From an uncultured Methanomicrobiales archaeon (lineage in GTDB: Archaea > Halobacteriota > Methanomicrobia > Methanomicrobiales > Methanospirillaceae): DNA of 64,000 nucleotides. Under the pieces are notes generated by a model. The model was given only the letters and a program-made list of their open reading frames with translations. It made no database searches and had not been told where the DNA came from. This document shows, one piece after another, positions 1 through 64,000 of this stretch (positions within the stretch are counted from its first letter, which is position 1; each line of letters begins with the position of its first letter). The stretch is from positions 64,001 through 128,000 of the forward strand of contig CAVWXH010000016.1 in NCBI GenBank assembly GCA_963758915.1. Direction: 5' to 3'. The translations under genes and the position numbers were made by a program.

Positions 1-1072
1 CCGCCTCGAGGATCTTCTGGTAGAATTCACGTTGTTCAGGTGGGACTGATTTCGGGACGACAATTTTAAGCCTTACCAGGAGATCGCCTGGTTTTCCCCT
101 TCTTTTTACGCCTTCGGCGGGTATTTTCAGGGCGGTATTATGCTGTACTCCTGCCGGTATTGAAAGGTCCACGTGCTTATTATCGATTGTCTCAATCGTT
201 TCCGAAGAACCAAGAACTGCCTGGGCAGGACTTATTTCTAAGGTTGTTTCGAGTGTATCACCGGTACGGATGAACCGGTTATGCGCCCGGACATGAACCT
301 CGATGAAGAGGTCACCACTAGGTGCCCCGGTGTCGCCCGCTTCGCCATACCCCTCCATCCGGAGACGCATACCGGTATCGATACCCGCCGGGAAATGGAC
401 CGACAATGTCCTTTTAACCCTGTTATGACCGCTCCCTTTGCATTCGGGGCATTTCTTCTCTGCTACCCTTCCACGGCCCATGCATTCGTTACAGGTAGTC
501 ATCCGGACAAACTGGCCGAAAACAGTCTGGCTCATCTGCTGGAGCTGGCCTGACCCGTTGCATCTCTTACAGGTATGGAGTTTTTTTGTCTCGCTTCCGG
601 TACCATTGCATGCAGGGCAGGGCTCGTTGTGCATGAGCTGTACCTCTTTATCGGTGCCGGCAACTGCCTCTTCCAGGGATATCTGCATCCGCATCAGGAC
701 ATCGTTACCTGACTGCGGGCCTCTCGGGCCCCTCGCCCCGCCATACGACCCGCCGAAGAAATCAAAGATATCGCCGAAGCCCGAAAAGTCTGCAGAGAAA
801 CCTCCCGCATGGGGGCCCCCTGCCCCGGAATACTGGCCTTTCGAGGCGTTGGTGAAGTTGGTATGACCGAGCTGATCGTACTGGGACTTTTTCTGCGAAT
901 CGGAGAGGACGCTATATGCCTCGTTTATCTCTTTGAACTTCTCTTCTGCGCCGGGTTCCTTGCACACATCGGGGTGATATTTTCGCGCAAGGTTGCGGTA
1001 GGCTTTTTTGATCTCTTTGTCATCGGCAGTCCTCGATACCCCAAGGACTTCGTAGTAGTCGCCAGCACCCAT
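1..1072 (-). CDS. dnaJ: Molecular chaperone DnaJ (3' end runs off the window)
   Basis: Read manually on the minus strand: [12 protein letters not shown].. J-domain start at 1072, G/F-rich region and zinc-finger repeats CPACNGTG and CKRCNGSG. Directly downstream of dnaK. Absent from the ORF track because it has no stop in the window. Confidence 0.95.
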
Positions 1073-1078
1073 CTGCGC

Positions 1079-2929
1079 TCACTCTTCTTTCATCTTATAA
1101 TCTGCATCAACAACATTATCTTCTGGTTTTTTCTCTTCACTGCCGGCACCCTGGCTTCCTGCTGCAGATGCCGTTTCCTGCTGTTCCTGCTGGATCTTCT
1201 GGTAAATCTTAGCCGTGACTGCATATACAGCTTCGGTGAGCGTGTCCATTTTACTCTTTATTTCATCGGTTGAATCGTCCTCGAGTGCCTTCCGGAGCGC
1301 TGCAACGCCTTCCTCAACCTTGACTTTATCTTCCGGTTCGATCTTGTCTGCGCTGTCTTTTAACATTTTTTCTGCGGTAAAGATCGCTGTATCAGCGGTG
1401 TTCCGGACTTCAATTTCCTCTTTCTTCTTTTTGTCCTCTTCCTCGAATTTTTTCGATTCATTGACGTATCGCTTTATCTCATCTTCTGAGAGCTTTTTGT
1501 CGCCCTTGATGGTAATGGCCTGCTGGTTTCCGGTACCAAGGTCTTTTGCCGATACATGGATGATACCATTTGCATCGATATCGAAGGTGACTTCAATTTG
1601 CGGTAACCCACGCTGCGCCGGCGGGATACCGGTAAGCTGGAACCGTCCGAGGGGGAGGTTATCCTTGGCAAGTGCCCGCTCACCCTGCACGACATGGATC
1701 TCGACACTGGTCTGACCATCGGCAGCGGTTGAAAAGATCTGGCTTTTCCTTGTTGGGATCGTCGTGTTCCTCTCGATAAGCTTGGTCGCAATACCCCCCA
1801 GTGTCTCGATACCGAGGGTGAGCGGGGTGACATCCAGAAGGACGATATCTTTTGTTTCGCCGGTGAGTACCGCTCCCTGGATTGCAGCCCCCAGGGCGAC
1901 GCATTCATCAGGGTTAATCCCTTTATCCGGCTCTTTTCCGAGGATTTTACGGACCGTTTCAACAACAAGTGGTACTCTTGTTGATCCACCCACCAACAGC
2001 ACATGATCGATTTTATCGGGTGTAAGATTCGCATCAGAAAGGGCCTGTTTTACCGGTCCCACTGTGGATTCCACCAGGTCACCGATCAGTTGCTCGAGTT
2101 TTGACCGGGTCAGGTCAATATCAAGGAACTTGGGACCGTTCGCCCCGGTCGTGATGTAGGGGAGGTTGATGTTCGTCTTCTGCTTCTGTGAAAGTTCAAT
2201 TTTTGCATTTTCAGCCGCGTCACGTAGCCGCTGCGTGGCAATCGGATCTTTAAGAAGGTCGACCCCTTCTTTCTTTTTGAACTCATCAGCGAGGTAGTTC
2301 ATGACCCTCATGTCAAAGTCGTCACCACCAAGGTGGTTATTACCTGCCGTTGATTTTACTTCGAATACTCCGTCACCGAGAGCCAGGATGGACACATCAA
2401 AGGTCCCGCCACCCAGATCGTATACCAGGACTGTTGTGTCCTGTTCCTTGTCTATTCCATAGGCAAGTGCGCTGGCAGTCGGTTCATTTATTATTCGCAT
2501 TACCTCGAGCCCGGCGATCCTCCCTGCGTCCTTCGTTGCCTGCCGTTGTGCATCGTTGAAGTAAGCAGGAACGGTAATAACTGCTTTTGTGATCTTCTCA
2601 CCGAGGTACGCCTCAGCATCGACTTTCAGTTTCTGCAGGATCATAGCAGAGATTTCCTGTGGTGAGAACGACTTGTCGTCGATGGTAACCCGTTCTCCCG
2701 ACCCCATTTTTCTTTTAATCGACTGGATGGTCCGTTGTGGGTTTGTTACAGCCTGCCTTTTTGCGAGGCTCCCGACAATCCGTTCACCGTCCTTGGTGAA
2801 CGCAACAACTGATGATGTAGTCCTTGCTCCTTCTGCGTTCGGAATGACCACCGGTTTTCCGGCCTCGATGATTGCCATGCAGGAAAACGTGGTCCCGAGG
2901 TCAATACCTAAAATTTTTTCATGTGCCAT
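1079..2929 (-). CDS. dnaK: Molecular chaperone DnaK (Hsp70)
   Basis: [21 protein letters not shown] and [10 protein letters not shown] motifs; 616 aa. Confidence 0.99.
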
Positions 2930-2934
2930 GATTA

Positions 2935-3495
2935 CTACTCCTTACCTTTTGAAACTGCAACTTTTGCGCATCTGACAATTTTGTCATGCATCCGGTATCC
3001 TTTACAAAACTCTTCGATTACCATTCCTTCCTCCTTTTCTGAAGGGATGCATACAACCGCCTCATGTTCGGCCGGGTTGAATTTCTCCCCTACTGATACT
3101 ACCGGGGTAATCCCGTGTTGTTCAAGGAGGGTCTGGAACAGCTTACTGATCTGTTCAAGACCTTCCCGGGTCTTGGAATTCTCTGAATTAATTGCACGGT
3201 CAAAATTATCGATCACCTCGATCAATTCAACAGCAAATTTTTCTATAGCATACCTGATGTGAGTGTCAAGGTCGCGCTCAGTCCGTTTCCGGTAATTATC
3301 GAAATCGGCCGCGAGACGGAGATACTTTTCATTCTGTTCCCTCAGTTCTTCCCGCAGGGGGTCGGTACCGGGATCAGTATTGATCTGATCCATTCCGGCC
3401 GTGTGTTCCGGAATAACGGTGCCAAAACCTCTTGCCGGATCTCCCGTTTCCCCATCGATATGCGCTTTTCCTCTCTCTCCATTCATGTGTGCCAT
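2935..3495 (-). CDS. grpE: Nucleotide exchange factor GrpE
   Basis: [26 protein letters not shown] and [11 protein letters not shown] motifs; upstream of dnaK. Confidence 0.97.
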
Positions 3496-3522
3496 ATAAC
3501 GGTCTATTATCTATTGCATTGT

Positions 3523-3540
3523 AGTTCTATATATAACTAA
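3523..3540 (-). promoter_or_regulatory. Putative TATA-box promoter of grpE-dnaK-dnaJ
   Basis: TTATATATAGAAC on the minus strand about 30-40 nt upstream of the grpE ATG. A similar motif lies upstream of the thermosome gene. Confidence 0.55.
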
Positions 3541-3818
3541 CTCATAAGACAAACGAATAATCATGCTTGTTTTTAAATTTCAATCATTTAAATTGGTTGG
3601 ATTCATATAATCTGTAAAAGGGTGTAAAATAACCGCGCAGCGTGGGCTCTACCCTGAATGCTGGTAGTAATAAAAATGAAAAGGGCCTCTCTACGGATAA
3701 ATTCGTCCAAAAGAATTCCTGCTTGCCCTTCCTGTATAACGAGGAGCATAACCTGTCGATAGTGACAGGACCCGCTGTCCAATACTGTCATAACTGCTGA
3801 CGTACTTATACTGTCTCT

Positions 3819-5303
3819 ATGAAATGGGCACTGCTCTCTGTGTGGGATAAAAGCGGGATTATTGAACTTGCAACCGTACTTCATGAACATGAAGTTGGAA
3901 TCATGAGTTCAGGAGGGACCGGGAAAACGCTGTCCGAAGCCGGCATTCCATTCACGGAAGTTTCATCATACACAGGTTACCCCGAGATGATGGACGGGCG
4001 GGTTAAAACACTCCACCCGCGTGTCCATGGCGGTCTTCTTGGACGTCGGGGGATTGACGATGTAGTGATGCAGGCCCATGGGATCCACCCGATTGACCTA
4101 CTCGTGGTGAACCTTTACCCGTTCGAAGAAATGTCCGGGAAGGACCTTCCTCTTGAACAGTTGATCGAGTATATAGATGTCGGGGGTCCGGCAATGATCC
4201 GGGCTGCCGCGAAAAATTACCGGGATGTAGCGGTCGTTGTCGACCCTGGTGATTACCCGCTGGTGGAAAAGGCTGTTCTTTCCGGGGCATTCACGGATAC
4301 GGAGCGGATAACGCTTGCAAAAAAGGCCTTTTCACGTACTGCCGCGTATGACGCATCGATAAGCAATTATCTCCACACCGATGGAAAAAAATTCCCTGAT
4401 GTTTATACGGTCCAGTTCCGGAACGGGCGTCCGCTCAGGTATGGCGAGAACCCTCACCAGGAGGCCGCTATCTATGGGTGCACAGGTATCGCTTCAGCGG
4501 AACCATTCCAGGGAAAACAGATGTCTTATAATAATTACCTGGACCTGAATGCAGCATCAGGTCTCCTTTATGAGTTTGATGAGCCCTGTGCTGTAATAAT
4601 GAAACATAATAATCCCTGCGGGGTGGCTGTCGCCGGCACGGTAGCTGAAGCATACCGGAACGCACGGGATACAGACCCGGTATCTGCTTATGGATCGGTC
4701 GTTGCATTGAACCGCCCGGTTGATGAACCCCTTGCAAAAGAATTTTGTGCCACGTTTGTCGAGGTCCTTTGTGCTCCGGCCTTTACACGGGGTGCCCTTG
4801 AATTATTAAAAACAAAGGAGAATATGAGGGTTATCCATCTGCCAGACCCCGTCGTCCAGGATGAAATAAGGACAATCGCAGGTGGTATCCTGGTCCAGCG
4901 TACACCGCCGTACCAGGAGCACTGGGAGACGGTATCAGACCGGGACCCCTCTGCGGATGAGATGTCGGCGTTGAATTTTGCCTGGAAGGTCGTTAAGCAT
5001 ACCCGGAGTAATGCCATCATATTCGCAGGCCGGGGAAAAACCATCGGTATCGGTGCCGGACAGATGAGCAGGGTCGATGCGGCAAAAATTGCTATCGATA
5101 AAGCCCTTTCCCCGCTTAATGGCTCCGCAGTTGCATCTGATGCGTTTCTCCCGTTCCCTGATACTCTCGAAGTGGCAGTAAAGGCAGGTGCTACTGCGCT
5201 CGTGCAGCCGGGTGGATCGATCCGGGACAAGGAAGTAATTGATGCGGCAAATCACCACAATATTGCGATGATATTCACCGGGATACGTTATTTCAGGCAT
5301 TGA
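3819..5303 (+). CDS. purH: Bifunctional AICAR formyltransferase/IMP cyclohydrolase
   Basis: GRVKTLHP, IDVGGPAMIRAAAKN, LRYGENPHQ, KHNNPCG, GAGQMSRVD and QPGGSIRD motifs. Confidence 0.97.
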   Translation: MKWALLSVWDKSGIIELATVLHEHEVGIMSSGGTGKTLSEAGIPFTEVSSYTGYPEMMDGRVKTLHPRVHGGLLGRRGIDDVVMQAHGIHPIDLLVVNLYPFEEMSGKDLPLEQLIEYIDVGGPAMIRAAAKNYRDVAVVVDPGDYPLVEKAVLSGAFTDTERITLAKKAFSRTAAYDASISNYLHTDGKKFPDVYTVQFRNGRPLRYGENPHQEAAIYGCTGIASAEPFQGKQMSYNNYLDLNAASGLLYEFDEPCAVIMKHNNPCGVAVAGTVAEAYRNARDTDPVSAYGSVVALNRPVDEPLAKEFCATFVEVLCAPAFTRGALELLKTKENMRVIHLPDPVVQDEIRTIAGGILVQRTPPYQEHWETVSDRDPSADEMSALNFAWKVVKHTRSNAIIFAGRGKTIGIGAGQMSRVDAAKIAIDKALSPLNGSAVASDAFLPFPDTLEVAVKAGATALVQPGGSIRDKEVIDAANHHNIAMIFTGIRYFRH

Positions 5304-5461
5304 ACCGGTTCAATCCGCTCCCTCTTTTTAATGGTTTACAAAACATAAGTCTGCGCGGTTTTAGAAAAAAGCATGGTGGAAAGGCGAACCAGGATTATTG
5401 CGAACAACCTCCGGTTTTATTGGGACACTATTAATTTCACATACGAACAACTCAACCACGT

Positions 5462-6202
5462 ATGGTGATATCTATGGATTATGGGAAAATGCTACAGGAT
5501 TCCTATACCTATGCAAAAGATGCGGTGTGGGGCAAATGGGAACGATGGCTTCTCCTTCTGATGAGTGTTGTGGTATTTCCACTGATAATCGGGTACATCG
5601 CAAAGATCTATCGCGGAGATCAACCCGCACCAAAATTTGAAGAAGGCGGGCTTTTTATTTTGGGCCTTAAACTCATTTTTGCAGGGCTGATCTATGCGAT
5701 TCCCGTTATTGCGGTGCTGTTGGTTACGATTTTCTATGCGATGGTCAATTTCATGCCCTATATTATCATGGGGAACCCCGCGTACATTTTCAACAACATG
5801 GACAAGTTTGTCGGTGTTCTCCTTGGTATCGGTATCGGACTGCTGATTACCGGGATTCTCGCCATAATCATCTCGTTCATTTCCACGATTGCCCTGATAA
5901 GGCTCGTAAAAGAAGGTAAGTTTTCTGAGGCATTCAATTTTGGTGCCGTTATGCAGACAATCCGGTCAATTGGCTGGGGTCGTTACATTGTTGCAATGAT
6001 TATCTACTGGGTAATCAGCATAATTTTCTTTGGTGTCATTGAGCTTCTTAACCTGATACCAATAGCAGGTATGGCCATTTACTGGCTGGTTTATATTATT
6101 GTGCTGGTGCCGTTCATTGTATTCTCGGCAAGGTACGTCACCCTGGTCTATGAAAGCGCCATACCGGAAATTCCGGATACTCCATCGGAACTTCCCGGAT
6201 AA
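5462..6202 (+). CDS. DUF4013-like membrane protein
   Basis: Multi-TM protein; N-terminal DYGKMLQDSYTYAKD..W and AFNFGAV pattern typical of DUF4013 in methanogens. Confidence 0.75.
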   Translation: MVISMDYGKMLQDSYTYAKDAVWGKWERWLLLLMSVVVFPLIIGYIAKIYRGDQPAPKFEEGGLFILGLKLIFAGLIYAIPVIAVLLVTIFYAMVNFMPYIIMGNPAYIFNNMDKFVGVLLGIGIGLLITGILAIIISFISTIALIRLVKEGKFSEAFNFGAVMQTIRSIGWGRYIVAMIIYWVISIIFFGVIELLNLIPIAGMAIYWLVYIIVLVPFIVFSARYVTLVYESAIPEIPDTPSELPG

Positions 6203-6352
6203 ATCGTATTTTTTAAATGTAACCGATAATTGCAGACATTTGATAAGCAACTGTGAAAAAATCCCAAATTTAACCAGAGATTTTAAATAATCCTGCCACA
6301 ATTCTCTATTGTGGTGGAACTTCCATGACAGATCGTTTTATTTGTTGAAAAT

Positions 6353-7840
6353 TTGCGTTTTTTTGATACGACCTTACGGGACGGGGAACAAACACCCGGC
6401 GTCTCGCTCGAACCGCATGAGAAACTCCAGATCGCGGAAAAACTCTCCTCAATCGGTGTTGATGTAATCGAAGCCGGTTCAGCGGCTGCATCGGCCGGCG
6501 AATGCGAGGCAATCCGCCTGATATCCGATGCAGGGCTGAGTGCAGAATGCTGCACCTATGTCAGGGCCATGCAGGGTGATATCGACCTTGCCGCTGATTA
6601 TGGAGCCGACTCGGTACACCTCGTGATACCGGTAAGTGACCTTCACATCCAGAAGAAGCTCCGGAAGACCCGGTCTGATGTACTCAGGATGGCCTATGAT
6701 GCAGTCGAATATGCAAAGGAACGGGGCCTGATTGTTGAATTATCCGGTGAAGACGCATCTCGAGCCGATCCTGAATTCCTGCTCGAGGTATACAGGGGTG
6801 GCGTTGAGCGGGGTGCAGACCGCCTTTGTTTCTGTGATACGGTAGGTCTCCTGACACCGGAGAAGACTGCCCTGCTGATCCCACCGTTGTGTATTGCACC
6901 GCTATCAATCCATTGCCATAACGATCTCGGGTTTGCGCTGGCGAATACCTTTGCAGCACTGAAGGCAGGTGCAAGCTGCGCCCATGTTACAGTAAACGGA
7001 CTGGGGGAGCGGGCAGGTAACACGGCATTTGAAGAGCTTGTAATGGCGCTGGAAGTCCTGTACGATTACCGGACATCGGTTGTGACGAATGAGATCTACC
7101 ATCTCTCTACCCTGGTCTCAAAACTTACCGGGGTAGCGTTACCGGTGAACAAGGCGATCGTCGGGGAGATGGCATTCACCCATGAAAGTGGTATTCATGC
7201 ACATGGTGTGCTTCGTGAACCGTCAACATATGAATCAGTGAAACCAGAACAGATCGGTCGTAAACGACGTATCGTCCTTGGAAAACATTCAGGTTCCGCA
7301 TCGGTTGGTGCAGCACTGAGCGAGATGAATTACCAGCCTGAAGAAAAACAATTGAAAGAGATCGTAAAAAGGATCAAGGTACTTGGCGATGAAGGCAAAC
7401 GGATTACCGATACCGACCTGATGACCATCGCCGATGCCGTGATGGCAATTGAATGCAGGCCTGTGCTCAGGATGAAACAATTCACGGTGGTTTCAGGGAG
7501 CAATGTAATCCCGACCGCATCGGTCACCCTCATCGTTCACAACGAGGAAATTACCAGTGCTGCGACAGGGACCGGGCCAGTTGACGCTGCCATGGAAGCA
7601 CTAAGAAAATCTGTTGCTGATGTTGCTGACATCAGGCTTGAAGAGTACCATGTAGACGCAATCAGCGGTGGAACGGACGCGCTTGTCGATGTAACGGTAA
7701 GGTTAAGTAAAGACGGAAAGATAATTACGTCACGAGGCGCCCGTACCGATATCATCATGGCAAGTGTGGAAGCGGTGATCGCCGGAATGAACAGGTTATT
7801 GAGGGAAGAGAATGAAAACCGGAGCAAAACTCCTGATTGA
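6353..7840 (+). CDS. cimA: (R)-citramalate synthase / 2-isopropylmalate synthase family
   Basis: DTTLRDGEQ, HCHND, GERAGN, HESGIH motifs and a LeuA-type regulatory domain; clustered with ilvBN. The true start may be ATG 6325 via a +1 indel. Confidence 0.8.
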   Translation: MRFFDTTLRDGEQTPGVSLEPHEKLQIAEKLSSIGVDVIEAGSAAASAGECEAIRLISDAGLSAECCTYVRAMQGDIDLAADYGADSVHLVIPVSDLHIQKKLRKTRSDVLRMAYDAVEYAKERGLIVELSGEDASRADPEFLLEVYRGGVERGADRLCFCDTVGLLTPEKTALLIPPLCIAPLSIHCHNDLGFALANTFAALKAGASCAHVTVNGLGERAGNTAFEELVMALEVLYDYRTSVVTNEIYHLSTLVSKLTGVALPVNKAIVGEMAFTHESGIHAHGVLREPSTYESVKPEQIGRKRRIVLGKHSGSASVGAALSEMNYQPEEKQLKEIVKRIKVLGDEGKRITDTDLMTIADAVMAIECRPVLRMKQFTVVSGSNVIPTASVTLIVHNEEITSAATGTGPVDAAMEALRKSVADVADIRLEEYHVDAISGGTDALVDVTVRLSKDGKIITSRGARTDIIMASVEAVIAGMNRLLREENENRSKTPD

Positions 7841-9485
7841 AGGACTGCAGCGCGAAGGGGTGGAGACGATATTCGGCTACCCCGGCGGTGTAGTGTTGCC
7901 GATATATGATGAACTCTATGATTCACCATTGAGGCACATCCTGGTACGGCATGAACAGGCAGCCGCCCACGCAGCCGATGGCTACGCACGGGCAAGCGGT
8001 CGTGTCGGTGTATGCCTTGCCACATCAGGTCCCGGGGCCTGTAACCTGGTGACGGGTATTGCGACCGCCTACATGGATTCTATCCCCATCGTTGCTATTA
8101 CCGGTCAGGTCCCGACATCGTTGCTTGGAAATGACGCGTTCCAGGAGTCCGATATTACCGGCATTACAATGCCGGTGACAAAACACAATTACCTCGTGAA
8201 ACGGGCATCGGACCTGCCCCGGATCCTCCAGGAAGCATTTTATATTGCGGGGACCGGCAGGCCCGGACCGGTATTGATTGATATACCGAAGGATGTAAGT
8301 ACCGGGACCGTGGAAACTGAGCCTCCCAGGGTGGAGACGGTCAGTCTCCGTGGTTACCAGCCAACCTACAAGGGCCACCAGAGACAGATGGACCGGGCTA
8401 TAGAAATGCTTACGCTTGCTGAACGACCGCTCATATATGCCGGTGGCGGGGTGATCCTTTCCAATGCGTCTGAAGAGCTGGTGCGTTTTGCTGAGCAGAT
8501 GATGATCCCGATCACCACAACCCTGATGGGTCTTGGTGCAGTGCCCGGCGACCACCCGCTGAACCTCGGTATGCTCGGGATGCACGGGACCGAGTTCGCC
8601 AATTTTGCTGTCACAGAATGTGACCTCCTTATAGCAATCGGGGTCAGGTTTGATGACAGGGTTACCGGAAAGCTCGACACCTTTGCCCCACATGCGAAGA
8701 TCATTCATATCGATATCGACCCGGCAGAGATAGGGAAAAACAAGAAGGTCGATGTGCCTATCGTCGGCGATGTGAGGAATATCCTCGGGGAGATGGTAAT
8801 AAAACTGCAAAAGACGGGACATTACCAGACCTGGCATGAAAAAATAAAAGGCTGGAAGAAAAAGCACCCCCTCCGTTACAAGGACGACGGGAAACTAAGG
8901 CCCCAGTATATCCTCCAGCAGCTATCATCACTGCTGGAAAGCGATGACATCATTGTATCGGAAGTCGGCCAGAACCAGATGTGGACAGCCCAGTACTACT
9001 CTTTCCGGAAACCAAGGACCTGGATCACATCCGGGGGGCTCGGGACGATGGGGTACGGGCTGCCGGCATCGATGGGGGTGCACTATGCACGGCCGGACAG
9101 GACTGTCTTTGATATTGCAGGAGACGGGAGTATCCAGATGAATATCCAGGAGCTGGGGACAATAGCCCAGTATAAAATCCCGGTGAAAATCGCCATCCTC
9201 AATAACCAGTACCTCGGGATGGTCAGGCAGTGGCAGGAGCTGTTCTATGACCGGAGGTACTCGTTTACCGAACTGCCGTCAGTGGACTTTGTGAAAATTG
9301 CGCAGGCCTATGGAATTGACGGGATACGGGTAGAGTCCCGGGATGAAGTGTCGTCTGCACTGAAGACTGCAATTAACACTCCCGGGCCATTTATGCTTGA
9401 TTTCAGGATTGAACGGGAAGAAAACGTGTTTCCGATAGTACCCCCGGGTGCAGCCAATAACGAGATGATAGGAGGTAACAGCTGA
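7812..9485 (+). CDS. ilvB: Acetolactate synthase large subunit
   Basis: FGYPGG, RHEQ, GVRFDDRVTG and ThDP motif GDGS..NN. Confidence 0.97.
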   Translation: MKTGAKLLIEGLQREGVETIFGYPGGVVLPIYDELYDSPLRHILVRHEQAAAHAADGYARASGRVGVCLATSGPGACNLVTGIATAYMDSIPIVAITGQVPTSLLGNDAFQESDITGITMPVTKHNYLVKRASDLPRILQEAFYIAGTGRPGPVLIDIPKDVSTGTVETEPPRVETVSLRGYQPTYKGHQRQMDRAIEMLTLAERPLIYAGGGVILSNASEELVRFAEQMMIPITTTLMGLGAVPGDHPLNLGMLGMHGTEFANFAVTECDLLIAIGVRFDDRVTGKLDTFAPHAKIIHIDIDPAEIGKNKKVDVPIVGDVRNILGEMVIKLQKTGHYQTWHEKIKGWKKKHPLRYKDDGKLRPQYILQQLSSLLESDDIIVSEVGQNQMWTAQYYSFRKPRTWITSGGLGTMGYGLPASMGVHYARPDRTVFDIAGDGSIQMNIQELGTIAQYKIPVKIAILNNQYLGMVRQWQELFYDRRYSFTELPSVDFVKIAQAYGIDGIRVESRDEVSSALKTAINTPGPFMLDFRIEREENVFPIVPPGAANNEMIGGNS

Positions 9486-9988
9486 TGAAACCGCATACCC
9501 TCTCGATCCTCGTTGAGAACCGGGCCGGGGTGCTCTCACGCGTGACCGGGCTGTTCTCCCGGCGTGGTTTTAATATCGAGAGCCTTGCAGTCGGCACCTG
9601 TGAGGAGGCGGGGATGAGCCGGATCACCATTGTATGTATTGGTGACGATGCAGAGATCGAACAGGTGATGAAACAGCTGAACAAGCTCATCGATGTTATC
9701 AAGGTGTCAGATCTTACCGACAACGAGCGTGTTGAACGGGAACTCGCGATGATCAAGGTGAACGCGGACTCCGGGACAACCCGGAGTGAAATCATGCAGA
9801 TTGCCCAGATATTCCGTGCGCAGATCATTGACATGGGCACAAAGACTCTTGTGCTTCAGATTACGGGAAACACCGAGAAGATTGACGCCCTTGAAACCCT
9901 GCTCCGCCAGTACGGGGTAAAAGAACTGGTCCGGACGGGCAAAATCGGTATTCTAAGAGGTTCTAAAACCGTTAAAAGCGGAAAATGA
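9485..9988 (+). CDS. ilvN: Acetolactate synthase small regulatory subunit
   Basis: ACT domain ENRAGVLSRVTGLFSRRGFNIESL; TGATG overlap with ilvB. Confidence 0.96.
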   Translation: MKPHTLSILVENRAGVLSRVTGLFSRRGFNIESLAVGTCEEAGMSRITIVCIGDDAEIEQVMKQLNKLIDVIKVSDLTDNERVERELAMIKVNADSGTTRSEIMQIAQIFRAQIIDMGTKTLVLQITGNTEKIDALETLLRQYGVKELVRTGKIGILRGSKTVKSGK

Positions 9989-10071
9989 TCACATTTTTTG
10001 GGATTTTCTGGATCTGCCAAAATTTTTCCTATCATTAAATCAGAAAAGTATTTTTTTGTCATGAACTCAGT

Positions 10072-10140
10072 CAGACATGAGGGGACTTCAGCCCCTTCCC
10101 TGCGTCCCATCACTAATTAAGGATATTCAATGGGGGCGTT
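10072..10140 (+). repeat. Degenerate fragment of the intergenic repeat family (hairpin core)
   Basis: gacatgaggggacttcagccccttccctgcgtcccat..taaggatattc resembles the core at 10243-10285. Confidence 0.55.
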
Positions 10141-10183
10141 GTTCCTCAATTTTTTTGTATTTTTGTTCTGTCGAAATTCCTGC

Positions 10184-10446
10184 GGTCTTGTTGAAATCCT
10201 ATACGAATAAAAAAATTAGACGGAACTACGAAGACAGGAGGGGGTTTCACCCCCTCCCTGCCCCACCCCCGTTAAGATATTCTTCGGACAGGGTTTTGGC
10301 GAAGGTTCAGTTAAATTCAGAGTATTGGTGGATATCTCTATCCCAACCGGGGCCGCCAAAGCGGCGGGGCGGAGCCCCGTAAGCGTGACAAAATTTTGGA
10401 ATACCCTCTTCATCAAGATAGATTTGAGAGCATGCCAACAGAGCCC
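10184..10446 (+). mobile_element. MITE-like repeat, short form (~263 bp)
   Basis: Ends ggtcttgttgaaa / gccaacagagccc form an imperfect inverted repeat. Highly similar to 38881-39147 and 45089-45260. Hairpins GGAGGGGG-TTTCA-CCCCCTCC, GCCGC-CAAA-GCGGC and GGGGC-GGA-GCCCC. Confidence 0.75.
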
Positions 10447-10651
10447 TAAAAATCAGTAACATTCGGCTAAGAGGATTTCTACCAGGCCTGCTTTTTCTCT
10501 AAATATCTGGAACTGCAGCCAGAAGCGTCGCAAATTGAGCCTGACCATGGTGAATCTTTTTATCCCTGCGAAGTGCCCCGGGCCTGTCAGGAAGGACCGG
10601 TCCCGACCATGATGGTCAATCATATAAATCGTGGCCACTTACTAATAAGAA

Positions 10652-11959
10652 GTGAAAACCGCGATACTTGGTGGGGGTCTTTCAGGCCTCACACTTGCAA
10701 GGCTCCTTGCCGCCCGGAATGAAGATATTACGATACTGGAAGCTGGAGGGCGTATCGGTGGGCTTTGCCAGTCTGTCCGGAAGGATGGGTTTACATTTGA
10801 TACCGGGGGTTCACATATTATTTTTTCCCGTGACCAGGAAGTGCTTTCCTTTATGCACGATGTCCTTGGCTGTAACCGGAATGAATGTGAACGGAATACA
10901 AAAATATTCTATAAAGGCCTCTTTATCAAATACCCGTTTGAGAACGGTCTTTCTGCCCTCCCAAAAGAGGACCTGTTCTTTTGCATCAATGAATTCGTGA
11001 AGGCCCTTGTAGCATCAGAAAAAGGAGAATTCAGACCTCCTGGTAACTTTAAGGAATGGATCTACCAGACATTCGGCAAAGGGATTGCAGAATGTTACAT
11101 GGTACCCTACAATGAAAAAATCTGGAATTACAAAACAGATATGATGTCTGCACACTGGATGGAGGGGAGGGTACCAAGACCCCCGGTTGAGGACGTCATC
11201 AGGTCCGCTATCGGGATCGAGACTGAGGGATATACCCACCAGTCTGTATTCTCTTACCCCCTGGATGGTGGTATTGAGTCCCTTGTCCAGGCGATTGGTG
11301 AACCGGTAAAAGAGCGGGTAACTACAGGTTTCCGGGTCACGTCCGTAACACGGGATGGTGGAAAATGGGTGATCAGCGACGGTAAACAGACCATTGTTGC
11401 AGACCGTTGTATTTCCACAATTCCCCTGCAATATCTCATCCCGACACTCAAAGACGTTCCGGAGGACGTAAGGAAGGCAGTGGATGACCTGAAGTATAAC
11501 TCCCTGATATCGGTCAGTATCGGAATAAAGGGTCAAGTGCCACCCATTTCGTGGATGTATATCCCTGATGAAAAGACCGGGATGGAGAACCGGATCTCGT
11601 TCCCCTCAAATTTCAGTCCCGGGACTGCACCCGCTGGTTGTAGTTCGATCCTCGCGGAGATCACCTATAATGAAGGGGATATTGTTTCGACAATGAGTGA
11701 CCAGGAAGTTATCGACCATGTGACCCGTTCACTTACAGGAATGGATGTTCTCTCTCCTGGATCAGTTATCTCCACCGGTTTGTACCGCCACCGCTTTGCC
11801 TACGTTGTCTATGACATTAATTACCTGAAAAATATAGCAATTATCAGAGAATACTGCAATAACATCGGCATCTCACTGGTGGGACGATTCTCCCGCTTTG
11901 AATACCTGAACATGGACGGGTGTATACGGAATGCAATTGATTTTGTGAAGGGCAGCTGA
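10652..11959 (+). CDS. FAD-dependent oxidoreductase, UDP-galactopyranose mutase/HemY-like family
   Basis: GGGLSG Rossmann motif, FDTGGSHIIFS, YMVPYNEKIW and GRFSRFEYLNMD; co-transcribed with glycosyltransferases. Confidence 0.7.
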   Translation: MKTAILGGGLSGLTLARLLAARNEDITILEAGGRIGGLCQSVRKDGFTFDTGGSHIIFSRDQEVLSFMHDVLGCNRNECERNTKIFYKGLFIKYPFENGLSALPKEDLFFCINEFVKALVASEKGEFRPPGNFKEWIYQTFGKGIAECYMVPYNEKIWNYKTDMMSAHWMEGRVPRPPVEDVIRSAIGIETEGYTHQSVFSYPLDGGIESLVQAIGEPVKERVTTGFRVTSVTRDGGKWVISDGKQTIVADRCISTIPLQYLIPTLKDVPEDVRKAVDDLKYNSLISVSIGIKGQVPPISWMYIPDEKTGMENRISFPSNFSPGTAPAGCSSILAEITYNEGDIVSTMSDQEVIDHVTRSLTGMDVLSPGSVISTGLYRHRFAYVVYDINYLKNIAIIREYCNNIGISLVGRFSRFEYLNMDGCIRNAIDFVKGS

Positions 11960-11960
11960 C

Positions 11961-12939
11961 ATGCGGGTGAATTTTTACGTGGAAGATCAGCTGTTTTTTA
12001 AATATATCGGCAGTGCAACGGTTGCGAAGTCCCTGTACCGCCAGGTTGCGGTCTCGTCTGATATTGACGTGACCTGGAAAAGTTATTCCCGGACTGCGGA
12101 TATCGTCCATTATCATTCGTTCGGCCCCATTGCAGCCGTTAACCGGCGGATCAGCACAGGGTGTAAAGTCCTGACGGCCCATTCAACGCCAAGGATTAAC
12201 CACGGGAATATTGCATTTGTTAAGGTGATCAACAAGCAGTACCCGAAAGTGTACCGGAAGATACGATCATATCATTACCATCTCAAAGTCATGCCATGAG
12301 GAAGTAACGTCCATGGTACCGGAAATGCCGGTGACATATATTCCGAATGGAGTGAACCGGGATATTTTCAGGAAAGATGACAGGAAGCGGGCAGCGTTTC
12401 GTGAAGAGTTCGGGATTGAAGATGACACGGAGGTTGTACTCACTGTCGCACAGCAGACGCCGCGAAAAGGGCTCTATGATTTCTTTGCCCTGGCCAAACA
12501 GTTCCCGGAGAAGAAATGGGTCTGGGTTGGCGGGCTTCCCTATGGGTTTCTATCGAAAGATTACCGTAAAATCCGGTTTATGCGCGACCGTTGCGGGAAA
12601 AATGTTATCCTTACCCGCCATATCAGAGATGTTGTTAATGCCTATAACGGGGCGGATGTCTTTTTCATGCCGTCGTATGCGGAGACATTCGGGCTTGTGA
12701 TCCTTGAGGCTCTTGCCTGTGGTCTGCCGGTGGTCGCGCGAGATATCCCCGAATTCCACGATATTTTCGGGGATAAGGTCCTGTATTTCGCAAATAACGG
12801 GGAGGCTGCAACATTGATCAATGACAAGCCCGCTTTACAGAGAATTGCAGCCGGTTCAAGAGACTATACACGGTCATTTGATATCAGGAATGTTGCAAAA
12901 CAACATGTTGAACTCTATCATTCGCTGGTGGAACCATGA
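11961..12939 (+). pseudogene. Glycosyltransferase family 4, split by a +1 frameshift near 12260 (probably a sequence error)
   Basis: ORFs 11961-12299 and 12313-12939 join to ..VYR[R/K]YDHIITISKSCHEE.. if one base is removed; ETFGLVILEALACG GT-B motif. Confidence 0.85.
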
Positions 12940-13634
12940 TTTCTGTCATTATCCCCTCCTATAACGAGGAGGCAAATATAGCCCGGTGTCTGGAATCCTT
13001 GCAAAAACAGACGATTCCAAGGGAAGAATACGAGATTATTGTCGTCGATGGCAATTCGAAAGACCAGACACGGGAAATTGCAGAAAAATATGCAGACCTC
13101 GTTTTTATCCAGACAAGTAACAAGGTGGGTGGAGCAAGGAATGACGGGGTGCTAAAGTCCAGGGGGGAGATAATTGTTACCACCGATGCCGATTGTGTAC
13201 TGCCTGAAGACTGGCTGGAAAACATCACATCAGAGTTTTCAAAACAGCCGATAGTCCAGCTCTTCGGGCCCGTCGATCCGATTGAAGGGGGCATTAAGAA
13301 CCGGATCTCGCTCTTCTTCGCAAATATGTTTGCGAGAGCCGGCTATTATACGGGTACCCTGTATTACACGCTCGGGTGTAATACTGCATTTGAGCGGGGC
13401 GCATTCATACAAGCTGGGATGTACCGGACGGTTGATGCCGGCGACGATCTTGAGATTGCCAGGCGCATGAGAAAACTCGGGAAAGTAAAGTTTTCCAACC
13501 GGGTCAGGGTGGGGTTCTCCATGCGCCGGTACCAGCAGTATGGGACGCTTAAATCCCTTTATGAATGGCTCTATATTGTTGCACACGGTGGATCATCCGA
13601 TAAGCACAGCTATACGAAAAGGGAATACAAGTAA
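12936..13634 (+). CDS. Glycosyltransferase family 2
   Basis: ISVIIPSYNEE, IIVVDGNSKD and TTDAD (DxD) motifs. Confidence 0.93.
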   Translation: MISVIIPSYNEEANIARCLESLQKQTIPREEYEIIVVDGNSKDQTREIAEKYADLVFIQTSNKVGGARNDGVLKSRGEIIVTTDADCVLPEDWLENITSEFSKQPIVQLFGPVDPIEGGIKNRISLFFANMFARAGYYTGTLYYTLGCNTAFERGAFIQAGMYRTVDAGDDLEIARRMRKLGKVKFSNRVRVGFSMRRYQQYGTLKSLYEWLYIVAHGGSSDKHSYTKREYK

Positions 13635-13667
13635 GGTGTTCCCGACCTATTATCCCGTGACTGGCAG

Positions 13668-14066
13668 ATGAAATCACCCGGCGTACAAATAAACCAGGAA
13701 ATTATTGAGGCCTTTAATTCATGCGAATTTGCACAGCTCCTTGGAATGACCGTTGCGGAAGTTTGGGGAAACGGTGTCAGGGTCACGATGACTGCCGAAG
13801 GGAAAGCGGGTCCCAACAGGGTTGCACATGGGGGTGCGGTTTTCGCGCTGGCAGACCATGCCTTTGGTATAGCGGCAAACATGGGTGGAGAACGACAGGT
13901 CGCGCTATCGGCAACCATACAGTATATCAGTCCGGCGAGTGGTCATCTTGAAGCGATCGCAGAACGTGTTTCAGGAAATGATTTGTGCTCGCTCTACCGG
14001 GTTACGGTAACCGCAGGTGACCGCCTGGTCGCCATCTTTTTTGGTACCGGAATAAAAGTTACCTGA
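13668..14066 (+). CDS. PaaI-family hotdog-fold thioesterase
   Basis: HGGAVFALAD motif. Confidence 0.9.
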   Translation: MKSPGVQINQEIIEAFNSCEFAQLLGMTVAEVWGNGVRVTMTAEGKAGPNRVAHGGAVFALADHAFGIAANMGGERQVALSATIQYISPASGHLEAIAERVSGNDLCSLYRVTVTAGDRLVAIFFGTGIKVT

Positions 14067-14085
14067 TAAACCGTACAATTCTCCG

Positions 14086-14470
14086 GGTTCTGTTGAAACA
14101 CACATGAACGGGAAGTTCACATCCGGACGATTGAAAATGCCTCGCTCAAAATGTATCTTTGTCGGGGTCCGTTTTGTCAGGTAATATGAAAATCCCCACT
14201 GGAAATTTCATGTTGTATGCTTGTGGCCTTCTGGCATCATGTCTGTTTAAATAGTTCAACCCTGGAGATTTAAAAAAAGAGGAGATACGTGGACAGGAGG
14301 GACTTTCACCCCCTCCGCGTCCCATCCCCGACAATCTACCCGATGGACAGGGTTCAACTGTAGTATTCCTGAACATTTCAATGATTTATACATCATTCTC
14401 AATCCTGACCGGGGTCGCCAGAGTTGCTGGGCGGAGCCCCGGGAGCGGGGGTAAATTTCAGGACACTCCA
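14086..14470 (+). mobile_element. MITE-like repeat, long form (left end plus hairpin core); possible right end at 14942-14955
   Basis: Starts ggttctgttgaaacacacatgaacgggaagttcac as at 15013 and 38690. Internal ttgtatgcttgtggcc..catgtctgttt also at 38815 and 42855. Core gacaggaggg..caccccctcc and gggcggagccccgggagc. Confidence 0.75.
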
Positions 14471-14622
14471 CATGCTGTCACGATCACAGAACCTGTTTGC
14501 CTGTGACCTGGACCGCCATCATTGCGGGCCTGGGGAGTCCACCCTGTTGTTTATACCACCAGTCAGTGAAAGACCGGGAAAATTGAATAATCATGAGTAT
14601 AATTTACTATAAGACCCGATAC

Positions 14623-14922
14623 ATGACAATTATACTCACATGCAGGCGTTGTAAAGGTACTGGCAAGGTCGTGAATGACCATTTTGAGATCTGTAAAGCG
14701 CTCAAATCAGATGCGGCCAGGCGCCATTTTCATGTTCATGCAAAGACCGAAATGCTGGAATCGGATGCGGATGAAGCACTAATCGCGGCCGAGTGCGGTG
14801 AAAGCCCCACTATTATTTGCCCAAAGTGTAATGGTGAAGGAAGTCTCGAATTCGATGAAGATGGGTGGGAAATATCCGTGGTCCCCAGGGGAGATGATGA
14901 GATGGAAGGTGATGGGTCATAA
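14623..14922 (+). CDS. Small DnaJ-type zinc-finger protein (2x CxxCxGxG) with acidic tail
   Basis: CRRCKGTG and CPKCNGEG; alternative start at 14593. Confidence 0.7.
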   Translation: MTIILTCRRCKGTGKVVNDHFEICKALKSDAARRHFHVHAKTEMLESDADEALIAAECGESPTIICPKCNGEGSLEFDEDGWEISVVPRGDDEMEGDGS

Positions 14923-15012
14923 AAAGGAAAGGATGTCAATCGTTTCAACCAAACCTGGCATATCCAGGAAAGCAGCTGACCCTTTTGTTTTCACCGGTTT
15001 TGTAGGAATTAA

Positions 15013-15210
15013 CGCTCTGTTGAAACATACATGAACGGGAAGTTCACACCCGGATCATGAAAATGCATCGTTCAGTATCTCCTTGTATCGGATGCAGATC
15101 AGGCATCTGCATGGGGGATCCTGCATATTTAAAAAATGGGATATACGTAGACAGGTGGGAATTTCACCCCCTCCCTGCACCACCCCATGTTCCCGGAGCA
15201 GGAGTCAACC
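15013..15210 (+). repeat. MITE-like repeat, long form, left half
   Basis: gctctgttgaaacatacatgaacgggaagttcac.. and gacaggtgggaatttcaccccctccctgc; truncated at the stop codon of the YkgJ gene. Confidence 0.7.
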
Positions 15211-15925
15211 GGGTTTTACCAGGTGGTTCTCTTCCAGTTCTCCTGCATGATATACCATTACGGTGACTGCTTCCCCCTTTGAAAACCGCCTCATCCGGTC
15301 GTCATATACTTTCTGTACATGCCGAAGATTGTGCCTGGTAAAATATTTCTCCATAAACTCCAGGAACGCTATTTCATGGGTGAGAATAGCATTTTCAAAC
15401 TCTTTTATCTGACGGGCAAGGCTGAGGCATTCCTCAATGGGAATTTCATGGTGGTAATCCCCGTGTTCATTGAGTCCTGACAGTCTGTCTCCATTCGATT
15501 TTTCCCATTTCATCGGGTTCGCGGTGGAGCATGTACGGGTATATCCGGCAGATGGAGAACCGCTGGTCATAGATCCGGCACCGGCCGTTTTCCAGGAACC
15601 AGCAGGGTCCGGGGGCATCACCTTTTGTACGCAATGCATAGCCAGATACATAAAAAATCCCGTTCTGGTCGCAGAACTCAGGGTAAGGGGCAGGTTCCAG
15701 TGCACCAGGATCAATTGTTTTAACCACGGTAACGTCGTGATCGAGTAAAAAAACGTGCCCATTGAATTCGTGGGTGCAGCAACGTGCGCAGTTGGTACAC
15801 CGGAACCCGATCTCTCTAATGATACCGGCAAGGCGGTCCGGCGGGTACTCAAAGAGGCTGTTTCTTTCCTGCGTTAATGCAATTATCTGAAAAGGGATCG
15901 GGACAAGAGAAACGACGATCACCAC
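15205..15925 (-). pseudogene. YkgJ-family cysteine-cluster (CxxCxxCC) protein, split by a +1 frameshift near 15484
   Basis: GFRCTNCARCC..CWFLENGRCRIYDQRFSICRIYPY. The reading continues as LSGLNEHGDY.. in the adjacent frame to 15205. Confidence 0.8.
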
Positions 15926-16019
15926 GATACAGTTATGGTGAAGTATGGGGCTCTCCGTTATGTTATTTTTTTGGAATGGGGACCCGGGGTAGCATGGGCT
16001 CCTGGAAAAATTCCCTCTG

Positions 16020-16075
16020 CTGACCCGGGGCAGAGGGGCACCCCGGGAGCATGGAACAAATTTCAGGATATCTTT
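16020..16075 (+). repeat. MITE-like repeat, right-half fragment
   Basis: tgacccggggcagaggggcaccccgggagc..aaatttcaggata matches 14405-14466. Confidence 0.55.
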
Positions 16076-16166
16076 ACCTGTGTATACGTTATTTTTGAGG
16101 ATGTCTGCATCGCCCTAACAACACAAGCTTTTTTTTAGCGGGGTTTTCCATCCGGTTCCGGAAGGT

Positions 16167-16607
16167 CTACTCCCGTCCCCCGATGAGCACCGCAATATAT
16201 TCCCTCAGAGCCGGATCCTCGTCTTCATTATTCACGTGGTCCATCAGGCACTCGATTGCGCGGTAACTATGAATTACTGCCAGTGCCATCGCGGCTTTTT
16301 GACGTGCTTCGGGCACCTCATTTTCATTCTCCAGGTGTTCAATGAGCGTGGGGACTGATCTCCCGCTTCTCAACATGGATAGGGCGTTAATGGCTTGAAT
16401 CCTGATTTCCTGGTCCTGATCATCACAACAGATCAGAAGGGCTGATACAGCCCTCGGGTCTCCCCGTTCCCCTAATGATTTCAAAGCCCTGATCCTCTCT
16501 TCCCTTTCGTTTCCACTCTGGACGTCTTCAATAATACGGTAGATATGTGCTGATCCTGCGAACCGGCTGAACCATTCATTGTTACCTTCATTTAATTTTG
16601 CAGACAT
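16167..16607 (-). CDS. HEAT/PBS-lyase repeat protein
   Basis: Repeated R..A..ALG..GD.RAV..L helical repeats. Confidence 0.85.
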   Translation of the reverse strand: MSAKLNEGNNEWFSRFAGSAHIYRIIEDVQSGNEREERIRALKSLGERGDPRAVSALLICCDDQDQEIRIQAINALSMLRSGRSVPTLIEHLENENEVPEARQKAAMALAVIHSYRAIECLMDHVNNEDEDPALREYIAVLIGGRE

Positions 16608-17342
16608 GTTGTATTCCTCGTGACTGGGACTGGATATGACGATAAATATTGACCGTAATGCACGAAATTTTTGAGATTCTGCCCGGTTTGGGCGAGAATT
16701 CGGGTTGCTAATATATCTTGTTAATGTACAGAAAACAGCAGCCGCTTACCAAGTACTTCCCGTACCGGACGAGTGTTGATTGACCTGGTAAGATGCAAAT
16801 AGTACATCTGGTACTGGGTTGTTGCAGCAATTATAAATAATTAATTCCCGGGAAAACAGGAAAACTCCGTTCCCATTCGGAAAATAATTCTATCACCCTG
16901 TGGAAATTGTATCCCTGAGCCACAGATCCCTTTATCGCGGCTGTCAAGCTCCGATTAAGTCCTCCAGAAGGTGTGGTATGCATTGATATTCTCCATCCCA
17001 AATCCAATTATCCTCCGAACCAATAAGGAAGTGAAATTAAACCCTTCCATATAGCAATTATCTTCCTGGTCCTGATGCTCTGCACCGGGGAGTGATGGTA
17101 GTATCGACCTATTCATCTGTATTGCACAAAGTCGGCGAATGATATACCCGTTCTGACCATCCATGGGTCAGAAAAAATCCATCACCCCGTTTCAGATGTG
17201 AGATATAATTCAGTAACCGGGTACAGGATGCCTGATCCCTGTTGCACCCTGGTAACACCAGTTTTTCATTTTCCTGCCATCCCCTCCTAAAATAAGCAGA
17301 TACCCTGAAGAGATAACCAGCCTAATAGGTTACAGAGTGTAA

Positions 17343-18113
17343 ATGGTGTTCGATCTTAAAACTTTTTTTTCTGATGAGGGAATAGACGTATTCACCGAGG
17401 TTAGCATTGCGAACCTCCCGGATGCCGACAGAAAATCCGTAGTACAGATGTTACCGTCAGCCCGATCAGTTATCGTGTTTGGACGGGAGGTCCCCGTTCA
17501 GGCTTACCGGATGACACCACGGGAACAGACCCGGGTGATGCTCCGGATAGCCGGTGAGCTGGATAATTCTGCCAAACTGCTCGCCCGGCTATTGAATATG
17601 GATGGAATTCCAGCCTTGCCCGTTCCGCTCTACCTGCCTGTCAGGATCCAGGATGGGCGGGTACATGGAGTCATACGGTTGAAGAAGGTTGCAGAAGTCG
17701 GTGGGCTGGGATCGATAGGAATGAGCTCCATACTTCTCTCTCCCCGGTATGGCCCACGATTGTTGTTACTCGGTGTTGTAACAAACCGGCCTGTTTCTGA
17801 AGATGAACCTGGCAGTGAAATACCGGTCAGTACAGGAACTCCAGGAAAAGGCCTCTGTACCGGGTGCAAACGTTGCGTTACCGTCTGCCAGGGTGGAGCG
17901 ATTGGACCGGATGGTGTCGATGCATTCCGGTGCCGGACTGTTCGGGCATGGGTACCTCCAACCCTAGTCCCGGTTGTAAAATGGATGCTGGGACGGCAGA
18001 TAGTACTTAAATGTGCAGCCCCGCTTGCCCCGTGGATTGCCCGGATGGCATCGATCCGTTGCAGCCTCTGTGTGACGGAGTGCCCACTATTTGAGGGTAC
18101 CGAAGGAACATGA
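17343..18113 (+). CDS. Epoxyqueuosine-reductase (QueG)-like Fe-S protein
   Basis: ARSVIV, GLGSIG..LLSPRYGPRLLL..V.T, CTGCKRCVTVC and CSLCVTECP motifs. Confidence 0.75.
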   Translation: MVFDLKTFFSDEGIDVFTEVSIANLPDADRKSVVQMLPSARSVIVFGREVPVQAYRMTPREQTRVMLRIAGELDNSAKLLARLLNMDGIPALPVPLYLPVRIQDGRVHGVIRLKKVAEVGGLGSIGMSSILLSPRYGPRLLLLGVVTNRPVSEDEPGSEIPVSTGTPGKGLCTGCKRCVTVCQGGAIGPDGVDAFRCRTVRAWVPPTLVPVVKWMLGRQIVLKCAAPLAPWIARMASIRCSLCVTECPLFEGTEGT

Positions 18114-18120
18114 TTAAAAG

Positions 18121-18205
18121 CGCCGAGGGGGAGATTTGAACTCCCGAGGCGCAGGGCGCCAGTAGCTTTCGAGGCTACCGCCTTCCCGGACTAGACTACC
18201 TCGGC
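18121..18205 (-). tRNA. tRNA-Ser(CGA)
   Basis: Acceptor stem GCCGAGG..CCTCGGC-G, anticodon arm GTAGC-CT-CGA-AA-GCTAC, long variable arm, T-loop GTTCAAATC; CCA not encoded. Confidence 0.96.
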
Positions 18206-18348
18206 AAAAACGGATGTGATATTTTTTACCGGATTTCGTATAAGGGTATCGGAATGTGAAGAATGCTGAAAGATAATTCCCCGGGAAAAAACCCGGGATG
18301 TTGATAAATTATTAAAAGAGGGGGTTAACCTCTGACTATTCCGGACTA

Positions 18349-19938
18349 TTACATTCCGCCGCCGGGTGCCCGGTTCTGGGTAATCATCATGTCATCCACC
18401 CGTATGAGCATGATTGCAGACTCTGCCGAACTCTGGATTGACTGGCGCTTCGACCGGGATGGTTCGATGACTCCCTCTTTTAACATGTCGATTATTTCGC
18501 CGTTATAAACATTGAGGCCTGCATTTTTCTGCCCCTTTGCATGGGCATTTTTCAGGTTGACAAGTTTGTCAATCATGTTATAGCCTGAATTTTCTGCGAG
18601 GGTGAGTGGGATCACTTCAAAGGAAGCTGCATATGCCTCAATTGCGAGCTGCACACGTCCCCCGACGGTTGATGCATAATCACGGATCCTCAGGACGAGT
18701 TCTGTCTCGACAGCCCCTCCCCCTACGACGAAGCTCCCATCCTCCATGGTGTCCATTACAACGCGGGTACCATCAACGACAGCACGCTCGAGTTCATCGA
18801 GAAGGTAATCTGAGGTCCCCCGGAGAAGAATGGTGGTTGTCTTCGGGTTCTTGCATCCTTCGATCCTGATGATATCAATATCGTCAGATTCTTCAACAAG
18901 TTCTGCAGTGCCGAGCACACCCGGGACAAGGTCTTCTGCCTTGTTGACGACCGAGGCACCAAGTGCCCTGGCTGCATTTTTCATGTCATTTTCAGCTACA
19001 TCTTCGACTGCGAAGATGCCTGCCTTTGCAAGGTAGAACTGGATCGGGTCTGCGATACCTTTCTGGCACAGGAGGACATTTGCCCCGCTCGAGATAACAG
19101 CGTCAGAAAGTTTCTTCAGTGTTTCGCGTTCCTGGAGACCGAATGCATCCATTTGCTCGCTGGAAGTGATCTTGATCTTCGCCTTGACCTGTGTTTTTTT
19201 GATCTCGAAAGGACTGGCGACAAGGGCAACCTTTGCCTTCTTAATCCGCTTTGGCATTGCCTCGTTGACACGCTTCTTATCGATAACGATGCCCTTGATC
19301 AGCTCGGCATCGTCCATGGAGGCACCTTTCTGCTTCTTGATCATGACATTATCTTCATCTGCCAGTACTTTACCGCCACTTTTCTCTGCGATTGCCATGA
19401 CTGCATCAACGACAATTCCGTCAAGTTTCCCCTTTACCGACTCGATGGATTTCCCTGTCATCGCAGTGTCAGCGATCTTCAAGAGGGTCTTCCGGTCATA
19501 GGAGTCGACCTTGATTGAGAGGTCTTTTAAGATCTCAAGGGCTTTTTCCATCCCTAACCTGTACCCCTGGGCAATGACCGTCGGGTGGATCTTCTTGGCA
19601 AACATCTGCTCTGCCTGCTCCATAAGTGCACCGACAAGTACCACGGCGGTTGTCGTCCCGTCGCCTACCTCATCGTCCTGGGCTTTTGCTACCTCGATTA
19701 CCATCTTGGCGCCGGGGTGCTGCACTGAGATCTCCTGCAGGATAGTGGCACCATCGTTTGTGATCACCACATCGCCTGTTGAACTGACCAGCATTTTGTC
19801 CATTCCACGTGGGCCGAGAGTTGTCCTTACGGCACCTGCAATGGCCTTTGCTGCAACGATATTGGAGCGCTGGGCCTCGTGGCCACGGTTTCGCTCTACA
19901 TCTTGTCTAAGAATTATAATCTGTTGTCCGGCTAGCAT
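18349..19938 (-). CDS. ths: Thermosome (group II chaperonin) subunit
   Basis: [18 protein letters not shown] and GDGTTT motifs. Confidence 0.98.
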
Positions 19939-19973
19939 AGTGAATCCTTCAATGTGGTAAAAAGATGGAATTG

Positions 19974-20006
19974 AACTTCTATATAAGTGATTCTATATAG
20001 GAATTC
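19974..20006 (-). promoter_or_regulatory. Putative thermosome promoter (tandem TATATAGAA)
   Basis: Minus strand reads cctatatagaatcacttatatagaagttc, 35-65 nt upstream of the ATG. Confidence 0.55.
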
Positions 20007-20020
20007 GATATGTTCACCTG

Positions 20021-20641
20021 TCAGTCGATACGCGAGATTTTGAAGAGACTATACACCGGGACTCCGTCGATATCACTGATACCGCGCTTGTCAAATATTA
20101 CGAGGATTGCGGTCGGGGTTGCCCCATGTTTTCTTAAGTATTTTACCATCTCCCTCATGGTATTCCCTGACGTGATCACATCATCGACGATAATACATGA
20201 TTCTCCTTTTACCGTAGCAAAATTCCCGCTGATGGAACCGACCGGTTTTTCGCTCGAGCTCTGTTTTACCGGGTGATAAATCGCAAGTTTTGCTTCCAGT
20301 GATGCGGCCATAAGTGTGGCCAGGGGAATTCCTGACAGTGCTATCCCCACGATTACTGCAGGCTGGTCCTCTGCTCCACATGAGCAGGTGGATGAAATAC
20401 CATGGGCACACTGAAGCCTTGTAAGCATCATCCCGGCCATCGCGGTAAGCAGTGATGCTTCCCTGCTGACACTGGTCCAGTCAATGTGCACATCTTTTGG
20501 TATGTCTGTACCTTTCGCCTGCGTCAGAAGCCAGGTCACCGTCTCCATTGAGAGTGAAAGTTCATCAGCTATCTGGCCCGGACTATGGCCTTCAGAGAGG
20601 AGTTCTTTTGCCTTTCTGATCAGCTCTTCGAGGGATGACAT
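20021..20641 (-). CDS. gfcR: PyrE-like transcriptional regulator GfcR (HTH + PRTase)
   Basis: [32 protein letters not shown] and PRPP-binding [10 protein letters not shown]. Confidence 0.85.
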
Positions 20642-20661
20642 GAACAGAGGTAAACAGCCAT

Positions 20662-21117
20662 CTATTTAAGTTTTCTTTTGATGAGTGAGCCACAGACCGG
20701 ACATTCCCCGGTCTTTGGATAATAACGCCCGCATCCAGAGCAGCGGAATTTCCAGACCCTCGCTCGCGCAGACCGCTGGTGAATAGGCAGGGTCGTAATC
20801 CCCAGCTTTCGTGCGACATTCTGTACCGCAAAATCATCAGTGATAATCGTGCCATTCAGTTCGAGCGCAAGGGATATCAGGTCAAAATCTGTTTGTGAAA
20901 GGACTGATACATCACCTGTCCGGCTTGCAGCCTCTTCTACACGCCGCAGGTATTCCGGGGCCGGTTGCCTCACAACCAGACCTGATGCGAGGAATACCTC
21001 GTAACGGCATTTTGAACGCAGGTCAATGAGCTCTGCCACAACTGAATGAGTTGTATATGCAGGCAGTTCAACGGGGAAATCAGAAAAAAACACCGAAGAG
21101 TCAAGGATTGGTATCAT
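20662..21117 (-). CDS. nob1: Nob1-family PIN endonuclease with Zn ribbon
   Basis: [22 protein letters not shown] and CSGC..CPVCGS; ATGA overlap with the rtcA stop. Confidence 0.92.
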
Positions 21118-22097
21118 GTGAAGAAAACAGCCCCCTTCTGTCGTTCCATTGTTACCTGGTAACCGAACCGCGCAAGGACCGAGCACACGGAACGAGCGTG
21201 GCTGGAACAATCTGTGGCAGTATAGGACCCCCCGTACTGGGCGAGATAGACGAGGAGCTGATCGGCAAGGTGTATATCGATCACTCCCGGGCTTTTCAGT
21301 TCATTCAGCAGTCGCCCGGCTGCAACCTTCCCGACTTTTTCTGCAGGCAACCCTCTCCTGCCTATTGCCGAGGACCCTTTCCAGCCGCAAATCACGGTGA
21401 CCGAACTCCCCGTACCCGGTCCGGGCCTGATATCATGATGGATCTGCACAGCATCCACGGCATCTCCAAGGTATATCCTTGCGGACTCTGCCTGCCTTTC
21501 TGCAACATGGGGTGGAAGGTGTGACGAACATGAGAAAAGTCCGGGTCCCGGTAGTTCCGTTATCGCTGGGTCAATCGGCTCAAGTTCCATAGGTTTTTGG
21601 ACTTCTAACCTTACCCGCCCCCCTCCTTCCGGATAATAACCCCGGTTAATGAGTGTCATTTTCAAATCAGCACCGTGCTGTTCGAGGAAATTTAACTGAA
21701 GGTGCTGGACATAGTCTATTGTCGGGCTGTTTTCTACCTCCGTCCCCCCCGAAATCGTCACGCTTCCCCCTACCCGGAGTGCAACAGGCAGCCATGCCTG
21801 GATCACGAGAGGAATACTCCCTGCAGTTCCAATGTCGATATGGATATCCTCCCGGACGGGATCCCCGGGAATAAATACTACCCGGCTGCTCCCGGGATAA
21901 AGGCCCTCGCAGCGGGCATGGCATATTGTTGCTACAGACTGTATAGCAGCAATATGCTGGGCTCTCAGGCCAGGTCTCTCTCTGCCAGCCCGTATCGTAT
22001 GAATCGTGACAGGGGTCCCGGTGATTGCCGATAGTGTAACGGCAGTACGGACGATCTGACCTCCACCTTCAAGGACTGACCCGTCAATGATTAACAT
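21114..22097 (-). CDS. rtcA: RNA 3'-terminal phosphate cyclase
   Basis: DGSVLEGGGQIVR, PGLRAQH, RGYYPEGGG and HLADQL motifs. Confidence 0.95.
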   Translation of the reverse strand: MLIIDGSVLEGGGQIVRTAVTLSAITGTPVTIHTIRAGRERPGLRAQHIAAIQSVATICHARCEGLYPGSSRVVFIPGDPVREDIHIDIGTAGSIPLVIQAWLPVALRVGGSVTISGGTEVENSPTIDYVQHLQLNFLEQHGADLKMTLINRGYYPEGGGRVRLEVQKPMELEPIDPAITELPGPGLFSCSSHLPPHVAERQAESARIYLGDAVDAVQIHHDIRPGPGTGSSVTVICGWKGSSAIGRRGLPAEKVGKVAAGRLLNELKSPGVIDIHLADQLLVYLAQYGGSYTATDCSSHARSVCSVLARFGYQVTMERQKGAVFFT

Positions 22098-22937
22098 TCC
22101 GATAGTGCCTTCGAAATAATTCCTGCGGCTGATACCTCACTGCATGCTCTCTCGATCGTATCGCTGCAGATTACCGATTTTATACCCGCTGCCGCCAGGT
22201 GGGTATAAGCGCCACCGGTAAAGACCCCGTGGACGCAGGCCGCATGAACACTGTTTGCCCCCTGTTCATATAACATCCCTGCAGCGGCAGCAATAGTCCC
22301 GCCCGTGGAGATAATATCATCTACGATTACCACATCCCTTCCGGCAGTCCGGAGGTTCTTCGGGTCCATCCGAACCACCTCTCCGGATATCCGGGTTTTC
22401 TCAAGATGGTCAAATTCCCAGTTCCCTGATTGTGCGATTTGTTCAGCGAAATAACGAGCCCCGTCATCGGGTGCAAGGATTATGGGATTTGAAAAGTCTG
22501 ATTTGAGGTATATACCGATATCGTTCCCCAGTGAGACATTGACGGTTGGGAGCCCGAAATGCCTGAGTACATCTTCATCATGGACATTCACCGTGTAGAT
22601 GCAGCTGACACAATTCAGCTACTGCCCTGGCTATTGCTCGGGCACTTAACGGCTCACCGGGATGGAATTGTTTGTCCTGCCTGGCATACCCCATGTAAGG
22701 AATTACGAGCCGGCTCTCCGATTCGCTGCAAGCATCGATGAGAAGCAGAAGCTGGACAAGTGCATCGCTCCCGGTTACCGACCCCACGATGACCAGTTCA
22801 TCATCAAGGGCTCCCGTTTTCAGATATAATTCACCGTCTGGAAATTTCGAGAACTTTACGTCCACAAGGCCCACACCAAGCCGTTGTGAGATTCTTGCAC
22901 CAAGAATCTGCGAATACTCCGTACTGATAACCTTCAT
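22091..22937 (-). pseudogene. prs: Ribose-phosphate pyrophosphokinase, split by a +1 frameshift near 22612 (probably a sequence error)
   Basis: FPDGE and PYMGYARQD in the first ORF; APDDGA, VDDIISTGGT and CVHGVF in the second. Confidence 0.9.
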
Positions 22938-23023
22938 CCCATGCTACCTCATGCTGAAAGTACTTAAACTAGCATGAAATAATTATACCAGTACTTACGC
23001 GTGAGAAAGAGGTAAATCTGACG

Positions 23024-24940
23024 ATGGAAACCACAAATATCGAGGCAGAGACGCAAGAGAGCATCCCTGCCGGAGAGCAGAAGACAGAGTTATCCTCACA
23101 GGTGGAAGTGCCTGCCAAGCTGATTGACCAGGTGATTGGCCAGGAACACGCGGTTGAGGTCATCAAAAAGGCTGCGATACAGAGGCGGCACGTAATGATG
23201 ATCGGGAGCCCCGGGACCGGGAAGTCAATGCTTGCCAAGGCCATGGCGGAACTCCTCCCGAAGGAAGAACTCCAGGATATCCTCGTCTATCCTAATTCTG
23301 ACGACAATAACAACCCTGTAATCAGGACCGTCCCGGCAAGCAGGGGCAAGCAGATTGTTACCGCCCACAAGGCCGAGGCACGCAAGAAGACCCAGTTCCG
23401 CAACACCCTTATGCTGCTCCTGATGATCGGGATAGTCGGCTATGCTTTCATTACCTTCCAGTGGCTTATGGGGATCATTGCAGCAGCATTTGTATTTATG
23501 GCGCTCCGGTATGCCACGCCAAGAGAAGAGGCAATGGTACCAAAACTCCTCGTTTCAAATGATGTGAATGCTGTTGCCCCTTTTGTTGATGCCACGGGTT
23601 CGCATGCAGGTGCGTTACTGGGAGATGTGCGGCATGACCCGTTCCAGAGTGGTGGTCTTGAGACCCCGTCACATGACCGGGTTGAAGCTGGTGCTATTCA
23701 CAGGGCCCATGAAGGCGTGCTTTTCATTGATGAGATCAATACACTGGGCCCGCATTCACAGCAGAACCTGCTCACGGCACTGCAGGAAGGGGAATTCCCT
23801 ATAACCGGGCAGAGTGAACGGTCAAGTGGGGCCATGGTCAGGACAGAACCGGTACCGTGCAAATTTGTCATGGTTGCGGCTGGTAACCTTGATGCAATTC
23901 AGGGGATGCACCCGGCCCTGAGGTCAAGGATACGGGGGTACGGGTATGAAGTCTACATGAGCGAGAGCATGCCTGATACGCCGGAAAACCGGGAAAAATA
24001 CATCAAGTTCATCGCCCAGGAAATCAAGAACGACGGAAAGATCCCGCATTTTGACCGGTCTGCCATAGATGAGATCATACGGGAGGCCAGGAGAAGATCG
24101 AGCCGGAAGGGTCACCTCACCCTGAAACTTCGTGACATGGGTGGCCTGATCCGTGTTGCAGGCGACCTTGCAAGGCAGGAAGGAGTGGAGATTACCACCG
24201 CTGAACATGTTATTGCAGGAAAATCCGTGGCCAGGTCGATTGAGGACCAGGTATCAGATGAATATATCAAGCGCAACCGGGAGTATGAACTCACCGTTAT
24301 TGAGGGTACGCGGATCGGACGTGTGAACGGACTCGCGGTCATGGGTAGTGATTCAGGGTCTGTCCTTCCCATCATGGCAGAAGTCACCCCGGCCCAGGGG
24401 GCAAGCGGGACTGTCATCGCCACGGGGATGCTTAAGGAGATTGCACAGGAATCAATAAAGAACGTGAGCGCTGTCCTGAAGAAGTTTACAGGAAAGGATA
24501 TCAAGAACATGGACGTCCATATCCAGTTTATCGGCACATATGGCGGCGTTGAAGGAGATTCTGCGTCTGTAAGCGTAGCAACTGCAGTAATCAGTGCGAT
24601 TGAAGGAATTCCGGTACGCCAGGACGTCGGGATGACGGGGTCCCTTTCTGTCCGGGGGGATGTGCTCCCGGTAGGCGGGGTAACCTTCAAGATTGAGGCT
24701 GCAGCCAAGGCGGGACTTAAGATGGTGCTGATCCCCCGGTCAAACGTGGATGATGTATTGATCGAAGAGCGGTTCAAATCAATTGTTGAAGTAATCGCAG
24801 TAGACCATATCGAGGATGTTTTAAAATATGCCCTCGTCCCTGAGAACAATGAGGGATTCCTTGCCAAGCTGAAGAAGATGGCAGCAGCCACGTCTAACAA
24901 GGTCCTTGAAACAACACCTGTTTCCCCTACACTGGTATGA
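23024..24940 (+). CDS. lonB: Archaeal membrane-anchored ATP-dependent protease LonB
   Basis: GSPGTGKS Walker A, two TM helices within the AAA domain, EGDSAS catalytic Ser and KIEAA Lys. Confidence 0.97.
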
Positions 24941-26277
24941 ATATGGGCAGGGACATCAGGTATTACGATGTCAGGCATGTGACAGGCCAGACAACCCATA
25001 TTGATATCGACAACTCGGTTATAGAATCGGCCGGTACTTCTTTTTTCAGCACTGCCGTGATCCGGGTGCTGGGACCTTCAGGCTGGGGAATATTGACCAT
25101 CGATAATTATTCATCCCCGAAAGGAAGAGAATTTGAGTCTCTACTTTCGAATGCGGCGTCTCTCGCACATATCACAACCGAACCTGTGACCCTTGCAGAT
25201 GCCCCCCATGGTGCACTTGTTGTACCCCCGATGAAAGAAGACCCGCGTGATGTGAGCCTTGAGGAAAAAACCGGGGTACTCGGGGAGATTGAATCCTCAG
25301 CCCGGCTCCCTGGTATCGTTAATACACGTGCCACGTATATCGAACGTGCCGAGCAGGTCCACTTTATCGACAGCAGTGCGAATGAATATTCGTTCGGGAT
25401 ATGCCGGTCGGGATTCAACATCATGGCGGTGGCCTCAAGGGAAGGCAATGTACAGATGGGGTATGAACGCCTGCATTCGATCCATGGACTGAATCTCCGT
25501 CACCAGCAGGAGATGGGGAGGTTAGCCGGGGAACGGGCGCTGTCACTCATCGATGCGAAGGCAGCCACCGGTGGTACAATGGATGCGATTCTTGACCCCG
25601 AACTCGCGGGGGTTTTTGCCCATGAGGCAGTCGGGCATGCAAGCGAGGGGGACCTTGTCCATGAAGGGAATTCAGTCCTGTCCGGAAAGATCGGCGAACG
25701 GATAGGGAGCAGTCTCATCACAATTGTAGATGACCCGTCTCTCCATGAGTTCGGCTTTGACCCGGTTGATGCAGAAGGGGTCAGGGTAGGGAGGACAACA
25801 ATTATTGACCGTGGGATTGTCAGGGCCTACCTGCATAACAGGGAAACCCTTGCATCGGTCGGAAACGGGGTCGCGGGCCATGCCAGGGCAAGCCCTGGTG
25901 AGGCCCCTCTTGTGCGGATGTCCAACACATTTATCGAGGAAGGAGATGCGGGCCTTGATGAAATGCTTGAAGGGATCAGCACCGGGATAATCCTCTATGG
26001 TTCCCGGGGTGGGCAGGTAGACCCGGGAAGAGGCGTATTCCAGTTCAACGCCGAATACGGCTATGTAATTGAGAAAGGGGAGAGAAAAGCGATGGTAAGG
26101 GATGTATCCCTTTCCGGGGAGATCCTATCCACCCTCCATTCGATTGAAATGTGCGGGAAAGAGCGGAAAATGTCACAGGGATATTGTGGCAAAGGTGGCC
26201 AGAGTGTCCCTGTGAGTGATGGGGCGCCTTATATAATGCTCCGGAATGCGGTGGTGGGTGGCAGTGGCACAGAATGA
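24937..26277 (+). CDS. tldD: TldD-family metalloprotease
   Basis: HEAVGH, RMSNT and [13 protein letters not shown] motifs. Confidence 0.93.
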
Positions 26278-27583
26278 GATCCTGATACCAGGTGACATTG
26301 CCGGTCTGATCGACACAATTATCAGGAACGGTGAGGCCCTTGTCGAAGAAGTAGAGGTCTATATAGCCGGGGGCGAGTCGGTATCTGCCGAATTAACAAA
26401 GACTAACATTGGAATTGCGACAGGTTCCAAGTCTTTAGGCCTTGGTATCCGCACGATTGACCATGGGCGGATCGGGTCATCAGGGACCAGCGATCCCGCG
26501 GCATGGAGAAAATGTCTTGATGCAGCAGTCTCCAGCGGGACCCTTGCCACCCCGCAGGAATGGGGCGGGCTCCCCCTGCCTTCCGTCCAGGAACGGCCAT
26601 TCCTGTCATTTGACCCGGAAGTGCGGGTCGAGGCCGGAATTGTCGAGAAGGCCATTTATAGCATGCTGAACGGTGCAGAGGAATTCCCGGTAAACGTAAC
26701 GTCCGGCTCTGCTGATATTTCAACGGGTTATCTCACGCTTGCCAATTCACACGGGGTACGGTATTCCACAAAAAAATCCATGGTTTCTGTCTCCCTCGAA
26801 GCAATCAGCGATCAGTCGACGGGGTACGAGTTTGACCAGTCTGTGACGAGGTCGGTCGATCCGGAGAATGTCGGGAGGATGGCAGCATTTTTTGCACATC
26901 ATGGCAGGTCTGGTGAGGGACTGCCGACCGGAGACTATTCCCTGGTCCTCTCACCCATGGCATTAGCCCAGTTGCTTGGAAACGTGTTTGTCCCGGCTGT
27001 GAACGGACGGAGTGTCCATGCAGGCCGGTCTAAACTGGCCAAATCCATCGGTGAAGTAGTGGCGGATACCCGCATCTCGATATATGATGACCCGTTCCGG
27101 AGCCATGGGCCGGGTAGCACCTGTTGGGATGCGGAGGGTGTCCCGACAAGGCGCATTGATATTGTTCGGGATGGTGTCCTTACTGAATTCCTGTACGACC
27201 TGAAGACCGGCTACCGGTATGGAAAGAATAGTACCGGAAGTGCATTACGCTCGGGATACGGGGGGTTGCCAGGGATTGGTTACCATAACCTTGTATTTGA
27301 CGGTCCACGCACCGACACCAGGGATGAACCTGCGATTTATGTGCATGATGTTGTCGGGGCCCATACTGCCAATCCCATGAGCGGGGATTTTTCCGTCGAG
27401 ATCTCCAACCCCTCATGGATCGAAAACGGTGAGTTTGGAAACCCTGTACGAAAAGCCATGTATGCAGGAAACGTATTCGATCTGCTAAAAGAGATTGAGG
27501 GAATAGCCCATGGGGAACGGGTTATTGGTGCCATGGTCCTGCCTGAAATCAGGTTGTCAGGGCAGCGTATTATCGGAATTTAA
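26264..27583 (+). CDS. pmbA: TldE/PmbA-family protein
   Basis: DAEGVP and GAHTANPMSGDFS; lacks HExxxH; GTG start chosen after a GGTGG RBS. Confidence 0.9.
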   Translation: MAQNEILIPGDIAGLIDTIIRNGEALVEEVEVYIAGGESVSAELTKTNIGIATGSKSLGLGIRTIDHGRIGSSGTSDPAAWRKCLDAAVSSGTLATPQEWGGLPLPSVQERPFLSFDPEVRVEAGIVEKAIYSMLNGAEEFPVNVTSGSADISTGYLTLANSHGVRYSTKKSMVSVSLEAISDQSTGYEFDQSVTRSVDPENVGRMAAFFAHHGRSGEGLPTGDYSLVLSPMALAQLLGNVFVPAVNGRSVHAGRSKLAKSIGEVVADTRISIYDDPFRSHGPGSTCWDAEGVPTRRIDIVRDGVLTEFLYDLKTGYRYGKNSTGSALRSGYGGLPGIGYHNLVFDGPRTDTRDEPAIYVHDVVGAHTANPMSGDFSVEISNPSWIENGEFGNPVRKAMYAGNVFDLLKEIEGIAHGERVIGAMVLPEIRLSGQRIIGI

Positions 27584-27779
27584 TCTTCTATGTCTGGAAG
27601 AATTTTTCTGACATGTGAACCTGCCTTACTGGAACTTATCCGATCGGAAAAAAATCTAAAAAAATCGGGGTCCATCAGGGTAATATCGTGAATAATTACG
27701 AAAAAATTACTCCCCAAAAGCCTGAAAATAAAACGATATACCGAAAATACTTTATGATATGCCGTTTTTTTAATATTTA

Positions 27780-28058
27780 ATGACAGATGTGCCTCTTTCC
27801 AGCTACACATTTCTCATAACGATCCTCATTGTGGCGATACTGGTAGGATTTTTTATCATTAAAAATCTCATGAAACTGGTTATTAATTCGATTCTTGGCC
27901 TGTTGTTACTTTTTTTTGTGAACTACTTTCACGTGCTCGGGGCTGTTGGAAAACCAGACATACCCATTACCCCCCTGACATTCCTTATCTGCCTGTTCGG
28001 GGGAATACCTGGTGCACTCCTCCTTATACTGCTGCAGTTGGCGGGCTTCCCCCTGTAA
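27780..28058 (+). CDS. BofA-family small membrane protein
   Basis: KLVINSILGLLLL..IPITPLT..GGIPG pattern; three TM segments. Confidence 0.7.
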   Translation: MTDVPLSSYTFLITILIVAILVGFFIIKNLMKLVINSILGLLLLFFVNYFHVLGAVGKPDIPITPLTFLICLFGGIPGALLLILLQLAGFPL

Positions 28059-28328
28059 TTGTTACAAATTTAATTCGTACTCATCGTGCCCCTATCAGAA
28101 CACAGGGAAATCACAACATTTTAGCCGGAACATTATCTTTTCAAAACAGTATTTTTCCGGATTTCTGACGTCAACTGCAGTTTAAACAGTTAAATTAAAA
28201 TTCTATTGGATTATATTTCGTAAACCTGGATATTCCTGATTTTTATGGTCACCGATTGTGAAAATACAAGGGATAAAGAATAAGAATAAATACTTCAGGT
28301 GATGAAGGACTGAACAGGTGATAGAGAT

Positions 28329-28481
28329 ATGTGCAGTGTCGGCGGCCCGATGGATGTAGAGTTTACAGAACGGATCAAGGGAAAGGATTACCGTTGCAGG
28401 GATTGTGGCGAGCGTTTCAAAGGAATTGGGAAAAAACCAATCTGTCCTTCATGCCAGTCAGATAATGTCGAAGAAGCATAA
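28329..28481 (+). CDS. Small zinc-ribbon protein (50 aa), absent from the ORF track
   Basis: MCSVGGPMDVEFTERIKGKDYRCRDCGERFKGIGKKPICPSCQSDNVEEA; RBS AGGTGA upstream. Confidence 0.8.
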   Translation: MCSVGGPMDVEFTERIKGKDYRCRDCGERFKGIGKKPICPSCQSDNVEEA

Positions 28482-28956
28482 CCTTGGATCAGGAAACGAG
28501 TACCTTCTCATCCAGGGTGACTATTCTTTTCTTCTCATAGGGAAAGCCGGAACTCTGCGTTGCATCTGTATCGAGACAACAGACAATGAGTACTGCCAGG
28601 GATTGTCACCTGATGATCTCATTGTCGTATCTGCTCCGGAAGGTGGTCCGGTTGAGCCGGCCATCATGCTCCTCGAACTGGTAAGGACGTACAAATGTCC
28701 GCTGATGGTGTTACCAAAAGGGCATCCCGGGTCAAAACGGCTTAGGTACGTGATTTCTGCCGGTGACCGCATAAGGCTCAGTTGTTCAATTGAGCGCGGT
28801 ACTCATCCGGAGCAGGACGTACTCTGCGCCAATGGGGAATTTCTGGAATTGGTGCTTACGGCGGTGAATGGCGGGGTCGACATAGAAGGTCCTGAAAATG
28901 ACTACCCTGTTTCTCTAATCAACTATTCTCTTCCCCCTGTCCCGAAACAGACCTGA
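28465..28956 (+). CDS. Hypothetical protein
   Basis: Open frame with plausible composition; ATG 28465 overlaps the end of the zinc-ribbon gene. Confidence 0.6.
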   Translation: MSKKHNLGSGNEYLLIQGDYSFLLIGKAGTLRCICIETTDNEYCQGLSPDDLIVVSAPEGGPVEPAIMLLELVRTYKCPLMVLPKGHPGSKRLRYVISAGDRIRLSCSIERGTHPEQDVLCANGEFLELVLTAVNGGVDIEGPENDYPVSLINYSLPPVPKQT

Positions 28957-29164
28957 AAATGCGTCCCGTTTCGTATGGGACTAATTTCATACATGGGATA
29001 AGAGAAAAAAATGTATAAATACCGGCAATTTTTTTGAATTACCCCTGATAATGGGGATTTTAACTCTGAATGCCTGATTCCCTCTCCGTTTCTGATGAAA
29101 TAAATAACAACACATTTAAGAGTGTTTTTCCTAAAATGTAGTAGTATCATGAGAGGAGGGTTGG

Positions 29165-29494
29165 ATGAAGACTGAGGTCTTGAAAGACATCAAAGCTGCA
29201 GAAGAAGAGTATGGAACAACGATACGTAATGCAGAGGTGGACAGGAAAAAAAGTCTTGCCAATGCAGAGCTTGAAGCGGGTAACCTGATTATCAAGGCAA
29301 ACAACACCGCTGAAGAGTACAGGAAGAAACGCATGGCGGATGCCAGGACACATGCCGCAGAAGCCCATGCCCGGATCATCAGGGAGGGTGAACAAGGTGC
29401 GGTTGCACTGCGGGACCAGGGCAAAAGAAACCTTGAACGGGCAGTAGCATTGCTGGTAACCCGGTTCAGGGAGCAGCTGCATGTTCAAGCCTAG
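29165..29494 (+). CDS. ahaH: A1Ao ATP synthase subunit H
   Basis: First gene of the operon; coiled coil EVLKDIKAAEEE; RBS GAGGAGG. Confidence 0.88.
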   Translation: MKTEVLKDIKAAEEEYGTTIRNAEVDRKKSLANAELEAGNLIIKANNTAEEYRKKRMADARTHAAEAHARIIREGEQGAVALRDQGKRNLERAVALLVTRFREQLHVQA

Positions 29495-31448
29495 GCAGAT
29501 GAGCCGCCTGTTTATTGCGGCCTCCAAGGACCAGATGGAGCCGGTTATCCAGGAGCTGTACCGCCACGGTGTGTTTCATATCGAAGAGTTTACAGACCAG
29601 GCTAAAAAGGAATATGAAGGGTTTAAGATTGGAATGCCCCTTGCAGGTGCAAGTGAGGCATCAAGCGATCTCCTGATCATCCGGTCCCTCACCGCAGCGT
29701 ACATGGTGAAAGCTGATGATGAGGGACCTGGTACCAGGCGACGGACTTCTGAGATCAGGTCCCTGATTGAGCGGGACCTTCCTGTTATCGAGAAAGAAAC
29801 CGAAGGTCTTACCACGATGCGTTCGAGGTTAGAAACTGAAGGGAAGGACCTTGAACAGAAGATTGCGGCCCTGAAACCTTTTGCGGGAATACCGGTTGAC
29901 CTTGAACTTTTACGTGGTTACGAGTCTCTTGCCGTATTCGCCGGATCGGTTGTCCATGATGTAGCCCTTGAAATTCCACATGAACGTTTCTATTCCCCTT
30001 CCAAAGCAGGGAATTTTATTGTTGTTATAGTACCGGTTGAAAACCGCTCACAAGTGGAAAAAGTTCTCAATGATGCGATGTTCCAGCAGGTCCAGATACC
30101 TGATGAAACGGGTCCTGCATCGGTAGCAATTAGTTCATACCAGGTGCAGATTATTTCAGTAACGGAACAGATTGCAGCAAATACTGCAAAATTAGAGGAG
30201 AACAGGAAAAAATATGCAGGGTTCCTGCTTGCCTGTGATGAGCTCCTCACAACAGATGTTTCAAAAACCGAAGCCCCGCTCCGGTTCGCGACAACAGACC
30301 AGTCGTTCGTTGCAGAAGGTTGGGTACCAGTTGACGAAGTCGCGGGCCTGACAGAGGCAATTAACCGGGTTACCAAAGAAAAATGTTACATAACTGAACT
30401 CCCGGTTGATTTCGAGCACGATGCCATTCCGATGGAGTACGATAATCCATCGTTCTCCCGCCCGTCCCAGCTGATTATGGACACCTATTCGAGGCCGAGG
30501 TACGCGGAGATTGATCCGACACTGATTATTGCCTTCGTATTTCCGCTATTCTTTGGTTTAATCCTTGGAGATGTCGGATACGGACTGTTGCTGTTAGTGT
30601 TAAGCCTCGTGTTGCGTCGTTATATCAAGAGTGGGGACGGTGCGCAACTGGTGAACCTACTCACGATTTTTGCAATTTCAACGATTGCATTCGGAATTTT
30701 GTATTCAGAACTTCTCGGGTTCAAATTACCGTGGGAACCCCTGATGTTCTCGCGACACATGAATATCGGGACCTCACATGGTGAAGGGGCCGCAATACCC
30801 GAACTGATGGTAATGTCGATCTGGATTGGAATCCTGTACATCACACTTGGAAGGTTACTTGGCATAATCAACCATGCCAGGATGGACCATGGTTCCCACC
30901 GGATGAAAGCCGTGCTTGCAAACGTAGGCTGGATTTTCGTTATGTGGGGCCTCCTGTTCATGATCTGGTCGGTCTTCCCAATTCCGTATATGCCGGATTT
31001 AACTATGTTCCCCCCCATTGTTGCAGGGCTTAACATTGCCGCATTAACCGGTGCTGTGATGCTTGTGCTCGGTATCGTATTCATTGCACGGGACAACCCG
31101 CATGAAATTGTCGAGATACCAACTATCATCAGTCATATCCTATCATTTGCCCGTCTTGTGGCAGTAGGTCTCTCTTCAGTAGCAATTGCGATGGTAGTCA
31201 ATCTGATTGCTATCGGAATGATCATTGAACCACAGCTCAGGAACTTCACCCCGGTGAGTATTATCATTATTCTCGTTGGTGTGCTCGTCTTTATTGTCGG
31301 CCACCTTGGTAACGGAGTGCTTGGGCTTATTGGTGGAGGGCTTCAGTCCCTCAGGTTACAGTATGTCGAATTCTTCACCAAGTTCTACAAAGGTGGAGGC
31401 GTAAAATACAATCCATTTGGAATGATTAGAAGATTTACGGAGGATTAA
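29481..31448 (+). CDS. ahaI: A1Ao ATP synthase subunit I (a)
   Basis: EIDPT, GDVGYG, SFARL and LRLQYVEFFTKFY motifs. Confidence 0.96.
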   Translation: MFKPRQMSRLFIAASKDQMEPVIQELYRHGVFHIEEFTDQAKKEYEGFKIGMPLAGASEASSDLLIIRSLTAAYMVKADDEGPGTRRRTSEIRSLIERDLPVIEKETEGLTTMRSRLETEGKDLEQKIAALKPFAGIPVDLELLRGYESLAVFAGSVVHDVALEIPHERFYSPSKAGNFIVVIVPVENRSQVEKVLNDAMFQQVQIPDETGPASVAISSYQVQIISVTEQIAANTAKLEENRKKYAGFLLACDELLTTDVSKTEAPLRFATTDQSFVAEGWVPVDEVAGLTEAINRVTKEKCYITELPVDFEHDAIPMEYDNPSFSRPSQLIMDTYSRPRYAEIDPTLIIAFVFPLFFGLILGDVGYGLLLLVLSLVLRRYIKSGDGAQLVNLLTIFAISTIAFGILYSELLGFKLPWEPLMFSRHMNIGTSHGEGAAIPELMVMSIWIGILYITLGRLLGIINHARMDHGSHRMKAVLANVGWIFVMWGLLFMIWSVFPIPYMPDLTMFPPIVAGLNIAALTGAVMLVLGIVFIARDNPHEIVEIPTIISHILSFARLVAVGLSSVAIAMVVNLIAIGMIIEPQLRNFTPVSIIIILVGVLVFIVGHLGNGVLGLIGGGLQSLRLQYVEFFTKFYKGGGVKYNPFGMIRRFTED

Positions 31449-31450
31449 TT

Positions 31451-31711
31451 ATGGCAGCAGAAGTTGTAGCAGCAATTACAGACATTGAACTCATGAAAGC
31501 ATCGCAGATTGGACTTAAGGCAATAGGCGCAGGACTCGCAGTTGGTCTCACCGGACTTGGCACAGGAGTTGCCGAGATGGCAATTGGTCCTGCAGCCGTT
31601 GGCGCCACAGCAGAAAACAAGGACATATTTGGTCTTGCCCTGCTGTTTACTGTCATCCCGGAAACAATTGTTATCTTCGGGCTCGTGGTCGCACTCCTGC
31701 TGTTATTCTAA
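31451..31711 (+). CDS. ahaK: A1Ao ATP synthase subunit K (c, single hairpin)
   Basis: Two TM helices with IPETIVIFG ion-binding Glu. Confidence 0.95.
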   Translation: MAAEVVAAITDIELMKASQIGLKAIGAGLAVGLTGLGTGVAEMAIGPAAVGATAENKDIFGLALLFTVIPETIVIFGLVVALLLLF

Positions 31712-31724
31712 ACCGGAGCAGATC

Positions 31725-32303
31725 ATGGGACTGGAAGCAGTCGTCGGAGAGATCAGGGCTAAAGGGCAGAAAGAAGCGGCAGCAATCCGCGAGCAGACCC
31801 GGAAAGATGTAGAATACATCCTGTCCGGAAGCCAGGAAAAGGCATCGAAGATCAAGCTCGCTGCAGAAGAATCTATCGAAAAGCAGGTAAGGCATATCGA
31901 GAGCCAGGAAGTCTCTGCCGCAAACCTACTGGTGAAGAGGAATCTTCTTAATACCCAGAAGGCACTGCTCGACGAAACATACCAAGATGCCCTCGAATCC
32001 CTTAATAAGCTGCCTGATAGTTTCCATAGGGATGCAATCAGGGCACTTCTTTCAGACGCAACACAACAGATCTCCAAAGGGATTGTACACTGCAATGCAC
32101 GTGATATGCCGGCCCTTAAGGAGATAATCGCACAAAAAGGAGAATTTTCGGGGTATTCCCCTGGGAATGTGAAGGATATTGAAGGAGGGGTCATAATCGA
32201 GAGTAACGACAGTACCCTGCAAATCGATATGAGTTACCGCACATTCCTGGACAGTGTATGGGAAAAAGGGCTTAAGGATGCCTCGGATATCCTGTTCAGG
32301 TAA
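31725..32303 (+). CDS. ahaE: A1Ao ATP synthase subunit E
   Basis: MGLEAVVGEI.. start at 31725; IEGGVIIES motif. Confidence 0.93.
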   Translation: MGLEAVVGEIRAKGQKEAAAIREQTRKDVEYILSGSQEKASKIKLAAEESIEKQVRHIESQEVSAANLLVKRNLLNTQKALLDETYQDALESLNKLPDSFHRDAIRALLSDATQQISKGIVHCNARDMPALKEIIAQKGEFSGYSPGNVKDIEGGVIIESNDSTLQIDMSYRTFLDSVWEKGLKDASDILFR

Positions 32304-32317
32304 GGAGGTAGTAAAAC

Positions 32318-33370
32318 ATGGCTGAAGTGAGGGCTGGACCAGCTCCTTATATTTATGTCTGTACAAGGATGCGGGTCAGGAAATCAAAACTCCTGCCGAA
32401 AGAAGAGTACCTCAGGATGCTGAATATGGGCCTCCCGGAGATCACCCGGTCGATAGAAGAACTTGAGTATAAGAGGGAAATTGACGAACTGAGCTCCTCG
32501 TTTCATGGTATTGATCTGCTCGAGATCGCCTTATCATGGAACCTTGCCAAGGAATACCAGGCCATTATCGCTATCACTCCTGGAACACTCAAGGCATTTA
32601 CACAGGCCTACCTGAGGCGCTGGGATATTCAGAATGTCCTTACCATTCTCCGGGGTAAACGGCAGGGCCTGAAACCGGGAAAAATCAAGGAAATTCTGAT
32701 CCCGGCGGGTGAACTAGACCGTGTGTTCCTTGACCGGCTACTCCTTGAGGACTCACCTGAAAGAATTGTCGAGGCACTTAAGGGGAAGAAGCTGTACCCG
32801 GTAATTGTAACGGAATTCCCAGGGGCAGTCCAGAGTAACTCGCTTTCCCACATGGAAAATGAGTTGTATAAGGATTTCTACCAGGATCTCATCAGCGATG
32901 CAAACGCGATGAAGGGTGGAAAACTGTTCCTCAATTATATCAGCCTTGATATCGACATCACCAATATCAAGAACCTCTTCCGGCTCCGTGTCGATTCGAT
33001 ACCGGAGGACGCACGGGAGATGATGATCCCTGGCGGAACTTTTTCTGTGGACGATCTGCACAGGTTAAGCAGTATCACTGACCAGAATGAGTTCATTGAT
33101 GCCCTCATGGAAAAAGTCCGTGTAAAGACCCTCCTCGCAGTTCTCGACAAATTGCGCGGGGACAAACCGATCCGTGAGATTGAGATTGACCTGATAAAAG
33201 TGCAGATCGAGCAGATGGAGAAAATGGCAAAATTAAACCCGGTTTCTATCCACCCGATCCTCGTGTATCTTGAGAAGAAAAAGTACGAAGTCTTCAATCT
33301 GCGTGCTATTGCCCGTGGCAAGGAGTCAAAACTCCCCACTGACCGGATAAAAGGGTACCTGGTGATGTAG
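32318..33370 (+). CDS. ahaC: A1Ao ATP synthase subunit C
   Basis: YIYVCTRMRVRKSKLL, DIQNVLTILRGK and EVFNLRAIARGK motifs. Confidence 0.95.
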   Translation: MAEVRAGPAPYIYVCTRMRVRKSKLLPKEEYLRMLNMGLPEITRSIEELEYKREIDELSSSFHGIDLLEIALSWNLAKEYQAIIAITPGTLKAFTQAYLRRWDIQNVLTILRGKRQGLKPGKIKEILIPAGELDRVFLDRLLLEDSPERIVEALKGKKLYPVIVTEFPGAVQSNSLSHMENELYKDFYQDLISDANAMKGGKLFLNYISLDIDITNIKNLFRLRVDSIPEDAREMMIPGGTFSVDDLHRLSSITDQNEFIDALMEKVRVKTLLAVLDKLRGDKPIREIEIDLIKVQIEQMEKMAKLNPVSIHPILVYLEKKKYEVFNLRAIARGKESKLPTDRIKGYLVM

Positions 33371-33673
33371 ATGGAGATTGCAGTCATTGGTAACAGTGAG
33401 TTCATCTTAGGGTTCCGGCTTGCCGGAATAAGGAAGACGTACGCAGCAGAAAACGAAGCAAAGCTCACAGAATATATCAACGGGGTTCTTGGGGACAACG
33501 ATGTCGGGATCCTTGTCCTGAACAATAGTGATATGAACCGGATCCCGGTACGGCTCAGAACACAACTCGAAAATTCGGTAAAACCGACGGTAATCGCAAT
33601 CGGCGGGGAAGAAGGCGGGTTGTCCATGAGAGAGAGAATCAAGAGATCAGTGGGTGTTGATCTGTGGAAGTGA
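33371..33673 (+). CDS. ahaF: A1Ao ATP synthase subunit F
   Basis: [18 protein letters not shown] and IKRSVGVDL motifs. Confidence 0.95.
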
Positions 33674-35430
33674 ATGAAAAAGATTCAAAAATCGACAAAA
33701 AGGGTGTTCTTAAAAGGATTTCAGGGCCGGTTGTCACGGCAGTGAATTTCGATGCCCACATGTACGACGTAGTCAAAGTCGGGAACGAGGCATTGATGGG
33801 CGAAGTCATCAAGATCCAGGGTGAGGAAACCATCATCCAGGTCTACGAAGATACTTCAGGCATCAAACCCGGGGAACCTGTAGTGAATACAGGACTTTCT
33901 CTTGCGGTTGAACTGGGCCCTGGTCTCCTGACAAATATCTACGATGGCATTCAGCGTCCTTTAAGCGTCCTCGTCGATAAGATGGGAAATTTCATCGAGA
34001 GAGGAGTTTCTGCCCCAGGGCTTCCCCACGATAAGAAGTGGGAATTTGTGCCCCTGGTCAAAGAAGGTGACAAGGTCATTGGCGGGAGTATCATCGGTGA
34101 AGTGCAGGAAACGAACATCGTCCATAAAGTCATGGTACCCCCGAATCTCAAGGGTGGGGCTGTAAAAAGCATTAAATCAGGCTCTTTTACCGTCGATGAG
34201 GTAGTGTGCGTTCTTGAGGACGGCACTTCATTAACCATGATGCAGCGCTGGCCTGTGCGGGTTCCAAGACCTGTAAAAGAAAAGCTGAACCCGGAGATCC
34301 CGTTGATTACCGGTCAGCGGATACTCGACGGGCTCTTCCCGATCGCAAAAGGAGGCACAGCAGCAATCCCTGGCCCGTTCGGAAGCGGTAAAACCGTCAC
34401 CCAGCAGCAGCTTGCAAAATGGAGTGATGCGGAGATCGTGGTCTACATCGGCTGCGGTGAACGCGGCAATGAAATGACAGAAGTGCTGACGGAATTCCCG
34501 GAACTCGAAGACCCGAAGACCGGCAAACCACTGATGGAGAGGACCGTTCTTATTGCAAACACGAGCAACATGCCGGTGGCGGCACGAGAAGCATCGGTGT
34601 ATACCGGTATCACGATTGCGGAGTATTTCCGTGATATGGGATACGATGTCTCGCTGATGGCAGATTCCACCTCACGATGGGCGGAAGCAATGCGTGAGAT
34701 CTCATCACGTCTTGAAGAGATGCCTGGTGAGGAAGGATACCCTGCATATCTTGCAGCCCGGCTCTCGGAATTCTACGAACGTGCAGGACTTGTGATTACC
34801 CTCGCTGGTGGAAATGGTTCCGTATCAGTTATCGGTGCAGTTTCCCCCCCTGGTGGAGATTTCTCCGAGCCTGTTACCCAGAATACCCTCCGTATTGTCA
34901 AGGTGTTCTGGGCGCTCGATGCGAAACTTTCGCAGCGCCGTCATTTCCCGGCCATCAACTGGTTAAACTCATATTCCCTGTACCTTGATACCCTCCACGA
35001 CTGGTACGACCGCGAGGTCTCACCCGAGTGGAACACATTGAGGTCATGGGCAATGGAAGTCCTCCAGAAAGAGGCCGAGCTCCAGGAGATCGTGCAGCTG
35101 GTAGGGTCAGACGCATTGCCTGAGACTGAACAGATCACGATCGAGGTTGCCCGCATGATACGTGAGATCTTCCTCCAGCAGAATGCCTATGATCCGGTCG
35201 ACACGTTCTGTGACATGAAGAAGCAGTATGATATTATGAAGTCGATCAAGTTGTTCGCCGACCTTTCGGCGGCAGCACAGGCAGCAGGTGTGACTCCGAC
35301 ACAGATTATTGCTTCCAAAGCGAAGAACGACCTGCCGCAGATCAAATTCATCAAGGACTACCAACCTGAGCTCGAGAGGATTGAAAAAGAGATGGATGCA
35401 GAATTCAATGCACTGAGGGCGGCAGCATGA
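33664..35430 (+). CDS. ahaA: A1Ao ATP synthase subunit A
   Basis: [16 protein letters not shown] and [11 protein letters not shown]; 588 aa, no intein. Confidence 0.98.
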
Positions 35431-36815
35431 AGGAATACAGGACGATTTCTAAAATTGCCGGTCCTCTCGTGTTTGTCGAGAAGACCGAGCCTATCGGGTA
35501 CGGTGAGCTGGTCAACATTGTGACCTCTGATGGTACCATTAAGCGTGGGCAGGTGCTCGATACGAGCGATAATCTCGTCGTTGTGCAGGTCTTTGAGACG
35601 ACTGCAGGTATCGGAAGGGACAGTGGTGTCCGTTTCACCGGTGAAACCATCAAAATGCCTGTCGGAAAGGAGATGCTCGGACGTATCCTCTCTGGTGGCG
35701 GGAAGCCGATTGACGGCGGCCCTGAAATAGTCCCGGAAAAACGCCTGGATATCACCGGTGCGGCAATCAATCCCTATGCGCGTGCATCACCGAACGAATT
35801 TATCCAGACCGGTATTTCAACCATTGACGGGACGAACACACTTGTCAGGGGACAGAAGCTCCCGATTTTCTCGGCAGCGGGTCTTCCCCACAATAATGTG
35901 GCCCTGCAGATCGCCCGGCAGTCAAAAGTGATCGGTTCCACGGAGCCTTTCGCCGTGGTTTTCGCTGCCATGGGTATCACGAAGGAAGAGGCAAACCACT
36001 TCATGAAGGACTTTGAGCGTACAGGGGCGCTCGAGCGTGCAGTAGTGTTCTTAAACCTCGCTGATGACCCGGCAGTCGAACGGATTATCACCCCGCGTCT
36101 TGCCCTCACAACGGCCGAGTACCTTGCATTTGAACTTGGGATGCACGTGCTGGTTATCCTTACCGACATGACCAATTATTGTGAAGCACTCCGTCAGATT
36201 GGCGCGGCCCGTGAAGAAGTGCCAGGTCGCCGTGGTTATCCCGGTTACATGTACACCGACCTTGCAAGCATCTACGAACGTGCAGGGATTATCAAGGGCC
36301 TGAAAGGTTCTGTAACCCAGATCCCGATCCTTACGATGCCGGGTGACGATATCACGCACCCGATCCCTGACCTTACCGGGTACATTACCGAAGGACAGAT
36401 CGTGGTTTCCCGTGAGCTCCACCGGAAGGGTATTTACCCGCCAATCAACGTTTTGCCCTCATTATCCCGCCTGATGAACCTTGGTATCGGAAAAGGTCAT
36501 ACAAGGGAAGACCACAAAAAGGTCTCTGACCAGATGTATGCCGGGTATGCGGAAGGAAACGACCTCCGTGGCCTGGTCGCGATCGTGGGTAAGGATGCCC
36601 TTTCAGAACGTGACCGGATGCTTCTTGAATTTGCAGACCTCTTTGAACAGCGGTTTGTAAAACAGGGATACGACGAGGACAGGACAATCGTGGACACGCT
36701 TGATCTCGGCTGGGACCTGCTCTCGACATTACCCGTGGAACAGCTCACCCGTATCGATCGGGACCTTATCAACCGGTATCATCCCAAATTTAAAGCCGGG
36801 GCAGCAAAGGAGTAA
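35427..36815 (+). CDS. ahaB: A1Ao ATP synthase subunit B
   Basis: GQKLPIFS and [17 protein letters not shown] motifs. Confidence 0.98.
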
Positions 36816-36821
36816 CGTCAC

Positions 36822-37451
36822 ATGGCGCTCAGAGATATTAAGCCAACACGTTCAGAACTGATCAACCTTAAAAGGAGGATTGCGCTCTCCGAGCGTGGCT
36901 ATAAAATTCTCAAGATGAAGCGTGACGGACTGATCCTTGAATTTTTCAAGGTTCTTGCGGATGCCAAAGACAGCCGTGGAGAACTGCTGCAGAAATACCA
37001 GCGGGCAGTTGAAAGCATGGCGCTTGCGAACACGGTAGAAGGAGCAATCGGGGTAAAATCAGCTGCATTCTCCGTTAAGGAGGTACCCCAGATCATCCTG
37101 ACCTCCAAAAATATCATGGGGGTTGTCGTGCCAAAAATCGAGTCTTCGAAGGTGAGAAAGAGCCTTGTCGACCGTGGGTACGGTGTCCTCGGCACCACCT
37201 CGATTATCGATGAGACCGCCACCTCCTTTGAGGAGCTCGTTGAAGCGATCATCGAGAGTGCAGAGATCGAGACCACGATGAAACGACTCCTTAGTGAGAT
37301 CGAGTCAACAAAGCGCCGTGTTAATGCGTTAGAGTTTAAGGTGATCCCGGAACTTTCCGAGGCACGGGACTTTATCAAGATGCGTCTCGATGAGATGGAA
37401 CGGGAAGAACTCTTCCGCCTTAAGAAGATCAAGGCAAGAATGAAAGCATAA
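36822..37451 (+). CDS. ahaD: A1Ao ATP synthase subunit D
   Basis: KPTRSELINLK and TKRRVNALE motifs. Confidence 0.97.
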   Translation: MALRDIKPTRSELINLKRRIALSERGYKILKMKRDGLILEFFKVLADAKDSRGELLQKYQRAVESMALANTVEGAIGVKSAAFSVKEVPQIILTSKNIMGVVVPKIESSKVRKSLVDRGYGVLGTTSIIDETATSFEELVEAIIESAEIETTMKRLLSEIESTKRRVNALEFKVIPELSEARDFIKMRLDEMEREELFRLKKIKARMKA

Positions 37452-37470
37452 TTGTAACCATGAGGTGCAG

Positions 37471-38686
37471 ATGCCGATCGGCACACTGAATGAAATGGGA
37501 ACTGATGGGAAAACGGTCCTGCTCAGGCTTGATCTCAATTCCCCCATCGATCCCACATCAAATCTTATTCTCGACGATAAACGGTTTCGTGAACATATAC
37601 CTACGATACAGGCCCTGAAGGGAAGCAGGGTCGTGATCGTGACACACCAGAGCCGTCCTGGGAAAAAGGACTTCACGACACTTGAAGCCCATGCTGAGAA
37701 GTTATCCCAGATGCTCGGGCGATCGGTTTTCTATATCGATGATATATTTGGGAACTCGTGCACGGGACGCCGTCCGGAATATGCGTTCGGGAGAAGTGAT
37801 AATGCTTGAGAATGTCAGGTTTAATGCTGAAGAAAACCTGACATTAAAACCCGAAGAAGCAAAAAAGACCCATCTTGTGCGTAAACTTTCAGGTATGGGG
37901 GATATTTTTATTAACGATGCATTCGGGACGGCACATCGCTCGCAGCCTACGGTTGTCGGGCTCCCGCTGGTCATGAAATCAGCTGCCGGTCTCCTGATGG
38001 AGAAGGAGGTCTCAACATTGAGCAGGGTGTTCATCGGGGCGCCAAAACCTGTGTGCATGGTGCTTGGTGGAACCAAGGTTGATGACTCGATGGCGGTTGC
38101 CCGGCATGTCCTTGAACATGGTATTGCCGATGAGGTAATGGTAATAGGCGTAGTTGCGAATGTCTTTCTCATTGCACTTGGTTTTGATATTGGCTCACCT
38201 TCTACACAATTGATCCACCAGCTGAAGTATGATAAGGAGATCGGTCATGCACGGGACCTCCTTGACCGTTACAGGGAGAGGATTATCGTTCCGGACTGGG
38301 TTGCAGTCCGGGAAGGGAACAGGCGTGTGGAATTTCCCGTCAACGCGATACCAGGGGATGCTCCGGTCCTGGACCTTGGGATGGATGCTATCAGCATGCT
38401 TTCAAAACAATTAAAGGCCGCCGGAACTGTGGTATTCAACGGACCGGCCGGGGTGTTCGAGGAGCCTGATTTCGCTACAGGGACCTATGAACTCCTGAAA
38501 GCGGCATCAACAGTGGATTTCTCAGTAGTGGGTGGTGGGCATACCGCTGCGGTTATCGAAAAACTCGGGCTTGGGAAGCACTTTACCCACATATCGACAG
38601 GCGGTGGGGCCTGCATCGAGTTTCTGACCGGGAAAAAACTTCCGGCAGTTGAAGCACTTGAGTTGTCAAAACAGATATTTGGTTAA
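37471..38686 (+). pseudogene. pgk: Phosphoglycerate kinase, split by a +1 frameshift at ~37751 (probably a sequence error)
   Basis: RLDLNSP and HQSRPG in the first frame; LENVRF, NDAFGTAHRS and HISTGGGA in the second. TTT GGG A ACT joins to FGTRARD. Confidence 0.92.
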
Positions 38687-38689
38687 TCC

Positions 38690-39456
38690 GGTTCTGTTGA
38701 AAACACATATGAACAGTGAGTTCACAGCAAAACTATGAAAATTCCCGTTAAATTCTCCTGATATCGGGGGCCGATCAAGCAATTAATATGAAAATCCCAC
38801 TAACAATTTCATTTTGTATGCTTGTGGCCCTTTGGCATCATGCCTGTTTTCACAGGGTATCCTGCATATCTTTTAAATATGGGCTTTGTTGAAACCCTTC
38901 GGTGTCATAAAAAAAATAAGAGGGAAATACGAAGACAGGAGGGGGTTTCGCTCCCTCCCTGCCCCACTCCCATTAAGATATTCTTCGGGCAGGGTTTCCC
39001 AAAGGTCCATTAAATTCAGAGTATAGGGGAATAGTCTCTATCCCAACCGGGGTCGACAAAGCGGCGGGGCGGAGCCCCGGGAGCGTGACGGAATTTTGGA
39101 ATTACCAATCTCCAAGATAGATTTGAGAGGATTACCATGAAAAAGCCTGAACGGCCATTAACATAAGAGATTTTGAACGATACATTTTCATAGCCCTGGT
39201 GTGGACATCCCGTTCTTGTGTGTTTCTACAGAGCGTAAAAAGAGGAAATTCGTTGACAGGAGGGGTTTTCACTCCCTTCCTGTCCCTCCCCCAGCAAAGA
39301 TATTCAGTGTGCATGGTTCACCCGACATTTTGGGGATTTATGGCCCCGTCCCTACCAAAACCGGGCAGCCAAAGCGGCGGGGCCGAACCCCGGGATCTTG
39401 GGTAAATTTGGGAATACCCCTGTTAAAAAGAAAGATTTACAGGTTTTAACAAGCCC
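38690..39456 (+). mobile_element. MITE-like repeat, long form with a nested short form
   Basis: Outer ends ggttctgttgaaa (38690) and ttttaacaagccc (39444-39456); hairpin core at 39255-39400. Confidence 0.75.
38881..39147 (+). mobile_element. MITE-like repeat, short form (nested)
   Basis: Starts gggctttgttgaaa; near-collinear with 10184-10446 and 45089-45260. Confidence 0.75.
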
Positions 39457-39508
39457 AAAAATATTATTACGATTGATTATCTGCCTGGTTATTCGATGTG
39501 TCGGAACA

Positions 39509-40138
39509 TTACGCGATAAGGTTCATCGCGGCCAATAGCTGACTGGTGGTCCCCATATTACTCTGGTAGCCGACATTAGCCCGGTTATATGCATCATTTG
39601 CGTTATACCAGTTGCCTGCAAGCGCAAAGTCAGATGACTCTTTGTATGTTACCGTATTTCGTTGAACCGCATTCAACGTTGAAATCAGGACCGAAAGTGT
39701 TTCCTGCTGTGATTGAGGGGCTGTTTTCAACGCACTGGTATAGTCGGCCTGCGCACTGATGAAGAGGTTTTCAGCCGAGATGAAATTCTGTTTGGCGCTA
39801 AAGACTACATTCGTCTCATTATTATAGTTAGATCTGATGCTAAGCGGGGGAATCATTAAAGTTTTACCTTTTTCGACCTCTTTCTTTGCACTGTTTACTT
39901 TGTCGGTGCCAGACTGGATATAATCCAGGTATGCATATGCTGAAGTGGGTACCGGTGTGATTGCTGTCGGTGCAGGCGTTGGCTGAACTATTTCCGGGGT
40001 TGGTTCAGGAGTTGGCTGAACTGTCGGCTGGGACAGCGGTAATGTTCGTGAATATACCGAGTATGCGAACACGAGTGCTACCATGCAGACAGCGATGACG
40101 ATAACAATAGTTATTATCAGATTTGGTGATAATTTCAT
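39509..40138 (-). CDS. Membrane-anchored/secreted hypothetical protein with Pro/Thr linker
   Basis: N-terminal TM, QPTVQPTPEPTPE linker and helical C-terminal domain. Confidence 0.75.
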   Translation of the reverse strand: MKLSPNLIITIVIVIAVCMVALVFAYSVYSRTLPLSQPTVQPTPEPTPEIVQPTPAPTAITPVPTSAYAYLDYIQSGTDKVNSAKKEVEKGKTLMIPPLSIRSNYNNETNVVFSAKQNFISAENLFISAQADYTSALKTAPQSQQETLSVLISTLNAVQRNTVTYKESSDFALAGNWYNANDAYNRANVGYQSNMGTTSQLLAAMNLIA

Positions 40139-40444
40139 AATAAACAAATATTTATACTACCTCATTAACCTTTTGTAAAAACCTGATTCAGGAAAGATGA
40201 ATTGTTAGTGATGTCCCATGTTCCTGGCTTTTGAATAGTTTTCCATATTATTGATGCCGGTATCATATGTGCATGAATAAATTTTTGGGTGTACTGGTAC
40301 CATTTCATCCAGGCAGCAATCCAAATAATTGAGATTTGGCTTATAGAAGTATAAAATACCCGCCGATGGTCACTTTGGTTAACCCCTTTTTTCGTTGTCC
40401 GGTACCAGTATCAGACCGCCATAATTTTTAGTCCGGCTATCGTT

Positions 40445-40804
40445 ATGGATAGTATGCGCACTCAGGTTCTTTTCCTGATTTTTGCTCTCCTTGTTCTTTC
40501 ACTACTGGGTAGCGGCTGCATGAACCTGGTACCCGGGGATGTGACATACAAATCAGGATCTATAACATTCATAGTCAGGAGCGAGGAAGCCATCCCTGAC
40601 GGGGTACTGGAAGTCGCGGTTTTCCGCTTGCAGGACTTAAAACAGGTCGAACTATTCAGGAATGCGGATAATTTTCCACTTAAGGCCGGGGATAACGTGG
40701 TCACCATACCGCTTCCACTCGGGAAGGGAAATTACCGGAGTTTTATCTACATCAGTTCAGCGACTACCCGCTACCCGGTGGTGATCAGGGATTTTGAAAT
40801 CTGA
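40445..40804 (+). CDS. Putative lipoprotein
   Basis: Signal peptide with lipobox LLGSGC; beta-rich domain. Confidence 0.7.
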   Translation: MDSMRTQVLFLIFALLVLSLLGSGCMNLVPGDVTYKSGSITFIVRSEEAIPDGVLEVAVFRLQDLKQVELFRNADNFPLKAGDNVVTIPLPLGKGNYRSFIYISSATTRYPVVIRDFEI

Positions 40805-42461
40805 CCTTCAATCTTTAATCAGGGCCGCAAGAGGTCTTACCCCTGCGGATATTGTTATCCGGAATGCGGAACTCTACGACCCGTTTACCTGCGGCTGGGA
40901 CCTTGTTAATTTTGCCATAAAAGACGGGATAGTGCTTGGAACCGGTAATTATTCCGGTATCAGGGATATAGACTGCAAAGGGGCGCGGGTTGTTCCGGGA
41001 TTAATCGATTCCCATGTCCATATCGAGAGCTCCCTGCTTTGTCCCGCAGAATATGCCCGCCTGGTTGCCCGTCATGGGACGTCGACGGTCATCGCGGACC
41101 CCCACGAGATAGCGAATGTTCTGGGAAAACAAGGGATCGAATACATGCTCCAGGCATCGCAAAACACCGGCATTGATTTTTTTTATATGGTGCCGTCCTG
41201 TGTCCCATCGACACCTGTTGATACCGGAGGTGCTACGCTGGAGGCACCTGACCTCCTAACGTTTGCAGGCAGGGAAGGTATACTGGGATTGGGGGAAATG
41301 ATGAATATGCCGGGTGTCCTGTCAGGGGATGCGGGAATAATTAAAAAACTTGGAATTTTTCCTCTCATAGACGGACATGCCCCAATGCTTACCGGCAATG
41401 ACTTAAACGCCTATATACTCGCAGGGCCAGGGAGTGATCATGAATGTACAGAGGCTGCGGAAGCCCGGGAGAAGTTATCGAAGGGAATGCATATTTTTCT
41501 CCGGGAGGGCTCAACCGAGAAGAATATCAGGGCGCTGCTTCCGGTTGTGACCCCTTGCACGGTTTCACGGTGTTCATTTTCCACCGATGACCGTCACGCA
41601 GACACGCTTATGAAACAGGGACATATCGATGGTATAATACGAACGGCCGTATCAGAAGGGCTGGAACTTGAACTCGCTCTCCGGATGGCTACCCTGTCGG
41701 CAGCCGGGAGGTTCGGGTTACATGACCGTGGGGCGATATCCCCGGGTCGGATAGCGGATTTCTCTATCGTTGATACAAAAAAAGAATTTTATGTGAGGAG
41801 GACATTCAGACGCGGGAAAGAGATCCAGGGTGTATGCGTCCCTGTAACTGCACCGGCACTTCCGAACATAACGGCAACTATACCCGGGCCTGCTGACTTT
41901 GCCCTGAAAGGGAACGGGCTTGCACGAGTAATTGGTATTGTCCCCGGACAGATAATTACCAAAGAACTGCATTTTGATCTGCAAAGTGCAGAATTGCCCG
42001 ATTTAGAGCGGGATATAATAAAAACCACTGTTTGCAGCCGCTATTCTCCCGGGCTGCATATGACTGGTCTCGTACATGGGTTCGCGTTTGATCATGGCGC
42101 CATAGCTGGCAGTGTATCGCATGATGCCCATAATATTATTGCTGCCGGAACAAGCGACGAAGAACTTCAAAAAGCCATATCAGCCGTGATTTGTAACAAT
42201 GGTGGACTTGTGGCTGTGAATGGTGCTGATGTAACGGTGTTACCACTTGAAAATGCGGGGCTCATGTCCATAAGACCATATGAAGAGGTTGTTGAACAGC
42301 TCGAAATACTCCATTCAGCGACTCGTGAGATGGGTGGGATCGAAGACCCTTTTATGTACCTATCGTTCCTTTGCCTGCCAGTAATTCCGCAGCTCCGGCT
42401 GACGGTCCGTGGACTCTTTTCGGTTGAGAAATTTGAAACTGTCCCGGTATTTGTTGATTAG
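40794..42461 (+). CDS. ade: Adenine deaminase
   Basis: PGLIDSHVHIESS, DPHEIANV, GLGEMMN, SDHEC, TDDRH and HDAHN motifs. Confidence 0.96.
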   Translation: MKSDLQSLIRAARGLTPADIVIRNAELYDPFTCGWDLVNFAIKDGIVLGTGNYSGIRDIDCKGARVVPGLIDSHVHIESSLLCPAEYARLVARHGTSTVIADPHEIANVLGKQGIEYMLQASQNTGIDFFYMVPSCVPSTPVDTGGATLEAPDLLTFAGREGILGLGEMMNMPGVLSGDAGIIKKLGIFPLIDGHAPMLTGNDLNAYILAGPGSDHECTEAAEAREKLSKGMHIFLREGSTEKNIRALLPVVTPCTVSRCSFSTDDRHADTLMKQGHIDGIIRTAVSEGLELELALRMATLSAAGRFGLHDRGAISPGRIADFSIVDTKKEFYVRRTFRRGKEIQGVCVPVTAPALPNITATIPGPADFALKGNGLARVIGIVPGQIITKELHFDLQSAELPDLERDIIKTTVCSRYSPGLHMTGLVHGFAFDHGAIAGSVSHDAHNIIAAGTSDEELQKAISAVICNNGGLVAVNGADVTVLPLENAGLMSIRPYEEVVEQLEILHSATREMGGIEDPFMYLSFLCLPVIPQLRLTVRGLFSVEKFETVPVFVD

Positions 42462-42644
42462 GCAGAAAATACTTTTTTCCTCTGTCAATAACCTCCGGGT
42501 ATAAAAGAATGAAACGGGAGTCACTGTCAGGCAAATGGGTCAAGCCACACCCTGCCTGAGCCCATTATGCTTTTATTTTCCCACAGGGTAAACCAGTTTT
42601 TTTTAGATTCCTGAATAGTTCAGTAATGACCAGAAAACAGCCAA

Positions 42645-42780
42645 CTGCGGCTGAGGCGCCCAGGTTGGAATGGAGACATTTCTGGACCCACCGGGATTAT
42701 TGAAACGATCTCCAGAAAACCTTTTGCCTGGTTGAATTTCTTATCCGGGGTGGGATCGTGTGGGATAAATCCCCCTCCTG
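42645..42780 (-). repeat. Diverged minus-strand copy of the repeat core
   Basis: Reverse complement caggagggggatttatccc..cccaccccggataagaaattc..tctccattccaacctgggcgcc aligns with 10246-10360. Confidence 0.6.
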
Positions 42781-42820
42781 CTTAAGCAGTTCTGTTTACT
42801 ATGGCAGGATTAATTCCTAC

Positions 42821-42995
42821 GATTTAATATAAAAATTCCCCTGGTAGTTTCATATTGTATGCTTGTGGCAACCAGGCCTCATGTCTGTTTTCAAAAGTAT
42901 GACCAATGACCGCAGGTCGTATAACTGTTTCCTTAATGCAGGAAAGGGTTTTCACTGAGCGTATATTTCAAAATCTGCAGGATAGATGTTAGAGG
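42821..42995 (+). repeat. Internally deleted long-form repeat remnant
   Basis: taatataaaaattccc..ttgtatgcttgtggc..catgtctgtttt, then caggaaagggttttcact and aatctgcaggatagat (cf. 47662). Confidence 0.6.
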
Positions 42996-43508
42996 ACGTT
43001 AAACGAGTCCCTTTTTTCATACGGCCTCCTGAACAGACATCGTCAGAATGCCATGTTGTACTATGTCCGTAACAAACGGTACGATATTAAAAAGACTGCG
43101 GGAATTCCAGTGATAGAGAATGAGCTGAACGATAAGATCCGGTTGTTGGTGATGCCGGGAGTATCAGCCGGTGATTCATATCTTAAGAGTATCAGCATTA
43201 TGATATGATGATACCAGTCAACCGGACCCTATCAATTTCAGTACAGATTTTGTCTCCTTCAGATAATATAACAGTTTCGCTTGCCACATTGCAGAATTCT
43301 CCGGGTACCAGGGATTTGATCTCATAGAACCTGTATTTCGGGACTCTTTCATCCGAACTGCTGTTGAAACGATCTGCTGAAATGAGTAATCGCGCCATCG
43401 CCGGAGCAACGAATATGAATTAATATATAGATACGGTAACAATTTACATCAGGAGGGGGATATCCCAATGGGACGATCAGGGACAAGGATGCTACCGGGG
43501 GAAGAGTT

Positions 43509-44330
43509 ATGATATCGGTCCTTTTCGTTGATGATGAACCGGCCCTGCTGGAGATCACCCGGTTGTATCTTGAGAAATCCGGATCAATCACGGTTGAAAC
43601 CTGCAGGTCTGCGCTCGAAGCGCTGGGGGTATTGAAAAACCGGCAGTTCGATGTTATTGTGTCAGATTACGAGATGCCCCTTATGGATGGGATCATGTTC
43701 CTCAAGATCCTCAGGGCGGAAGGAAATGATACCCCGTTCCTGATATTTACCGGAAAAGGGCGGGAACATGTTGTAATTGAGGCTCTTAATAACGGGGCTG
43801 ATTATTACCTGCAGAAAGGTGGAGATCCAAAGGCGCAGTTCATCGAACTTACCCACATGATCGAGCAGGCATTCCAGCGGCGTCATGTGGAACAGAACCT
43901 GCAGGCATCCGAGAAGTTACTGGTTGAAATAATAAATTTCCTGCCAGATGCAACATTTGCGATTGATACAGGCGGGGCGGTTATTTCATGGAACAAAGCC
44001 ATGGAGGAAATGACCGGAGTAAAAGCAGAAATGATAATGGGTAAGGGAAATCATGAGTATTCGCTTCCCTTTTATGGGACACGGCGCCCGATCCTTATTG
44101 ACCTGATCACAAAACCGGATGAAGAAGTCAGGCGGAAATTTTACTCGATCATTAAACATGAGGGGGATATGCTGATTGCAGAAACAGAAAATGCAAGGCC
44201 CAGGGGAAAACAATCGGTGCTCTGGGCAAAAGCAACACCCCTCTATAATCCCAAAGGGGAGATCATAGGAGCTATAGAATCAATCAGGGACATTACCGAA
44301 TTCCGGAAGCCTGAGAAAGCAGTCTCCTGA
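43509..44330 (+). CDS. Response regulator receiver + PAS protein (probably fused to the downstream TPR ORF)
   Basis: LFVDDE, VSDYEMP, FTGKG, GADYYLQK; PAS WNKAMEEMTG..ESIRDIT. Confidence 0.92.
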   Translation: MISVLFVDDEPALLEITRLYLEKSGSITVETCRSALEALGVLKNRQFDVIVSDYEMPLMDGIMFLKILRAEGNDTPFLIFTGKGREHVVIEALNNGADYYLQKGGDPKAQFIELTHMIEQAFQRRHVEQNLQASEKLLVEIINFLPDATFAIDTGGAVISWNKAMEEMTGVKAEMIMGKGNHEYSLPFYGTRRPILIDLITKPDEEVRRKFYSIIKHEGDMLIAETENARPRGKQSVLWAKATPLYNPKGEIIGAIESIRDITEFRKPEKAVS

Positions 44331-44358
44331 TATAACCCCTGCGGGAGTTACTCCCGAG

Positions 44359-44877
44359 ATGCCAGGAAGTTCTGCGGAGACAGCTTCTCCGGGTTTATTC
44401 GACCGCATGTTTGGGAAAACAGCGAATTCCTGGTACCATAAAGGTGTTGACCTTTACTATAAGCACGGGAAATACCAGGAAGCGCTCCAGGCGTTTGACC
44501 GGGTGCTTGAGATTGAACCTGACCATGCAGGTGCATGGAACGGCAGAGGTATCTGCCTCAAGGAACTGGGAAGGTATGAAGAGGCAATACAGTGCTTCAA
44601 CAGGGTTATTGCAATCAACCCGGCCGATGAGGAAGTCCATTATAACCGGGGGGAGGCGCTTGAAAAACTTGGCAAGAGTAATGGGGATTTAAAATTATTT
44701 GAAGAGGCGATAAGAAGTTTCGATGCGGTACTGAACCTGAATCCCTACCATGTATATGCATGGAATTACCGTGGGGTCTGCCTCAAGGAACTGGGAAGGT
44801 ATGAAGAAGCCAAGCGCTGTTTTGACCATGCACAACTCCTGATTCGCCGGGGCCAGAATAAATCCGGCAGAATTTAG
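44359..44877 (+). CDS. Tetratricopeptide repeat protein
   Basis: Repeated W..RG..L.ELGRYEEA..F motifs. Confidence 0.9.
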   Translation: MPGSSAETASPGLFDRMFGKTANSWYHKGVDLYYKHGKYQEALQAFDRVLEIEPDHAGAWNGRGICLKELGRYEEAIQCFNRVIAINPADEEVHYNRGEALEKLGKSNGDLKLFEEAIRSFDAVLNLNPYHVYAWNYRGVCLKELGRYEEAKRCFDHAQLLIRRGQNKSGRI

Positions 44878-45088
44878 GAAAGTTATGATCCCATGAGATC
44901 CTGTCGGGGATCGATTATTGCCCTGTCTTTCGTGCCGCTGGTTGTCCGGAATGCGGCTTTCATGATGTAGTCCAGATAAGCCGGGTGACCTGGTACCTCC
45001 TGGATGTTTCAGGTGGAAATAGGGGAAACTGCAGGAATTAAAGGACCAGGTCCGTTATACTGTAGCATAAGCAAAATCCTGGTTTTTC

Positions 45089-45260
45089 GGCTTTGTTGAA
45101 ACCCTTTGGTGTTATAAAAAATAAGAGGGAAATACGAAGACCTGGAGGGGGTTTCACCGCCTCCCTGCCCACCCCCATTAAGATATTCTTCGGGCAGGGT
45201 TTCGGCGAAGGCTCATTAAATTCAGAGTATTGGAGGATTATCTCTATCCCAACCGGGGTC
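45089..45260 (+). mobile_element. MITE-like repeat, short form, 3'-truncated
   Basis: Starts ggctttgttgaaaccc; near-identical to 38882-39054. Confidence 0.75.
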
Positions 45261-45565
45261 TGTTCTCCAGATACTTTTATTTTATCTTCTCTGGTGATTA
45301 TGGTGCTTCCTGTAGTTTAATCAGTCTCCGGACGGGCCTTAGTAAAAACAGGTAATGTATATCTGGGTATTCATCATATGCTACTACCAAGAGGAGTGGT
45401 ATGACCCTTCGGGACATTGATCGGTTCCGGGTGGCAGGGAAAGATATATTGGAAGAGTCAGGAAGATCAACATGAAGTGGGGCAGGTGCGTAACTCCCTT
45501 GAACAGCAGGGAAATATGCAGCAGTCCTTCCCGGAAAATTGTAACTATTTCAATTTGGGTGAAAT

Positions 45566-47416
45566 ATGAAGATAACCACTGACCTGGTGGAAAAAAATAG
45601 TATTAAAGTCCTTATTATTGGTATAACTACTATTGGAGCAGTTTTATTCGATATTTCCGGCCAGGTAAACGGGGCTTCAATTTTTGCACCGCTCCTGTTT
45701 TTCCTCCCAATTATCCTTGCTGCATACTGGTTCCCGCATAAGGGTGTATTATATGCCGTTGGTATCGGGATCCTGCAATTAATTCTTGTATCACAGTTCA
45801 CCTATCCCGACCTCGCCCCACTGACCTATGCGACAGCTACGGCGAGCTTTTATGTCCTTGTGGCGGTTTCAGTTGTGGTATCGGCACTTTCAGGGAACCT
45901 GCGGTTGCAGGAAGCAAGTTACCAGGCAATTTTCAACGATTCCCAGGCGGGTGTACTCCTTGTTTCAGACCGTGAAGAAACGCTGGTGATCGAAGAAGTA
46001 AATAAAAGTGCGGCTTCAAGCCTTGGGTACCTCCCGCAAGACCTTGCCGGTGCCAGGCTTATTTCAATCTGGGATAACTCTCCTGCTTTTAAGAAAATAA
46101 TGGGCCGGCTGGAACATGAACACAGTATTCTGGATATTGAGTCTTTTTTTGTAACCCGCCAGGGTACCTCATTTCCCGTGCTTGTTACTGCAGCACGTCT
46201 GCCGGAACACCACCTGGTCTTTACCTTTATGGATATCACGTCAATCCGGGAAGCCGAAGAAAAAATAAAACGACGGAATAACCAGCTCAGCATTGTAAAC
46301 GAAGTAATCACGATCACATCCAATTCAGAGAGTGTGTATGACCTCCTGGACCGATCCTTTGGAAAAATTAAAAAACTTCTTCCCGTTACTTCAGGGGCAA
46401 TCTACCTCCTGGACGAAGACCGGCATCTCCTGGAGGCCCATTACCATTCGGATGAAGAAGGCGTGACTTCGTCATTACCATTAAAGATCCCGCTAGTAAC
46501 CCCCCCGTTCAATGACGTTGTGCTTCATGGAAGTGCACTGTATACGACGTACTCTTCAGGTGGGAATGAATTCAATACGCAACAATTGAGTGCTGTTATT
46601 CCTGTAAGTTGTGAATCAAGAGTAATTGGATTGTTATGCCTGGTAAGTCCCAAAAACGAGCCATTTGCAGAGGATGACCGGGTTGTCCTTGAATCCATTG
46701 GTAAAGAGATAGGTTGTGCAGTCCAAAAACTCCGGCTTTCTGATAACCTGATCGAGGCGAACAGGAGGGCCAACCTGTACCTCGATATCCTGGTCCATGA
46801 CATCAATAATGCAAACCTTGCCTCCCTCGGGTATGGGGAACTTCTCACAGAAATGCTAACAGGGAAGGAGAAAGATGTGGCAGGGAAATTGATTGAAGGA
46901 GTCCTGAAGAGTCGTGAAGTAATACGGAACCTCGATACGATCCGCCATATACAGGAGCGGAGATTTGATTTCAAGGTTATTAATCTGGACACCCTGATCA
47001 AGCAGGAAATCAGGCACTATCCCTCGGCAGCGATTGACTATGGGGGGTGTAAAACCCTTGTCATGGCGGACGACCTGCTCGCAGAAGTCCTTACGAACCT
47101 TATCGGGAATAGTGCAAAATTTGGAGGCCCGGGTGTACGTATCACCATAAACGTGCAGGACTGTTCTGATCACCTGGCAAAAATAACCATCGCTGATGAA
47201 GGGCCGGGTGTACCGGATGAATTAAAATCAGTAATATTTATCAGGTTCCAGACAGGGGAGGAAAAAGGCAGCGGAAAAGGACTCGGGCTGTTTATTACAA
47301 AAACCCTTATTGAAAGGTACGGGGGTAAAATCTGGGTTGAAGACCGTATAAAGGGCAAATCCAGCAGTGGTGCGGCATTCGTGTTTACACTTCCAACAGC
47401 TAATCCCGGGTCATAA
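45566..47416 (+). CDS. Membrane sensor histidine kinase (TM-PAS-GAF-HisKA-HATPase)
   Basis: DILVHDINN H-box, NLIGNSAKF, DEGPGV and GKGLGL motifs. Confidence 0.93.
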   Translation: MKITTDLVEKNSIKVLIIGITTIGAVLFDISGQVNGASIFAPLLFFLPIILAAYWFPHKGVLYAVGIGILQLILVSQFTYPDLAPLTYATATASFYVLVAVSVVVSALSGNLRLQEASYQAIFNDSQAGVLLVSDREETLVIEEVNKSAASSLGYLPQDLAGARLISIWDNSPAFKKIMGRLEHEHSILDIESFFVTRQGTSFPVLVTAARLPEHHLVFTFMDITSIREAEEKIKRRNNQLSIVNEVITITSNSESVYDLLDRSFGKIKKLLPVTSGAIYLLDEDRHLLEAHYHSDEEGVTSSLPLKIPLVTPPFNDVVLHGSALYTTYSSGGNEFNTQQLSAVIPVSCESRVIGLLCLVSPKNEPFAEDDRVVLESIGKEIGCAVQKLRLSDNLIEANRRANLYLDILVHDINNANLASLGYGELLTEMLTGKEKDVAGKLIEGVLKSREVIRNLDTIRHIQERRFDFKVINLDTLIKQEIRHYPSAAIDYGGCKTLVMADDLLAEVLTNLIGNSAKFGGPGVRITINVQDCSDHLAKITIADEGPGVPDELKSVIFIRFQTGEEKGSGKGLGLFITKTLIERYGGKIWVEDRIKGKSSSGAAFVFTLPTANPGS

Positions 47417-47487
47417 GTCTTATTGGACCAGGATGTAAACCTGTCTTTTTTTATGCTGTATTTTCTGTTTCATTTACGATCTATGAT

Positions 47488-47690
47488 GAAATACGTTGAC
47501 CGGACGGTGGTTCACCCTGTCCCTGTCCAACCCTAATTACGATGAACGTTCTGGCAACTTCCAGCGGTAGAATTCCAAAAAAAATCGAGAATAACTGTCC
47601 TCCCTTGTATCAACCGGGTTCGCCAAAGCGGTGGGGTTCAAGCCCCGGGACCGGATACCCTAATCTGCAGGATAGATTTGAGAACCTCTG
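47488..47690 (+). repeat. Diverged repeat core/right half
   Basis: gaaatacgttgaccggacgg..caccctgtccctg, caaccgggttcgccaaagcggtggggttcaagccccggga and gatagatttgaga. Confidence 0.7.
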
Positions 47691-47713
47691 AATAATCTCT
47701 TACTCTCTTTCCT

Positions 47714-48493
47714 TCATCCCCACGGGGGGTGAAGCAGGAGGATAATAACCGGCTGGTGCAGGATATAGATGGCGAGCGAATGTCTGCCGAGGAATGCCAG
47801 TGCTTTACCAGGATATTCCGTCAGTTTAGAACTGGTAAAGAATTCCGGGAATGTATAACTTCGTTTACCCCCCGGATAGAATAGTTCCCCGAGATAAATT
47901 CCAATAAGTACGAGTCCAAACCAGGGGAATATGGGCGTATAATCCACACTATAAAATGAGGCCGGATGTATGCCCAGCGGGAGGAGGATAAATGGTCCCC
48001 TTACTCCCTGCAGCAGGATTCCACCAATAATGAACAATATACCGCCATACAATGCTATCAACTTCCTGTGGAAAAAAAAGGGGGCGATAATAATAGAAAA
48101 ACCGATGAGGTGCAGAATTCCAAAAATAATGTAGCCCTCACCAAGGTACCACCAGGTTACAATGGTAATCAAGGCCGCAATAATCAGGATTGTTATACCT
48201 CGTTTCAGGTATTTCATGAAAAAATTTCGCCTGTTCATTACCACTTCAGCTTTTACAGCACTGATCGTAAATGAAATCCCCACTAACAGCAGGAAAAGTG
48301 AAGCGGTGATGATGGCGAAGACCTTCCAGAACCCCGTTGTGACGTCTATCGGATAGATATTGAAAAAATACAGATCAAAGAGGAAATGATAGAGGACCAT
48401 CATGATAACCGCAAGTCCTCTCAGGAGGTCTATTTCTACGAATCGTCCTCCGGACACATTTTCTGGCATAATAACCTGGGAACTGGTCTTCAT
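47714..48493 (-). CDS. DUF1624 / heparan-alpha-glucosaminide N-acetyltransferase-family membrane protein
   Basis: RFVEIDLLRGLAVIMMVLYH, FGILHLIG, DYTPIFPWFG and LGRHSLAIYILHQP; start may be 48469. Confidence 0.88.
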   Translation of the reverse strand: MKTSSQVIMPENVSGGRFVEIDLLRGLAVIMMVLYHFLFDLYFFNIYPIDVTTGFWKVFAIITASLFLLLVGISFTISAVKAEVVMNRRNFFMKYLKRGITILIIAALITIVTWWYLGEGYIIFGILHLIGFSIIIAPFFFHRKLIALYGGILFIIGGILLQGVRGPFILLPLGIHPASFYSVDYTPIFPWFGLVLIGIYLGELFYPGGKRSYTFPEFFTSSKLTEYPGKALAFLGRHSLAIYILHQPVIILLLHPPWG

Positions 48494-48497
48494 TTCA

Positions 48498-48566
48498 GCT
48501 TTGTTGAAAAGCTCTCAACTATATGGTTAAGATTAGGTCATTCCAAAATTTAATCACGCTCCCCGG
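48498..48566 (-). repeat. Right end of the short-form repeat on the minus strand, with a clean terminal inverted repeat
   Basis: Reverse complement gggagcgtgattaaattttggaatgacc..gagagcttttcaacaaagc matches 39079-39130 and ends in the complement of gctttgttgaaa. Confidence 0.7.
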
Positions 48567-48674
48567 ATTGTCCCTGCACCACACCTGATTGGCAATTCAT
48601 GTGCCGGACAAATCAAATAATATAAATAGGATTTTTTTAATAATGAAATTAAATATTGAATTTAGGGGATTTGA

Positions 48675-49259
48675 ATGACGATTGAAGAACTTTTATCCGG
48701 GAATGAGCAGTTTCGGAGTGTACAGTTTAAGAAAAATATCAGCGTGTACAATGAACTGGCCAGAGGGCAGAAACCCGAGATACTCTGGATTGGGTGCTCG
48801 GATTCTCGTCTCCAGACCGGGCATATCACGGATTCAATGCCTGGGACCCTGTTCATTCACAGGAATATCGGGAATATGGCTGCTCTCAATGACTGGAATC
48901 TTTCGACTGTGCTTGAATACGGGATTAAACATCTAAAAGTCAAACATATCGTGATCTGCGGGCATTCGGATTGCGGCGCAATCAAAGCCCTCGACAAGGA
49001 CCTCGATGATGCATACATACCAAACTGGCTGAACAACGCAATGGATGCAAAAAAACGTGTTGATGCAAAGATCCCAAAGCCTGGCACGCCGGCAGAATTA
49101 AAAGAACGTTCAACGATGATCGAGCAGGAGAATGTCAGGCTGCAAATCGAACATTTAAAAACATACCCCCTTGTCAGGGACGCTATTCATGCGAAGAGTA
49201 TCCAGGTCCATGGCCTTTATTATGATCTTGACACGGGACTGCTCACAAAAATTGTGTAA
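48675..49259 (+). CDS. can: Beta-class carbonic anhydrase
   Basis: IGCSDSR, HRNIGN and CGHSDCG motifs. Confidence 0.96.
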   Translation: MTIEELLSGNEQFRSVQFKKNISVYNELARGQKPEILWIGCSDSRLQTGHITDSMPGTLFIHRNIGNMAALNDWNLSTVLEYGIKHLKVKHIVICGHSDCGAIKALDKDLDDAYIPNWLNNAMDAKKRVDAKIPKPGTPAELKERSTMIEQENVRLQIEHLKTYPLVRDAIHAKSIQVHGLYYDLDTGLLTKIV

Positions 49260-49601
49260 TCAGGGTTGACACTTTTCTATCTCTTTTTTTATCAAGGGCA
49301 ATGAAACCCGTCCGATTGGGGTAATTTTCCCGTTAACGAGAATAATTGGGATCGGGGGGAAGTGTTCTGAAATAATTGCTTCGATGTGAGGGGGGACTTC
49401 ATCGTCAATAAGGGTCAGTTTCAATGACAGGGTGTCCCCGTATTCTTTACGGAGTGTTTTTTCCAGTATTTCAAATGCCCTGACCAGTGTCCCCATTGGA
49501 TAACAGTCTGAAAGCCCGCAACTTCTCTCTTCATCACACGCAAAAGGTGAGCAGTATGAGTCCCTAAGTCCAATCACCTCGATGTTGATAGTATTTGCCA
49601 T
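49260..49601 (-). CDS. Cys-rich thioredoxin-like-fold hypothetical protein
   Basis: Four N-terminal Cys residues and PIILVNGK (cis-Pro loop-like). Confidence 0.7.
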   Translation of the reverse strand: MANTINIEVIGLRDSYCSPFACDEERSCGLSDCYPMGTLVRAFEILEKTLRKEYGDTLSLKLTLIDDEVPPHIEAIISEHFPPIPIILVNGKITPIGRVSLPLIKKEIEKCQP

Positions 49602-50134
49602 AATAAATCATTGAAGAGGGAGTATTTGATGGTTCATATACCCGCAAAGATTTGGAACCTGGTCCCAAGATAGGAAGAGTAACGCGCACGGATAATTATT
49701 GATCAAATTACGAGGTAGTAATCTAATATTTCAGGTCTTTCATAATTTCAGTCAATTATCACTCGTATTTCAACTACTTCATTAAGCAGATTATTAGATT
49801 AGGTGATTCTTGATGATCTTTTATGAGATCTGAAATCCCCCCCTGATTTTCAAATTAATCTTCAAATGCCCCGCCAATCTGGAAACACTCGTAATAAATC
49901 TGCTTATACGTAAGAAAAAATTTGTAAGATAAGTATAGATATTAGTATTAATAATTCTATTACTCCGAAGTTGGCTATAACAGGTCCTGAGAAAACCTCT
50001 ACAGTTTTCTTTTGTCGGCAACGGAATTCATCTGATAATTATTGCACCAATTCGGGTACCGGGTAATCCACACAAAAGGAATCGATCTGATCCCTCATCC
50101 GTACCATCCAATTACACCCCTCAAAAAAACAAAA

Positions 50135-50170
50135 GACCCGGGAAAACCGGGTCCATCGCATATTTTTTTT
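50135..50170. terminator. Hairpin flanked by A and T tracts (possible bidirectional terminator)
   Basis: gacccgg-gaaaa-ccgggtc with aaaaaaacaaaa upstream and tttttttt downstream. Confidence 0.4.
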
Positions 50171-50283
50171 ATCGCTTGTTGTAAGACCATTTTTTTCCGT
50201 GCAGATCATAGATCAGGAAGAAAATCTTGTATGGGACCTTTTATTCCGGCAATGCGGTAATAGAGATCCCCGGAACCTGATTT

Positions 50284-50790
50284 TCACATAAACCTTTCAA
50301 AACGGTCTTTTTTGGCCTTACAAACCGGGCAGACCAGGGGGGCTTCATCCCTCGCGCAGAGATAGCCGCAAACCCTGCAGCGCCAGACCGGGTACGACAG
50401 GGATCCTGTCTGGGTTGTATGAATCGTTTTCCTGCTGTTTCTTTCACACCGTGGGGGCCTTCGCTCAGGCACGCAGGAAAGGGACTGTTTATTCGACAGG
50501 ATAGCATCAGAAACATACAAAGCGCAGTAACAGGCGCCATACTGGTCAAGGTCCGGGTCGCGGTAATCACATGGACATATGATGTCGAGATCTTCGGCTT
50601 TTATCCCTTTTGAGAAGCGGCAGGGACACGCAGGATATCCATACCGGGCTTCATTAATTAGCAACCCACGGACAAGTTTTTTTGTAAACTCCTTGTCAGG
50701 GCCAAGGTGGTAGCCGCCTTCTCTGGCCTCTCGGTCAAGCACCTGGTACTTTTTCTCCACGTCATCCTGGTTGATGTCCTCCATGTTCAT
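50284..50790 (-). CDS. Ferredoxin:thioredoxin reductase catalytic-type protein with C-terminal rubredoxin (ferredoxin:disulfide reductase-like)
   Basis: CPCR, CPC and CYC FTR motifs; WRCRVCG..CPVC rubredoxin domain. Confidence 0.92.
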
Positions 50791-51068
50791 TGCCTGAATG
50801 CACCCCTGATCTCTTCCTCCCGGAACCCGATTACGGCTTTCCGATCATTGATGATGAGCGTAGGAAACGATCCAGCCGGGTTCCACTTCTCGATGAGTGC
50901 AATTGCATCGTCCATCTCTTCTGGTGGCAGAAGATCGACATAGACAAAATCAAAGGCAATTCCGAGTTCTTTTAATAATTCCTTGGTCTTACTGCACCAT
51001 CCGCAGGTAGAGAGTGCAAACAGTACGACCTTCCCTTCATTGTTTCCATCTACATGTTCCATTTTCAT
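50787..51068 (-). CDS. Glutaredoxin/NrdH-like redoxin
   Basis: STCGWC and SFPTL motifs; RBS GGAGG before ATG 51068; ATGA overlap with the FTR gene. Confidence 0.9.
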
Positions 51069-51377
51069 AGTATCCTCCAGGTCAGGGGTTTTCTTTGCCA
51101 ATTAGCATTGCGAGGAGTAGTATATAAGGGTTCATTGAGTGAACGATAGTACCGTTTTACAACTCACGGTGACACAATCACCTTGACCAAGGCCAATTTA
51201 TTACTGGTATATCCAGGGTGTTTCCATTTCCTAATCATTGTGCAATTTCTCACAGATTTAACACGGTGACCTTGTGATAAACCGGATTACCCTGATTATA
51301 AACCCCCTGAAAGATTGGGATTATCAGAAATCATTTACCATATGGCGATGGAATACTTGTAACAGAGGTATCTGCCG

Positions 51378-53408
51378 ATGACCGAGATGATGACCGCAAT
51401 AAAACTAGGCAATGCAAGCCTGAAGGAGAAAATGAATGCTATAAATGGGCCCATTGCGTATGAAGAGACTGCATATCACCTTCCTGTTGCCTATGCCCTC
51501 ACAGGCCGCCCGGTACATACAGCACAGGAGGCGATCGAGGTGTACAATCTCACCAGCGAAAACCCATTTGTTGCGTGTGAGTCTTTGATGGCCTTTTATG
51601 AACAGGGCCCGGGCCGTGAACCTGCCCCGTATACCGGGTTTATCGGAGATGCAGTACTCAGAAAACTCGGGTACTCACTTGTTGACGGGAGTATCCTCGG
51701 ACTCGCGCTCGTGATTGGTACCCCCGGGAACTCCGATACGGCCTCCCGGATATGCAGGGAGCTTCAGGAAAAATACATGCTTACCTTCCTTGCCGGGGAC
51801 GTGGTAACCTCTCTCTCGTCAGCTTCGGTTAAACTGGGACTTGAGTACCGGCTTATCCCTCTCGGTTCAACATCCATCCATGGCGTGCATTTTGTTGATA
51901 TCATCACCCGTGTTGCCCTGATGTTCGGCGGGGTTGTCCCTGGTGACCCGGGCAGGCTGCTGGCCTATGCAAACCAGCGTGCAAAAGCGATTGCGATCGT
52001 ATTTCCAGGTCTCGATAATGAAGGTATTGCCCTGGTTGACGCTCTGCGGCTCCTTGGTATCCCGATCCTGTCTCTCGGGGGATACGAGGGTGGTGAGTGG
52101 ACCTCGACGGTCCCGCAGGACGCTGTCAGGGAAGGGATGGAAAGAAAAGGGATCAAGGTTACCGTTACGGCTATCCCTATCCCGATGTCATGTTCCCCGG
52201 CATTTGAAGGCAAGAGTATAAGAAAGGAAGAGATGTACGTGGAATTCGGCGGGGGTCGTTCTCCTGCATTTGAGCTGCTCCGTGTAAAATCTGCATCTGA
52301 AGTAACTGATGGCCTGATCCGCGTTATGGGTCCTGAAATTGAGTCTGTTAAGGAGGGCTCGGCAGTCCCTCTTGGAATTATTGTTGATGTCGCAGGAAAA
52401 TCAATGAGGAAGGACTTCGAACCCGTTTTAGAGCGAAGGATCCATAATTTCGTCAATTATGGTGAAGGATCATGGCATGTTGCACAGCGTGACCTCATCT
52501 GGATAAGAATCTCAAAAGAAGCAGTAAAAAACGGTATAAAAATCGAGCATATCGGCAAGCTTATCGCGACCAAGTTCAGGATTGATTTCCCTGACCTCCT
52601 GGACGCTGTCCAGGTAACAATGGTGACAGACCTCCAGGCTGTTCTGGCAGGAAAAAAGGATGCGGAGGCAATTTACGAGGAACGTGACAGGCGTATCCAG
52701 GGGATGAAAGATACCGATGTTGACCTGTTCTATTCCTGCACGCTCTGCCAGACCTTCGCACCAAACCATGTCTGTATTATCACACCCGAAAGGCCCGCGC
52801 TATGTGGCGCAATCTCCTGGCTGGATGGTAAAATTGCATATGAAATATCACCTTCTGGTGCAAACCAGCCTGTTGAGAAAGGGGTAGTTATTGACAGGGA
52901 TAAGGGAGAATTCGAAGGTGTGAACCGTTTTGTAAAGAAAGCCTCGCATGGAGAGGTTGAACGTTGTTCCCTGTACAGTATAATGGAATACCCGATGACA
53001 TGTTGCGGGTGCTTTGAATGCATAGCCCTGATGCTCCCCGAGGTGAACGGCATCATGGTCGTGAACCGCGAATACAAGGGGGACACACCCTCCGGCATGT
53101 CTTTTTCAACGCTTGCAGGGACAATCGGTGGTGGTGCCCAGACGCCTGGTTTCGCCGGGATCTCTAAAAATTATATCCTTTCTGACCGTTTTTTACAGGA
53201 TGAAGGGGGAATTGAACGACTTGTCTGGCTCCCATCCCTGGTAAAAGAGGAGCTGAAAGAACGGCTCGTTAAGAGACTGAATGAACTTGGTCACCCGGAC
53301 CTGTTTGAAAAAATTGCCGATGAGACGAAGGCAACAACCTTAGAGGAACTGGTTGCATTCCTCGACGAAGTACAGCACCCGGCACTCACTATGAAACCGT
53401 TACTATGA
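51378..53408 (+). CDS. acsB: Acetyl-CoA synthase, bacterial-type long form
   Basis: A-cluster ligands CTLC..LCG and PMTCCGCFE. N-terminal domain TAYHLP, PYTGFIGD and FGGVVPG as in bacterial AcsB; 676 aa. Confidence 0.93.
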   Translation: MTEMMTAIKLGNASLKEKMNAINGPIAYEETAYHLPVAYALTGRPVHTAQEAIEVYNLTSENPFVACESLMAFYEQGPGREPAPYTGFIGDAVLRKLGYSLVDGSILGLALVIGTPGNSDTASRICRELQEKYMLTFLAGDVVTSLSSASVKLGLEYRLIPLGSTSIHGVHFVDIITRVALMFGGVVPGDPGRLLAYANQRAKAIAIVFPGLDNEGIALVDALRLLGIPILSLGGYEGGEWTSTVPQDAVREGMERKGIKVTVTAIPIPMSCSPAFEGKSIRKEEMYVEFGGGRSPAFELLRVKSASEVTDGLIRVMGPEIESVKEGSAVPLGIIVDVAGKSMRKDFEPVLERRIHNFVNYGEGSWHVAQRDLIWIRISKEAVKNGIKIEHIGKLIATKFRIDFPDLLDAVQVTMVTDLQAVLAGKKDAEAIYEERDRRIQGMKDTDVDLFYSCTLCQTFAPNHVCIITPERPALCGAISWLDGKIAYEISPSGANQPVEKGVVIDRDKGEFEGVNRFVKKASHGEVERCSLYSIMEYPMTCCGCFECIALMLPEVNGIMVVNREYKGDTPSGMSFSTLAGTIGGGAQTPGFAGISKNYILSDRFLQDEGGIERLVWLPSLVKEELKERLVKRLNELGHPDLFEKIADETKATTLEELVAFLDEVQHPALTMKPLL

Positions 53409-53419
53409 GGTGATTGCTG

Positions 53420-54373
53420 ATGGCAGAAAACAGCCCGGATTTGGAAGGAAAAATTGGTTACGTTGTCCTTGGGGCAACAAAGGAAGAAGGCGGTACGAGG
53501 TCTGTTTCATACCGCCTCGGTGGTGAATCAGATCTACCTTTCATAGGGATGAACACATCAGCAGGTTCGATCCCGCTTGTGGCGTTTGAAATCTGTGATG
53601 ACGCTTCGTACTGGTCCCCGATAGTTACTTCGTATATTGGTGATCTCGCAACTGATACCCCGGAATGGGCAACTGCAGCCGAAAAACAATACGGAGCAGA
53701 CCTTGTCCGGCTATACCTGACCAGTACGAAACGCCGTGGATTCGACGATTTCCCTTCAATTTCAAAGGTAACTGATGAGGTACTATCCGGCACGGGGCTT
53801 CCACTCGTCGTGGAAGGGAGTAATGAACCGGCAATCGACTCAGAGATATTCCAGCGGTGCGGTGAGGCCGGGCAGGGCGAACGCCTGCTCCTTGGTACTG
53901 CCGAGGCAGGGAGGTACCGCAGTGTTGCCGCTGCAGCGATGGCCTACAATCATTCCGTGGTTGCACAATCTCCAATTGACATCAACCTCGCGAAACAGCT
54001 CAATATCCTCCTCCGTGAAATCGGCCTGAAATCGGACCATATTATGATTGACCCGTATACGGGGTCACTCGGATACGGGTTTGAGTATTCCTATTCAGTA
54101 ATGGAACGGATACGCTATGCTGCGTTAAAGGGTGATAATGACCTTTCCATGCCGATGATTGCCTCGGCCACGGACTCCCTCAGCGTAAAAGAAGTCCGGG
54201 AGGCAGATGCCGCGATCAGGGACGATATAGCCGTTGCATGGGAATTTTATGCAGCACTCTCCTCGGCAGTTGCCGGGGCGTCCATCGTTTGTGTACGGCA
54301 CCCAAAGACGGTTCCCCTGCTGAAACAGGCCTTCCGCGAATTATGGGCTGGAAAAAAGCCCGGGGGGGCCTGA
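53420..54373 (+). CDS. acsD: Corrinoid Fe-S protein small subunit (AcsD/CdhD)
   Basis: LGATKEEGGTR, SPIDINLAKQLN, DPYTGSLGYGFEYSYSVMERIR and RHP motifs. Confidence 0.93.
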   Translation: MAENSPDLEGKIGYVVLGATKEEGGTRSVSYRLGGESDLPFIGMNTSAGSIPLVAFEICDDASYWSPIVTSYIGDLATDTPEWATAAEKQYGADLVRLYLTSTKRRGFDDFPSISKVTDEVLSGTGLPLVVEGSNEPAIDSEIFQRCGEAGQGERLLLGTAEAGRYRSVAAAAMAYNHSVVAQSPIDINLAKQLNILLREIGLKSDHIMIDPYTGSLGYGFEYSYSVMERIRYAALKGDNDLSMPMIASATDSLSVKEVREADAAIRDDIAVAWEFYAALSSAVAGASIVCVRHPKTVPLLKQAFRELWAGKKPGGA

Positions 54374-54377
54374 AACC

Positions 54378-55715
54378 ATGGCACTAAAAGCCCTTGATAT
54401 TTACAAGCTACTGCCTAAAAAGAACTGCAAAGAGTGCGGGGACCCGACATGCCTTACCTTCGCAATGAAACTCGCCAGCGGTAAGGGTGATATTGATAAA
54501 TGCCCCTATCTGGACCTCAATGCGAAAAATATTCTTGGTGCGTCAACACGCCCGCCGATCCAGCTGGTGAAAATCGGGGTTGGAGAACGGAGGTTTGCAG
54601 TTGGAGAGGAATTCGTGGTCTTCCGCCATGAAAAAACGTTTTATCACCCGCCGGGAATCATGTTCCAGGTATCTGACCTCTGGCCCGCTGAAAAAATTGA
54701 ATCTGTGACAAGGAGAGCAGGGTCAGAACATTTTGTCAGGGTAGGGACCGATTTAACCTTTTCGGGAGTCGCAATAACGAATGAAAGCAGAGACCCGGAT
54801 GTATTTGCAAAGGCTGTGGGCGTTGTTGAGGCAACAGGGACGCATATTCCCGAAGTATTAATGGCGGCGGACCCTGCGGTACAGGAAGAAGGCCTTAATA
54901 AATGCGGAAATTTCCGCCCTCTTATCTACTCAGCCACGAAAGACACGTACAAACCAATGTGTGCCCTTGCGAAGAAATTCGGGTCCCCGCTTGTTGTAAG
55001 TGCAAAAGACCTTGAATCGCTGGGTGAGATGACAAAACTCTGTAATGCAGAAGGTATAACCGACCTGCTTCTTGACCTGTCGTTCCCCTCACTCCGGGAC
55101 TATATCCCTGCAGCAACCGAAATCCGGCAGAAATCGATCTCGCGGTCAGCGCCAGAACTTGGTTATCCCATCTTCCTAGATACAACACGGTACGGGATGC
55201 AGGAAACGGCGCTTGTCCTGGGAATTGACAAATATGCAGGAGTGATCGTGACCCCGGCACTTGGACCTGCACCATCAGTAGCGGCACTTACCCTGCGCCA
55301 GAATATTTATACCGACCCCCAGAAACCAATACAGATGAACCCGGGGATATATCCGGTTGGTAACCCGGGAAAAGAGTCACCGGTACTGCTTACGGTAAAC
55401 TTTTCGCTGACCTACTTCACCGTTCAGGGGTACCTTGAGTCAAGCCGGATTCCCTGTTACATGTTCATCGTCGACACCGAGGGGTTGTCTGTACTTACTG
55501 CGGTTGCAGCGGGAAAGCTGAATGAGACACTTGTCCGTGACTCCATCAAAAAATTCGACCTCGAAAATCTCGTTTCACACCGCCGTCTGATTATTCCTGG
55601 CTATGCATCGCCGCTTTCCGGTAAGATCGAAGAGGAGACCGGCTGGAAGATCCTGGTAGGGCCACGTGATGCCGCAGAAATTGGCGACTACCTTGTAAAG
55701 GAGTGGAAAATCTAG
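54378..55715 (+). CDS. acsC: Corrinoid Fe-S protein large subunit (AcsC/CdhE)
   Basis: LPKKNCKECG.PTC..CP [4Fe-4S] motif, NIYTDPQKP, TVNFSLTYF and VGPRDA. Confidence 0.95.
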   Translation: MALKALDIYKLLPKKNCKECGDPTCLTFAMKLASGKGDIDKCPYLDLNAKNILGASTRPPIQLVKIGVGERRFAVGEEFVVFRHEKTFYHPPGIMFQVSDLWPAEKIESVTRRAGSEHFVRVGTDLTFSGVAITNESRDPDVFAKAVGVVEATGTHIPEVLMAADPAVQEEGLNKCGNFRPLIYSATKDTYKPMCALAKKFGSPLVVSAKDLESLGEMTKLCNAEGITDLLLDLSFPSLRDYIPAATEIRQKSISRSAPELGYPIFLDTTRYGMQETALVLGIDKYAGVIVTPALGPAPSVAALTLRQNIYTDPQKPIQMNPGIYPVGNPGKESPVLLTVNFSLTYFTVQGYLESSRIPCYMFIVDTEGLSVLTAVAAGKLNETLVRDSIKKFDLENLVSHRRLIIPGYASPLSGKIEEETGWKILVGPRDAAEIGDYLVKEWKI

Positions 55716-57632
55716 ATGGCCTCCATCACGTTCCTTCCCAGTTACCGGAAGATCACCGTGGACCCCGGGAGTACCATTCTTGATGCAATCCAGAAAGCCC
55801 AAATCCAGATGAATGTTGTCTGTGGCGGCCAGGGTAAGTGCGGAAAATGTATTGTCTACATAAAAAACGGTTTAGTAGATTTTGATCATGAAAAATTCGG
55901 AAAATTTTTTACTGCCGATGAACTGGACCAGGGTGCATGTCTTGCCTGCCAGGCTGTTGTCAGGGATGACCTCCATGTCATGATCCCTGAAAGTTCACTT
56001 ATCCAGCAGCAGAAAATCCTGATGGAATCGCTTGGTATTGAGACCCCTTTTCAGCCGTCTGTATGGAAATATTATGTTGAGCTCTCACCCCCGACACTTG
56101 AAGACCCGTCCCCTGACCTCACGCGGCTTGTATGGGGGGTCCAGAAACAGGGTGGACCCCTGGCAGAGAAAATGTATGCTCCCCTGGATGTCCTCCGGGG
56201 GATGCCCCGTGTCCTCCGTGACAGCGGGTGGAGGGTTACCGCAACCCTCGCACTTGTACCTGGCGGGTACCGGATTATTGATATTGAGAAGGGTGACACC
56301 AGAAAGGAACTCTACGGGGTTGCCATAGATCTCGGCACTACCACGGTTGTTGCATATATTCGTAGTCTTGTTGATGGGCATGTTGTCGGTATTGCATCAA
56401 ATTATAACCGCCAGATCAGCTGCGGAGAGGACATCCTGTCGAGGGTGAATTTCGCAAGAAAGAACGGGCTCCCCAAGTTACAGTCGCTTGCAGCCGAGAG
56501 TATCAACCTTGCAATCACCACTGCCGCGAATGGTGCCGGGATCGACAGGGAGGATATCTATGAGGTTGTCGTTGCCGGGAACACAATCATGACCCACATC
56601 CTCCTTGGTATTGACCCGGCGTACATGATCGAGGAGCCCTATGTCCCGGTAGTGAGGCGTTACCTGACCACCGCAGCACCGAGGCTAGGGATTGAGGTTG
56701 CGAAGGATGCTTCGGTCTTCTTATTTCCTGCCGTTTCTGATTTCATTGGTGGTGATATCATTGCTGATATCCTTGCGTCCGGTATGGGTGAACGGGATGA
56801 GATATCACTTCTTGTAGATATCGGAACAAATTTTGAGGTGGTACTTGGGAACCGTGACTGGATGTTCTCGTGTGCCGGGGCTGCAGGGCCTGCCCTTGAA
56901 GGTGGGGAGGTCCTCTTCGGGATGAGAGCGAACCCCGGTGCAATTGAACGCATCATGATAGATCCGGTAACGCTGGAGCCCCAATACCAGACCATAAACA
57001 GCATAAAACCGATGGGGATTTGTGGTTCCGGGCTTATCGACCTTCTTGCCGACCTTCTCAGGGCCTGCGTCGTGGACAGGACAGGGCGGATCAACACTGA
57101 AATTATCCATCCGCGTATCAGGCAGGGTACCCATTGCCCTGAATATGTGATTGCATGGAAACAGGAAAGTGGAAATAACAAGGATATTGTAATTACCGAG
57201 AATGATATCAAGAACCTGATCATGAGCAAGGCGTCAGTCCTCGCTGCATGCATTACTCTTATGAAACAGGCAGGAATTACGAGAAACGAGATATCAACTA
57301 TTTATTTTTCAGGGGCATTTGGAAATTATATCCACAAGGAACATGCGATCATGATCGGGCTTATTCCTGAGGTACCAGTGGAGCAGATTAAAAACATTGG
57401 GAACGGGGCCGTCGAGGGAGCAAATATGGCATTGATAAACCGGAAAAAGAGAAAAACACTTGATGAAATTGCAAGGAATATCGCCTATATCGAGCTGAAT
57501 GCCGAGTCGTCCTTTATGGATGAGTACACCGGCAGCTCGTTCCTTCCCCATACAGACCTCTCGTTATTCCCGGGGGTCCAGAAAATGCTCGATGAGTGCC
57601 GGTTGAAAAAAATTTCCCGGGGTGTACCATAA
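55716..57632 (+). CDS. acsV: ATP-dependent corrinoid reactivating protein (RACo/AcsV; ASKHA + 2Fe-2S)
   Basis: CGGQGKCGKC..CLAC, DLGTTT, DIGTN, AAGPALEG, GICGSG and SGAFG motifs. Confidence 0.92.
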   Translation: MASITFLPSYRKITVDPGSTILDAIQKAQIQMNVVCGGQGKCGKCIVYIKNGLVDFDHEKFGKFFTADELDQGACLACQAVVRDDLHVMIPESSLIQQQKILMESLGIETPFQPSVWKYYVELSPPTLEDPSPDLTRLVWGVQKQGGPLAEKMYAPLDVLRGMPRVLRDSGWRVTATLALVPGGYRIIDIEKGDTRKELYGVAIDLGTTTVVAYIRSLVDGHVVGIASNYNRQISCGEDILSRVNFARKNGLPKLQSLAAESINLAITTAANGAGIDREDIYEVVVAGNTIMTHILLGIDPAYMIEEPYVPVVRRYLTTAAPRLGIEVAKDASVFLFPAVSDFIGGDIIADILASGMGERDEISLLVDIGTNFEVVLGNRDWMFSCAGAAGPALEGGEVLFGMRANPGAIERIMIDPVTLEPQYQTINSIKPMGICGSGLIDLLADLLRACVVDRTGRINTEIIHPRIRQGTHCPEYVIAWKQESGNNKDIVITENDIKNLIMSKASVLAACITLMKQAGITRNEISTIYFSGAFGNYIHKEHAIMIGLIPEVPVEQIKNIGNGAVEGANMALINRKKRKTLDEIARNIAYIELNAESSFMDEYTGSSFLPHTDLSLFPGVQKMLDECRLKKISRGVP

Positions 57633-58666
57633 TGGCGGTTCACCTGGCATCGCCCGGCAGCCTGGCGACCGGTATAGGGAGTCTTCCGCATACCGACCCT
57701 GTACTGGCATGTAATGAGGTAGTAAGGATATTCCCGCAGCTACCATATGCCCCCTCACTTCCCAACAGGGGATTACTGGAAAATATTGTATTTTGTGATT
57801 CAGAACGCCTCCCTGGCAGGGTAATCAGGGAGGGAAGACTGCTTGTTGACCGGAAAGCGGATCTTTCGGGTGTAATGGAACAGATTTATCTTGATTACAT
57901 TGAAGGGAATTATTCCCCTTACGCAATAGCAACAGAATATGCCTCAGGCTTTCACGAATTTAAAAGGAGGAAATTTAATTCTCCGTTCGCCCTGAAATGC
58001 CAGGTCACGGGACCGGTGACGTTTGGCATGCAGGTTGTGGATGCAGAAAAACGGCCGGTCTATTATGACAGCCAGTACGCCGATGTCCTCTCGAAGCTGA
58101 TCGCACTCCGGGCCCGCTGGCTCGAACAGACACTGACCGGGGATACCGGGGTTGCGAATACCATTGTAATGGTGAACGAACCATATCTCGCAGCCCTTGG
58201 GTCATCGGTAGTCCCGATAGACATGGATTCTGTCAAATCAGGCTGGCATGATATCGCAGATCTGCTCCAGGGAAGCACAGGCATTCATTGCTGCAGTAAT
58301 ACCGACTGGAGTTTTATATTCTCGCTTGACCCGGGAATCGTATCATTTGATGCCTACGCGACGACGAAGGAATTTCTCCTGTACAGGGATGATCTTTTTT
58401 CCTACCTCGAACGGGGAGGGGTTGTTGCATGGGGTGTTGTACCTGCCGACAACCGTGTTTTTTCCTTGGAAACCCCGGAATCACTGTATGAGCGCTATAT
58501 GGGTATCAGAAAAGAGGTGACCTCGTATATCCCTGAAAAATTATTTGATGCCCAATCAATAATAACCCCAAGCTGTGGAATACGATTCGCAAATGAAACG
58601 GAATCCTGTAGTATTATGGAAACAGCTGCAATGATATCATCCCGTGTTCGGGGGGCATACAATTAA
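57632..58666 (+). CDS. Core (single-barrel) methylcobalamin-dependent methionine synthase, MesB-like
   Basis: ATGIGSLPH, KCQVTGPVTF, VNEPYL, Zn ligands GIHCC and TPSCG, SFDAY, AWGVVP; 344 aa; TAATG overlap with acsV. Confidence 0.75.
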   Translation: MAVHLASPGSLATGIGSLPHTDPVLACNEVVRIFPQLPYAPSLPNRGLLENIVFCDSERLPGRVIREGRLLVDRKADLSGVMEQIYLDYIEGNYSPYAIATEYASGFHEFKRRKFNSPFALKCQVTGPVTFGMQVVDAEKRPVYYDSQYADVLSKLIALRARWLEQTLTGDTGVANTIVMVNEPYLAALGSSVVPIDMDSVKSGWHDIADLLQGSTGIHCCSNTDWSFIFSLDPGIVSFDAYATTKEFLLYRDDLFSYLERGGVVAWGVVPADNRVFSLETPESLYERYMGIRKEVTSYIPEKLFDAQSIITPSCGIRFANETESCSIMETAAMISSRVRGAYN

Positions 58667-58724
58667 TGAACGATTATAGTAGTGTATTTTTTCTTTGCAG
58701 GCCGGAAAAAGGGAGGTGGTACAG

Positions 58725-59498
58725 ATGATCGTCCCGTATACCATTGCCGTAGCGGGGAAAGGGGGCACAGGGAAGACGACAATTAGTTCCCTGCTTGTGC
58801 GGGCACTTATCGGGCTTGGGAAAGCACCGGTGCTTGCGGTGGATGCTGACCCGAATGCAAATTTTCATGAAGCACTTGGCGTGGAGGTACTGGAAAACCT
58901 TGGCGGGATGCGCGAAGATGCATTCACGAAGAGTATTCCTGCCGGGATGACCCGCACCGATTATATTCGGTTCCGGTTTTACCAGGTCCTCGTTGAGGAC
59001 GATGGTTTTGACCTGATAGCGATGGGCAGGCCTGAAGGGACCGGCTGTTATTGTTTTGCAAATGACCTCCTTAAAACGTGTATGCGTCTGTTAGAGCGTG
59101 ATTACCAGTTTATCATTATAGATTCAGAGGCGGGGATGGAACATATCAGCAGGGGGACTATTGGTATACCTGACCTCCTCCTGATCGTGAGTGACCCGGG
59201 TGCACGGGGTCTCCGTACAGCCTCCAGGATAATCGATATTGCCCTGGACCTTGGTATCAGCCGTTCTGCCATGCACCTGGTTTTTAACCGGTATAAAAGT
59301 GGCGTAGCCCCGGCCGGGGCTTTTCAGGACCCCCCTATCGCGGTGGTCCCCTACGATCCTGCCGTAGAAGCTGCTGACCTTGAGGCATCACCGGTGTCCC
59401 TGATACCTGGTGGGAGTCCTGCAAGAGAAGCGGTGGAGGAATTGGCTGTTAAACTGATTGGATTTGCAGATAAAAAGGAAAGCGAAAGGGTGAAATAA
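58725..59498 (+). CDS. cooC: CooC/AcsF nickel-insertion ATPase
   Basis: GKGGTGKTT, DADP, GCYC and DSEAGMEHISRG motifs. Confidence 0.92.
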   Translation: MIVPYTIAVAGKGGTGKTTISSLLVRALIGLGKAPVLAVDADPNANFHEALGVEVLENLGGMREDAFTKSIPAGMTRTDYIRFRFYQVLVEDDGFDLIAMGRPEGTGCYCFANDLLKTCMRLLERDYQFIIIDSEAGMEHISRGTIGIPDLLLIVSDPGARGLRTASRIIDIALDLGISRSAMHLVFNRYKSGVAPAGAFQDPPIAVVPYDPAVEAADLEASPVSLIPGGSPAREAVEELAVKLIGFADKKESERVK

Positions 59499-59660
59499 CT
59501 CAAACCAGAGTATTTTTCGAATGGCGGGCCATCTGGGATGGTTTCGTACCGGGCCGCTTTTTACTCCTGACCTGGAGCAGGTGATACGTGCCTCATTGCC
59601 GGGGGCTGTGGTTAGTGACCGTAGCAAATCCATAAAATAGAACGGAATCATACGATTGGT

Positions 59661-60372
59661 ATGGAATCCTCTGAGCGGGAAGATTATCTTGAAGCAGTAC
59701 CTGGTGAGGCATCTTGCTGCACAGGGCACTCCTACTGCAAAAGATATTGCACAAGATCTGTCCCTTGGGGAGGATACCACATCAGCGGACTTAAAAACCC
59801 TTGGAATAGAGGGTGACCTTGTTTTCGATGAAAAAGGGGCAGTCAGTCTTACGGATCAGGGACGCAGCATAGCAGAACGCGTACTGAAAAAACATCGTGT
59901 ACTGCAATGTTTCCTCGGTGAGATCCTCGGGATGGATGAGGATGCAGCATCGGATGAGGCATGTATACTGGAGCATTCCATATCCGATACAGCCATCAAC
60001 CGGATAGGAAATTACGTGAATAAAACCGGACCCCGGAATAAATCCTCCTGTCAGAGGCTGATGAATAATTATCTTCTTAACCCCCCGTCTTCTGGTACAC
60101 TACCCCGGGTACCGGAGGTCTCACCAGCTGGATCATCCCCTGCCCCGGTATGCAGTTCTCTCATCGATGCAATGGAATCCATACCCCTGACGGTCATGGG
60201 AATCACGGGTGGAGAGTATCTCCACCGGCTGATCGACCTCGGGGTAATTCCCGGGGAAGTAGTTATTTTAAGGCGAAGACTGCACAACAACGCAGTTGTC
60301 CTCCAGGTTAAGGAATGTGACATCGCGTTATCACCTGAGATCGCAGGGACTATTCTCGTGGAGAAACTGTAA
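59661..60372 (+). CDS. DtxR/MntR-family metal-dependent repressor with C-terminal FeoA domain (+1 indel at ~59700)
   Basis: MESSEREDYLEAV in one frame joins LVRHLAAQG..; KKHRVLQCFL, EACILEH and RLIDLGVIPG motifs. Confidence 0.85.
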
Positions 60373-62223
60373 ATGAAGATCGGGCTTATTGGAAACCCCA
60401 ATGTCGGGAAATCCCTGATCTTCAACCAGTTGACCGGGCTCGGTGTTGAGGTAAGTAATTATCCCGGTACAACAGTCGGACTTGAAAAGGGACATGTCTG
60501 CTACCAGCGTGAAAAATTTGAAATCTGTGACCTCCCCGGCATTTATTCGCTTGACGGGGATTCAGATGAAGAAAAACTTGTCAATGGCATGCTGGAACGC
60601 CATGAACTTGACCTGGTAATTGCGATACTGGATGCAGTCCACCTTGAAAGAAACCTGTACCTGTTTCTCCAGGTGGCGGAATATGGCCTGCCGATGCTGG
60701 TTGTCCTGAATATGGCGGACGAGGCAGAAAAATTTGGTATATCGGTAGACTCATCAGAACTATCGATAATTCTTGGTTGCCCGGTTATTATGACCGCAGC
60801 AATCCATGGAAGGGGCACTGGCCAGATCCTCCCTGCTGCGCTCAGTTCTGCCTGCCCTGCAACCGTTATCGTTGCGTATGACCACCACATCGAGGCTGCA
60901 GTCAGAAGCATTATGGGTAACTTCCCTGTCTCAAGACCGGTTGCCATCCGGTCACTCGAAGGGATCGGGCCAGATAAGGAAATGCTTGATTCATCTGCGG
61001 CAATAGCAAACGAGATAGAAAACCGGCACAAGATGTCCCCGCGCCAGATTATTTCAGCAAACCGTCACCATTTCGCGGAACAACTGGCAGACCGGGTGAT
61101 TACTACCAGGCTGAAAAAACCAGCGTTCGACCTGGACCGGCTTCTTACAAAGAGTATACCCGGCATCCCTATTATGGCCGCCATACTTATCGGGATCCTG
61201 GTCGTGGTATTTACCATAGGTTCATGGCTTGAAGGAATTATTGTTGCTTTCTTTACCACCTACCTGGTCGCACCACTCCTTTCGCTCAGCCTGCCACCGC
61301 TCCTTTTACAGGTATCAATTTCCGTATTACTTGGAATTCAGGCAGGGATTGGCATCGCATTGCCTTTCATTTTTACGTTCTATATCTTCATATCAATATT
61401 AGAGGACTCAGGCTACCTGACCCGGGCGGCCTTCCTGGCAGACCAGGCAATGCACAGGATCGGCATGCACGGCCAGGCAATAATTCCGCTTATACTTGGA
61501 TTCGGCTGTACTGTGCCTGCGGTGATGAGCATCCGGCTCCTCGCATCGCGCCGTGAGCGTTTTATTGCCTCATTTCTCGTGACCATGATCCCGTGCTCAG
61601 CCCGGACAGTGATTATCGCCGGGGTCGTCGCAACCTTTGTTGGTATCTGGTGGGCACTTTCAATTTACCTTATCGTGTTTATTCTTGTCGTGTTTACCGG
61701 GCTGTTTCTCTCCCGGATAACCCCGGGAGAACGATTCGGTATGATCATGGAGATGGCGCCGCTCCGGGCACCGCAGGCCGGTAACGTGGTGAAAAAATCA
61801 TGGGGAAAAATTTCTGAATTTCTCATCATTGCGATGCCCCTGCTGATAATCAGCAGTGTAATACTCGGGTTGCTGCAGTATTATGGCGTGATTACTGCAT
61901 TTACGAATTTTATCGAGCCATTTTCAACAATGGTGCTCGGGCTTCCTGCCTACGCAACAACGGCCCTGATGTTCGGGATCCTCCGAAAGGAGATGGCACT
62001 CGGGGCATTGGTTGTCCTTGCCGGTACCCCTGCACTGGATACGGTAATGACCCAGGTCCAGCTGTATACCTGGGCTATCATCAGCGTACTGTTTGTCCCG
62101 TGTATTTCCACGATTGCCGTGCTCTACCGGCAGATGGGGTTAAAGACGGTTGTCCTGGTGACGATGTACACGTTGATTCTCGGGCTGGCAATCGGAGCTG
62201 GTATCCACCTGGCGTTCCCCTGA
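60373..62223 (+). CDS. feoB: Ferrous iron transport protein B
   Basis: GNPNVGKS, NYPGTT, DLPG, NMAD, EDSGYL and GFGCTVPA motifs. Confidence 0.96.
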   Translation: MKIGLIGNPNVGKSLIFNQLTGLGVEVSNYPGTTVGLEKGHVCYQREKFEICDLPGIYSLDGDSDEEKLVNGMLERHELDLVIAILDAVHLERNLYLFLQVAEYGLPMLVVLNMADEAEKFGISVDSSELSIILGCPVIMTAAIHGRGTGQILPAALSSACPATVIVAYDHHIEAAVRSIMGNFPVSRPVAIRSLEGIGPDKEMLDSSAAIANEIENRHKMSPRQIISANRHHFAEQLADRVITTRLKKPAFDLDRLLTKSIPGIPIMAAILIGILVVVFTIGSWLEGIIVAFFTTYLVAPLLSLSLPPLLLQVSISVLLGIQAGIGIALPFIFTFYIFISILEDSGYLTRAAFLADQAMHRIGMHGQAIIPLILGFGCTVPAVMSIRLLASRRERFIASFLVTMIPCSARTVIIAGVVATFVGIWWALSIYLIVFILVVFTGLFLSRITPGERFGMIMEMAPLRAPQAGNVVKKSWGKISEFLIIAMPLLIISSVILGLLQYYGVITAFTNFIEPFSTMVLGLPAYATTALMFGILRKEMALGALVVLAGTPALDTVMTQVQLYTWAIISVLFVPCISTIAVLYRQMGLKTVVLVTMYTLILGLAIGAGIHLAFP

Positions 62224-62379
62224 TTTCCAGGGACTCACCTGATCTTTTATAACCCTGCAAATCTGAAAAAACGGTGGCATATAAACAAATAAATCAGGGA
62301 TTATTCCCATTTTTGGGATATAAAGTCTTAAGATTCCAATAACGGCAATAACGGTTTCTGACGATGAGCTGGAAAAAAA

Positions 62380-62685
62380 TTACATTTTGGTGACTTTATC
62401 CATTTTCAGCACTTTCTTTGCGACAATAAAGACGACCAGTGCGACAATGATAAAGTAAATCAGATCTGAAAGGAACGGGCCCCAGCCGATTACCATTGGC
62501 CCAATGATAACTGTTGCGGTTTTCCAGGCCCCTCCGGGAATTAACACCGCGATAACAGGCATAACCAGGTTATCTACAAAAGACTTTACGAGGGCTGATG
62601 CGGCGACACCGATTATGAAGGCAATTGCGAGGCCTATAATCTTATATTCCTGGAGAAATTCCATAAACTCTGACATAAAACCCAT
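62380..62685 (-). CDS. mscL: Large-conductance mechanosensitive channel (short form)
   Basis: EFMEFL..IIGLAIAFIIG..LVKSFVDNLVMP motif. Confidence 0.9.
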   Translation of the reverse strand: MGFMSEFMEFLQEYKIIGLAIAFIIGVAASALVKSFVDNLVMPVIAVLIPGGAWKTATVIIGPMVIGWGPFLSDLIYFIIVALVVFIVAKKVLKMDKVTKM

Positions 62686-62985
62686 GTTTTTTCACATCCT
62701 CTTTAAAAAAGTATGTATCAGTTTTTGTATATAATAACAATTCGGTAGTTCTTACCAACGGATCTTTGGTAATCCTGTTCCGGAATCAATGAACTGTAAC
62801 AGGCAGAAAAATATGGCCCTGATATGTGGTGGATACATTGGCAAACAGCACCATAACCCTGTCTTCCAGCACCTGAACTCTCTCCCATGAACAGGTATAG
62901 GAGTTCTATACGTCCGTTTCATCTCGTAAAGGGCCGCGAAAAGAATTAACCCTTGCCCTGCAGAAACATGGATGAACGGGGAGTC

Positions 62986-63006
62986 CGATGTGTGTTTCAA
63001 CAAGGC
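62986..63006 (-). repeat. Orphan left terminal repeat of the MITE family
   Basis: Reverse complement gccttgttgaaacacacat matches 14090-14105; the downstream sequence differs. Confidence 0.5.
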
Positions 63007-63094
63007 GTGCTATTGGCCTATGGCTCATAGATGAGCATGAAAAAGGTGGCCTTTCAGATTGTTTTGCCGGGATTTTTCATATCAGCCTTAATCG

Positions 63095-64000
63095 TTAGTT
63101 TTTTTCCTGATTTGTGTCGTTTCGTGTCTCTTTACCCCGGGAAAAAATCCGGAACAATCTCCCTGTACTGTCAATAATCCATAGCCCGCTTTTTAATACT
63201 GCCACTTTCAAGCCCATGGTCCTCCCTTCCATCGAAGCTGAAACTTCTTTCAGGCATGCCTGGATCGGCAGGTGCTGGGGGCAGATTTTTTCACATTTTC
63301 CACAATCCCTGCAGAGTCCTGCATATGACCGGTCCCCGGTTATCCCGCCATGCCGGGTGAGATAATGAAAAGCGTATTCACGACGGTTTCCAAACATTGA
63401 TGCCCCGTTGTAGAGGGCAAAACATTCAGGTATATTGACACCTGCAGGGCATGGCATGCAATAACCACAACCGGTACATCCGACTTCCATCAGGCGGGTA
63501 TACGTGTCCCGTACTCTTGCAATAAGGGCATGTTCTCCGGTGGACAGAGAACCGGGTTCTGCCTCTCCTGCGATTTTCAGATTTTCCTCTATATGGGACT
63601 CGTGGTTCATTCCGGAAAGGACAACTGTCACCGCCGGGTGGTCCCAGACAAACCTGAGCCCCCATTCTGCCGGAGTGCGCCTGACAGGTGCTTCTTTCCA
63701 GATCTCGTCTACCCGGGTTGGGACCTGCCCTGCAAGGCTGCCGCCGCGGAGAGGTTCCATGACCATGACCGCAAGGCGTTTTGATGCTGCATAGTTCAGA
63801 CCTTCGGTCCCGGCCTGGTTCCGCTCATCAAGGAAATTATACTGGACCTGGCAGAATTCCCAGTCATATGCATCGACAATTTTTCGGAAGGTCGCAAGAT
63901 CACCATGAAACGAAAATCCGGCATTGATTATGTTACCTGATGACTTTGCATCATCAAGGAATCCAAGGACACCGAGGTGGACCATGGCCTCCCAGTTCTC
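63095..64000 (-). CDS. Aldo/keto reductase with C-terminal 4Fe-4S dicluster (5' end off the window)
   Basis: GFSFH, CQVQYN, MEPLRGG, LSGM, CTGCGYCMPCP and CRDCGKCEKICPQ motifs. Confidence 0.92.
   Translation of the reverse strand, partial: ENWEAMVHLGVLGFLDDAKSSGNIINAGFSFHGDLATFRKIVDAYDWEFCQVQYNFLDERNQAGTEGLNYAASKRLAVMVMEPLRGGSLAGQVPTRVDEIWKEAPVRRTPAEWGLRFVWDHPAVTVVLSGMNHESHIEENLKIAGEAEPGSLSTGEHALIARVRDTYTRLMEVGCTGCGYCMPCPAGVNIPECFALYNGASMFGNRREYAFHYLTRHGGITGDRSYAGLCRDCGKCEKICPQHLPIQACLKEVSASMEGRTMGLKVAVLKSGLWIIDSTGRLFRIFSRGKETRNDTNQEKN

Follow-up and report, generated by a model that had tools for sequence, protein, structure and literature searches.

A bacterial-type acetyl-CoA synthase operon of Methanomicrobiales that may encode a CODH-independent methyl-transfer module

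Six co-oriented open reading frames on the plus strand fill positions 51378-59498 of the window, that is, of the 64,000-nucleotide stretch of an uncultured Methanomicrobiales genome that was analysed here. On balance, we regard them as a bacterial-type accessory operon that is widespread in Methanomicrobiales and probably encodes a CODH-independent methyl-transfer module. In the proposed mechanism, every step of which is drawn from family membership, the three-domain acetyl-CoA synthase (ACS) AcsB would cleave acetyl-CoA at its Ni-Ni-[4Fe-4S] A-cluster with release of CoA and CO, and the methyl group would pass to Co(I) of the corrinoid iron-sulfur protein (CFeSP) AcsC/AcsD. From CH3-Co(III), a MesB-like zinc enzyme would then methylate a thiol; homocysteine is the most probable acceptor and would yield methionine. 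Cobalt that is accidentally oxidised would be re-reduced by RACo, nickel would be loaded into ACS by a CooC/AcsF-like ATPase, and CO from the module could be oxidised by the CooS of the same genome.

The gene set acsB-acsD-acsC-acsV-gene 5-cooC and its co-orientation, as given in a preliminary description of this DNA, were confirmed by the open reading frames and the family matches (Table 1). Reading of the sequence likewise confirmed the spacings of 11, 4, 0 and -1 nt between the first five genes. The 11 nt separate the acsB stop at 53408 from the acsD ATG at 53420 (the longest acsD frame starts upstream, at TTG 53414), acsD and acsC lie 4 nt apart, acsC and acsV abut, and acsV overlaps the fifth gene in TAATG. 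From the fifth gene to the cooC-like gene the gap is 28 nt to TTG 58695 or 58 nt to ATG 58725; the latter is preceded by GGGAGGTGG and is the more likely start. The T6 run in this gap is possibly a weak archaeal terminator or pause site, and the T5 runs downstream of the operon likely mark the end of the transcription unit. The next gene encodes a DtxR/FeoA-type regulator (start 59656).

Table 1. Features of the six-gene operon and its flanks (window coordinates).
Feature	Position	Strand	Basis
Putative promoter and ribosome-binding region	51295..51369	+	TATA-like ATTATAAA (51295-51302) and AGAGGT (51364-51369), both upstream of the acsB start codon ATG
acsB, bacterial three-domain acetyl-CoA synthase, 676 aa	51378..53408	+	NF040764, 899 bits (cut-off 800); PF03598; PF19436
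acsD, CFeSP small subunit, short bacterial type	53420..54373 (longest frame from 53414)	+	NF003376, 352 bits (cut-off 280); PF03599
acsC, large corrinoid and [4Fe-4S] CFeSP subunit, 445 aa	54378..55715	+	NF003195, 528 bits (cut-off 306); PF03599 and PF04060 FeS domain
acsV/RACo, ATP-dependent reductive activator of corrinoid proteins, 638 aa	55716..57632	+	Fer2, RACo_linker, Raco_middle and RACo_C_ter, all above Pfam cut-offs
Gene 5, MesB-like core-MetE-fold zinc methyltransferase, 344 aa	57632..58666	+	Profile, fold and zinc-ligand evidence
T6 run between gene 5 and the cooC-like gene	58687..58692	+	Read from sequence
CooC/AcsF-like P-loop ATPase	58695..59498	+	PF01656 CbiA and PF13614
Two T5 runs 3' of the cooC-like stop	59513..59562 (59513-59517, 59558-59562)	+	Read from sequence

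AcsB matched solved bacterial ACS chains over its full length (543-637 bits), while the match to archaeal CdhC covered residues 268-670 only (377 bits); over these residues AcsB is 47% identical to the CdhC of the same genome. The A-cluster motifs C454-x2-C457-x8-C466-x9-C476 and C550-G-C552 are intact. RACo scored 560 bits against the NCBIfam AcsV model NF040756, below its cut-off of 800. For the cooC-like gene, Pfam and NCBIfam yielded only generic CbiA/MinD-type P-loop matches and no specific model. Its translation carries the P-loop GKGGTGKT and a C-Y-C motif, and the gene was kept 3' of the MesB-like gene in every related locus extending that far. Its product is a putative nickel-insertion chaperone.

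The fifth gene product gave no Pfam or NCBIfam match, even at an E-value of 10, and no PDB sequence match, so that its earlier labelling as a core MetE required other evidence. Profile, fold and zinc-ligand comparisons bore the label out. In a family alignment of 92 rows, H219, C221 and D240 were invariant and C315 was present in 91, and these residues are spaced like the zinc ligands H214, C216, D235 and C311 quoted for DET0516 (Price 2021, PMC7857596). Aligned with hhalign to the MesA of the same genome (probability 96.8%, E 2.3e-10), the family showed a coinciding HxC, acidic ligand and C-terminal Cys. In addition, an AF2 model of the protein (pLDDT 96.8) found MetE catalytic barrels and the MesD structure 3RPD as its best Foldseek matches (E 4e-8 to 7e-6, TMq ~0.6), and a Dehalococcoidales protein named methionine synthase by NCBI was 36% identical (228 bits). 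Sequence and model thus place the product with the MesB-type core methionine synthases. A predicted complex of AcsC with the MesB-like protein scored 0.48, the best of three controls scoring 0.00; three runs shared at least 83% of contacts, with a partner pLDDT of at least 89. Among solved complexes 58 of 80 pass the mark set for this score, as do 2 of 110 mismatched pairs, but at 0.60 or below just 7 of the 80 do so, together with both of these mismatched pairs. The prediction weakly suggests that AcsC and the MesB-like protein form a complex.

As described before, the window holds no CODH or acsE genes, according to profile searches and tblastn, and a genome-wide profile search placed none of its eight Prismane-family matches (on C2, C10, C6, C15 and C5) on the contig that contains the window, C16. 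The host as such is not CODH-less, however, since a complete archaeal cdhABCDE lies on contig C15 (89501-96519) and cooS on C2; tblastn searches that used CdhA, CdhB and CooS of this genome as queries matched these two contigs only. The search for mesA turned up a MesA-type methionine synthase on C1, which matches PF01717 and NF002119 (359 bits). AcsE was not found genome-wide, the sole Pterin_bind match being a DHPS on C6, and a search for pterin:corrinoid methyltransferases gave none beyond this DHPS and one MtrH. Of the counter-case raised at the outset, cooS/cdhAB together with acsE elsewhere in the genome, the CODH genes were therefore present and acsE was not found. The notion of a self-contained module holds insofar as the gene set is stoichiometrically complete, the A-cluster and zinc ligands are intact and neither CODH nor AcsE is encoded in cis; it has to be qualified for a host with cdhABCDE, cooS and MesA. 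Since this genome encodes a complete archaeal acetyl-CoA decarbonylase/synthase (ACDS), CooS and MesA, the module would be a second, acetate-linked methyl route and not the sole one. Given MesA, abundant methyl-H4MPT chemistry and the full ACDS, it would also be a costly second methionine route without obvious need.

A homologue of the fifth gene was found in 73 of 201 sampled Methanomicrobiales genomes, and of the 75 genomes with either the MesB-like gene or the AcsB N-terminal domain, 71 had both. Of 37 Methanomicrobiales loci, 25 have the full set of six genes, all co-oriented and ordered as in the window, which argues that the arrangement is not due to chance; the remaining 12 are truncated where a contig ends or show local disruption, and none of the 37 had another order. 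No such linkage was seen in Chloroflexota, where MesB homologues (~36-43% identical to the window protein) adjoined acs genes at none of 43 bacterial loci, many of them short. The operon linkage therefore appears specific to the archaeal clade, which comprises 35 archaeal rows (the window protein and 34 loci) and one database representative and is a single clade with SH-like support of 100. Could the operon be left over from a horizontal transfer, either decaying or functionally redundant, and have no current role? The patchy distribution would suit a remnant, as would a stop in the MesB-like gene of locus L046, which also lacks an acsV match, and the partial MesB-like match at L065. We nevertheless consider this very improbable: all six frames of the window are intact, the catalytic ligands do not vary among the 34 loci, order and strand are maintained in at least six named genera, the archaeal sequences form that one well-supported clade, and short contigs from three sediment RNA libraries (at least 99% identity) fall on acsB, acsC, acsV and, at its 3' end, the MesB-like gene, consistent with transcription of these genes.

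The module does not depend on CODH, since 40 of the 73 carriers had no cdhA match and 10 had neither cdhA nor cooS. Five of these ten (each 98-99% complete) were checked; all five encode a full-length AcsB (65-74% identity), and a Prismane-family search gave zero matches in three of them. By analogy, such CODH-negative relatives would fit a cleavage route of the Dehalococcoides type. The reverse, synthetic direction seems to us improbable. The operon would then provide a second bacterial-type acetyl-CoA synthase using free CO from CooS, CdhA or the environment, its CFeSP being methylated by an unlinked methyltransferase or, from a methyl-sulfur donor, by a reversed MesB-like enzyme. Indeed, cooS is present in 30 of the 40 cdhA-negative carriers, and in a few genomes it follows the operon in the same orientation at a distance of a few kb (for example L028, G163, G155 and G065; at L028, cooS with its own cooC comes 2.1 kb after the operon). 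Furthermore, the best solved matches of AcsB (635-637 bits) are CO-methylating ACS chains, which we take to include a form that works on free CO as a monomer. Synthesis is, however, difficult to reconcile with the ten carriers without any CODH match, with the genome-wide search for AcsE or another pterin:corrinoid methyltransferase, which yielded just a DHPS and an MtrH, and with the complete ACDS already available for that purpose; moreover, removal of a methyl group from a thioether by Co(I) is energetically unfavourable, as is established for MT2-type reactions.

As to the acceptor, the proposal that the module makes methionine is less secure than the preliminary description assumed. S17, Q42, M52 and D182 are near-invariant in the family (88, 82, 84 and 86 of 92 rows, respectively). 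Price 2021 (PMC7857596) names a Ser and an Asp that bind homocysteine, to which positions 17 and 182 correspond; for D182 the mapping is backed by the hhalign comparison with MesA and by alignment of the family Asp with the DEP Asp of MesD 3RPD, and in MetE and MesD this Asp holds the homocysteine amino group. The window protein retains Ser17 and has Asn182. Among the 34 archaeal loci, position 182 is N or S in 30, position 17 is A or G in 27, position 42 is T, S, G or V in all and position 52 is I in all, while the zinc ligands are invariant throughout. Homocysteine binding is thus not assured, and an enzyme re-tuned in most Methanomicrobiales to another thiol, such as a cofactor thiol or sulfide, would channel the acetyl-CoA methyl group into something besides methionine. 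Near-universal MesA in the order (PF01717 in 193 of 201 genomes) would free a MesB-like paralogue to diverge in this way. We rate such re-tuning as unlikely, though less so than synthesis. The exchange of Asp for Asn is conservative, and a hydrogen bond to the amino group could still form, an argument equivalent to that made for the Gln of MesA and MesC (Price 2021, PMC7857596). The 20 clade-specific switches include no new conserved basic residue that would suit a sulfonate such as coenzyme M, and the changes could also reflect docking to the co-encoded CFeSP. Besides the Ser17 of the window protein, both Ser17 and Asp182 are retained at four of the 34 loci (L030, L042, L043 and L052), suggesting that the clade began as standard MesB. 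Loci L042 and L043 bear Methanospirillum or Methanospirillaceae titles. In the searchable literature we found no mention of the altered near-invariant residues of this clade.

With archaeal CdhABCDE the favoured methyl-transfer module has A-cluster and corrinoid chemistry in common, but ACDS has the CODH subunits CdhA/CdhB and uses H4MPT, neither of which applies to the window operon. Nor does the operon share the CdhC without the bacterial N-terminal domain or the long archaeal form of CdhD. MesA (MTH775 type) and the window protein each consist of one MetE-type barrel that carries a zinc site, and according to the literature both the MesA and the MesB type use methyl-corrinoid in vitro; MesA matches PF01717 and NF002119 and the window protein neither, their kinship being visible at the profile level only. 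Closer is Dehalococcoides mccartyi, which combines an incomplete Wood-Ljungdahl pathway with core-MetE/MesB (Deobald 2020, PMC7005905; Zhuang 2014 cited therein). Its characterised MesB uses methylcobalamin, and its methionine methyl group is acetate C2 (Deobald 2020, PMC7005905; Price 2021, PMC7857596). Both systems have AcsB and AcsCD without AcsE, a 343-344 aa MetE-fold zinc enzyme with H-x-C...D...C ligands and no folate domain, and, by analogy, a proposed path from acetyl-CoA via CH3-CFeSP to methionine with CO as by-product. In D. mccartyi, however, mesB adjoins genes for SAM synthetase and SAH hydrolase and not acs (PMC7005905), whereas the window has all parts in one operon; D. mccartyi lacks CODH and another methionine synthase, whereas the present host has cdhABCDE, cooS and MesA; and the window enzyme, which shares only ~36-43% identity with Chloroflexota relatives, has Asn in place of the conserved Asp. 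Although the preliminary description had taken the arrangement as undescribed, linkage of MesB and CFeSP genes in methanogens, as mesB-acsC-acsD operons, has been in print since 2021, together with the presence of both MesA and MesB in some Methanomicrobiales and with CFeSP as the inferred methyl donor (Price, Deutschbauer and Arkin 2021, PLoS Genet, PMC7857596). In these three respects our reading agrees with that report, and the operon linkage is real but mostly not new. The relevant passages there name only acsC and acsD and do not contain the terms 'acetyl-CoA' and 'carbon monoxide'. Relative to those passages, our analysis adds the bacterial three-domain acsB that heads the operon, RACo and the CooC-like gene, as well as the second, archaeal ACDS in the genome, the carriers without a CODH match and the replaced substrate-binding residues.

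Six open reading frames (ORFs), acsB, acsD, acsC, acsV, a gene for a MesB-like zinc methyltransferase (gene 5) and a cooC-like gene, were called on the forward strand of the window, and reading of the sequence bore out the spacings of 11, 4, 0 and −1 nt that the preliminary description had given for the first five, provided that acsD starts at the ATG listed in the table. The cooC-like gene starts 28-58 nt after gene 5, across a gap that holds a T6 run, and two T5 runs are located 3′ of its stop codon. The earlier claim that the window carries neither a CODH nor an AcsE gene was also correct, since all Prismane-family matches were on other contigs and the sole Pterin_bind match was a DHPS gene beside folD. 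Several neighbouring genes were recorded on either side of the operon (see the table). The iron-uptake genes among these are neighbours of an enzyme set that is very rich in iron and nickel, which may be a coincidence.

Table. Positions of the operon, its surroundings and other features recorded in this genome and in a relative
Feature	Location	Strand	Description
Operon	window 51378-59498	+	acsB-acsD-acsC-acsV-gene 5-cooC-like
acsD start	window 53420	+	ATG
Gene 5	window 57632-58666	+	MesB-like zinc methyltransferase gene
T6 run	window 58687-58692		gap between gene 5 and cooC-like gene
Iron-uptake genes	window 59656-62223	+	directly 3′ of cooC-like gene; DtxR-type metal regulator fused to FeoA domain, then FeoB
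Genes 5′ of operon	window 48675-49259 and 50284-51101	+ and -	beta-class carbonic anhydrase-like gene; divergent pair of glutaredoxin-like gene and FtrB/rubrerythrin-like gene
A-type ATP synthase operon	window 29481-37451	+	I-like, A, B and D subunits; ordinary
Genes 3′ of cdhABCDE	C15:96756-101184 (locus L012, 8756-10350 and beyond)		directly 3′; MtgC/MtaC-like corrinoid protein (221 aa); 319-aa ORF with weak DUF166 match; RACo-like ASKHA gene on opposite strand; second cooC-like gene
Stand-alone corrinoid-binding stretch	C3:301897-302259		like C-terminal domain of AcsC/CdhE, 32-35% identity over ~123 aa
DHPS and FolD genes	C6:88808-92506 (locus L096)		bacterial-type DHPS (TIGR01496) adjoining bifunctional FolD (NF010775, 473 bits)
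cooS with own cooC	relative's locus L028, 12093-13532, 15845-16711		2.1 kb 3′ of operon; two ORFs without family match between

AcsB was of the bacterial three-domain type, including the N-terminal domain: it matched NF040764 over residues 6-675 with 899 bits (cut-off 800), and solved bacterial ACS chains matched its residues 23-676 with 543-637 bits. The ligands of the A-cluster are four cysteines for the [4Fe-4S] cluster and a Cys-Gly-Cys for the nickel sites. These were kept in AcsB as C454, C457, C466 and C476 and as C550-G-C552, and they aligned with the same motifs in CdhC of this genome. Both subunits of the CFeSP (AcsC/AcsD) scored above curated family cut-offs, AcsD as the short bacterial type (NF003376, 352 bits versus 280) and AcsC with 528 bits on NF003195 (cut-off 306), in addition to its N-terminal FeS domain PF04060. 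In RACo, all four Pfam domains (Fer2, linker, middle and ASKHA C-terminal) exceeded their cut-offs, and the score on the NCBIfam AcsV ‘exception’ model was 560 bits, under the cut-off of 800. The sixth ORF gave only generic P-loop matches in Pfam and NCBIfam (CbiA, AAA_31 and MinD), all below specific cut-offs; its translation includes the loop GKGGTGKT and the motif C-Y-C. Nickel-insertion ATPases of the CooC/AcsF type have a metal-binding C-x-C motif and a deviant P-loop. The sixth ORF was 33% identical to the second cooC-like gene, located close to cdhABCDE.

The product of gene 5 (344 aa) had no match in sequence searches of Pfam, NCBIfam or the PDB down to an E-value of 10, and a PDB profile search yielded a marginal match to 3RPD (E 0.28), which was used for residue mapping alone. 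Its family is large, with 2499 homologous proteins at E ≤ 0.001 among 7067 candidates, and 1468 cluster representatives at that threshold (270 at E ≤ 1e-30); no Pfam domain is recorded for the 120 homologues listed. The AlphaFold (AF2) model, with a pLDDT of 96.8, predicted a single barrel of the MetE-catalytic type, belonging to the ~340-aa class without the folate-binding N-terminal domain. With this model, Foldseek returned the C-terminal catalytic barrels of MetE and MesD (3RPD) as best matches, followed by UroD and MtaA-type barrels. When the family profile was aligned by hhalign with MesA of this genome, the methanogen core methionine synthase, the probability was 96.8% (E 2.3e-10), and the HxC motif, the acidic ligand and the C-terminal Cys were matched. 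In an alignment of 92 family representatives, H219, C221 and D240 were invariant and C315 was present in 91 rows, and all four of these zinc ligands were kept in 34/34 archaeal loci. The accessible text of Price 2021 (PMC7857596) places the zinc ligands of the characterised D. mccartyi MesB (DET0516) at 214, 216, 235 and 311 (His-x-Cys...Asp...Cys), so that the spacings of +2 and +21 are alike, whereas the last is +96 in gene 5 and +97 in DET0516. The closest bacterial homologues, mostly Chloroflexota-type records, were 34-43% identical. As a stand-in for DET0516 we used P0299, a homologue named ‘methionine synthase [Dehalococcoidales bacterium]’ by NCBI, to which the gene 5 product was 36% identical over its full length (BLASTP, 228 bits); the criterion for MesB given in the accessible text of Price 2021 (PMC7857596) is a phmmer score of at least 173 bits to DET0516. 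A search with another homologue, P0272, returned ‘methionine synthase’ names among Dehalococcoidales and Chloroflexota proteins, and no D. mccartyi entry was among the 120 homologues listed.

The genome assembly comprises 2.38 Mb, and the names attached to its closest homologues point to a Methanoregulaceae-like methanogen. Outside the window, a complete archaeal cdhA-B-C-D-E operon was found on contig C15 (cdhA, 1100 bits on TIGR00314), a monofunctional cooS on C2 (679 bits on TIGR01702) and a MesA-type methionine synthase gene on C1 (NF002119, 359 bits). AcsE was not found in this 94% complete genome, the only PF00809 match being the DHPS adjoining folD. The genome-wide search proposed in the preliminary description gave no acsE and recovered cdhA, cooS and the MesA-type gene. 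Because cdhABCDE and cooS are present elsewhere in the genome, the term ‘CODH-less’ fits the operon and not the organism. Together, the observation in the preliminary description was confirmed and its interpretation was partly supported. Judging from the genes 3′ of cdhABCDE, the native ACDS (CdhABCDE) may be served by accessory corrinoid and activation proteins of its own. The product of the stand-alone stretch on C3 could be an HgcA-like corrinoid protein, and the DHPS and FolD genes on C6 hint at some folate-type C1 chemistry besides H4MPT in this methanogen.

For every query on the distribution of these genes, we searched one common sample of the Methanomicrobiales, made up of 201 species genomes. 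The MesB-like protein was found in 73 genomes from 24 of 40 genera, the AcsB N-terminal domain likewise in 73, archaeal cdhA in 45, cooS in 104 and PF01717 (MesA type) in 193, including 143 of the 144 high-quality genomes. The MesB-like protein and the AcsB N-terminal domain occurred together in 71 genomes, while each was found alone in two, and these four genomes are 62-91% complete. When the 73 carriers were sorted by CODH genes, 10 (this genome included) had both cdhA and cooS, 23 had cdhA only, 30 had cooS only, and 10 had neither. Of the 10 genomes without either gene, five with a completeness of 98-99% were inspected more closely, and all five encode a full-length AcsB (65-74% identity); three of them had no Prismane-family match, and two had a single match of ~526-550 aa, which fits the size of a hybrid-cluster protein. 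Since carriers without cdhA or cooS occur, we conclude that the module is independent of a CODH partner. With the exception of two incomplete genomes, all carriers also have MesA.

The gene-5 profile was used to fetch 80 loci, 37 from Methanomicrobiales and 43 from bacteria (mostly Chloroflexota-type records). The order and strand acsB-acsD-acsC-acsV-mesB-like-cooC were kept in 25 of the 37 archaeal loci, which include the named genera Methanoregula, Methanolinea, Methanosphaerula, Methanoculleus, Methanospirillum and Methanofollis. The remaining 12 were truncated at contig ends or showed a local disruption (L046, L051 and L065), and an alternative gene order was seen in none of the 37. Three of the 25 complete loci (L020, L021 and L023) had insertions between acsC and acsV, and in L051 an insertion separated acsV from the MesB-like gene; insertions in relatives measured 1.3-3.4 kb. 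In a few genomes of the Methanoregulaceae type (L028, G163, G155 and G065), the operon was followed after 2-4 kb by a cooS on the same strand. None of the 43 bacterial loci, many of them short contigs, had acs genes near the MesB homologue within the fetched flanks, in agreement with the location of the D. mccartyi MesB gene cbdbA481 among SAM-cycle genes in the accessible text of Deobald 2020 (PMC7005905). The window protein and those of 34 loci, 35 archaeal sequences in total, formed one clade together with one database representative (FastTree, SH-like support 100). No donor of the operon can be named. AcsB identities were 44-51% in four of five genomes reached via bacterial MesB loci (titled Dehalococcoidales, Dehalococcoidia, Chloroflexia and Candidatus Fervidifonticultor), and no AcsB match was obtained in the fifth, titled ‘bacterium’. 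Adam et al., in their 2018 PNAS work on CODH/ACS evolution, reportedly discussed how archaea acquired ACS genes of the bacterial type by transfer.

According to the accessible text of Price 2021 (PMC7857596), homocysteine is bound by an Asp (MetE Asp599, MesB 177) and a Ser (MetE Ser433, MesB 15) that are shared with MesD. Positions 182 and 17 of the gene 5 product are their counterparts, and for position 182 this mapping was backed by hhalign to MesA and the 3RPD profile match. At the four positions 17, 42, 52 and 182, the family alignment was near-invariant (S17 in 88/92 rows, Q42 in 82/92, M52 in 84/92 and D182 in 86/92). The window protein has S17, S42, I52 and N182; the homocysteine-binding Ser is present as Ser17, and the Asp is absent, Asn182 being found in its place. 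Among the 34 archaeal loci, position 17 was A in 21, G in 6 and S in 7; position 42 was T, S, G or V and never Q; position 52 was I throughout; and position 182 was N in 27, S in 3 and D in 4. Since four archaeal loci (L030, L042, L043 and L052, of which L042 and L043 are titled Methanospirillum or Methanospirillaceae) retain both S17 and D182, the residue change arose within the archaeal clade. The replaced residues may represent a tolerated substitution or an adaptation to the co-encoded CFeSP; that they mark a switch of the thiol substrate is unlikely. Likewise, we regard it as quite improbable that in most Methanomicrobiales the MesB-like enzyme has ceased to act as a methionine synthase and serves as a methyl-CFeSP:thiol methyltransferase with another acceptor. 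If this were true, the CODH-independent ACS would send acetate-derived methyl groups straight into another sulfur compound, bypassing H4MPT, and in the extreme case this acceptor might be a cofactor thiol of methanogenesis. Coenzyme M as alternative acceptor was not supported, as none of the 20 clade-specific switches was the gain of a conserved basic residue. The replaced residues pose a concrete question of specificity.

No pterin methyltransferase was found, and the zinc thiol methyltransferase is the sole methyl acceptor encoded in the operon. The simplest closed cycle for this gene set would consist of three reactions, in which acetyl-CoA would be cleaved into CoA, CO and Ni-CH3, the methyl group would then pass to Co(I)-CFeSP, and from there it would be transferred to a thiolate held on zinc. 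From the sequence data, we lean towards this route from acetyl-CoA via CFeSP to a (homo)cysteine-type thiol. The predicted complex of AcsC with the MesB-like protein lends it weak support, with a score of 0.48 compared to 0.00 for the best of three controls; of 80 solved complexes, 58 reached the mark for this score, as did 2 of 110 pairs that were mismatched, and passes at ≤ 0.60 comprised only 7 of the 80 solved complexes and both passing mismatches. Contact agreement between runs was at least 83%, with a partner pLDDT of at least 89. In three sediment RNA libraries, short contigs at least 99% identical were detected on acsB, acsC, acsV and the 3′-terminal part of gene 5; each of the four RNA runs contains only 7-9% of the sampled words, and the short contigs carry no information on strand, level or co-transcription. 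Records spanning a gene junction by at least 31 nt on both sides were absent from the four runs. The RNA-library contigs are compatible with expression of the operon. To our knowledge, methyl transfer from CFeSP to MesB has so far only been proposed and never been reconstituted, and the operon would be a handy system for a first reconstitution because all proposed partners are encoded together. If the module works as proposed, many hydrogenotrophic methanogens would run a side route that cleaves acetyl-CoA, releases CO and ties acetate to the chemistry of methyl-sulfur compounds with no need for CODH or H4MPT. This would bear on the reading of 13C-acetate labelling in methanogens, on CO cycling in wetlands and sediments, and on the in vivo methyl donor of core methionine synthases.

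The suggestion that the arrangement was undescribed was not borne out, as a linkage of mesB, acsC and acsD in methanogens is already on record in Price 2021 (PMC7857596). This was the only paper that a search of the accessible literature for the operon in Methanomicrobiales returned, and its figures and Table S1 may show such genomes. Its accessible text infers CFeSP as the methyl donor of MesB and mentions neither ‘acetyl-CoA’ nor ‘carbon monoxide’. As to the native system, M. hungatei has an ACDS and two other species lack it, according to the accessible text of Anderson 2009 (PMC2686161). To these records we add the full composition of the operon with a bacterial AcsB at its head, its coexistence with the native ACDS in this genome, the carriers in which no CODH was found, and the alteration of substrate-binding residues in the archaeal clade.

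The route from acetyl-CoA via CFeSP to a thiol is as proposed for D. mccartyi in the accessible texts of Price 2021 (PMC7857596) and Deobald 2020 (PMC7005905). The present genome resembles the incomplete Wood-Ljungdahl pathway of the Dehalococcoides type in having no detectable AcsE. In contrast, the Dehalococcoides-type pathway has no CODH at all, a situation apparently shared by the 10 of 73 carriers without cdhA and cooS, and MesB is its only methionine synthase, whereas the present genome also has a MesA-type gene.
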